From positions 2,431,270 to 2,470,704 of the forward strand of contig NC_068994.1 of assembly GCF_001194135.2 (NCBI RefSeq): DNA of 39,435 bases. The letters are read 5' to 3'. The translations under genes were made by a program, and so were the position numbers. The notes below the pieces were generated by a model. That model ran no database searches, was not told the origin of the DNA, and saw only the letters and a program-made list of their open reading frames with translations. How positions within the stretch are numbered: the stretch's first letter is position 1; each line of letters starts with the position of its first letter. This stretch comes from Octopus bimaculoides. Its lineage: Eukaryota. Positions 1 through 39,435 of this stretch are shown here, in pieces.

Positions 1-281
1 TAGTTCTATATTTAAGAAATGAGGAATTATGTACATTATTTACATTTGACGGGCTACTAAACCCAAGATTCTGAGTTCGATTCCAGGCACTCACCTGAAC
101 AACAACAGCAGCAGCAGTAACAACAACAACATCGAAAAATACAATAGGAATGAGAACCCAAGTTCGAAATTTCCCCAAGACACCTGATGAAGGCTGGAGG
201 GTATATCAGCCGAAACGCTGTGTTAACAACAAACAATACGAAGACATATCTGTCAAATGTAAAGAAGATAAATAATGTATA
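1..281. mobile_element. Penelope-type terminal repeat fragments in inverted arrangement, with a tRNA-SINE head fragment between them
   Basis: tttacatttgacgg (about 39-52) is the near reverse complement of ctgtcaaatgtaaa (250-263). The segment carries the hammerhead motif. B-box-like GAGTTCGATTCC near 73-84, then a (CAA/CAG)n tract. Confidence 0.55.
179..224 (+). ncRNA. Minimal type I hammerhead ribozyme motif (Penelope-like)
   Basis: GACAC-CTGATGA-A-GGCTG-(10-nt loop)-CAGCC-GAAA-CG-CT-GTGTT. Helix I GACAC/GTGTT, helix II GGCTG/CAGCC and both core boxes are intact. The position expected to be U16.1 is C (218). Confidence 0.75.
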
Positions 282-1130
282 TATTTTTTATTGTTCAATT
301 TAAGTTTAATTTAAACTTCCATATTTATATGCATTTTTTTGTGGAATGCTAGGTAAAATTGTTGGTGTCTCAATTAGTGTTTTTCTATTCAATTTCACTT
401 TTTGTATTTCATTAAATGCTGAAACGGCATCGTGAGCTGATAAAAACGTTGGTGTTCTATGACTAACATAACAGTTTGAATCAGGGAGTTCACAGTTTCC
501 ATGTTTACACTGAAATTTCTATATTTGTTCTGGGGTTTAATGGCATCACTTATTTTGAAAATCTGATTGTGAAAGTTGAAACATTACTGGATTTAGGAAT
601 GTTATTCTGCCAAACTAATTATAAAGATCTTATAAAGAATTGTGAAAAAATATTTAATAAAAAAGATCAAAAGCATAAGTATAGTTGTGTGTGTGTGTAT
701 GTGTGCTTGCATGCAAGTGTGTGTAACTTGTTTGCTGCAAATGCCACTTAGTTTAAATTTATAAAAGGATATTCTGTGTTGAAGTTGGAAAAGATCAACT
801 TTGGTCAGACAATCCTGCTACCCACTGGGAAATTTCATGACTCCTTTGTTGGCATTCTTGTTTGAATTGCTTTCAGAAATAACCATTTACAGGTTCATTC
901 CTTATAGTCAAATCATCATTTTCCTATAATTTTTTCCAATCTTTCCAAACCTAATCATAATATACGCTGTATAGTTAAAAAAACATAACATTCACTTTCA
1001 GTATCTTTTTCTTTTTCTCCAAGAACTTCAACACAATATCCTTTTATGAATTTAAACTGACTGGCATTTTGAGCGCTTACAGCTAACAAGTTACTTGATA
1101 AAATTATTGGGTGGTGATGATGGTTTTTGT

Positions 1131-1250
1131 TGTTTCTAATACAAGTACAAAGCTTGAAATTTGAGAGGTGGAGAAGAGTCAATAATATCGACCCCAGTAC
1201 TTACATGGCAGTTTATTTCATTCCCCACAGAGTGATGAAAGGCAAAGCTA
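1131..1250 (-). mobile_element. SINE fragment (abundant family with core tcgaccccagtac...tgaaaggcaaag)
   Basis: Shares atcgaccccagtact and gatgaaa with the copy at 21774-21980 and, reversed, with 15439-15651. Confidence 0.65.
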
Positions 1251-1828
1251 TTTTGAACACTTGTAAAATCATAATGACTTGAAGTGGACATTTAGCATGA
1301 AATACAATCTACCCAGGCATATATTTGGCCATTTCATATCAATAAGTATGCAAATAAAAGTTTTTAACTTATTACCAAATTTTTACTATTTTAACATGTT
1401 TAACATTAATGCACATAATTGAAGAATGTATTTTACAAAATACATTTGAAATTACTTTTCTGAAAAATAAATAAAAGAATTAGTTATAAAACTAAATCTA
1501 AACAGGATATTTTTTAAATGTGTTAAGAAGAAATATTTAAAAATAAACTGAGTGTATCTGCTACATCAACTCAAAACAACTTGTGTGAATTGTTTATTCA
1601 TTTAAAGTCTATTTTTCCATGTTGGCATAGGTTGGATGGGTGCCGTTCCTGAAGCATTTTCTGGCTGGATGCTATTTCTCTTGCCAACCGTTACCTATTT
1701 TTGCAAGGGATTTTGTATAATTTCATTGGTCTTCAAATGTGCAAAGCAACTGGTCACAATGTTAACAAGGCAAGCAAGTACCGAATCGACATTTTGCTCA
1801 GAGAGTGACAAGTAAAGCTGTTAAATGT

Positions 1829-1908
1829 CACACACACACACATGCGTGCACACACATGCGTGCACACACATGCGTGCACACACATACACATGTACACACA
1901 CACATGCA
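1829..1908. repeat. (CA)n microsatellite with three 14-bp units cacacatgcgtgca
   Basis: Units at 1837, 1851 and 1865 read directly. Explains the HT/CV-repeat ORFs here. Confidence 0.9.
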
Positions 1909-1909
1909 C

Positions 1910-2055
1910 TTCCATACTGTTTCCACCTATCAATTTCACTCACAAGACATTCGTTGGTTTGGCGCTTTAAAAGATGTCGTTTGCCGAAGGTACCATGTAG
2001 TGGTATTGGACATGAAACCTTGTGGTTGCAAAGCAAAGTTCTTGAGCATAACAAC
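1910..2055 (-). mobile_element. Degenerate tRNA-derived SINE
   Basis: Recognised from memory as an octopus SINE family (cactcacaag...ccaaggt.ccat.tagtgg...gaaacc.tgtggttgcaaagcaa). Decayed. Confidence 0.5.
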
Positions 2056-2929
2056 AATGCACACACCTTGTGAACATATGCATTAAAATATCTTACAGAT
2101 GATACATGGATATCCATTAGAAAAATACAGTAGTTATATTGTGAAAAGTGCAAGAAACAAGGCAATGAAGATAAAGATGTAGCAATACCAGATGCAGCAA
2201 AGGAGAATAAAGTAAAGATTGTTGATAATAAAAGTTAGAAGGCAATAAAGAAGACATCAAGAAAAAATAAACATTATGACATGATATTAGTAATACAAGT
2301 ACTTTCAAATACTATTGGAAATAACGTAAAGAAACCAAAATACAATGTCAAAAATGATTGTCAATGGAGGATGGGTTTAAATTGTAAGTAGAATAACAAT
2401 GTTTCCTGGTATTTTATAACATCAAATCATTAACACTTATCAGAAGTACTTTCTAACGTCCTTCCTAACTGGCTATATAGGTCAAGAGTTTCTTTGGAAC
2501 AATGAACTGCATGTACTGGTTTCACACACAATGTATTTGTGAAGGATATATCTAACTCATGGACATTTCTCAATATCTATAAATGTATGTGTACATTTAT
2601 CAAGAACATTGCCTGTGCCTGTAAGTGACCATGTCAGACAACTTATCACATGACACTAATATATTTCACAACTGATAAAATAACAAATTAGACGGATCAA
2701 ATCACTAGAGGTAAGACTCCATGCTTGATTTTTTTGAATAATTTGATTTAAACGATTATTTCAAAAGAGCTGGAATTGAATTTTTGTTTATGATTTATAT
2801 CTTTACTGAGGGCCGACCCATAGATAAAGAATTTATTAAAATATTCATGACAATGAAATTATATATCTCGTAGAGTGGACAACATTCCACCATCTCATTG
2901 TTTGTTTTAATGTCCCTTTTCTCACTAGG

Positions 2930-3120
2930 CTAACTGGATCTGTCTATAACATACCAGCAATAATCACACGTTTTCCATATCCTTTCTGACACCTAACCTC
3001 ACCACTGCCAGGTTTTCCTTGGTATCCATAATATCCACCAGGGACAATATTTGACACTTTTCACCCAGCACTTAGTGTACAATATTATCTATCACAATTT
3101 TCTTTCCAGCATGCATCAAA
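2930..3120 (-). mobile_element. RTE-clade LINE 3' coding remnant
   Basis: Minus strand gives CWVKS (about 3055-3070) and PRKTW (3008-3022), matching the RTE C-terminal pattern WVKKC...GRPRKTW. Frameshifted. Confidence 0.55.
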
Positions 3121-3675
3121 TGATACCTTTAATTCCCAGCCACTCTCTCAAAACACATTTACTCCACTTTTCATTTGGATTAACACTATACATACAGCAA
3201 ATCATACTCATTTCTTTCCCAGCCTCCACACATCTTCCATATTCAACAACCACAACTCACTACCATGATTCTCACACAAACATAAAAATGCTTTGTTGCC
3301 AACAGATAACAATTCCCTAAACTCATCCCATCCCTTCTTCATATACTAGTTACTATTATTAGAAAACAGGAATTATTAATCATTTCTAGAGAGATATGTA
3401 GATTATGTTTAATAGCTGATCTGTACTATATCTGTGTATTTATTACATATGAAGTTTGGGTTGATGGGTAGAAAGCTATAAAGCTCATTGCAATTTCTGT
3501 GATTCCATTATTGGCACTAAACCAAAATTATTGAATTCTTATCTATCTACTTCTTTCCTAAACTGTCACCAAGAACGCTTCCCAGATGCTACTAATATTT
3601 CATGATTTCTCTTACTAACTTGAATTTCTGATGTCAACCTTCCGACTGTTTGGCTCTGAACCATGTCTCCACTAA

Positions 3676-3903
3676 TCATTTCACCTGGCTTGCTAACGAT
3701 TCTGCTAGCTTGCCACCNNNNNNNNNNNNNNNNNNNNNNNNNNNNNNNNNNNNNNNNNNNNNNNNNNNNNNNNNNNNNNNNNNNNNNNNNNNNNNNNNNN
3801 NNNNNNNNNNNNNNNNNGATTCTGCTAGCTTGCCACCCTAGACAGATGAAATACCACTAAGCATTTCCCCTGGGGTGCTAATGTTTCTGCCAGCTCGCCA
3901 CCT
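3676..3903 (-). mobile_element. Two SINE 5' head fragments around a 100-N gap
   Basis: gctaacgattctgctagcttgccacc and ctaagcatttc...ctgccagctcgccacctta are reverse complements of the head seen at 15439. Confidence 0.7.
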
Positions 3904-4450
3904 TACAAAGGTCTATCATTGACTCCGTGAGGCTCAACACTCAAAAGTAGCTCAGCCACTTTGCCTCCAAAATGAAGTCTAATAATTGACCTGTAAACTC
4001 AGGTGTTAACCCCCACATGATGTAGAAAGTTCTTTCATGTGATTTACAGATTCATAATTCTTCCTTTCTCATTTATCTCAATCAGGAATTGAAAAATTGG
4101 GGATTCATAAATTCAGTCAAACTTTATGGACATATATACAAATATGTATATATATATATGCGTGTGTATCTCTGTTGATATATATATATATGTATTTATA
4201 TACATGCATACACACACACACACATATGTACACACTCATACATACATTATATCAGAAGCAAAATTTGAAGTTTACTTTTAACAATTTCACCAATACCATT
4301 ACTATAAATAATAGATCGTGTTGCTTCATAAATAGATCCTTAAGTATTCCACAGTATACATGAAACGCTACTTCCATGGAGATATTTCCTATTTCTAAGT
4401 AATATCTCTCTTAATTTAGACAAGTACATGAATACATATATATGCATGTA

Positions 4451-4800
4451 TCTATCTATCTATCTATTCAACTTCTCTGGTTGACATTAAGACACCCACC
4501 CCCAATAGGTGTCTTAAATCCCACAAGTTAGAGCTCCATGACCTATTTTTCAGGAGCAAAATCCTTTTAATAGGTTCCATAAGACTGGAATTTTGTAATC
4601 TGCGCATAAAGACCAGTAGTATGGGACACATGTGTCATGATTAGAATTTTTTTTACGGTTTGTAAAGAGGGAAAGAACCCTCATCTGCAATTTTGATTTA
4701 ATTTGAATCATAGGTATTCCAGTTCATTAGAGAAAATATAAAAGGAAAGTCTAATTCTTCCATTGCATGTACCATGGGCAGCGCCAGGTATCTCTGCTAG
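4451..4800 (+). mobile_element. Short non-autonomous Helitron-like element
   Basis: Starts TC after an A (4450|4451) in a (TCTA)n tract and ends CTAG before a T (4800|4801). GC-rich subterminal hairpin TACC..GGC-AGC-GCC.GGTA about 6 nt before CTAG. Confidence 0.6.
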
Positions 4801-5374
4801 TCTATATTATCTCACATATATACAGGCATACATACATATATACATACATATAGTGTGACTTTTTATGGCCTATTTTACCACACTTCAAACCTTTTATATT
4901 TTTAAATGAACAGTTATTTTTAAAATGTAAACCATTGCACCTATAACATGAATTCAGTCTTGACATTTCTTGTTATCAGATACCAATTGACACACTTGAA
5001 CATGAGAGCAATCTTTCTCTTCAATTTTAATTGCATCGTGTCGTAAATTTATAATCCTCTGACATTCTTCTGTTATGGCCTGCAGAGTTAAACTTTCAGT
5101 CCTCTTCTAAAACGTATATCTGCATTTTGCATTTGCTGGGCAGCTGATCTCTACAACGTTGTATGATTTTGTTCCCTGTGCCCACACAATATCAGGTCTG
5201 TTGTGTTTGTTATGGATTATTGTTTTTATTAGAATGTAATACAATTATTTCTTGTTTTTAAACATATGAATTGTAAACATTATATTTATTAAAAAAAAAA
5301 AAAAACAATTTACAAGAATAAATAATAAAAATGAATTAAAGTAAAGTTTGTTCCTGAGTCATATAGGCACATAG

Positions 5375-5585
5375 AACTGGTTTCTGGGTTTCCATGACAT
5401 ATATACCCCCTACCTAATTGGGATGCCAGTCTATTACAGGATTACTCATTTTTGCCAGCTGAGTGGACTGGAGCAATGAGAAATGAAATGTTTTGCTGAA
5501 GAACATGTGCTATTTGGTCCAGGAATTGAAACCACAATCTTACAATCATGAGTTCAACAGCTAACCACTAAGCCACAAGCCTCCA
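5375..5585 (-). mobile_element. tRNA-derived SINE
   Basis: Minus-strand A box TGGCTTAGTGG and B box GGTTTCAATTCC, followed by a body homologous to 5740-5830 (+). Confidence 0.75.
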
Positions 5586-5739
5586 TAAAGCAATGAAAAA
5601 TATGGTAAAAAAAAACGAAAGTAAAATGTATATAAAAAATAAGAAAGTATATGCACTCTCTGGTATCAATGCCTTATGGAAAGATAGTACTTTGCAGAGA
5701 TTTTTGGGCAGCTGGTTGGCATTAGGAAGGGCATCCACA

Positions 5740-5950
5740 ATCATGAGGTAGTGAGTGCGATTTACGGACCAGGCTGTGTTGTGTTCTTGAGCAAGACACT
5801 TTATTTCACGTTGTTCCATTTCACTCAGCTGCAGAAATGAGTGTCAACGTCACTGGTGTCATGCATGAGTGACTGCTGGACTTCCATAAACAAACTTGCC
5901 TCGGGGGAGGTGGGGTAAATTTCTAGGTGCAAACCCATAGTCATTCATGA
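5740..5950 (+). mobile_element. tRNA-derived SINE, head-to-head with the previous copy
   Basis: cttgagcaagacactttatttcacgttgttcc..tcactcagctg is the reverse complement of the 5455-5510 body. Confidence 0.65.
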
Positions 5951-6663
5951 CCAAAGGGGCTCCTATCCTTCACATACTGAAACTGAATTGTAGTTTGTCT
6001 GAAAATCGGAAATTAATTACCATCGCCTCAGTTAATATAAGAACAAGTGTTCACATAATCATATTGTAGCCGAAGGGAGGCAACTCATATTGTCCTAAGT
6101 TTTTGCTACATTAACGTAGATGAAACAAATAATATCCACATGTGTATATAAACAAAATGTACGTTCTATGTCTTGCACATAAATTTATGTTTTGGTTTAG
6201 TCTCAACAGCTGGATGACCATCTCATCACCAACATTTTTTCAGAATGTACTAAGAGCATTTTACCATGGCATAGGCACTAGAGCAGTGACCAAGTCCTGG
6301 ATAAGACTAAAGAGTCCTCTGAACTCCATATCGTCTCCACTATGTTCACTGACCACTTAACAATGTCCGCTGGATGGATTTTATAATGGTACCAACACCA
6401 GTGGAGTCGCTTTGGAACCCATACGAATAAAGTGTCCTGACTATTTTATGGTGTGTTTGTTCACTCAAGGCTATATGACTGAGAAAGTAAATAGATAAAA
6501 GAGTGATGATGGTAGAAGAAGCAGAATGGGTAGTTGAAGGGAGAAAATGTATGATGTTAGAAATGGGATGAAAGGGTGACAGGGTGAGAGAGAAAGTGAA
6601 GGATAGAAATAGAGATGGATAAATGATGAGAGTAAATGACAGATGCCAGTAACAAGTGGCTCA

Positions 6664-6727
6664 AGAATGAGGGAATGATGACTGGAATTATAGAATGAGG
6701 GAATGATGACTGGAATTATAGAATGAG
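6664..6727. repeat. Perfect 28-bp tandem duplication agaatgagggaatgatgactggaattat (2.3 copies)
   Basis: Read directly at 6664, 6692 and 6720. Confidence 0.9.
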
Positions 6728-6997
6728 AATGCTGAGTGCAGGAATTGCAAGTAGATCTCATTCAATCCCTTATAACGTAGGAGAGTTAGAGTAATAAGAA
6801 TGAGAGATGGAAAGCATCAGAAACATAAGTAATGCTAGACTCATAAAATGATATCCCAATCGCAGGGTTTTATTATTGAGGTTTTTGGCTGCAGGGTTAA
6901 ATTTCAAAAACATTTGAGGTGATGTTCACAACACAGTTTCACAACATGGATTGGTCAACAAGGCTACACAACATGGATTGGTCAAAGTGATGTAGAT

Positions 6998-7040
6998 GCC
7001 TCTGATGAGAATCCAATATGATTTGAAAATTGACTATGGT
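6998..7040 (+). ncRNA. Degenerate hammerhead ribozyme motif in a retroelement 3' remnant
   Basis: CTGATGA (7002-7008), helix II GAATC/GATTT around CAATAT, GAAA (7025-7028). Helices I and III are decayed. An (ATT)n-like tail follows at about 7090. Confidence 0.5.
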
Positions 7041-7222
7041 TGTTCATCATTTGTTGTAGTGCACCTGAGCACTGTATACAATAAGTTCATAATTATTATT
7101 TTATTATTACATATTAAGCTGACTGATCAATTTTGGGGTTGTTTATGTGAAAATGGTACGGTTCATTCATGATAGCAAACTGATAATTTCACATTTGGAG
7201 TTCAAAGTTAAATGAAGAAAGG

Positions 7223-7321
7223 GTAAGTCACAGAGAGATGAATGACAGAGAAATGAGTAATATAAAGATGAGTGTCAGAAAAATAAGAAATAGAAGGATA
7301 AGCGATAGAGACATAAGTGAT

Positions 7322-7377
<56 letters not shown>

Positions 7378-7547
7378 AAGAGAGAGAGTAAATAAATTAA
7401 ATCCCATTAACTTAAGTAATATCTTCCAATCAATTAAAAATATGGAATTTCTGGAATACTTTGAATGTACTAAATATATTATTGAAGTTTTTGTTATTAT
7501 ATCTATTCTCACAAATGTGCTAACTATCCTTTTATTTTTTTGTCCAG
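7223..7547 (+). other. Predicted 5'UTR intron of gene A (325 nt)
   Basis: Donor AGG|gtaagt, branch-like tgctaac, pyrimidine tract and tccag| ending 56 nt before the ATG. Contains the (GA)n tract. Confidence 0.65.
7321..7388. repeat. (GA)n microsatellite
   Basis: Read directly; source of the ER/SL-repeat ORFs. Confidence 0.95.
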
Positions 7548-7603
7548 TTTGAATATTTGAAGTCATCTCTCCACTGGATACTGTATTAATATCAAGACCA
7601 GAA

Positions 7604-9951
7604 ATGTTATTGTGCCTCTGTATTTTACTAACTTTCTCCCACTGTTCTGCAAGTGAAGATATCACATACCATATTAAAGAAGAGAATAGTCCCTACACCT
7701 ATGTAGGGGACATAGCTACTGACTTACAGAAATCAGACAACTCCTTAAAAAATAAGGATTTAATTACATTTAGTCAACGACAACAGAAGGGAGAACAATT
7801 GTTCAATGTGACGAAAACAGGTAAACTGTACACTGTTCAGACATTGGATGCTGAGTCTGTGTGTAGTTATGAGAAAGAATGTTTTGAAACCATTCAAGTT
7901 GCTGTTAACAAATCCAAGACATTTATGAAGATCTTAAAGATTAAAGTCATAATAGAAGACATCAATGATCACCAACCTGAGTTTCCTAAGAAAGAATTTA
8001 CACTAAAATTTAAGGAAGAAGATCGAGAAGGTATAAAGAAAACTATTCCCAGTGCTATGGATAACGATATAGGAAATAAAAGCAGTTCAATCAAATATAA
8101 ATATCATGGTGATGAACATTTTTCATTATCTGTCTCTAAACAAGCTGACGGATTATCATCATTAGCAATTATTTTAGAAAAGAAATTAGATAGAGAAAAG
8201 AAAGACAGTTACAATATCGAAGTCATTGCTAAAGATGGGGGAACTCCACCAAAACAATCTGTGCTAAAGTTTAAAATATCTGTAGAAGATGAAAATGATA
8301 ATGAACCAAAATTTTCCCAAAGTATCTACAATGTCTCTATAGAACATAAGCATAAAAAGAATATTCCAGTAGTCACATTATCTGCCAGTGATTTAGATAT
8401 TGGCAGGAATGGTAAAATATCATATTACTTTAGTCCGAGAACTGATATGAAGATAAGGAGACATTTTAATTTAGATGAAAAAACTGGAAAAATATACTTA
8501 AACTCTACATTACTTGAAGAGAAATTTTTTGAATTTTATGTTGTGGCTAAAGATAATGGAAGTTCTCCTCTCAATTCCATAGCTACTGTTATGGTAAATG
8601 TCATCAACCAACTGAACAATCCTCCAAATATTGATGTGAACTTTATTTCTACACAGAATCACAACACAGCTACCATTCTGGAAGATATCAAAGTTGGTAG
8701 TTTCATTGCTGATGTGATGGTCACTGACAATGATGTTGGACACAATGGACAGGTGAACTGTCATATCAAAGACGACACATTCAAACTACAATCAATGGGA
8801 TCAAAGGAATATAAAATAGTTCTAAAGAAAGCAGTAGACAGAGAGACACAGGAACATTATCACTTTACTGTGTCGTGTGAAGATAAAGGATTACCTGCTC
8901 TGAAAACTGATAAAGATCTGTCAATCCAAGTGCTAGATGTGAATGATGTAGAACNNNNNNNNNNNNNNNNNNNNNNNNNNNNNNNNNNNNNNNNNNNNNN
9001 NNNNNNNNNNNNNNNNNNNNNNNNNNNNNNNNNNNNNNNNNNNNNNNNNNNNNNNNNNNNNNNNNNNNNNNNNNNNNNNNNNNNNNNNNNNNNNNNNNNN
9101 NNNNNNNNNNNNNNNNNNNNNNNNNNNNNNNNNNNNNNNNNNNNNNNNNNNNNNNNNNNNNNNNNNNNNNNNNNNNNNNNNNNNNNNNNNNNNNNNNNNN
9201 NNNNNNNNNNNNNNNNNNNNNNNNNNNNNNNNNNNNNNNNNNNNNNNNNNNNNNNNNNNNNNNNNNNNNNNNNNNNNNNNNNNNNNNNNNNNNNNNNNNN
9301 NNNCTGAATAACACAGTGAATGTTGAAGTGGAAGTATTGGATAGAAATGATAATGCTCCATATTTTACATTTCCTAGTGTTGACCATTTCACTCTTAATG
9401 TCCACTATCATCCGCAAAGTAAGAACGACATCACAGTTCTGAAAGCATCTGATATAGACAGTCACATGAATGCTTTTCTCAGGTATGAAATCGTTTCAGG
9501 TAACGAGAGACAGTTATTTAAACTGGACTCGCTCACTGGTGTGTTATCTTACTCTCGCACAGTTTACCAAAATGATGCCGGATCATATGAGCTTGAGTTT
9601 GTTGTGAAAGACAGTGGTACCCCAGTTCTGTCAGCAACAACTAGCCTATTGTTGAAGCTAACTATTGACAAAAAAACATATCCAATGAGCCTTACATTAA
9701 TAATTATAATTGCTGTAGCATGTGTAGTTGTATCTTTGGTTATCATAGTTTCTATTACAATATGCATCTTTAAACATATTGAAGTCAAGCAGAGTTCGAG
9801 TGCCATACCAATGCTTTCTATAACAGAAATGAATGACCTCTATAATCGAACAGATTCCCAGTCAGTATCACAAATTGACAATATCTATTGGGAATTAATA
9901 CCAGAAATGTACAAAAATAAACTGTCAACATCTTGTAGTTTCTCAACAGTA
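7604..9951 (+). CDS. Pcdh: Protocadherin A, large coding exon (signal peptide, EC1-EC6, TM, proximal tail); N-gap 8955-9303 covers most of EC5
   Basis: Signal peptide MLLCLCILLTFSHCSA. Cadherin motifs DINDHQPEF, LDRE, DENDNEPKF, DVNDVE, DRNDNAPYF. EC1 Cys-X5-Cys (CSYEKEC). TM LTLIIIIAVACVVVSLVIIVSITICIF. The frame resumes at 9304 after the gap (gap length is an estimate, so frames differ). Phase-0 donor GTA|gtaagt at 9952. Symbol is family-level only. Confidence 0.95.
8955..9303. other. Assembly gap (349 N) inside gene A
   Basis: N run; flanking frames differ, so the size is approximate. Confidence 1.
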
Positions 9952-10584
9952 GTAAGTATTCCAATATTTTACAATTATCTGCTCATACAAGTACTTTTAA
10001 AATTTGAAGTTAAATTTCGTTATTTAGATACACTGATAATAAAACTTAAAATTCTCTCTGACATTCCATGATAGTACTTTATCTCATCATATTATTGATT
10101 CAGTGAACACTCACTTCCATTTTACACATTAAAACCAGACGTTCACTTATAGCTTCCAAATTTATAAGATCCACTACCACATTTCTTGAATTAGAATATC
10201 ACATATTCATATATTCTGTTTGTATGAGTCAGTAATAAATTAGCTTTGTCAATTCTAGGCTCACTATCCACAGCACTATCCTTAATCACTTTCAGATAGC
10301 TAAATGGGTAATGGAGAAAATTTGAACCCTCCACATCTCAAAATCTGCATTATAAAAGGCTCACCTGATTTTGCACTGCAACAGTAAAAGCAATGTCAAC
10401 AGCCCACAGCACTTAGAGAATCACTCAGAAAGAGATACTCATTTCCGAGTGAAAATGTCTTTGTTTGACACCACCTTGTAAGCTCTCACCATGTCAAATA
10501 AAGCATGCGCTGTTTGAGGAGCCATAAAGAGGGAAAGAAGCATAGGTAAGTAAGAAGTAGTGTTAAAGAATTTCAGAAAGCATT

Positions 10585-11000
10585 GAGCTTTTGGAGATTG
10601 CAGTGTCCTGACACCTAACAACCAATGCAGCTAATTTATTTCATGCTTTGATAATTCTAGACACGTAAAAATGCTTCAAAAAGTGGGTTCCAGACTGGAG
10701 ATGCAAACTGTAAATGTGGACATACCATAACTAAATTTAGCTATAAATAGAGAGCTGCTGAGTTGCTGACAAAGGTCTTACTCAGTAATATTAGAGATTT
10801 TTAACCTTTTAGAAATATGGTTTGTTCAACATAAATCATTGTTGACAATAATGCCTAGGTTATGTTCATCAGCAGTCATCTTATGGAAGGAGTAGATAAA
10901 TTTCAGATTTTTTCCTCCCAATATGTATAGAGATGCGTTTGTATACTGCCAGTCACTCACCAACTCATTTCAGTCATTGGTTCATAAATGTGCTGTTTCT
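10585..11000 (-). mobile_element. CR1/L2-type LINE RT C-terminal remnant in intron 1 of gene A
   Basis: Minus-strand translations NLGIIVNNDLC*TNHISKR, VCPHLQFASPVWNP and SRIIKA*NKL match the CR1 motifs DLG, RPHLEY..PVW.P and R....WN.LP. Confidence 0.75.
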
Positions 11001-11231
11001 TCATCCTACACCTTTTGCCTCTGCAACAACCTTTACTCCTCTGAAGTTGAGTAAGGATTGTTGTTGAGATAACTCGTTTTAACAAAATATATACATTACT
11101 TTATAAATCATTGTACATAACTAGCTTTTATATTAACATTTAGTGTATTACACGTAGAAGAAATGATAAATGTATTTTGTTTGTTATTTAATGCAGTTTG
11201 ATGTACAGAATCAAATATTTTATTTGAACAG

Positions 11232-11376
11232 TCAAGACCTTTTCCTCTGCGCTCTGAAGAAAGTAATGCTGCTGCTACATATCCACAATATCTGAACCAA
11301 ACATTAGGTTACTATCATAGCATAGAATCATTGAGAAAAGAGGCCAACCACTATGAAGAATTGCGAGAAACATTAG
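11232..11376 (+). CDS. Pcdh: Protocadherin A cytoplasmic exon 2 (SRPFPLRSEESNAAATYPQYLNQTLGYYHSIESLRKEANHYEELRETL-G)
   Basis: Phase-0 acceptor tttgaacag|, 48 open codons, phase-1 donor TTAG|gtattg. Phases (0 in, 1 out), size (145 vs 154 nt) and the YEE(L/I) position near the 3' end match exon 2 of gene B. The 5' boundary is ambiguous (competing AG at 11195-11196). Confidence 0.65.
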
Positions 11377-12190
11377 GTATTGTTATTCATTGAAGTATAA
11401 TACATTATTTTTCAAACTATCAGCCTCATCTTTACTCTGCATATCCACATCATCTACCTTTGCACTACCTTTTATGCATTTAAACACTCACTCACAACCA
11501 GATGCCCCACTTCTGAATAAGTGCATATACTTCATGGATAAAGGAATTACTAATGTCTAGTTAGAAATAAAGATTCCCAGTACATATTCAGGAATAATAT
11601 GCCCAGCAATAAGAGATTGAAATTTTGTAATGTACTACAAGTGTAAATATTAAAAGATATACACTCTAAAGATGAGGCTATGATCTTTAAAAAAAAAAAT
11701 CATCTTAACAATAACTTGTATCATAACTTTAGGTATTTAATGAATATTTTTGTTAACAATTACTGAGGGAAGTGAGGAAAAGACTTATGTACAGAATGGA
11801 GGGATTTATAATTATTGCACTGATAATTTCATTTTCTTAAAAATATGTTTCATTAGTTAGATTATATTATTTGATTTGATTTTAAAATAAACTAGAAATA
11901 TAGATGCTGTGTGAAACAAAATATGAAATAAGTGCAGAATAAATATGCAAGTCAATAGTAAATGCAGTAAGATGAACTTCTTGATTTTACTAAGATACAA
12001 AAAAAACATGAAACTTTTTAAAGTATTTCCTAATGATGTATTCATTTGTTAAGAATAATTTCTCATAAAGGAATAAGGCAGATATTTATAAGGAAGCAGT
12101 ATAAAAAATTAAATACATAATATGTCCAGGAGAATGTTTCATTTAAACTTGAAACAATATTTCTAGAAATTGCACTTTTCTCTCTTTTAG

Positions 12191-12264
12191 ACTTGAACAT
12201 CTGTGAAACACCTTCATTAATAAATGCTGACAAGGACAAAGAAACATGTGAAAGACCAGAGTAG
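12191..12264 (+). CDS. Pcdh: Protocadherin A candidate terminal exon 3 (DLNICETPSLINADKDKETCERPE*)
   Basis: Strong acceptor ttgcacttttctctcttttag|, open in the required phase 1. ATGTGAAAGA-CCAGAGTAGCAG resembles ATGTGAAACCTCCAGAGAGACAG in exon 3 of gene B. AATAAA downstream at 12786. Confidence 0.55.
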
Positions 12265-13859
12265 CAGAAATGGAATGCACTAATTTCAAAAAGAATCCTT
12301 TTTCCATTGAAACATTGTTCCTGACATAAATCCTTGGCACCAGATATTTTGGAATTTTAAATGATACATATTCATTAAAATCTATAAGAAAAAACTGTTT
12401 AAACACACACAATTTTGAAGCATAAATTCTCTTACTTTGGTTTCTAAAATTACAGAACTAAAACAACTACACAGCATCTTAACTTCCTTGGCCTAGCAAG
12501 AAAATTATAGTCATTTGGAAATATTTTGTAACATTTTAATGAGATTTTATATGAATATTGCATTTCTATTTTGATATTTCAAAAATGAGCATAAGAAAAA
12601 AGACTTTTTCTTATATAATGGTTACATATTAAATATTGAGTTCATAATTTGTCTCAAAGTCCCAAATTTAGGGTAAGGGACACTTATTTTATTGACATCC
12701 GAAGGAAGAAAGATCAAATTGACATTAATATGGTTTAAACTTTCAGGCACAAAACATATTCCTCCCTAGACTTTTAGACACCAACAATAAACTTTGCAAT
12801 GTGTCTGTCCTTGAATGACTTCCCAAATGCAAAGTCTTCAGGGATCCCTTTTCTACTGTAGTGACTTAGAACTGAAACTCTCATTTTCTGCTGTCTGGTC
12901 AGTACCATGTGCAGACCACACTCATGTCATGTGGTGTGTTTTGATTATCAACTAATTGGTTTGCAGCGATACCATGCCATATCATGAACATCATCTACAA
13001 TGTCTTTGAAGTGCCCACACTTTTTAGTGTATTAAGATGAAAGCCTACCTAAGGCCAGCAGCAGAGTGTAGTATTTTTTTTTCTTTGTGTGTTGTCCTGT
13101 AAGACAATAGATGGAAGCAACGTTGTTTTTTTTTTTTTCTGTTTTTCAAGCCATGTGGAGTCAGGCGAAAAGAGAAATCACTGTTCACTCGTTTGTTCTT
13201 TTCTCGGCCTCAATTGGTGTTGAAAAACAAAAACACGTGGGTGAGAAAAATAAGCGACGGCTCGTGTCATAGTAGTTGATGGTTCAATATTCTGTACAGT
13301 GGTGATAGATCTTGCCTGACAATTAACAGTACATTGTTTCCTTGGTTCCCTGTTGAGTTGTGGGCTGTAGACAGGGTGATCCTCTCTCTCTCTCTCAATA
13401 TATTTTTATTCTCTGCGTTGAGGTCCTGGCTGGTCTTATAAGAAAAAAAACTGAGATATTAAAGGAATTACAGAAACGCATGTACGCATGCACACACACA
13501 CACACACACACACATGTATGCGCGTGAGCACATTAACCCACACACGCACATTTACGCGCGCGCACAAACACACACACACTGACGATTCAGACTCGTTAAT
13601 AAAGGCTTTTCATCTCATGCTTCATATTTTACAAGAATAATTTCTGAAAAAGAAAAAAATCCTTTTTCAGAATTTCAGTTGTTTTGAAACTCGTTCCTTT
13701 TCTCTCCCCAGATTTTCGAACCCCGACGCCCGTCCGACACCAACCAGCTCGGTCCGTTTCTTTGGCGCATGCGTCAAAGCCAGTGCATTAACAACCAGCA
13801 GACGACACAAAGAAAATCTTAATATAGCTACTAGACATACTAGAAATAACAGCCAAAAC

Positions 13860-14330
13860 TACCTCAAACGTCTTATAAAATTGGTTTTTCTGTCACAAAG
13901 GTGATTGTGTGCTCTTCTACCTTCAACGGCCATATGTAAGGTGGTACCGTCCAGCAGTTTTATAAGATCTGGCATATTTTCTATCATCTCTTGATTGGCT
14001 TGAACCTCGAGTTCGAACGCCGAACCTATCCAGTTTTGTTGTTTGAGGATGGCAATTTCTAAGATGTTAATAATTTCTTTGAAGTGTAGCAGATGGCTGA
14101 CACCAGCCATTGTGGTTCTATTTCAGGGGGAACATCTTTAATTTTATTTTTGTAACCTGATGATCTAGGTATGTAGGAATCATTATGATTTCTTCACACT
14201 CTAGTGACTGTGTAGAATAAGCTTTTGCTTGCTTCTCTGTATCAAATCTGACTTCAACTATAGCAAATCTTTTGCTCCTTGTGATGTATGTTTTGTGTAC
14301 CCATAAGGACAAAGAAATAAGAACCCACAG
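13860..14330 (-). mobile_element. L1/Tx1-like ORF1 (gag-like) remnant
   Basis: RFAIVEVRFDTEKQAKAYSTQSLECEEIIMIPTYL, frameshift, KDVPPEIEPQWLVSAI, QNWIG, VEGRRAHNHLC (eroded VEGRRP-CCHC knuckle). Family call from motif memory. Confidence 0.55.
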
Positions 14331-14458
14331 TATGGTGGAAGCCATAACCACTCATAATAAAAACGAGTACTGGTGGAATGTCCCATTGAAAAGCTCAATA
14401 AATGTAAGCACAATAGATCTGATATAATTATTTGGGATAGATACCAATCTTGAGAAAT

Positions 14459-14797
14459 TAGGCTTCTCAAAATCAGAAAGGAGAAAGCTGATTCAAAGAC
14501 TACATATCCAATCCATCATTGTAACTATAAAAATCTGTAAAACTTTCCAGAAGTTTATCATTTAAATATAAGTGCACGTCTAGATATGCAAGTGTATGCA
14601 TGAGAATACATACATAAGACAAAACATACAAATTTGCATGCATGCATGCATACATACACACACATACATACATACATACATACCCTGTTGTTGATATTGA
14701 AATTCCAATGAAGGAGACTTGGATCTAGGCTAGAAACCAGCTCTTTCTCTATTGAAAAGAAATCTTGAAATAAAACCGAATAATGACCTCATACATA
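14459..14797 (+). repeat. Interspersed repeat, direct copy 1 (copy 2 at 15687-15998)
   Basis: Colinear similarity over about 320 bp, e.g. ggcttctcaaaa.cagaaaggagaaagct and gaaattccaatgaaggaga. Confidence 0.9.
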
Positions 14798-14804
14798 TAT
14801 ACAA

Positions 14805-15130
14805 CTGAGGAAAGATTGTCGACTAGGTAGAGAACATGTACATGAATGGCTTGTCTATCTCCCCTATCTCTAACGATAGAAGCTACAAGTACCTCAGGAT
14901 CTATGAGAATGCTGCTTATGTTGGTGCTGTGACTAAAACCAGAATATACAAAAGAGTACGTAATGTTTAAAACAGCCACCAACAAAAAAATATTACTGAC
15001 CAGATATTGATGTTTTGGAACACAAAAAACGGTAGGATCTGTTGTAGAAATCAGCTACCCTCTGGACACCAATGTGGTTAGAAATCTACAAGAGAAAGCA
15101 GACATCTATGGACTATTGATAAGGAGTTTT
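14805..15130 (+). mobile_element. RLE-type (R4/Dong-like) LINE remnant, internally deleted
   Basis: RT end SYKYLRIYEN (YKYLG motif) joined to the restriction-like endonuclease motif *PDIDVL...VEISYPLDTNVV...EKADIYGLL. Confidence 0.65.
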
Positions 15131-15168
15131 CAAATCCAGTGCTTAAGATCCACTTTCATCTTCATACC

Positions 15169-15198
<30 letters not shown>
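15169..15198. repeat. (TAT)n microsatellite
   Basis: Read directly. Confidence 0.95.
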
Positions 15199-15199
<1 letters not shown>

Positions 15200-15438
15200 T
15201 GGGGGCAACAGGTTACATATCATCCCATATAGAGCAAAGTATGGCTCAACTGGGGTTCTTGGAGAGGGAACACAAATTCTTAATCTGTACACTCCAAATA
15301 ATTGCAATATTTGGGGCAATGAAAATCTGCTAGACCTTAAGAATTAAAGGATGAAGAATAAAACAAGATACGGTCCTTCACAACCTTGCTGCCAAGCAGT
15401 TGGCCAGTCAAAATTTATTCTAAATTAAAAAGAGAAAT

Positions 15439-15651
15439 AAGGCAGTGAGCTGACAGAATCGTTAGCATGCCAGGTGAAATGCTTAGCATCATTTTATCCA
15501 TCGGTATCTTATGAGTTCAAATTCTGCCGAGGTTGACTTTGCCTTGCATCGTTACAGAGTTGGTCAAATAACTATCAGTTGAGCACTGGGGTAAATGCAT
15601 TTAATTGGCACTCTCCCTCGAAATTGCTGGCCTTGTGCTAAATTTGAAATC
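15439..15651 (+). mobile_element. Near full-length tRNA-derived SINE
   Basis: Head aaggcagtgagctgacagaatcgttagc, B box GAGTTCAAATTC, body ending aaatttgaaa. Same family as 21774-21980. Confidence 0.8.
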
Positions 15652-15686
15652 AAATTAAAAAGAGACTGAGAACACACACACACATA

Positions 15687-15998
15687 TAGGCTTCTCAAAA
15701 CCAGAAAGGAGAAAGCTAATTCAAAGACTACAGGTTCAATCCATCACTGGAACCGTAAAAATCTGTAAAGCTTTCCAGAAGTTTATCATTTAAATATATA
15801 TATGAGCATGTCTAGATATGCAGCTATATGCATGAGAAGACGTACATAAAACAAAACATACAAATTTGCACATATATAAAAAAAATACCCTGTTGTTGAT
15901 GTTGAAATTCCAATGAAGGAGATATGGATCTCAGTTAGAAACTGGCTCTTTCTCTGCTGGCAAGAAATCTTGAAATTAAACTGAACGACGACATACAT
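15687..15998 (+). repeat. Interspersed repeat, direct copy 2
   Basis: Aligns with 14459-14797; differs in the internal microsatellite. Confidence 0.9.
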
Positions 15999-17670
15999 GC
16001 ATGCGTGCAGACGTATGAAAGGATAAATGGATGGCTCGAGGGAGAGATAGGCAGTTAAATATGCACATTCAAAAAATGTTTAAATCATCTCTTTAAATTA
16101 TATTTCCTAGATAATTTAAGTTTCTCTAAAGATATTTAATACATATTTGGTTGTCGTGTTTCAAGAAGACTCATGATCACATAAGAAATGGATAAATGAC
16201 AAAAGTACAAGAACTATTCAATCACTATTACAGAAAAGGGTAAAATTCCTCACCGAAATGATATTTAGTTACAGCTCATTACAGTGAGTTCAAATCTCGC
16301 GAAGGTTAATTTTTCTTTCCATTGTTCTGTAGTCGCTTAGATAAAGTACCAGTGAAGTATCGCGATTGATTTAATCAACTTTCTTTCCCCCATTACACAA
16401 AAAATATGGATTTGTGCTAATATTGGCAATCAATTGCAGAAGTTAAATTGAAAGAACAATTAGTGATTTCTAAGAATTGCAATGTCATTTGTATCGATGC
16501 TTCCAAGTAGATGTAATATTTACTTTTATACAAGAGAGCAAATGTTCTAAACCTGCTTCCTTCTTGTCATTCTTGACCACCTTTTATCATTCTACGCTTG
16601 CCTTGCAAGTGCCCTACAAACAGTTAACCCAAATATCCCTCCTATTACACACATCTCTTCGACATCTCGTCCATGCCCTAATATTTTTTATCTTTTAGTC
16701 ATTGAAAGTATCTTTTGGAATGGGAAGCAGTGCTCATCGGCCATAAGAGATTCTTCAAGACGAGTTGAAGGGAGGAAGGAAAGTATCCTCCAACTGAATG
16801 TTCTCCTTCTACATTTGACCGATCCATTTAAAAAAAGGAAAACGATTGCCATCTACGCATAGTCTAATAACAGTCGGTTCTAGAGTAATGAAAGTTTCAG
16901 AGTTAATTCCCTTGCATCATTTTAAGCTATTTTGAATTAGAGTGACGTCCCTTCGTCTAGCTAGGCTAAGATGATTTTAGAGTGATTTCCCTTATTAAAT
17001 CATATTAATTCAAATTAGACCCACTTTTCAATAGTGTGCCGACCAATATGTCTCTACACAAGTAGTTCGACATGCTAGACATATCAGCAAAATTCCTCTA
17101 CCAGTTTTAAAAAGGTAAGACACACCAGAATAACGTAGTCTAAAATATTTTTAGATGGGTTGGTCATAGGTGTAAACGTTTGGATCACTGGTTAACTCAT
17201 AATCTGCAATTGATTTTAATTTTTCTTGCATTAAAAAAATAGTTCTACTTCTGTAAATGGATAAAAGTAATTCAGGTAATTACACACACACACACACACA
17301 AATACATATCAAAGGCATTTTGGATCAATGTTAAACCTCTGCCACCCTGCTTTTGTTTTAGGTAGAGGCGGTCGACATCACTGTTAATGTGGAAATTATT
17401 TGTGCTTGTTAGTATTTTCCAAGTTTTCTTATCAATGGCTTAGACTTTATCAAGCATCCAATGTATGTATGTATGCATATATTCATGTGTGTATGTGTGT
17501 GTAGAATGTTTTTAACATAATGTGCCCATAAAGCGATTTTTTCTTAGACAAATACTGGTGCTTCTGGCTTTTCAATGAAACAAATATGATAAATATGTCA
17601 TATAGATAAATATTTCACTGAAGAGCAGCTTCCATTTCATAATTCGAATATACATACATACATATATACA

Positions 17671-17671
<1 letters not shown>

Positions 17672-17733
<62 letters not shown>

Positions 17734-17743
17734 NNNNNNNNNN

Positions 17744-17788
<45 letters not shown>
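17672..17788. repeat. Long (AT)n microsatellite with a 10-N gap; AT/CA low complexity continues to about 18270
   Basis: Read directly; source of the YI-repeat ORFs. Confidence 0.95.
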
Positions 17789-17795
<7 letters not shown>

Positions 17796-18429
17796 CATAC
17801 ACAGATGCACACACTCACATGCATGCACACACAAACACCTATTTATGGAACTGGGAGATATTACCTTGTTTTGAAACAAGTGAAATTTGTGACAGTAGGG
17901 CATCAAGCCATAGGAAAATTTACCTCAATATATTCCATCTGACCCATGCAAGCATGTAAAAGTGAACGTTAAAGTGGTGTTGATGATATGTATAAATATG
18001 CATATTTATAGTTGTATATACCCGCAAGTGTTGGTATGTGTGTGCGTGCATATATATATATATATGTATATAAATATATATATATATATACATACATATA
18101 TACACATATACATATATATGTATATCTATTTATCTCTCTCTCTCTATCTATACATACATAAATACATGCATACATACATACATTATCATACATTATCATA
18201 CATACATACATATGAACAGAAGATAACATACATACACACATGCACCTAACTACTTGCTCAAATATACACACACAGAAATTCATTGAAATGATATCTTCAA
18301 GTCTTCATAAAATATGTTTATACACTTACTTGGTCTTTTAGAGAATATCAAAGCATTTATATAAAATTTAACAAAATTTGATTCTATCACAAACTTCAAT
18401 TTAATGTAAAATAGAAGCTATAGAATTGT

Positions 18430-18957
18430 TATAGAGTGACTGCATTAAACTAGGTCATATTGTGATCCCCTTCGATCATGAAGGATCATGGGATTTCACC
18501 TAAAAAGTTATCCTCCGAGGCACAAGTCTGGGCAAGGTTGTTTATGGAAGGCCAGCTGTCGCCGATGCGTATGAGTCTCTCTCTCCACGCCACCGATGCT
18601 TTCCAAGGCAAAGGCAAAGGCCAATACAGCTTGGCACCAGTGACGTTGCAGCTCATTTATTAAAATGCAAGTGGCTGAGCACTCCACAGACATATGTACC
18701 CTTAATGTAGTTCTCAGGGAGATTCAGCGTGACACAGTGTGACAAGGCTGGCCCTTTGAAATACACGTACAATAGAAACAGGAAGAAAGAGTGAGAGAAA
18801 GTTGTGGTGAAAGAGTACAGCAGGGTTCATCATCAGCCTCGTGGAGCTTTAGGTGTTTTCGCTCAATAAACGCTCTCAATGACCGATCTGGGAATCGAAA
18901 CCGCGATCCTATGACTGCGAGTCCGCTGCCCTAACCACTGAGCTATTGCACCTCCAC
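18430..18957 (-). mobile_element. Composite/nested tRNA-derived SINE
   Basis: Minus-strand head GGAGGTGCAATAGCTCAGTGGTTAGGGCAGCGGACTC...GGTTTCGATTCCC with A and B boxes. It continues into a long repeat body with another repeat fragment at about 18655-18775. Confidence 0.75.
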
Positions 18958-21439
18958 AAATTAGGTCATATACACTGTATATTATGATATAATTGTTATT
19001 TACATCTAATAATTTTATTGATAATCTAATATTGCATTATAATTGTTTTAACTATCAAATCATAGTATAACTATCTATAATATAATTTGTATTCAAAACT
19101 AAATCATTTTTTTTTTTTATAAAAGAAATTGTATCATCAGACTGAAATATCTGCCAATGAAGTGGAAATACATACATCCTCCAGTACCTTCACCTACACA
19201 CCTACACTTATAGCATCATATGTTCAGAGAGGAGTTTGAGTGGAATCGCCAGTTCTTACTGACTCATGTAACACACTTCATTGACATGAAACTATTCTCA
19301 CACTATAGCAACAGAGGATTTTACAATATAGATGTTATATACATTTCTGTATTTTCCCCAACATTTCTCTGTCTTTCTCTGTGTCACTGACTCTGTCTCT
19401 GTCTCTCTCTCTCTCTCTCTCTCTTTCTCTTTGCATACATATATACACAAGCATACACACACACTCATGTGTATATGTATGTGTGTACGTGCAAAAGCAA
19501 ACATGTTCTTTTGAATTTAAGTAAGCTTTACAGGTATCCAAATGGAAACCATTTTGTTTTTGACAAAATTTAGAATCATGAATAGAATGATTTCTGAAGA
19601 GGAGAAAATTCTATTATGGCATGGTTATAGTATCGATTTATAAGTAAGTAAATAGGTTTTAAAAATAACTTTTACATGAGTAAATTTGGCCAGTTGCATT
19701 TCCATTTTGAATTCAAAATAAGCTTCATAATTTTTTTGTTTCCATCAAATTTTTCCAGTAATATGATAGGGAAGAGGAACAAGTTTACAATATAGCTGAT
19801 TGATGTAATTTAGTCAGAATATATTTCAGCTATTATTCATCATGACTAATGACATTTTATTTACAATGCTATACAGAATGTTACAGAAAATACAAACATT
19901 GAGTAATTAATACATAAAGCATGATGGGCCACGATAGTGGCCATCAGGCACAGGCCGACAGGCCACGATCGTGGCCCAGAGAGATGCATTTGATTTATGG
20001 GCATTTGCTGGGTTCTAATGTCACTGAAATGCTCCGGTACCCCACAGAATGCAAAAGGACTAATAGTTCAACTAATGACTTTTCAGATGATGTAAAACTT
20101 GCCACCATAATATACTAAGCAGATACTTAAACTATTTTTTGTTTTCTATGTGTGCATGGTAGTCTCATTTTCATAAAATGTGCTCAGCAGTCCATGCTAT
20201 GTAAGTGCAAATCCCAGTACTTTATGGGTAAATTATAAGTAAATTTAGTTTTGGTCTAATAGAATTAACTTATGCTTCATTACGTTATTTAATCTAGAAT
20301 TTCCTGCTTAGTTACATTTAAGCAATAATTCTTTGAATTAATGAACCAGAACTGAGGTTAGCTGAAACATAGACTGTCAAGGGATAAGCAAGACTAGAAA
20401 CCTCGAGTCAGAATCATTAAAAATATTTTTGACCAAAAATATCAATATCCATTCGATTAGACTGTATAAATATAACCAGATGATTCTTTAATCACAAGAA
20501 ATTCAAGAAAATAAATTATGATTAGAAGAATAGATGGAAAATATATAACCATAAGGAAATATCCTTTTTTAGGTTTTCAAATATATAATTTCAAGTAAAT
20601 TTAATGTTGTTATAACAACATAAAATTTACTTGAAATAGTAAAATGTAGCTATGTGTATAATGTAGTTATATGCATAATGTACAAAAGTGAGAGTGTTTT
20701 ATTTAATATTAAATAAATAACTCATGATTTGTTGTTTTTAAATTTGGTTATTTAACAGGCAATAAAAATGAATGAAAATAATCAGTAGATCTAAATATTA
20801 TTTCTGCCCTCCCCCCACAAAAAAAAATTACAAATAAACATAGAAAGTTATGAAAAATATCAAAATTTACTTTTTAAGTAATAATTTAATGAATGAGCCA
20901 ACAAGAGAGAGCCTGTAATTGGTTCCAGGATGTGTTAAAAATAGCAGTCAAGTCACCCTCAAATGAAAAGGTATGGAATGTTGGATAATGCATGCCAGTA
21001 ACATAACTGAGATGGCCATGGTAGGAATATCTTTGAGAATACAGCTAGAAGACAGCTGAACTGTAATTAGGCAAAAAGAATAATAATTAAATATAAAAAT
21101 ATGGTCAATACTTTGTTTTCTTTATCGTGTCACTTATCATACTTCAAGGTAGAATGACAACATTATTCTTTCAGCTAACATTTAGGGAGAGGAAATTCAA
21201 TAGATATTTTTAGTGATAAAAGCTTTTAAAATGTATTATATTTGATCTTTTCTTCATAATGTGGACATAATTTGGTGAAAGGGTAGATGAAATAGTTCAA
21301 ATCTAGAGAAAAATTAAGAAAAGGTCAACATTATGTAATTAACAAGTATCATTGATGGTAAGGTTAGAGTAGCTATTTTGATAATCTTACCAACTTGAAA
21401 ATTGCTGTGGTTCAGAAGTTCACTTGAAAACTAGCTGGG

Positions 21440-21773
21440 ATATTGCACTAGCAACAGGATCAAAGAGAAAGAAGAAGATGAAGGGAACAACTATGACAAT
21501 TTGAAGTGGGAAATATGCAGGATGAAGAGAATGGACTGGATACCAATAGTAATTGGTGTGCTTGGAAGTATCAGCACTCAACTACCAACATTACTCAAAA
21601 GGATTGGTACAAATATAAAGATAGAACACCTATAAAAATCATCATTGCTTAGAACTGCAAGAGTTCTCCGCAGGATTCTTGAAGTATCACCTTAGTCTGC
21701 TGGCTATGGCTAGCAGACACTTTCCATCGTAGCCAGCAAAATAGGCTGAACGTCTTCATCAAATAATAATAAT
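21440..21773 (+). mobile_element. 3' end of an R4/Dong-like RLE LINE with (AAT)n tail
   Basis: NYDNLKWEICRM...IPIVIGVLGSI...IEHL*KSSLLRTARVLRRIL matches the RLE C-terminus (PIVIGALG...LQK..LLGTA..LR..L). Short 3'UTR and AAT repeats follow. Confidence 0.8.
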
Positions 21774-21979
21774 TTTTTCTACTAAAAGCACAAAGCCTGA
21801 AATTTGGGGGAGGAGTGAGTTGATTACATCGACCCCAGTACTCAACTGGTACTTATTTTATCAACCCTGAAAGGATGAAATGGTTGAGCTCTGTGGAATT
21901 TGATATCAGAACATAAAGATGAATGAAACACTGCTAAGCATTTCACCCAGTATGCTAACAGTTCTGCTAGCTCACCACC

Positions 21980-21980
<1 letters not shown>
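21774..21980 (-). mobile_element. tRNA-derived SINE flanked by (AAT)n
   Basis: Reverse complement of the 15439 family. (AAT)13 at about 21981-22019. Confidence 0.8.
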
Positions 21981-22020
<40 letters not shown>

Positions 22021-22021
<1 letters not shown>

Positions 22022-22875
22022 TCATTTTGTGTTTGGTGCATTCTGCTGCATACACCAAATGGGAATCCTTACAGATCCTTCCTGTGAAAATCATAACATT
22101 TCTGTTATAATTTTTGATGGAATTAGTCTGACTCATGTTATTGCACAACAAACAGAGTTTACCTCTCTTATGGGAGTTTTTTGGGATGCAGTGTCCAGAA
22201 ACTCCAATGGAGTTTTTATTAGAGGTACTGGTTAATATTTCTATTACATCTAAAGTCTACAATAGGTGGAAGAGGAAATATTTGTTGGAAATATTTTCTG
22301 AAATATGTTGGTACTGTCATGTAACACTTTTGAAATGCCAGCGAAACTTCGGTGCTAGTTAATCACTAAAGGAATTCAGCCATAAGCTCTTTTCTGACTG
22401 CTCAAACTAGACATGAAAGTTTGATTATCACTACTAATTTCAGCTATGTCATTTGCGATTTCCTTTAATCTTGATTCACTATAACTGCACTTTACATAAC
22501 GGTGCACAAAACTACTTGCATGTTTCCAATAATCCCCAATGTCTGTGCAAATACATCTTATTCTCAAAAACTGGGACTTTCGATTTGATCTGATTGTATG
22601 ATGTGGATGATAAGATCAGTGGTAGAAATAAATATGGGATGACATAGGTTTGTAAAATTGTGCCTATTTGGCCTTCCGTAAACTTGACTTTTGTGTCCAA
22701 AATTTCGATGCTAGTTTTTGAAAAGCTCAACTTGAATTTTATTTTGGACTTAAATCCATAGTCTTCTGCGAAGCAGTCACAGAAATGTAAAAATTTGACT
22801 AAACTATCCTGTGTTCCTTTCCAGACAAAAAAGATGTTGTCATTGAACTGTAACCAGAGTATAGGTTACCCAACT
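22021..22875 (-). mobile_element. Penelope-like element remnant (RT C-half, linker, start of GIY-YIG)
   Basis: Minus strand: LWLQFNDNIFFVWKGTQDSLVKF (eroded W.RYIDDIF..W), KIKFKLSFSKTSIEILDTKV, RIRCICTD, LCLLC, CKDSHLVYAAECTKHKM (GIY-YIG N-terminus), truncated at the AAT repeat. Confidence 0.85.
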
Positions 22876-24831
22876 GAACATGGCATCAAGCACTGAACAG
22901 CAACAAAACCAAGGGAGATATGTAAAACACCCTGATATCATAAATGCATAGTTGCATCTAAGCATAAAAAAACATCACATTTTAGAGAAATTTACTATTT
23001 CATGATAAATTTTCATTTGAAGATGTGGTTCTTGCATCTAATGGTGTTTTTTCTTTAATTTTCATGTACAATTTATATTTGTTTTTAAAATAACAAAAGT
23101 ATATAAAAAAATAAATAAAAAGGAATAACAAACAGCGTTGATAAATAAATCTGTTTCTTTTGCAATTATGTAATATTATATATAATTAGATTTTAAATAA
23201 ATGAATGGAACGTTTCGATTCCATTTATTTTTCTAATTTTTTTAAGTGAAAATGAGGAATAAATTTTTACTACCATTTAGCTTATATCCTCTTCCATTAG
23301 AGAAATACCGAAGAAATAGGTCACAGGAAATTTCAGTCTTGGCCATAGCTATTCTATTTAAAAACCTAATTTGTTTTTTGATATCTTTAATTTGGATTTT
23401 AATTCATCTACAAAGTTCTGGATATGTAACATGAAATTGCTTGTGGTATAAATTTTGCTAGCTAAATTATTTTGTAAAATATATGTGTGTGTGTATATAT
23501 ATATATATATATAGCTGTTAAATAGAGGCTGGAATAGACTATTTATTTCCTCTATACACTCTAACTGAAGAACAGACAATGAAGAACAGCCAGTTTAACT
23601 GACTCATTCAGAAAACTACTCCTTGTGTATGAAGCTCATAGCGACCTAAAGTAGCAGACAAGCAATGAAATCTGATGAGAAAATATATTATAGCTAATGA
23701 TAAGAGACTTCAAATAATGAAAGTAAGTATTTAATGTTTTCACTAATTTTTAAGCACAAATTGTGTCTTGTGATTATTTTCATAACGAAAATTATCCATT
23801 TGTCTCATCCATTTTGAAGCCATATTGTTTCTGCAGCATAGTATACAAGAGAATTATTATCATAGTATTTCAATGTTTTTCACTCATCAAAAATTTTGAT
23901 TTCACTTTGGTATTTTTATGAATGATTTGTTTCTTTCATATTTGTAGTTTGGTGCCAAATTTTTTAGTATTGTTGAAAATCTAACAAATCAACATTCATC
24001 ATTCACAAAGCTAAATTTTATTTAACACTTATGATGCTGTTGAAATTATTTTCTTAAAATTCTTTTATATTAATGAATATCATAATAACATTATAACTAT
24101 AATTATTATGTAAAAGACATCACTTAATGGTAGGTTCTTTTAAATAAAGAGATATTTGAAACTAATCAATAATAAATTAAAGTATTGTTGATTTGAAAAT
24201 TTTTATTGAAAATTTTTAATAACATTAACGATGAAAAACCATCATAATGACAATGCAGCCACAAGGACAGACATTTTAACTCAAAATATTATTAACTCTC
24301 AGAAAATTAAGAATTAACAATTTAACAGTGATTAAAAGGAGAATAATAACATCTGTCGTACTTAATGAGGTTTAAATCTCATTTCAATGCCTGAAAGGTT
24401 TTCAAATAATTTTCCACATATATCTTGAATTTAAAACAAAATGTGTTCTTTTACTGAGACAAACACCATATTAAATCAAGATGGTGCTTATGCACAACTG
24501 TCTGTACTACTACTACTAAATACAACAAAGAATATAATCATATTTCAAGAACAGATTAACCAAGAAATTGCAATCATCAGTACATTATTGTATGTAAAAA
24601 TACAACTACAATATAATTTCTCTTTCATGTAAGTTTATAATTTTCAGAATGTTTTATCATGTGTTTCATGTTAGTGCAGATGTTTCCTGAAAAAGACATT
24701 TTGATTTTTAACATACATAATATCTGACAACAATACTCATTATCACATATTAAAGTCCAATCTTAGTCTTAACTATCTTTCATTTTGATAATGTCTCTCC
24801 TTACCCCTTTGTTTATTTTTAATGTTACGTT

Positions 24832-26376
24832 GTAGATTTGAAGTATCCTACAACTAGTTGGTATAAATACAATAGGTATTGGCAACAATGATCAATCAAA
24901 TGTTTGACTGTATTTTTAGTATTGATTTGGTTAGGGGTTAGCAAATGATAAGTTTGTTTATCAACTATACCTCAATCCAGGCTCTTTCAGTAGAAACAGT
25001 ATAAGCAATATACTGTGAAAAATATCAAATATTTGATATCTGGTATTGTTTTTGTTAGAGTGTAATGTTTAAGTGAAGTTGACTTGTTTTTCTTAATAAC
25101 AACATACCTTGTCTCATTAACATTCTTTAGTCAGAGTTTCAAATTTATTTCTAAAAAATCTGCTCATTTCTAACAGAAACATCCTCATCGTTTAACGTCC
25201 GCTTTCCATGCTAGCATGGGTTGGACGATTTGACTGAGGACTGGTGAAACCGGATGGCAACACCAGGCTCCAATCTAAATTTGGCAGAGTTTCTACAGCT
25301 GGATGCCCTTCCTAACATCTCAGATAATTTGATGTGGTAATTAAATGCTAGTTGATAATTAATTAAAATACTCTCATTTGTCAAAAATGCCTCCATAAGA
25401 TTATAAGAAATTTCATCATCCTCATTTAATGTCTGTTTTCCATGTTGCCATGGGTTGGACAGTTTGACAGGGGCTGGCTAGGCAGAAGACTGCACCAGGC
25501 TTTACTATCTGTTTTGGTAGGGTATTTATGGTTGGATGCCCTTCTTAACAACAATCACCATACAGAAATTACTTTTAAGGAATAATTATTTCCATTATTA
25601 AATCCCTTTTCTCAGACATTTATCTAGAGACTGCTCAATGCAATCTCTAGTAAATGCATTATTAAAATAAGAATAAATTACTGTGAATGAACATGATTAA
25701 ATTTACTGAGTTTCATGCAACAGCTATTATAGGTTCATTAGAACATGGAAAAATTAAATAAATTTTATAATCTCTCATTGAATTGTTAAACAGAAAGGTG
25801 ACAAGTGAAACATTAAAACCAAGGAAGATTAATGGTTGTCTATATCAGCCAGAAATTAATTGACTAAAGATTTTATTTTACTGAATTGTTAAACAAAATT
25901 GAATTATTCCTCAAATTTCCAATATTAAATAGCTTATAATCTTACAAATGGGGATATTTTTAACAAATGCAAATATTTTAATTAACTATCAACTAGCATT
26001 TAATTACCACATCAAATTATCTGAGATGTTTCTATTAGAAATGAGCAGATTTTTTAGAAATAAATTTGAAACTCCGACTAAAGAATGTTAATGAGACAAG
26101 GTGTGTTGTTATTAAGAAAAGCAAGTTAACTTAAGTTAAACATTACACTCTAACAAAAACAATACCAGATATCAAATATTTGATATTTTTCACAGTATAT
26201 TGCTTACACTGTTTCTACTGAAAGAGCCTGGATTGAGGTATAGTTGATAAACAAACTTATCATTTGCTAACCCCTAACCAAATCAATACTAAAAATATGG
26301 TCAAACATTTGATTGATCATTGTTGCCAATACCTATTGTATTTATACCAACTAGTTGTAGGATACTTCAAATCTAC
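24832..26376. repeat. Long inverted repeat: arms 24832-25407 and 25933-26376, 525-nt spacer
   Basis: 24832-25183 vs the reverse complement of 26025-26376 gives 10 mismatches in 352 nt by manual alignment. Homology resumes at 25320 after a 136-bp insertion in the left arm. Confidence 0.95.
25184..25319. mobile_element. SINE-like insertion in the left arm of the inverted repeat; older copy of the same family at about 25416-25560
   Basis: Absent from the right arm and flanked by direct AACATC (25178-25183 and 25314-25319). Shares tttccatg...catgggttggac...ggatgcccttc with the second copy. Confidence 0.8.
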
Positions 26377-27289
26377 TGACAACAAAAACATTGGCAAAAT
26401 AAATTTTGCCTAGCCTATGATTTAGGTAATTTTCAGTGATTCTGTTAGCATTTATGAAAGAAATCTAGAAAAAGCAGAAATACATGAGTTTTACAGAGTG
26501 AAAATTCATAAAACTGATGCTGAAGTGGATATTTTGAATTGGTAATATTGTAGGGATGGGAGCAGTGTCTTCCCTCAGATAGAATACAAGACTGTCTCTT
26601 GCAGTTTATATTTCCAAACGATTGACATCTGTTCCAAATATGGTTGAACTAAAGCAGATAGAATTAATTTTCAGTCTCAAAGGCATGCAAATAAAAAACG
26701 TAGTTGCAAAGGTGGTTGTTTACTTTCCTTTTTAAACTTTATTATGCAATTAATGTGTTGGACATTTGTACTTTGTTGTCAATCTTATGTCAGATACTCA
26801 TAAAACCTTGTTTCGAAATTTGGTCATCTCACCTTACATACTTTTCTTATGATATTTATGATAGAGGTATCATTTAAAAGTAAATAAAAGGAACTACACA
26901 AAGTAATGGCAGCAAATAATAATGATGGTAGATAAAAATAGTGAATAATATTATTATTTGCTTGTCAGGGCGTGAATCAGTGTTACGCTTTTAATAGCTT
27001 TAGTTACGTAACGAAATGACATGCACGAAATATTTGACAACATGAAACTAGTTCGTGTGTTACACTTTCAATAATCTTCGAAAAGGGAAAAAAATTTTAA
27101 GAGAATGAAAATCAAAATAAAAAGATAATTTTTTAAAGTGCGTAATAATTTCCAGTTGTCTAGGTAGTCTGTATAAATATATCTTTCACTCATCGATTAA
27201 CAGCTCATGTTTCGAAATATAATTGTTTTAGTATTCTACAGCTTTTTTCTTTTTCCATAATAAAACGTAATTCTCTAGTTCATCGCTAT

Positions 27290-27780
27290 ATTACTATTAA
27301 CGCAGAGAGAATAGGAGAAAGCGCACTAAACGGACACAGTAATAATTGTTTCACCAATAATCTGGCAGTTTTACTTCAACATAAATTTTATTTCACAAAA
27401 CATTGAAAGAAGCTTTCAGTTAGCAAAAAAAAAAAAAAAAGAAAATCAACTAAGTTTCGGTGTTTTTAGTTACAAATTTCGTCATATTTTACTAATATTC
27501 ATAAATCAGAGAAAATTTCTTTGATTCGTATTATTCCGTGGTAGAGTTAAATAGAATATTGTTTATTCGAAAACTTGTTTAAGATAAAGCAGACATTGAG
27601 GCGGGATAAAGCAACTGACAGACGATCCAGATTCAAAGGGAGATAACTTATTTCCTTCGTTTCAATCAACTTCGGCGGCAATTTGAAGAACGGGACATTT
27701 TAGGACTGAATTCTGTGGAAAAACTCAAACTCTATCCGAAAAAAATGGAGAAAAAGTGTTATGTTTTACCAAATATACAT
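27290..27780 (+). promoter_or_regulatory. Candidate promoter / first non-coding exon region of gene B
   Basis: Locally CpG-enriched relative to 23-26 kb. Initiator-like TCAGTT at 27416-27421, about 1 kb upstream of the ATG. Compositional evidence only. Confidence 0.35.
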
Positions 27781-28228
27781 ATGTATGTAATATTTTTATA
27801 TTACTAATATAATTTAATTCAGGTTTGAATTAGTTGAATAGTTAAAATAAATGTTATTGTTGTTTAACCCCGAGTCAACCCTGAATTCACCGACCCTCTG
27901 ATTAAAGGTATATTGTCGGTGAGCACCTCGCCTGTTTAGAGGTGTAAAGGGGTACATTGTGTTGTGCCCTTTCCTTATTTGAGATGTTAGGGAAGGATTC
28001 GATGACTGTTGGGCTGTTATTTTTACAATGGAAGACGACTACATGTGGGGTACCTCGTAATGGCCGGTGGGGAAGGTTTAGGTGGTTTTTACTAATTAAA
28101 GGTGCGATCCAATATGAATGTAAGACTTTTATTTATTTATGGAAACAAATTGGAGAATTTCATTTTTAAAATAAAAATTAGACGTTTAAAAGTCGATAAC
28201 AGTCCAAATATCTGATAAAATGCTCCAG

Positions 28229-28365
28229 GTAAGTTAGAATCAGTTTAAAATGATCGTGCCCCTTGTGATAACGATTAGTGTGTTGGATATTGCTGGAAAA
28301 TTAAATTATCATTGTTCAATGATATTTTTTCTTTTTACATTGATAATTGCTGTTTTTCTTTCCAG
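28229..28365 (+). other. Predicted 5'UTR intron of gene B (137 nt)
   Basis: Consensus donor CAG|gtaagt and acceptor tgtttttctttccag| ending 41 nt before the ATG. Confidence 0.75.
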
Positions 28366-28406
28366 GATCGTGGTCATTCGCAATCATTTGAACGATAACA
28401 TCTACA

Positions 28407-30822
28407 ATGACATTACTAATTGTGATGGTAATAATATCTTTCCTCCCGTCTGCGGCATGTATAGACATTACAGTTCGTTTAAAAGAAGAAAATAGTCCCA
28501 AAAGCTATGTGGGGGACATCACTGCTAACTCCCAAAAATGGCTCCTGGACAAAGAAGATCTCAGTCAGATTACATTTAATCAACTCCAACAAAAGGAGAC
28601 AAAATTATTCAATGTCACCCTGTCCGGGAAACTGTACACCGTTAGGACAGTGGATGCTGAGTCACTATGTAGATATAATACAGAATGTTATAAAACCGTG
28701 AAAGTTGCTGTTCACAAAGGAAAAAACTTCTTGAAAATCTTAAAAATTAAAGTAATTATAGAAGACATCAATGACCACCAACCTGAGTTTCCAGACAAAG
28801 AAATAACTTTGCACTTTGGAGAAGGAGATGGTAAAGGGATGAAAAAATCCATTCCAAATGCCATTGACAAAGATGTTGGAGTTTTAAATAGTGTAATTAA
28901 TTATCATTTAAAGAACAATGAGGAAATGTTTTCTTTGTTAGTTTCTAAAAGAGCTGATGGAATATCTCGACTAGAGATTGTCCTAGAAAGTAAATTAAAT
29001 AGAGAAGTGAAAGACATGTACAGTGTACAAGTTGAGGCTGAAGATGGAGGTTCCCCTTCTAAAAAGAGTGTATTAGATGTGAAAATATTAGTAGAAGATG
29101 AAAATGATAACTTACCAGTATTCTCTCAGAATATTTATAATGTTACTATAAAAAGTTATTTTCAAAATGATATACCTGTTGTCACTTTGTCAGCTACAGA
29201 TTCCGATATTGGCAATAATGGGAAAATAAATTATTATTTTAGTCCAAAAACGTCAGATCTTGATAGCAAATATTTTAGACTCGTTAAGAAAACTGGTGAG
29301 ATATTCTTGATTGATAAAATTGATGCTATCATTGACAATGAAGTTTATACATTGTACGTTGAAGCCAGAGATGGTGGCAACCCTCCTCTCAGTTCCATAG
29401 CCACTGTTATGGTAAATGTCATCAACCAGCAGAACAATCCTCCAAATATTGATGTGAACTTTATTTCTACACAGAATCACAACACAGCTACCATTCTGGA
29501 AGATATCAAAGTTGGTAGTTTCATTGCTTATGTGATGGTCACTGACAATGATGTTGGACACAATGGACAGGTGAACTGTCATATCAAAGACGACACATTC
29601 AAACTACAGTCAATGGGATCAAAGGAATATAAAATAGTTCTAAAGAAAGCAGTAGACAGAGAGACACAGGAACATTATCACTTTACTGTGTCGTGTGNNN
29701 NNNNNNNNNNNNNNNNNNNNNNNNNNNNNNNNNNNNNNNNNNNNNNNNNNNNNNNNNNNNNNNNNNNNNNNNNNNNNNNNNNNNNNNNNNNNNNNNNNNN
29801 NNNNNNNNNNNNNNNNNNNNNNNNNNNNNNNNNNNNNNNNNNNNNNNNNNNNNNNNNNNNNNNNNNNNNNNNNNNNNNNNNNNNNNNNNNNNNNNNNNNN
29901 NNNNNNNNNNNNNNNNNNNNNNNNNNNNNNNNNNNNNNNNNNNNNNNNNNNNNNNNNNNNNNNNNNNNNNNNNNNNNNNNNNNNNNNNNNNNNNNNNNNN
30001 NNNNNNNNNNNNNNNNNNNNNNNNNNNNNNNNNNNNNNNNNNNNNNNNNNNNNNNNNNNNNNNNNNNNNNNNNNNNNNNNNNNNNNNNNNNNNNNNNNNN
30101 NNNNNNNNNNNNNNNNNNNNNNNNNNNNNNNNNNNNNNNNNNNNNNNNNNNNNNNNNNNNNNNNNNNNNNNNNNNNNNNNNNNNNNNNNNNNNNNNNNNN
30201 NNNNNNNNNNNNNNNNNNNNNNNNNNNNNNNNNNNNNNNNNNNNNNNNNNNNNNNNNNNNNNNNNNNNNNNNNNNNNNNNNNNNNNNNNNNNNNNNNNNN
30301 NNNNNNNNNNNNNNNNNNNNNNNNNNNNNNNNNNNNNNNNNNNNNNNNNNNNNNNNNNNNNNNNNNNNNNNNNNNNNNNNNNNNNNNNNNNNNNNNNNNN
30401 NNNNNNNNNNNNNNNNNNNNNNNNNNNNNNNNNNNNNNNNNNNNNNNNNNNNNNNNNNGACGTCACCAATGTTCACAGCTGTGCACCTACCAAGTGATAA
30501 CACCATAGATGCCACATTGTTGATTATCATTGTAGTAGCAGCTGTGATAGTATCTATAGCTATTGTGGTTTCTATAACACTGTGTATTGTGAGATGTAAC
30601 AATGTGAGAAATAGCTCATCTGAAAGAACAGCAGAAGAGAAACAGGCATACCAATGTCGCAATGAGATGAGACAGTTGATCTATCAAGGTAACAACAGTG
30701 TACCTGTGATGTCAGGTAATCGAGGAGAGACATCAGACAGATATGGTCATTCGAGGAGCCATTACTATCCAGAAGATTGGAAGACATCGACAATGAACAG
30801 AAGTCTTCAGAAGTCTACAAAG
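28407..30822 (+). CDS. Pcdh: Protocadherin B, large coding exon; N-gap 29698-30458 covers the end of EC4, EC5 and EC6
   Basis: Signal peptide MTLLIVMVIISFLPSAA. CRYNTEC Cys-X5-Cys, DINDHQPEF, LNRE, DENDNLPVF. After the gap: TSPMFTAVHLPSDNTID, then TM ATLLIIIVVAAVIVSIAIVVSITLCIV. Phase-0 donor AAG|gtaagc at 30823. Confidence 0.95.
29698..30458. other. Assembly gap (761 N) inside gene B
   Basis: N run. Confidence 1.
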
Positions 30823-31506
30823 GTAAGCTTTACTTTAATTAACAATCTGTTAGTAAAGAATGTGTAATTAAGAATGATCTAGCTCAGTGCTTTATATTTG
30901 ACATTACGTTTCACTTGACCAATTTTACAGTATTGTTTTGCTTCATAATGTCCAAAATATATCTTATGTATCGTTAAGAAAATACCATTCCTGATATGGT
31001 GTGGAATACTTATTTATTTAATTTTTGTTTTGTGATTACTGCTGTCCGTTTGTTGTAAGATATTTTATGGCAGATGAATGTCTGAAAAGACATTTACCAG
31101 GATAATAAGAGATCTGTTTATACATTACAGTCTGGCATCTTTAATTTTTGTCAATAGTATTGCATCTGATTTTGTGGAATCATTTATAAAAGTATTGTTA
31201 ACAATTGTTTCTGACTTTAACTAACTTATACTGTATATAATTATTGAAGGAAACGAGGAAACATAATGAGGTAAATTCTGAAGGTTTTATTGTTTTGTCA
31301 GTGGAGAAATGTCAGTACTTGTGCCTTTTCCTACTGAAAGATTAAAAAATCTTAACAACAGGCTTAAAAAATTTGACTGATCAGAAATATAGAAAAAATT
31401 TTTTTATTACCACCAAAAACCTGTAAATTTTATTATTATTACATATTTTAGTGTCAATCATAAATGTTATGTTTAGGGTATGTCTTATTACTATTATATT
31501 TTACAG

Positions 31507-31660
31507 CAGAAATACAGTCAACCCATTGAGGTGACATCTTATGGAGACAACAGACCATCTTCTAACTATCCCACTGACACATTGACCAGTCGTAAGAGTA
31601 GTGGACAGTGCTGGAGTGAGCGGTCAAGTAGACAGTATGAAGAAATACCAGCAATGTCAG
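31507..31660 (+). CDS. Pcdh: Protocadherin B cytoplasmic exon 2 (QKYSQPIEVTSYGDNRPSSNYPTDTLTSRKSSGQCWSERSSRQYEEIPAMS-G)
   Basis: Acceptor ctattatattttacag| in phase 0, 51 open codons of Ser/Arg/Tyr-rich tail-like sequence, phase-1 donor CAG|gtaaaa. Confidence 0.85.
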
Positions 31661-31959
31661 GTAAAACAATCTCATTTATTCATATTTGTTATTAATTCTA
31701 TTCATAGTATTTACTTTAGAGATTAATCAACTCTAAATCTGTAATTTACTAATGCTTTAAGCAACACAAATCATCTTTATGACATGTTAAATGTTGCTTT
31801 TGTTATGTAGTCTTATCCACTATAGTTTCTACTTCTGTAAAAGACCTAGAAATATCTGGAGATTGGCTATATTAATATACAGTCAAAAGTGGCAATATTT
31901 TAGGGTTAACACTTGTGTGCTGAGGGTGCTGCTGTTCTCTATCTCCCAATGCAGGAATC

Positions 31960-32310
31960 AATATCTCATCAGACAGTAAAGCAATCCTGTAGGTGTTGCT
32001 GTCCCTTCCACTGCAACAACACGGCCTTGGTGTTGCAAGCAGAGTGGTTGGTGCCTTTCTCAATCATGCCCTGTACACAGTAATCCAAAGGAATTAGAAG
32101 ACCAAAAATTGGGGCTGGTGAACTCGTAGAAATTCTCAGACAACTATCTCTGACTCTTTCCAGAAGTATGGAAAGGAGCCCAATCCTGCCAACACACACA
32201 GGCTTTCCAGCAGCAACCCTCTCCAGCCAGGGTTTGACCACAGTCTTGAGCAGGTTCACATAACCATCTAAATTAAACCTAAGGCCCTGGCCATCAGTTG
32301 TTGGGAGAAT
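31960..32310 (-). mobile_element. mariner/maT-type transposase remnant in intron 2 of gene B
   Basis: GLRFNLDGYVNLLKTVVKPWL, frameshift, WQDWAPFHTSGKSQR*LSENF...FWSSNS..LDYCVQGMIE. Matches QQDSAP.H and the partly deleted WP..SPDLNPLDY motif. Confidence 0.85.
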
Positions 32311-33530
32311 ATCTGCTGTGTCCCTTCCTGCTGACCACGGCTACGTAGTCTCTATTGGAAGATAAGGAACAAGAGGATAGTGGCAGGAGTGACGGGGTGA
32401 TAAGAGGAAGTAAGAGAGGTGAAGGTGAAGGTCGAGTGAACTGGGTATAAATGGTTCAATTGGTCTTCGTTTACATTGGCTAAAAGATAAACCAAAAGTG
32501 TCAAATGATCAGAGTGGTGTCAAAGGAAATGGAAAACAGGTGGGTTCTGTGAATGGCACAAAGGAGTGTTTGGGGCAGAGTCAGAATAGGTGCAGTGATG
32601 TCTGTAGTTACAGTGGAAGCCATGTACAGCAAAGTGAAGGAATATACTGCTCTCCTCACTCACATTGAGAAGAGGAGTGAATGGTTGAAAGATGAGCCAT
32701 AGGCATGGGTGAAAGAGTGCAACGTATGGTGAAAAGAAGGTGAACAATAAAAGCATAGAGGGGAGAGTGCAATATGTGATGAACAGAAGAGGTGTACTGC
32801 TATCCTCAATCACACTGAGTGCATAGTATAGTAAGATTGGGAGATTGAGAAGAAGAGGAAGTGATTAAGAGATGAGCATTAGGGGCATGATGCAGGAAGC
32901 TAGAGACATAGAAGCAAGGGTGAAAGAGATATGGGTGACAGCAGACTGATGAGTTACAGAGAAGTGTAATGCAAGGGATGAGCATTTGAGTGACAAAGAG
33001 AGTGAGTAATATGGGATGAGAGACTATCAAAGAGACTTATCAGTAAGCAGACACAAATACACCTAGCATTGTTTTAGTGTGTTTTGCCATGCCTAGATAA
33101 GAAAGCAGATCTTCTCTCACACTGTGTGTAAACTAGTCACTGCAGGCCTTTGTCATCGTCTCTGTGGTGTGTAATAGATTCTGATCTGTCTTCACCATTT
33201 CACCTTTCTTGTATCTCTGTCTCTCTCATCCACAGGTTCCATTTCCTTTGGGAAAACATGCACATTTAGTTGTTCATCTTAATAAATATGTAATTGTAAT
33301 GTGGTTTCTAGTGTCTTTGCAACAAATGGAGCAGAACTGTATTAGGAAATGATATGGTGTGCATTTAATTGAAATCAGCTTCTTAGATAAGGACACTTAA
33401 AACTTGATTTTTATTTTATATTATAGCCCTGTCATTGTAGCAGACTAGGAATTGATTACTAATATCAGTAAATACCTATTTATTATGTAAACTATGTGAT
33501 GAATGTAGCTGATATATGTGTGTGTTTCAG

Positions 33531-33652
33531 GAATCTATGGTGGTGCCCCACCTGATGTATCAAGCACCATTGAGAGAGACCATTACCAAGACAGATATGT
33601 GAAACCTCCAGAGAGACAGTTACCTTCAACACCAGATGTTGTTGTCAGTTAA
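33531..33652 (+). CDS. Pcdh: Protocadherin B terminal exon 3 (GIYGGAPPDVSSTIERDHYQDRYVKPPERQLPSTPDVVVS*)
   Basis: Acceptor tgtgtgtttcag|, open in phase 1 for 39 full codons to TAA 33650-33652. GC-richer than its flanks. AATAAA at 33741. Confidence 0.8.
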
Positions 33653-33740
33653 GTGAGACTGAGAAGTTGACACAACAGAAATAATATCACCCTTCAACAT
33701 TCACACAACATTTAAAACAACAGAAATATATTAGTTAATT

Positions 33741-33746
33741 AATAAA
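33741..33746 (+). terminator. Candidate polyadenylation signal of gene B
   Basis: First AATAAA after the stop at 33652; more copies follow near 33993. Confidence 0.4.
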
Positions 33747-36700
33747 ATTACCTCCATATGACTGAATATCTTTGTATGTGTTTGAAAGACTATTCATTTT
33801 ATATATGCTTTGGAAAAGTTTGCACAAATGTAAAGCAAAGGAGGAGCTTTAGACATGAATTATAAAATCTTGCAGTTAGATAAGGCAAAGTTACGGGAAG
33901 ATAAGAAATTATAGTCAGAGATTTTTCTTGGTGCAATACAATTTAATACTGAAAATGTAAATTGAATTTTACTTTACATACATAATTAGAAAATAAATAA
34001 ATAAATTGTTAAGATTTGAGAAAATATATTTCACAGGGTTTCAATATCACCTTTAAATTTCCCATTTATATATCCTGATAGAGTTAGTTTAGAATTAGGT
34101 CAAACACACACTATTATTGTCAATATTGTATTTGCATTTTGAATTACACACACACATTAACAACGTCAACCATATTTTGTTAATATAACCTCTCTGTTCT
34201 AAGTATTTCTATGTCAGTCTCCCTCCACATCAGACATGTTGGTGTTATATAGACTTATCATGGCTGACTGTTAGTGGAGCTGTGTTCTCTCTCTTTCTGT
34301 CTTTTCTGTGAGGTGAAACTTAACATCTAATCTGAGTGAGGCTGGAGTAAGCATCACTCATCTCTCACTTATGCACATACACACTAAATATCACCCTTCC
34401 ACAAAGGAAGACTGAGAGGAACTGCTGGTTCCCCACTGACTCACCACCAACACTATTCCATCAACATGAAGCCATTGTCACACCATAGCAGCAGTGACAC
34501 AGACAACCATTAACAACAGAACATTGGGACCAAGTCACAGTTTATACAACAAAGGATTTTACACAATGAAGGTAAGTTTGTTATTGTATATTATTTGTGC
34601 TATTGTGTGAAATAATGATTTCATATATAGCTATATTGCAACATCAAAAATGTAATATTCTGATGGTAGCCATATTAGATCTGTGTTAATTTTAATCCTA
34701 TGGTGAAAATCGTTTCTACTATGGCTGTCATGTATTTAGTTAATTTTGAGAAACAGTTGGAGAAGGGAATATATGTGCAGTTCTACTTTTATATAATGTA
34801 TTGGGCTATTTGCTGCTATCTTTGATATATTCACAATATTAATGTTACTTATATTTTATTATATTTTAAAACTGCATCATTTTAGTTTTAGTGTCCACTC
34901 AGTCAGCCATTGTTTGGTCTTACAGAAACAAGGTAGTATTAATCTGTGAGTTTACTACATGCTTCTATGTATAAATATATTGATGACTAGTTTCATAATG
35001 AAATGTCTTAATAATTTGATTTCTATGAATTTTATAAATGAGACTAAATCTACCAAATATGTACGAATTTTGAAGAGTTAAAGATTGTATTAAACTTCAC
35101 CTATTTAACTATCATAATAGACAGACACATTTATGATATTTCTATAACTTACATTGAAATTATTTAGATATATTATTTTAACAAAGGAATGAGGAATCTG
35201 GCCTTAAGGCTACATGAAGAATAGTGATATATATAGTGGCCTTCTGTCTATTATGAAGTCTTAATCATTTGCTTATTAGTTGTGTAACAGCAAGTGGTGT
35301 CTATGTGAGAAAAATGTGAGGCTTTCATAATTAAAATACCTTTCAACATATGTCTGATGGATAAGACCTGATATAGATCTAAATTGGATCACTCTTGTTG
35401 TTGATGTTCTTTGTTTCTGTTCCAAGCTGTTCTCTGAATATCAGGCTATCCTTGGATGGTTGGTTATAGTAGTTCTTTAGGTTTTCTATGAGAAGATGTT
35501 GGTAGTCATTTGCTCAAATCTTTTCCATTTCTGGAGAATCAAATTTTGTGAATGGGCCATCATGATCCTTTATTTGGTGCAATGTAGCCAATTCTATGAG
35601 GAGAAGTAATCTCAGTGCTTGACTTATATGTTATTGACTGTAGAAGGATGAAAGGTAGAGGTAACTTTAGTGTGGCTTGTGCATTTGCCATATACAGTCC
35701 TTCTCTGTTAAATTCTCTTTAATATCATTGCTTCTCTTGTGCATTCATAATTTACATTGGGTATATAGTAAATAATTGTAACCTGGCCACTTTTCAGATG
35801 ACAGTTGAGTTCTATATCTTCCCCTGCTAACTAGAATTTTAGTCTGTGCTAGTTTTATTTTCAAACCTCTAGATGCTAAGCTCTGCTTCTATGTTTCGAA
35901 TTTCTCCTTGAATTTTTCTGACTATTTCAGCTATGAGAAACTGCCCATGCAGTCCCCAGAAGCATCCAGTTTTATTATGATGTGAAGAACCCTACTGTTT
36001 AATATGAATGCTCGAGAACTGTTTAATTCTCTTCTTAGTTACCATCTTGGTTATTATGCTATTTTCCACTTCATCTTTTCAAGAAGTTACAGTTCTCATC
36101 ACAGGAATTGCTGTTCTTACCTTTCTGCTCTGCTTCTTACCTTGACGTGTTAAAATTAGCCATTACTCCAAGTATCCTAGAAACAATGAAACCCATTCAC
36201 TCACTTTGTTCGCTAACCACTCATACCACTGCCATGGAGACTCCCTGCTCCATCAGTACTATGAAGATGGACTCGTCCCAATCATCTGCACCAGACTGTA
36301 GGGCAAACTTCAGTATATTCCAAATAGTTGGTTGTTAAATATTGTACACCAAGAAACTAAGATGTGGACTTACTAAACTGCAAACAAGGTAACCCATTTA
36401 GAAGGGCAGTAACTCTGAATTAAAAATTGTGTAGGGGTGACATGGATTTCACAAGCTGCACAGAAGGTAACCCTCTAGGAGGGAGATAAGTTAGAATAAT
36501 GATCTGAACAGAGGAAATGTAAACTCCATATCTGCAGCTAAAATGACTTGTCTCAGAGAAAAGCAACTCTGTATACAAACTGATATGATGGAGACATTTC
36601 AGTCCTGTCAGACAACCTCATTAGTGTGGCTGGCACAATATATTTCATTTGGTCCATACTCTAGTTGTTTGTGATAGGAAGGATATCCATCTATAAAAAC

Positions 36701-36869
36701 ATGACCATCAACCTAAATTCATATATATAGGGCTGAGACTTAATATATTTATGCTGTGTATGGTAATAGGGTGGCCATATGTAAGAAGTGTTCCTTTCAG
36801 ATGCAGGAAATAGACACCAAAACAACTAAAACACCAGCAGGTGAGGAATTTAGCAAAGTTTAATGTCCT

Positions 36870-37370
36870 TTAGTTGCCTTGGTCATAACAGAAGTGTTCA
36901 ACATAAGAGTTGTATATAGGAACTGTTGCAGGGCAATGGCATAGTTCTTATAGTTTAATCTGCCAAAGAATTACATAAAAAATTCATAATGCAGATGCAA
37001 AGCCTAGAATTCTGAAGTTTTAAAGTAAATCTAGAAAAGACTAAGATTTTATTAACAGGAAGGGAAACAGAACCATCTAGGAATTGGTCATAGTCCATAT
37101 ACAGAAAAGGAGGATATGGGAATGGTGTTATTTATGGGTGCACGAACGATGTATTGAGACAGCATCAGAGTTATAGAGAAGGACTCGGTATACAGCAGAT
37201 ATATGGGAATAGAATTGGCGTTAAGAGCAACCATAAAATATATTCTTTTAAACGCTTGGAGATCTTAGAAGTTGCTCATAGCTTTTGGTACCTAGATGAC
37301 TTAATAAGCTGTGGAGGATCGTGTTCTGAAAGTATGGTAAGCCAGAGTAAGAATGGAATGAAAGAGATGG
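36870..37370 (+). mobile_element. RTE-clade LINE RT remnant
   Basis: FKVNLEKTKILLTG and LEVAHSFWYLDDLISCGGSCSES (F.YLG motif), plus an eroded ELLYADD-like stretch near 36920. Confidence 0.7.
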
Positions 37371-38216
37371 TGAGACACTGTGCTGGTGAAGGTTCTTCTA
37401 ACCACACAAACCTGGGAAAGATGAATGCAAAATGATGATGACAGTATAACTTATGATTTCTTAAATATTATGTAGTGTAAGAAGTGGCTTTTTACTTTCA
37501 GAAATTACTGAAGTTGTATCCCATGACTAATGAACCAAGGATACGGATGGAAGACTGAGCATCATAGTTGCAAAGTACGTTGCTTGGGTGGGGGTGTCTC
37601 TTCATTTTAAACTCCCCAAGTAAGATAATTTCTGTGCAATTTGTGGGGTTTGTGTTCATGGGAGATAACTAAAATATTTCATTTCGTTTTGGGATTCAGT
37701 TTGCAAGATTCTTTATGTGAGTTCGTGTGTTGAAGCATATTCTAGTGTGTCTGAGGAGAGTCATTCTCTTTTAGCGCCTTATAATTTAACACACACACCG
37801 ATAAAATTTCCACTCATTTCTTTCTTTATTTTTCTAAAATTTTCGTTGTGTCTTGCAACCTTTTCAATAGTTTTGGTTCTCAGAGTGTGTTAAATTATAA
37901 GGCACTAAAAGGGAATGACTCTCTCCAAACAATAAAATATTTCAACTAATTTTTTATTGAATCATTTGTATGATTTAATATTTTCTTAGAATTTTCCATT
38001 AAAATCTGATTGGATTGCATTTAGTCTATTTAAATTACCCACATAAATTATGAATATGTTGTAGTTTAATCAAATATTCTTCAGAAATTGATCTTAATCT
38101 GTTAACAATCTCATATAGGCCACAACAGTGTTAGTTCATTTCCAGCAGTAGTGAAAATGATGCACTTCAGACTAAGACATATAATTGTGTTTGCTTCAGA
38201 CTATCAGAAAGTAGGA

Positions 38217-38543
38217 GTAAGTTTTAATCCAGAAATAAAGTTAAAAGGCATTAGAACCATAAATTTAAGATTTTTGAAATCAACTGAAATAAATGTAAAA
38301 CTGTGCAAAAAAGTTAGAACAGTTATTCCATGTTATTGCGCAGAATAATTGCTCTAACATATGTGTTTCTAGTACGTCATGTTCAAAATCATATCAGTTT
38401 TGTTCTTTGCAAGGCACTGTTATCAGTCAAATATTTCAATGAGTTATAGAAGTTTTGTTTTTATGGGTAAAAACTCAGAAAAGAAAACAAAATACATAGT
38501 TTTCCTGATTTCCATTAATATACTGAAATTATTTTGGTTTCAG
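38217..38543 (+). other. Predicted 5'UTR intron of gene C (327 nt)
   Basis: Donor GGA|gtaagt and acceptor attattttggtttcag| ending 56 nt before the ATG. Similarity to gene A begins at this AG. Confidence 0.65.
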
Positions 38544-38599
38544 ATTGAATATTTTAAGTAATTTTTCCCTTGGACACTGTGCAAACGTCAACAACAGAA

Positions 38600-39435
38600 A
38601 TGTTGCTATTTCTAGTTGTGTTACTGACTTTTTCTCATTGTTATTCAAGTGAAGATATCACATACCATGTTAAAGAAGAGAATAGTCCCTATACTTATGT
38701 AGGGGACATTGCTACTGACTTACAGAAATCAGATAGCTCCTTTTTAAAGAACAAGGATTTAATTACATTTAGTCAACTCCAACAAAAGGGAGAACAGTTG
38801 TTCAATGTGACGAAAACAGGGAAACTGTACACTGTTCAGACATTGGATGCTGAGTCTGTGTGTAGTTATGAGAAAGAATGTTTTGAAATCGTTAAAGTTG
38901 CTGTTCACAAATCCAAGACATTTATGAAGATCTTAAAGATTAAAGTCATAATAGAAGACATAAATGATCACCAACCTGAGTTTCCTGAGAAAGAAATTAA
39001 TATACAATTTGAAGAAGAATATGGGAAAGGAAAAAAAAATCCTGTACCTAATGCTATTGACAAAGATATAGGTTATCAAAACAGTTTAATTAAATATGAG
39101 TTACATGGTGATAAAGCACTATTTTCATTATCTGTCTCTAAACAAGCTGATGGATTATCAACCTTAAGAATCATTTTAGAAGATAAATTAGACAGAGAAA
39201 AAAAAGACGACTACAATATCGAAGTCATTGCTAAAGATGGGGGAACTCCACCAAAGGAGTCTGTTTTAAATGTTAAAATATCTGTAAAAGATGAAAATGA
39301 TAATGCACCACAATTTTCTCAAAGTATCTACAACGTCTCAATTGAACATAAACACAAAAAGAATATTCCAGTAGTCACATTATCTGCCAGTGACTTAGAT
39401 ATTGGTAGGAATAGTAAAATATCTTTCTATTTTAG
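38600..39435 (+). CDS. Pcdh: Protocadherin C, 5' part (signal peptide, EC1, EC2, start of EC3); runs off the window end
   Basis: Not in the ORF track because no stop falls inside the window. Manual translation MLLFLVVLLTFSHCYSSEDITYHVKEENSPYTYVGD...DINDHQPEF...LDRE...DENDNAPQF...DLDIGRNSKISFYF is uninterrupted and is a close paralog of gene A. Confidence 0.95.
   Translation, partial: MLLFLVVLLTFSHCYSSEDITYHVKEENSPYTYVGDIATDLQKSDSSFLKNKDLITFSQLQQKGEQLFNVTKTGKLYTVQTLDAESVCSYEKECFEIVKVAVHKSKTFMKILKIKVIIEDINDHQPEFPEKEINIQFEEEYGKGKKNPVPNAIDKDIGYQNSLIKYELHGDKALFSLSVSKQADGLSTLRIILEDKLDREKKDDYNIEVIAKDGGTPPKESVLNVKISVKDENDNAPQFSQSIYNVSIEHKHKKNIPVVTLSASDLDIGRNSKISFYF

What the first reader, a model, noticed from the sequence alone, without database searches (positions are those of the whole stretch)
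8614..8879. EC4 is 264/266 identical between genes A and B, which are divergent elsewhere
Seen: 8614-8879 matches 29432-29697 at all but two positions, 8711 G/29529 T (Asp vs Tyr) and 8791 A/29609 G (silent). Identity rises abruptly at the end of EC3, while EC1-EC3 and the tails of A and B are clearly diverged. In EC1-EC3, A is instead closest to C, so A is a mosaic. Established: gene conversion homogenises individual EC domains in vertebrate clustered protocadherins. Inference: recent domain-restricted conversion is acting here, or the assembler reused paralog reads.
Basis: partly seen in the sequence, partly recalled or inferred. Interest (0 to 1): 0.7.

Follow-up and report, generated by a model that had tools for sequence, protein, structure and literature searches.

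The report
Octopus protocadherins share a homogenised EC4–EC6 block
Two neighbouring octopus protocadherin genes really are almost identical in their fourth cadherin repeat, but this is the visible edge of a roughly 1-kb EC4–EC6 block kept alike across a whole gene subfamily by gene conversion, and assembly gaps hide the rest of it.

Summary
8614-8879 matches 29432-29697 at 264/266 positions, with exactly the two mismatches reported. The chance probability is about 2e-42 given 33% A-B divergence upstream. The window is Octopus bimaculoides chromosome CM046614.1, a short-read assembly.

The "EC4-restricted" extent is an assembly artefact. Copy B runs into a 761-N gap at 29698, and A runs into a 349-N gap 75 nt later. 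All 7 O. bimaculoides paralogues examined break 139-414 nt after the same EC3/EC4 boundary. Gapless long-read loci of O. sinensis and O. vulgaris, including the syntenic orthologue of A, show the high-identity block runs from EC4 through EC6. In A this is 8565 to 9644.

The identity is also not specific to A and B. At least 11 gene copies in three species share the block at 96-99.6%. B equals the family consensus, and A differs from it by two private substitutions.

Synonymous divergence between A and B is 0.02-0.05 in the tract and 1.1 in EC1-3. The orthologue value is 0.11. Gene conversion (concerted evolution) is therefore well supported.

This is a known kind of process in vertebrate clustered protocadherins, and it has been suggested in general terms for octopus. 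Interest is moderate to low.

The parts
7604..8564 (+). Gene A (RefSeq model XP_052828953.1 = P0133): signal peptide and EC1-EC3, the diversified part.
   Evidence: ORF and Pfam Cadherin_2 + Cadherin. 67% nt identity to B and 87% to C. A-B dS = 1.11. P0133 matches A exactly.
8565..8954 (+). Gene A: 5' part of the homogenised block (last strand of EC3 plus EC4). The finding's tract 8614-8879 lies inside it. 8565-8656 is a graded boundary zone.
   Evidence: 309/315 identical to B. 95-97.5% identical to 9 other copies in O. bimaculoides and O. sinensis, and 96.4% to O. vulgaris. Polymorphisms shared between species are concentrated in alignment columns 989-1072.
8955..9303 (.). 349-N scaffold gap inside gene A. 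It hides about 262 nt (end of EC4 and most of EC5).
   Evidence: The distance between the flanking matches is 262 nt in the gapless orthologues L002 and L006. The four O. sinensis copies are about 99.5% identical across this stretch.
9304..9644 (+). Gene A: 3' part of the homogenised block (end of EC5 plus EC6).
   Evidence: 98.2-98.8% identical to O. sinensis paralogues L001 and L005. There is a sharp switch at 9645 to states shared only with the orthologues.
9645..9951 (+). Gene A: A-type-specific end of EC6, transmembrane segment and start of the cytoplasmic tail (end of exon 1 is approximate).
   Evidence: A equals its orthologue sA but differs from all B-type copies from 9645 on, including a 36-nt indel. 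About 51% identical to B-type tails and 93% to the orthologue. tblastn with the O. vulgaris tail.
28407..29382 (+). Gene B: signal peptide and EC1-EC3, the diversified part.
   Evidence: 62-70% nt identity to every other copy.
29383..29697 (+). Gene B: the assembled part of the homogenised block (end of EC3 and most of EC4). It equals the family consensus over 29432-29697.
29698..30458 (.). 761-N scaffold gap inside gene B. It hides about 704 nt (end of EC4, EC5, EC6).
   Evidence: The flanks map to L001:11279 and L001:11984.
30459..30864 (+). Gene B: B-type transmembrane and cytoplasmic end of exon 1.
   Evidence: 96-99% identical to four other O. bimaculoides paralogues, 91-95% to O. sinensis copies, and about 51% to A.
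31504..31662 (+). Gene B exon 2 (cytoplasmic). Each gene has its own copy.
   Evidence: tblastn 98%. 95-98% nt identity to paralogues, while the introns do not align.
33524..33649 (+). Gene B exon 3 (C-terminus).
   Evidence: tblastn 98%. 99-100% nt identity to a paralogue in L004.
38600..39435 (+). Gene C (A0A0L8G7L3 = P0135): EC1-EC3 only, cut by the end of the window. It is A's closest relative within the window.

Best explanation
The window holds three tandem, same-strand members of one Octopus bimaculoides protocadherin subfamily. In this subfamily the 5' half of the large coding exon (EC1-EC3) is diversified. A block of about 1.0-1.1 kb encoding EC4, EC5 and EC6 is kept nearly identical in all members by repeated non-reciprocal exchange between paralogues, that is, gene conversion producing concerted evolution. 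In most members the transmembrane and cytoplasmic part is kept alike as well. Purifying selection on the block and selection for diversity upstream act alongside the conversion.

The A-B identity in EC4 is the piece of this block that the short-read assembler could reach from A's and B's unique EC3 sequence. After that point the repeat broke the assembly, which is why the gaps are there.

Shown here:
- the block, its limits, and that it is family-wide and found across species;
- depressed synonymous divergence in the block;
- paralogues closer to each other than orthologues are;
- in A, the block is an internal patch.

Inferred:
- the molecular mechanism is homology-dependent repair between tandem copies. 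It sustains itself because only the block stays similar enough to pair;
- the functional reading, by analogy with vertebrate clustered protocadherins. EC2-EC3 would carry recognition specificity. EC4 (the partner of EC1 in the antiparallel trans dimer) and EC5-EC6 (the cis interface) would need to stay compatible among isoforms expressed together.
For: 1. A-B dS is 1.11 in EC1-3 and 0.047 in 8564-8879 (0.019 in 8615-8879). Protein-level constraint alone cannot produce this.
2. The orthologue dS between A and O. vulgaris is 0.110 in the same tract and 0.129 in the private tail. In-genome paralogues A and B are therefore closer than orthologues. Likewise, in the block core A-B is 99.1% against 97.3% for A and its O. 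sinensis orthologue, and that orthologue is 99.6% identical to an O. sinensis paralogue. There are two species-fixed differences across all sampled copies.
3. Mean pairwise identity over up to 12 copies (55-66 pairs per window) is 0.59-0.84 upstream. It rises to 0.95-1.00 from alignment column ~1000 to ~2000 and then falls again.
4. In A the block is bounded on both sides, at 8565 and at 9644/9645. The A-specific tail is shared with the syntenic orthologues L002 and L006. This indicates an internal conversion patch rather than a single crossover.
5. The 5' boundary is graded and carries polymorphisms shared between species. This is as expected if conversion tracts end at different points.
6. 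Gapless long-read loci (O. sinensis L001, L002, L005; O. vulgaris L006) show each gene carrying its own contiguous copy of the block.
7. Every O. bimaculoides copy keeps private substitutions, 1-4 per 228 nt.
8. Literature. In vertebrates EC4-6 are converted and EC2-3 are spared (PMC4978886, citing Noonan 2004). EC1-4 form the trans interface, EC5-6 the cis interface, and EC2-3 are diversified (PMC7811963). Gene conversion has been suggested in general terms for octopus PCDHs (PMC6339937, PMC9068888).
Against: - Only 2 species-fixed differences were found in about 390 nt, and between-species identity (96-99%) is nearly as high as within-species identity. Much of the similarity is therefore old, and post-speciation conversion is supported by few sites.
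- No pair-specific signal for A-B in a Sawyer-type test.
- Introns between the homogenised exons of B-type genes do not align between paralogues. Conversion tracts would have to be short and limited to the exons and their immediate flanks.
- All O. bimaculoides block sequence lies within ~420 nt of a gap. The long-read assemblies may have been polished with short reads, which can itself homogenise repeats.
- No reads were available for checking.
Confidence: 0.8

Rival explanations
1. Assembly artefact. The near-identity arises because the short-read assembler or gap closer filled the edges of A's and B's gaps with reads from other paralogues (collapse or consensus), and the true EC4 sequences of A and B differ substantially.
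For: Both tracts abut N gaps. 7 of 7 O. bimaculoides paralogues break 139-414 nt into the block, and the assembly re-enters 340-420 nt before unique 3' sequence, which is about the reach of paired-end reads. The assembly has 713,915 contigs (PMC10700109). B's tract is identical to the family consensus.
Against: A and every other copy retain private variants inside the tract. The reading frame is continuous across the boundary. Gapless long-read assemblies of O. sinensis and O. vulgaris show the same block attached to each gene's own EC1-3, including the syntenic orthologues of A. The artefact explains where the tract ends, not why the sequences are alike.
Confidence: 0.06
2. One reading: one recent conversion event between A and B, confined to EC4.
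For: A-B (99.1-99.2%) is nominally the closest pair for A. The Sawyer-type test with mismatches allowed gives p=0.03 before multiple-test correction.
Against: A differs from B at 2 sites and from L003g1 and L004g3 at 3 sites in the core, which is not a distinguishable difference. Both differences are private to A. B is 99.5% identical to three other paralogues. The EC4 limit is an N gap. A's EC6 (9304-9644) is also in the block.
Confidence: 0.04
3. No conversion. EC4-EC6 is identical among paralogues because of extreme constraint at the nucleotide level. For example, RNA structures needed for the heavy A-to-I editing of cephalopod neural transcripts could suppress synonymous change. (The editing idea comes from general knowledge and was not tested here.)
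For: Between-species identity of the block (96-99%) exceeds that of the non-coding flanks (86-93%). Only 2 species-fixed differences were found. The EC6 dS between A and O. vulgaris, outside one patch, is 0.031.
Against: The orthologue dS in the EC4 tract (0.110) is about the same as in the unconstrained tail (0.129) and consistent with flank divergence, so synonymous sites there do change at roughly the neutral rate. Yet paralogues that are saturated upstream (dS 1.1) differ by only dS 0.02-0.05. Fixed species differences shared by all copies would require exchange between copies.
Confidence: 0.05
4. Unequal crossing-over, or recent duplication of 3' gene halves, rather than conversion. Each gene's EC4-to-3'-end would then derive from a recent common segment joined to older 5' halves.
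For: In B-type genes the similarity continues through the transmembrane and cytoplasmic part and exons 2-3, at 96-100% within O. bimaculoides. The array is tandem and on one strand.
Against: In A the block is internal, with an old A-specific 3' end shared with orthologues. Introns and intergenic DNA downstream of the block do not align between paralogues, whereas a crossover would carry them along.
Confidence: 0.05

Closest known systems
Gene conversion in vertebrate clustered protocadherins (Pcdh alpha/beta/gamma; Noonan et al. 2004, as summarised in PMC4978886 and PMC7811963)
   Same: Tandem arrays of large single exons each encoding six EC repeats plus a transmembrane segment. Synonymous divergence is lowest in the membrane-proximal ectodomains (EC4-6, especially EC5/6) and highest in EC2-EC3. 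Paralogue subfamilies are homogenised while the specificity domains stay diverse.
   Different: This is an independent cephalopod expansion, not orthologous to the vertebrate clusters (PMC9068888). Homogenisation here is more complete, at 95-100% over a contiguous ~1 kb that includes all of EC4. There are no shared constant exons: each gene carries its own 3' exons. The block is conserved across species that split about 34 My ago.
General statements of gene conversion in octopus and cephalopod PCDH clusters (Albertin 2015 as cited in PMC6339937; Albertin 2022, PMC9068888)
   Same: [quoted passage not shown]
   Different: Those statements concern whole genes and come from trees. I found no paper in the searchable library that resolves the pattern by domain, defines block boundaries, or links it to the assembly gaps.
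Concerted evolution of partial gene segments in other tandem families (general knowledge; not tested here)
   Same: Conversion tracts bounded by selection for diversity in the ligand- or recognition-determining part and homogeneity elsewhere.
   Different: The families and functions are different. This is only a conceptual parallel.

Membership tests
Protocadherin (cadherin superfamily), clustered-type gene architecture | Six extracellular cadherin repeats plus a transmembrane segment encoded in one large exon. | tested here: met
   The ORFs are continuous apart from the N gaps. Pfam finds Cadherin_2 and Cadherin repeats. The intact O. vulgaris orthologue P0132 (847 aa) has six linker motifs and six Cadherin stretches.
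Protocadherin (cadherin superfamily), clustered-type gene architecture | Tandem array of paralogues in the same orientation. | tested here: met
   A, B and C are all on the + strand within 39 kb. Further paralogues lie about 7-10 kb apart in L001, L003 and L004, and one copy in L004 is inverted.
Vertebrate-style clustered Pcdh (variable exons spliced to shared constant exons) | One shared set of constant exons downstream of the array. | tested here: not met
   A has its own exons 2/3 (~11235-11387, ~12187-12307). B has its own (~31504-31662, ~33524-33649). Other paralogues each have their own copies too. This agrees with PMC9068888.
Concerted evolution by gene conversion | Synonymous divergence in the tract far below that of flanking coding sequence in the same gene pair. 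| tested here: met
   dS is 0.019-0.047 in the tract and 1.11 upstream.
Concerted evolution by gene conversion | Paralogues within a species are more alike than orthologues between species, with species-fixed differences shared by all copies. | tested here: met
   A-B is 99.1% against 97.3% for A and its orthologue. The O. sinensis orthologue is 99.6% identical to an O. sinensis paralogue. dS is 0.02-0.05 against 0.11. There are 2 fixed differences. The margin is small and rests on few sites.
Concerted evolution by gene conversion | The tract is an internal patch with discordant phylogenetic affinity on both sides. | tested here: met
   In A, EC1-3 group with the C-like clade, 8565-9644 is the family consensus, and the sequence from 9645 on is shared only with the orthologues.
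Concerted evolution by gene conversion | A pair-specific fragment that is significant in a Sawyer/GENECONV permutation test on polymorphic sites. | tested here: inconclusive
   For A-B, p=0.40 with no mismatches allowed and p=0.03 with mismatches allowed, uncorrected. The block is nearly monomorphic across the family (12% polymorphic sites against 62% upstream), so the test has little to work with.
Concerted evolution by gene conversion | The sequence identity is verified in the same individual by reads or clones that span the repeat. | not testable with these tools
   No read data or long-read O. bimaculoides assembly is available here. Only cross-species long-read loci could be used.

The most novel reading that the evidence does not exclude
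Octopus protocadherin arrays expanded independently of the vertebrate ones, yet have arrived at the same modular logic: a variable recognition module (EC1-EC3) joined to a 'constant region' (EC4-EC6, and in most genes the transmembrane and cytoplasmic exons). They implement it differently. Every gene carries its own physical copy of the constant region, and DNA-level concerted evolution keeps the copies alike over tens of millions of years, instead of splicing to shared constant exons. The same exchange machinery occasionally swaps short patches within EC2/EC3 and so creates new specificities.
Probability: 0.45. Interest if true: 0.55.

Novelty: new member of a known kind. Interest (0 to 1): 0.35.

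Why it matters
If the domain-resolved pattern holds over the whole subfamily, it gives a convergent second example of how large neuronal recognition families combine diversity in EC2-EC3 with uniformity in the membrane-proximal domains. It also makes a testable prediction for octopus: specificity lies in EC2-EC3, and EC4-EC6 form a shared interaction scaffold.

There is a practical consequence too. Every gene of this subfamily in the current O. bimaculoides reference is broken by a gap at this block. The RefSeq and UniProt models across it are truncated, fused or chimeric. Counts, trees and expression mapping of these PCDHs that use this reference are therefore affected.

Tried and rejected
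- A protein search with the EC4-EC6 block to count carriers returned only three exact carriers. Gene models across the block are fragmented, so no copy-number estimate could be made.
- I searched for donors of the divergent EC2/EC3 patches in the O. sinensis orthologue among all fetched loci. The best match was 75-79%, so the donor is either unsampled or the patches have another cause.
- Pfam scans of four other window ORFs (22515-22865, 31972-32340, 5571-5843, 37094-37432) found no families.
- The first run of the Sawyer-type permutation test timed out. It was re-run on fewer pairs.
- Noonan 2004 and Albertin 2015 are not held in the library. Their content is cited only through papers that quote them.
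- I considered spliced-RNA-templated conversion, because exons are alike and introns are not. I set it aside because identity runs about 15-45 nt past the exon ends.
- I considered that the O. sinensis orthologue is a pseudogene, because it has a 1-nt deletion. The O. vulgaris orthologue is intact, so a long-read indel error is more likely.

Full report
**What is in the window.** The window is AT-rich (about 32% GC) animal DNA with four N runs: 3718-3817, 8955-9303, 17734-17743 and 29698-30458. Three long stop-free frames on the + strand encode protocadherins.
- Gene A: 7604-8954, a gap, then 9304-10068.
- Gene B: 28407-29697, a gap, then 30459-30864.
- Gene C: 38600 to the end of the window, EC1-EC3 only.

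Pfam finds Cadherin_2 plus Cadherin repeats in them. The RefSeq protein XP_052828953.1 of Octopus bimaculoides (P0133) is identical to A, including the Asp encoded at 8711. UniProt A0A0L8G7L3 (P0135) is C. The encoding chromosome is CM046614.1 of GCA_001194135.2. That assembly is a Hi-C scaffolding of short-read contigs. It has 713,915 contigs, against 20,491 for the PacBio-based O. sinensis assembly (PMC10700109).

**The observation.** 8614-8879 and 29432-29697 differ at exactly two positions: 8711 G/T (Asp/Tyr) and 8791 A/G (silent). Upstream, A and B differ at 312 of 956 aligned sites. Two or fewer differences in 266 sites therefore has probability about 2e-42. The switch is abrupt but lies at 8565, in the last strand of EC3, giving 309/315 over 8565-8879.

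**The tract's end is an assembly boundary.** B's sequence stops at 29697 because a 761-N gap begins there. A continues for 75 nt in the same conserved sequence and then enters a 349-N gap.

I fetched five further paralogues from the same O. bimaculoides chromosome (L003, L004). Each one breaks in the same place. Counting from the common EC3/EC4 boundary, the assembled stretch is 390, 315, 414, 277, 299, 139 and 372 nt long in the seven genes. On the far side of the gaps, the assembly resumes 340-420 nt before sequence that is unique to each gene. For A the unique sequence is its private tail, and for B-type genes it is the intron. This pattern fits a repeat longer than the reach of paired-end reads. 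The "EC4-restricted" shape of the finding therefore reflects the sequencing library rather than the biology.

**What the gaps hide.** Gapless long-read loci supply the missing sequence.
- L002 (O. sinensis) and L006 (O. vulgaris) are syntenic orthologues of A. The flanks of L002 match window 5737-13066 at 86-93%.
- L001 and L005 carry further O. sinensis paralogues.
- In these loci the sequence matching A 8565-8954 is followed by 262 nt and then by the match to A 9304 onward.
- B's two gap flanks are 704 nt apart in L001.

In an alignment of up to 12 copies, mean pairwise nucleotide identity is 0.59-0.84 through EC1-EC3. It jumps to 0.95-1.00 at column ~1000 and stays there to column ~2000, the end of EC6. 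The four O. sinensis copies differ at only 3-4 of the 260 positions that A's gap hides.

A's post-gap sequence 9304-9644 is 98.2-98.8% identical to O. sinensis paralogues. At 9645 it switches sharply to states shared only with its own orthologues. The homogeneous unit is therefore EC4+EC5+EC6, about 1.0-1.1 kb. In A it is an internal patch (8565-9644) between a C-like EC1-3 and an A-specific transmembrane and cytoplasmic tail.

**It is not an A-B event.** In the tract, both A/B differences are private to A. All ten other copies from two species carry T and G at those sites. B is 99.5% identical to three other O. bimaculoides paralogues and 98.2-98.6% to the O. sinensis copies. A is 99.1% identical to B and 98.6-98.7% to two other paralogues. 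Each copy departs from the family consensus by 1-5 substitutions in 228 nt.

It gives p=0.40 with no mismatches allowed and p=0.03 with mismatches allowed, uncorrected. The weak result arises because the whole family is nearly monomorphic in the block, with 12% polymorphic sites against 62% upstream.

**Why gene conversion is still the best explanation.**
- A-B synonymous divergence is 1.11 in EC1-3 and 0.019-0.047 in the tract. Constraint on the protein cannot explain a drop at synonymous sites.
- Synonymous sites in the tract are not frozen. Between A and its O. vulgaris orthologue, dS is 0.110 in the tract and 0.129 in the private tail, in line with 7-14% flank divergence.
- Two paralogues that are saturated upstream are thus closer in EC4 than orthologues separated about 34 My ago (date from PMC10700109).
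- The same holds in O. sinensis, where the A orthologue is 99.6% identical to a paralogue but 97.3% to A.
- Two sites are fixed for different bases in all sampled O. bimaculoides copies and all sampled O. sinensis copies. This requires spread between copies after the species split.
- The 5' boundary is graded. Polymorphisms shared between species are concentrated in its first ~90 nt, as expected if conversion tracts end at different points.
- The internal-patch structure in A argues for conversion rather than a single unequal crossover.

**Caveats.** The post-speciation signal rests on few sites. Much of the identity is old, since between-species identity is 96-99%. Introns between the similar exons of B-type genes do not align. 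All O. bimaculoides block sequence lies next to gaps. Short-read polishing of the long-read assemblies could exaggerate their homogeneity.

**How it probably works (inference).** Tandem paralogues pair during repair or recombination only where they are similar enough, which is within the block. Short conversion tracts copy one gene's block onto another, and this keeps the block similar enough for the next event. Tracts that run into EC3 are rarer and are filtered by selection for distinct recognition surfaces.

In vertebrate clustered protocadherins EC1-EC4 form the antiparallel trans dimer, with EC2-EC3 diversified and specificity-determining. EC5-EC6 form the promiscuous cis interface (PMC7811963). 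Conversion there is frequent in EC4-6 and rare in EC2-3 (PMC4978886, citing Noonan 2004). The octopus pattern matches this. EC2 and late EC3 are the most variable parts, EC1 is intermediate, and EC4-6 are uniform. It arose in an independent expansion (PMC9068888) and without shared constant exons. A and B each have their own exons 2 and 3.

**Comparison with what is known, and novelty.** Gene conversion in protocadherin clusters is established for vertebrates. It has been suggested, without domain resolution, for octopus (PMC6339937, PMC9068888). I found no paper in the searchable library that describes the EC4-EC6 block or its coincidence with assembly gaps. I therefore class the finding as a new member of a known kind. 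It is real and explicable, of moderate interest to specialists, and of practical importance for anyone using O. bimaculoides PCDH gene models.

**Verdict.** The artefact alternative explains the shape of the tract but not its existence. Confidence in the family-wide concerted-evolution explanation is 0.8. Interest is 0.35.

Noticed in passing
window 9439-9482 (gene A, EC6); L002 and L006 orthologous positions: [quoted passage not shown] They encode DRDNGNN, a canonical cadherin Ca2+-binding DxDxGxN motif, where A and the family consensus encode DIDSHMN. This looks like a short-patch conversion in one lineage after the ~34-My split. The direction is unknown without an outgroup.
   Followed up: partly
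L002:9277-9435 and 9706-9860 vs L006:10401-10560 and 10831-10985: [quoted passage not shown] Yet they differ by about 20% (down to 57-75% identity in 60-nt windows) in two ~155-nt patches, one in EC2 and one in late EC3. In the EC3 patch O. bimaculoides A agrees with O. vulgaris. This suggests patchwise replacement of specificity-domain sequence in O. sinensis, or an assembly chimera. No donor was found among the fetched loci.
   Followed up: partly
window 28734-29010 (gene B, end of EC1 and EC2) vs L004 gene 1: This 277-nt fragment is 94% identical (261/277) between B and a paralogue that is otherwise about 65-70% identical in EC1-3. The permutation p is about 0.002. It is a pair-specific mosaic piece inside the 'variable' region. 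UniProt A0A0L8FH16 (P0009) also has a B-like EC2.
   Followed up: partly
window 8955-9303 and 29698-30458; L003 and L004 gaps: Public gene models across these gaps are damaged. XP_052828953.1 (gene A) ends in a spurious '...KKAICQSKC'. XP_052828955.1 and A0A0L8G7L3 jump from EC3/EC4 straight to the transmembrane segment. XP_052828958.1 fuses two neighbouring genes.
   Followed up: yes
window ~7533-7545, and the equivalent position in B, C and six other paralogues: A polypyrimidine tract followed by CAG lies about 55-60 nt upstream of every start codon. A-C similarity begins there, at 7534. The large EC exon therefore appears to be preceded by a separate 5'-UTR exon in each gene.
   Followed up: partly
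window 31504-31662 and 33524-33649 (B); ~11235-11387 and ~12187-12307 (A): Each gene has its own small cytoplasmic exons 2 and 3. The B-type exons are 95-100% identical between O. bimaculoides paralogues, while the introns between them do not align. The 'constant' cytoplasmic part is therefore duplicated in every gene, not shared.
   Followed up: partly
L002:~9343 (alignment column 464): A 1-nt deletion breaks the reading frame of the O. sinensis orthologue of A, and its RefSeq models are split into two. The O. vulgaris orthologue is an intact 847-aa ORF. The deletion is probably a long-read indel error rather than a pseudogene.
   Followed up: partly
window 24832-25183 and 26025-26376: An inverted repeat with 352-nt arms, 97% identical and about 840 nt apart, lies in the A-B intergenic region. 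It is likely a transposable element with long terminal inverted repeats or a foldback. There is also a 79% direct repeat at 14459-14780 / 15687-15985, plus several (CA)n-type microsatellites at ~1766-2083, 4058-4360 and 17650-18250.
   Followed up: no

What the first reader, a model, noticed from the sequence alone, without database searches (positions are those of the whole stretch)
31636..33634. FAK-like bipartite Src docking module (YEEI + RQLPSTP) in the tail of protocadherin B
Seen: exon 2 encodes YEEI (31636-31647) and exon 3 encodes RQLPSTP (33614-33634). Established: pYEEI is the optimal Src-family SH2 ligand, RxLPxxP is the class I Src SH3 ligand, and FAK uses a comparable pair (RALPSIP plus Y397-AEI). 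Inference: this protocadherin could bind and activate a Src-family kinase directly through two motifs on two separate exons. Gene A keeps YEEL at the same exon position (11352-11363), suggesting selection on the tyrosine motif despite strong tail divergence.
Basis: partly seen in the sequence, partly recalled or inferred. Interest (0 to 1): 0.75.

Follow-up and report, generated by a model that had tools for sequence, protein, structure and literature searches.

The report
Conserved Src-docking-like motifs, octopus protocadherin tail
The two short motifs are really there, correctly spliced, and strongly conserved in a family of octopus neuronal adhesion genes, so they are probably a working signalling or sorting site. 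That the partner is a Src-type kinase is still only a good guess from sequence.

Summary
The window is Octopus bimaculoides DNA with three tandem protocadherin genes (A, B, and the start of C). YEEI (31636-31647) and RQLPSTP (33614-33634) lie in frame in exons 2 and 3 of gene B. The spliced tail is 100% identical to NCBI XP_014783453.1.

Both motifs are kept in at least six O. bimaculoides paralogs, in O. sinensis, and in three tandem Argonauta hians genes. Each gene has its own exon copies. Exon 2 is 95-99% and exon 3 85-100% identical in DNA, while the adjacent introns are indistinguishable from shuffled sequence. Inside exon 3 the linker drifts freely, but the block RYVKxPERQLPSxPDV is held.

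Y-E-x-[IL] at the same exon position survives in four of five divergent paralog groups, including gene A. The proline motif is confined to the B subfamily. The tail is predicted disordered and matches no Pfam family.

A Src-family SH2/SH3 docking module is the best-fitting reading, but no binding or phosphorylation was tested. The motif order is reversed relative to FAK and p130Cas and resembles connexin-43. A YxxΦ sorting signal is a serious rival.

In passing: an O. vulgaris mRNA differs from its genome at one residue in 852, and that residue is the motif tyrosine (Y to C, A>G).

The parts
28407..30822 (+). Gene B (LOC106878683) exon 1. It encodes the signal peptide, cadherin repeats, the TM helix (about 30511-30591) and the first 77 cytoplasmic residues. 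An assembly gap lies inside it at 29698-30458.
   Evidence: ORF. Donor AAG|gtaagc. Pfam Cadherin and Cadherin_2 hits. AF2 gives a confident helix only at the TM.
31507..31660 (+). Gene B exon 2 (154 nt; starts in phase 0, ends in phase 1). Product: QKYSQPIEVTSYGDNRPSSNYPTDTLTSRKSSGQCWSERSSRQYEEIPAMS+G. A NAGNAG acceptor (cagCAG, 31504-31509) gives isoforms with and without the Gln.
   Evidence: P0001 vs P0169. It is 95-99% identical in DNA to copies in gene C and in three A. hians genes, while flanking introns score like shuffles.
31636..31647 (+). YEEI: candidate phosphotyrosine SH2 ligand, or a YxxΦ sorting signal.
   Evidence: Conserved in all B-type copies. The homologous position reads YEEL or YETL in three other paralog groups.
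33531..33652 (+). Gene B exon 3 (terminal; stop TAA at 33650-33652). Product: (G)IYGGAPPDVSSTIERDHYQDRYVKPPERQLPSTPDVVVS.
33584..33640 (+). Conserved block YQDRYVKPPERQLPSTPDV within exon 3. The 17 codons before it form a freely evolving linker.
   Evidence: block pN 0.041 against pS 0.14-0.20; linker pN 0.19-0.215, about equal to pS. The divergent paralog P0185/P0194 keeps ERYVKNPERQLPSPPDV.
33614..33634 (+). RQLPSTP: class I SH3-ligand consensus (R-x-L-P-x-x-P). The embedded PSTP also fits a proline-directed Ser/Thr kinase site.
   Evidence: Invariant in O. bimaculoides, O. sinensis and A. hians B-type copies.
7604..9951 (+). Gene A (LOC128249402) exon 1, with an N gap at 8955-9303.
   Evidence: P0156 and P0195.
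11232..11376 (+). Gene A exon 2 (145 nt, ends in phase 1), containing YEEL at 11352-11363.
   Evidence: The orthologs P0175 (O. sinensis) and P0189 (O. vulgaris) keep HHYEELPETL.
12191..12264 (+). Gene A exon 3 (DLNICETPSLINADKDKETCERPE*). It has no proline motif.
22877..22951 (+). Orphan exon-3-like relic (NMASSTEQQQNQGRYVKHPDIINA*). It aligns to the B-type exon 3 with the PERQLPSP core deleted. The match is weak.
   Evidence: E = 0.06.
38600..39435 (+). Start of gene C exon 1, which runs off the window. Its own tail exons, with YEEI and RQLPSTP, lie just beyond the window.
   Evidence: L001 20161-21205.

Best explanation
Exons 2 and 3 of gene B encode the end of a disordered cytoplasmic tail. 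This tail acts as a replicated 'constant region' of an octopod-specific protocadherin subfamily: ectodomains differ (61-69% identity) while tails are nearly invariant (89-98%).

The tail carries two constrained short linear motifs. The older and more widespread one is Y-E-x-[IL](-P) at the end of exon 2. It most likely works as a phosphotyrosine docking site whose best sequence match is the SH2 domain of a Src-family kinase. The B subfamily adds R-Q-L-P-S-[TP]-P about 35 residues downstream, a class I SH3 ligand of the FAK/p130Cas type.

Proposed mechanism (inferred, not shown): the SH3 domain of a Src-family kinase binds the proline motif. The kinase then phosphorylates YEEI, and perhaps neighbouring tyrosines such as IYG, YSQP and YVKP. 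The SH2 domain then locks onto pYEEI. Engaging both regulatory domains holds the kinase open and active at sites of protocadherin engagement. This is the sequential SH3-then-SH2 logic described for connexin-43, p130Cas/Sin and FAK.
For: Shown:
- The motifs and splicing are correct.
- Both motifs are invariant in at least six O. bimaculoides loci, in O. sinensis, and in three tandem A. hians genes, each with its own exon copies.
- Exon 2 has pN 0.016 against pS 0.10-0.16. The exon 3 motif block has pN 0.041, while the adjacent linker has pN of about 0.2.
- Introns next to the exons align no better than shuffles (z 0-4, one flank z 10.7, against z 65-108 for exons), even between tandem paralogs.
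- Y-E-x-[IL] is kept in four of five divergent paralog groups where little else aligns. Gene A's tail is only 32% identical to B's, yet it keeps YEEL in three species.
- The tail is predicted disordered (pLDDT below 50 from residue 72 on) and has no Pfam match, as expected for linear motifs.
- Both motifs together occur by chance with P = 7.5e-6 per tail.

From the literature:
- EPQpYEEIPIYL is a cognate Fyn SH2 ligand.
- FAK RALPSIP plus pY397 bind Src SH3 and SH2.
- p130Cas RPLPSPP plus YDYVHL do the same.
- In Cx43, Y265 lies N-terminal of the SH3-binding stretch P274-P284 and is engaged sequentially.
- Vertebrate Pcdh-alpha binds Fyn (Kohmura 1998, as cited).
- Src kinases act in neuronal growth cones of the mollusc Aplysia.
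Against: - No binding, phosphorylation or activation data exist, and none can be produced here.
- YEE[IL] and YETL also satisfy the YxxΦ adaptor-sorting consensus.
- R-x-L-P-x-x-P can bind other SH3 domains, and PSTP may be a MAPK or CDK5 site.
- The whole of exon 2, including synonymous sites, is conserved. Ortholog conservation therefore does not single out the four residues, and an RNA-level constraint may contribute.
- The proline motif is absent from gene A and the 'beta-15' group, so bipartite docking cannot be the general function of the tyrosine motif.
- One paralog group (P0190/P0176/P0192) has lost the tyrosine motif.
- The order is reversed relative to FAK and Cas.
- No decapodiform tail in the small sample has either motif.
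Confidence: 0.4

Rival explanations
1. YEE[IL]/YETL is a tyrosine-based YxxΦ sorting signal. It would be read unphosphorylated by the mu subunit of a clathrin adaptor complex (AP-2, or AP-3 given the acidic residues) to control endocytosis or endolysosomal delivery of the protocadherin. The exon 3 block would have a separate role. This is not exclusive with SH2 docking, since phosphorylation could switch between the two.
For: All variants seen (YEEI, YEEL, YETL) fit Y-x-x-[ILMVF]. The motif occurs alone, without the proline motif, in gene A and in the beta-15 group, where it sits 7 residues from the C-terminus. It lies in a disordered tail. From my own knowledge, not tested here: vertebrate clustered protocadherins are largely endolysosomal and their tails control trafficking.
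Against: The match goes beyond YxxΦ. Glu at +1 is invariant, Glu or Thr occupies +2, Pro is usual at +4 and Gln or His at -1, giving QYEEIP identical to the middle-T SH2 ligand core. In the B subfamily it co-occurs with a matched SH3 ligand for the same class of partner.
Confidence: 0.25
2. The motifs are real docking sites but for other partners. Candidates are another SH2 protein (Syk/Shark-, Fes-, Tec-, Vav- or PLCgamma-like) at the tyrosine and another SH3 protein (p85-, Abl-, Nck- or cortactin-like) at RQLPSTP. Alternatively PSTP serves as a proline-directed phosphosite.
For: The conservation evidence is the same. Consensus motifs are degenerate. P-S-T-P fits the P-x-[ST]-P kinase consensus. 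The surrounding RKSS and RSS fit basophilic kinase sites (direct reading of the sequence).
Against: pY-E-E-I and R-x-L-P-x-x-P are both the textbook preferences of Src-family domains. Their pairing in one tail is what known Src-docking proteins show.
Confidence: 0.2
3. Conservation reflects constraint at the nucleic-acid level, or exon-limited gene conversion, rather than selection on these peptide motifs. Possible RNA-level causes are structure needed for A-to-I editing and splicing enhancers. The resemblance to Src ligands would then be incidental.
For: Synonymous divergence in exon 2 between Octopus and Argonauta is only 0.10-0.23 although flanking introns are saturated. Exon 3 and the first 100 nt of 3'UTR are 100% and 91-92% identical between genes B and C. 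Albertin 2022 invokes gene conversion in these arrays. Genes A and B share a 98-99% identical 300-nt tract in EC4.
Against: The linker inside exon 3 evolves at pN about equal to pS, so the exon is not uniformly frozen. Y-E-x-[IL] persists in paralogs whose DNA and protein are otherwise almost unalignable. Conversion within a species cannot explain identity between Octopus and Argonauta. RNA folds around the site are no more stable than shuffles (z 0.05-0.74).
Confidence: 0.1
4. Pure chance: short motifs in a Tyr-, Ser- and Pro-rich tail with no function.
For: The motif pair was chosen post hoc. Loose versions of both motif classes co-occur in about 1.3% of shuffled tails.
Against: The exact pair has P = 7.5e-6 per tail. 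It is invariant across three genera and many paralogs while neighbouring residues drift.
Confidence: 0.03

Closest known systems
FAK FERM-kinase linker (RALPSIP 368-374 plus pY397-AEI)
   Same: It pairs a class I R-x-L-P-S-x-P SH3 ligand with a pY-x-E-I SH2 ligand about 30 residues apart in a flexible segment. Both are engaged by one Src molecule. RQLPSTP shares 5 of 7 residues with RALPSIP.
   Different: The order is reversed here: Tyr is 36 residues N-terminal of the proline motif. The protocadherin has no kinase domain to autophosphorylate the tyrosine. There is no homology, FERM domain or kinase domain; the resemblance is convergent at most.
p130Cas/Sin Src-binding domain (RPLPSPP plus YDYVHL)
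   Same: It is a non-enzymatic scaffold with an SH3 ligand (RPLPSPP, against RQLPSPP in paralog P0185/P0194: 6 of 7 residues) plus an SH2 ligand. It also carries further YxxP tyrosines; the octopus tail has YSQP and YVKP.
   Different: Cas is a cytosolic adaptor. Its order is proline motif first, and its SH2 site is YDYV rather than YEEI. There is no homology.
Connexin-43 C-terminal tail (Y265 plus P274-P284)
   Same: It is the disordered tail of a membrane protein in which the SH2-binding tyrosine lies N-terminal of the SH3-binding proline stretch. Engagement is sequential: SH3 docking, then phosphorylation, then SH2 locking. This is the best precedent for the motif order seen here.
   Different: The spacing is shorter (about 10 residues against 32-36). 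The motif sequences differ and the protein family is unrelated.
Hamster polyomavirus middle-T pYEEI site (EPQpYEEIPIYL)
   Same: The six-residue core QYEEIP is identical. This peptide is the standard high-affinity ligand of Src-family SH2 domains.
   Different: It is a viral protein with no accompanying SH3 ligand of this type. The similarity is six residues only.
Vertebrate clustered protocadherin constant domain (Pcdh-alpha/CNR binding Fyn)
   Same: The logic is variable ectodomains joined to a common cytoplasmic tail that couples to non-receptor tyrosine kinases (Kohmura 1998). The octopus B subfamily shows the same pattern of variable ectodomain and constant tail.
   Different: Vertebrates share one set of constant exons by splicing. 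Here every gene has its own copies. There is no sequence similarity, and the tail matches no Pfam protocadherin-tail family.
YxxΦ tyrosine-based sorting signals
   Same: Y-E-[ET]-[IL] fits the consensus and lies in a disordered cytoplasmic tail.
   Different: The extra conserved positions (-1, +1, +4) and the partnered SH3 ligand are not features of sorting signals.

Membership tests
Protocadherin (cadherin superfamily), octopus tandem-array type | Several extracellular cadherin repeats with the protocadherin-type N-terminal repeat, encoded by one large first exon | tested here: met
   Pfam Cadherin (E = 1e-36 on the window's 429 aa; 5 repeats in the A. hians full-length relative P0174, 68% identical in the ectodomain) and Cadherin_2. 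Single long ORF.
Protocadherin (cadherin superfamily), octopus tandem-array type | Single TM helix followed by a cytoplasmic tail; head-to-tail tandem genes, each multi-exonic | tested here: met
   AF2 helix 11-73 with pLDDT above 90 at the TM. Genes A, B and C lie on the same strand. Own exons 2 and 3 per gene. Agrees with Albertin 2022.
Vertebrate clustered protocadherin constant region | Variable first exons spliced to one shared set of constant exons | tested here: not met
   Each of 2 O. bimaculoides and 3 A. hians genes has its own exon 2 and 3 copies, with different intron lengths (237-684 and 295-1870 nt) and small coding differences.
Vertebrate clustered protocadherin constant region | Sequence homology of the tail (Pfam protocadherin and cadherin tail families) | tested here: not met
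   No Pfam family hits P0001 at E <= 0.01. Earlier work also found no vertebrate tail motifs in octopus protocadherins.
Src-family SH2 ligand (pY-E-E-I class) | Y followed by acidic or hydrophilic residues at +1 and +2 and Ile or Leu at +3, in an accessible cytosolic segment | tested here: met
   YEEI, YEEL and YETL. Cytoplasmic side of the TM and predicted disordered. QYEEIP equals the middle-T ligand core.
Src-family SH2 ligand (pY-E-E-I class) | The tyrosine is phosphorylated in vivo and binds the SH2 domain | not testable with these tools
   Needs phosphoproteomics and binding assays.
Class I SH3 ligand | [RK]-x-x-P-x-x-P core (Src type R-x-L-P-x-x-P) in a disordered region | tested here: met
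   RQLPSTP and RQLPSPP. pLDDT below 60.
Class I SH3 ligand | Measured binding to an SH3 domain | not testable with these tools
   Needs peptide or pull-down assays with cephalopod SH3 domains.
FAK/p130Cas-type bipartite Src-docking module | SH3 ligand and SH2 ligand on one flexible chain within reach of one kinase molecule | tested here: met
   Y162 and R198 of P0001 are 36 residues apart in a predicted disordered stretch. The spacing is 35-36 residues in all B-type copies.
FAK/p130Cas-type bipartite Src-docking module | Order: proline motif N-terminal of the tyrosine | tested here: not met
   The tyrosine (exon 2) precedes the proline motif (exon 3). The reversed order has a precedent in Cx43.
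FAK/p130Cas-type bipartite Src-docking module | Presence of a Src-family kinase with canonical SH3 and SH2 pockets in the same organism and cells | not tested
Src1 and Src2 are described in neurons of the mollusc Aplysia.
ITAM / ITIM | YxxL/I-x6-12-YxxL/I (ITAM), or [ILVST]-x-Y-x-x-[ILV] (ITIM) | tested here: not met
   The next tyrosine is YGGA. Position -2 is R, N, G or A in the four groups (direct reading).
YxxΦ sorting signal | Y-x-x-bulky hydrophobic in a cytosolic tail | tested here: met
   YEEI, YEEL and YETL. Function not testable here.

The most novel reading that the evidence does not exclude
Octopod protocadherins of this subfamily may have convergently built a 'constant' signalling tail, replicated gene by gene instead of shared by splicing, that recruits Src-family kinases. 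The docking tyrosine itself may be switched off in a fraction of transcripts by A-to-I RNA editing.

The evidence for editing is one observation. In the 'beta-15' paralog, the O. vulgaris brain-derived mRNA protein QBA31128.1 differs from the genome-encoded protein at a single residue out of 852. That residue is the motif tyrosine (Y843C). The genomic codon is TAT, so the change needs an A>G at the second codon position. Editing would then tune how many protocadherin molecules can signal through phosphotyrosine.
Probability: 0.15. Interest if true: 0.8.

Novelty: new member of a known kind. Interest (0 to 1): 0.5.

Why it matters
Octopus protocadherins (168 genes) are the leading molecular candidate for wiring the large cephalopod brain, yet nothing is known about what their tails signal to. 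Published motif surveys list only ectodomain, TM and PP1 motifs, and found no analogy with vertebrate tails.

This finding supplies a conserved, precisely located pair of motifs with a specific, cheap-to-test partner hypothesis (Src-family kinase) and a sorting-signal alternative. That gives the first concrete handle on intracellular signalling of these receptors. It would parallel the Fyn/FAK/Pyk2 coupling of vertebrate clustered protocadherins by convergence.

The pattern of variable ectodomain and replicated constant tail, together with the possible editing of the motif tyrosine, adds testable links to two hallmark cephalopod features: gene-family expansion and RNA recoding.

Tried and rejected
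1. The exhaustive representative search with the B ectodomain was meant to give a family census. Its top 150 hits were swamped by giant multi-cadherin proteins, and only P0096 and P0152 were useful. The census therefore rests on about five paralog groups gathered through cluster look-ups and a profile search, not on all 168 genes.
2. Shared constant exons were rejected: every gene has its own copies.
3. I searched for gene A's proline motif. Its true exon 3 (12191-12264) has none, and a weak exon-3-like relic at 22877-22951 lacks exactly that core.
4. Decapodiform depth: two cuttlefish-type loci scanned downstream of exon 1 and cluster members, including a transcript-derived protein, show no homolog of exon 2 or either motif. 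This is inconclusive because most of those models are truncated.
5. RNA structure around the candidate edited adenosine: the folds are no more stable than shuffles, so there is no structural support for editing.
6. Exact look-up of hypothetical Y-to-C variants of the O. bimaculoides tails found none in the collection.
7. ITAM, ITIM and PDZ-ligand readings were rejected by direct inspection. The C-termini vary: VVS, VTS, ITN, INQ, VAI.
8. The O. sinensis locus for P0003 was not on record, and Albertin 2015 is not held in the paper library.
9. The minus-strand R.LP..P at 5904-5924 lies outside every mapped protocadherin segment and listed ORF, so I treated it as chance.
Full report
**What is in the window.** The 39.4-kb window is Octopus bimaculoides DNA (GCA_001194135.2, CM046614.1). 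It carries three head-to-tail protocadherin genes on the + strand.
- Gene A: exon 1 at 7604-9951, exon 2 at 11232-11376, exon 3 at 12191-12264.
- Gene B: exon 1 at 28407-30822, exon 2 at 31507-31660, exon 3 at 33531-33652.
- Gene C: the first 278 codons, from 38600 to the window end.

Both complete first exons are interrupted by assembly gaps. Pfam finds Cadherin and Cadherin_2 in the ectodomain and nothing in the tail.

**Checking the observation.** All three motif coordinates are exact. Its product is 100% identical to NCBI XP_014783453.1.
- The same three-exon structure, splice sites and phases recur in gene C and in three tandem Argonauta hians genes.
- A transcript-derived O. vulgaris protein confirms the homologous exon 1-exon 2 junction in a paralog.
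- I did not see RNA-seq reads for gene B itself.
- In a six-frame scan of the whole window, YEE[ILV] occurs only at the two reported sites. R.LP..P occurs only in B exon 3 plus one unrelated minus-strand hit.
- Composition-preserving shuffles of the 168-aa tail give 0.003, 0.0018 and 7.5e-6 for the tyrosine motif, the proline motif and both together. Because the pair was picked after reading, conservation matters more than these numbers.

**Conservation of the B-type tail.** The same tail, with both motifs intact, is encoded by at least six distinct O. bimaculoides loci: gene B, gene C/P0158, P0096/P0159, P0168, P0170/P0172 and P0185/P0194. It is also encoded by O. sinensis LOC115219122 and by three adjacent A. 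hians genes.
- Every gene has its own exon 2 and 3 copies, with intron lengths from 237 to 1870 nt. There are no shared constant exons, which agrees with Albertin et al. 2022.
- The result is nonetheless constant-region-like. B against C is 61% identical in the ectodomain but 97% in the tail. B against an A. hians gene is 68% against 89%.
- At the DNA level, exon 2 is 95-99% and exon 3 is 85-100% identical among copies. The 100 nt of intron on either side mostly align no better than shuffled sequence (z 0-4; one B-C flank reaches 10.7; exons score z 65-108). This holds even between tandem paralogs.
- Nei-Gojobori counts between gene B and the A. hians copies give pN 0.016 and pS 0.10-0.16 for exon 2.
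- Within exon 3, the first 17 codons (the linker between the motifs) have pN 0.19-0.215, about equal to pS. The last 21 codons (QDRYVKPPERQLPSTPDVV.S) have pN 0.041 and pS 0.14-0.20.
- A more divergent paralog rewrites the linker completely but keeps ERYVKNPERQLPSPPDV.

So the proline block is specifically constrained at the protein level. Exon 2 is constrained as a whole, and its synonymous sites are also unusually quiet.

**Conservation across divergent paralogs.** This is the more telling test for the tyrosine (alignment).
- Gene A's tail is only 32% identical to B's over a 63-residue local match. Even so, A keeps HYEEL at the identical exon offset, and its O. sinensis and O. vulgaris orthologs keep HHYEELP.
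- The 'beta-15' group (O. bimaculoides, O. sinensis/O. vulgaris, A. hians) ends in KSSGHIWSERYTGQYEELPGMELS.
- LOC106871762 has SGHGCSEASTAHYETLPGL.
- Only the P0190/P0176/P0192 group has lost the motif (WSEGDITHQTSG).
- Y-E-x-[IL], usually followed by Pro and preceded by Gln or His, therefore survives in four of five groups.
- The exon 3 proline motif is restricted to the B subfamily. Gene A's real exon 3 lacks it.
- A weak orphan exon-3-like relic at 22877-22951 aligns to the B-type exon with exactly PERQLPSP missing.
- Decapodiform tails in a small and mostly truncated sample show neither motif. On present evidence the module is octopod-specific.

**What it most likely is.** AlphaFold2 gives a confident TM helix and pLDDT below 50 for almost all of residues 72-190, with the last 20 residues in the mid-50s. 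That is the expected setting for short linear motifs. The sequence matches are close.
- QYEEIP is the core of EPQpYEEIPIYL, a cognate Fyn SH2 ligand.
- RQLPSTP and RQLPSPP resemble FAK RALPSIP and p130Cas RPLPSPP, both established Src SH3 ligands that are paired with an SH2 site.
It also fails on the source of phosphorylation, since the protocadherin has no kinase domain.
- The better mechanistic precedent is connexin-43. In that membrane-protein tail Y265 lies N-terminal of the SH3-binding stretch P274-P284, and Src binds by SH3, phosphorylates, then locks on by SH2.
- I therefore favour a sequential SH3-then-SH2 docking and activation scaffold for a Src-family kinase in the B subfamily, with the tyrosine motif alone being the older element. 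My confidence is about 0.4.
- Every biochemical step of this is inference.
- Src kinases are known in molluscan neurons (Aplysia). Vertebrate Pcdh-alpha binds Fyn. I could not retrieve or examine an octopus Src.

**Rivals.**
- (a) A YxxΦ adaptor-sorting signal fits all variants and explains why the tyrosine motif occurs without the proline motif in A and beta-15. It is not exclusive with SH2 docking.
- (b) Other SH2 or SH3 partners are possible, or PSTP could be a proline-directed phosphosite.
- (c) Nucleic-acid-level constraint or exon-limited gene conversion could play a part. Low pS, the identical exon 3 plus proximal 3'UTR between B and C, and a 98-99% identical 300-nt tract shared by A and B in EC4 suggest it. 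It cannot explain the freely drifting linker, the Octopus-Argonauta identity, or the survival of the motif in nearly unalignable paralogs.
- (d) Chance is effectively excluded.

**An unexpected side observation.** The O. vulgaris transcriptome-derived protein QBA31128.1 (beta-15 paralog) differs from the protein encoded by the O. vulgaris and O. sinensis genomes at one position in 852. That position is the motif tyrosine, which reads Cys. The genomic codon is TAT, so Cys requires an A>G at the second codon position. That is the signature of A-to-I editing, which is reported to be enriched in cephalopod protocadherins. A polymorphism or an assembly error is not excluded. RNA folds give no support, and no edited B-type variants are in the protein collection. 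If real, editing would remove the phospho-acceptor in a fraction of molecules.

**Novelty and verdict.** Published surveys of octopus protocadherin motifs list EC1, EC5, EC6, TM and PP1 motifs only, and report no analogy with vertebrate tail motifs. I found no description of this tail module. It is a new instance of well-known motif classes, not a new kind of system, and it lacks functional data. Interest: 0.5.

Noticed in passing
L006 13173-13175 (O. vulgaris genome); proteins P0152 vs P0160: The mRNA-derived O. vulgaris protocadherin QBA31128.1 differs from the genome-encoded protein at a single residue of 852: Y843C, the tyrosine of YEEL. The genomic codon is TAT, so Cys needs an A>G change. 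This is a candidate A-to-I recoding of the motif tyrosine.
   Followed up: partly
window 8580-8879 and 29398-29697: Genes A and B are 98-99% identical in DNA over about 300 nt of EC4, right up to the assembly gap in B, against about 76% over the rest of exon 1. The same peptide stretch recurs in many paralogs and in A. hians. It is likely a gene-conversion or 'constant' tract and the likely cause of both N gaps.
   Followed up: partly
window genes A, B, C; L001; P0174: The ectodomain is variable and the tail constant. B vs C is 61% identical in the ectodomain and 97% in the tail. B vs A. hians is 68% and 89%. Gene A is 83% identical to C in the ectodomain, but its tail is only 32% identical to the B-type tail.
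   Followed up: yes
window 31504-31509: A NAGNAG acceptor (cagCAG) at exon 2 gives isoforms with and without one Gln (X1/X2). The same pair is annotated in O. sinensis and in another O. bimaculoides paralog.
   Followed up: partly
window 22877-22951 (+): An orphan exon-3-like ORF end (NMASSTEQQQNQGRYVKHPDIINA*) lies between genes A and B. It aligns weakly (E = 0.06) to the B-type exon 3 with the PERQLPSP core missing. No other protocadherin fragments lie nearby.
   Followed up: partly
proteins P0190, P0192, P0176 (paralog group in O. sinensis, O. bimaculoides, O. vulgaris): This group has lost the tyrosine motif but carries RKLPPVP or RRLPPTP, another R-x-L-P-x-x-P, at the end of exon 1. That position is homologous to B's NRSLQKSTK and C's SRSLPKSMK.
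   Followed up: no
window 30592-33649 (cytoplasmic tail of gene B): The tail is very rich in Tyr (12 of 168) and Ser (26 of 168). It contains YSQP and YVKP (YxxP), IYG at the exon 2/3 junction, and RKSS/RSS basophilic-kinase-type sites next to YEEI.
   Followed up: no
exon 2 and 3 copies in window, L001, L002: Synonymous divergence between Octopus and Argonauta tail exons is only 0.10-0.23 while adjacent introns are saturated. This points to extra constraint on the RNA or DNA sequence itself.
   Followed up: partly
window 31969-32259 (-) and 37154-37435 (+): ORF fragments that look like transposon remnants by eye (not run against Pfam). The first sits in gene B intron 2, which is 1870 nt against 295 nt in gene C.
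   Followed up: no
window 7238-7665 and 17670-18283: Long microsatellite-like tracts (GA/TC and TA/CA-rich) lie just upstream of gene A and in the A-B intergenic region. One contains a 10-N gap (17734-17743).
   Followed up: no
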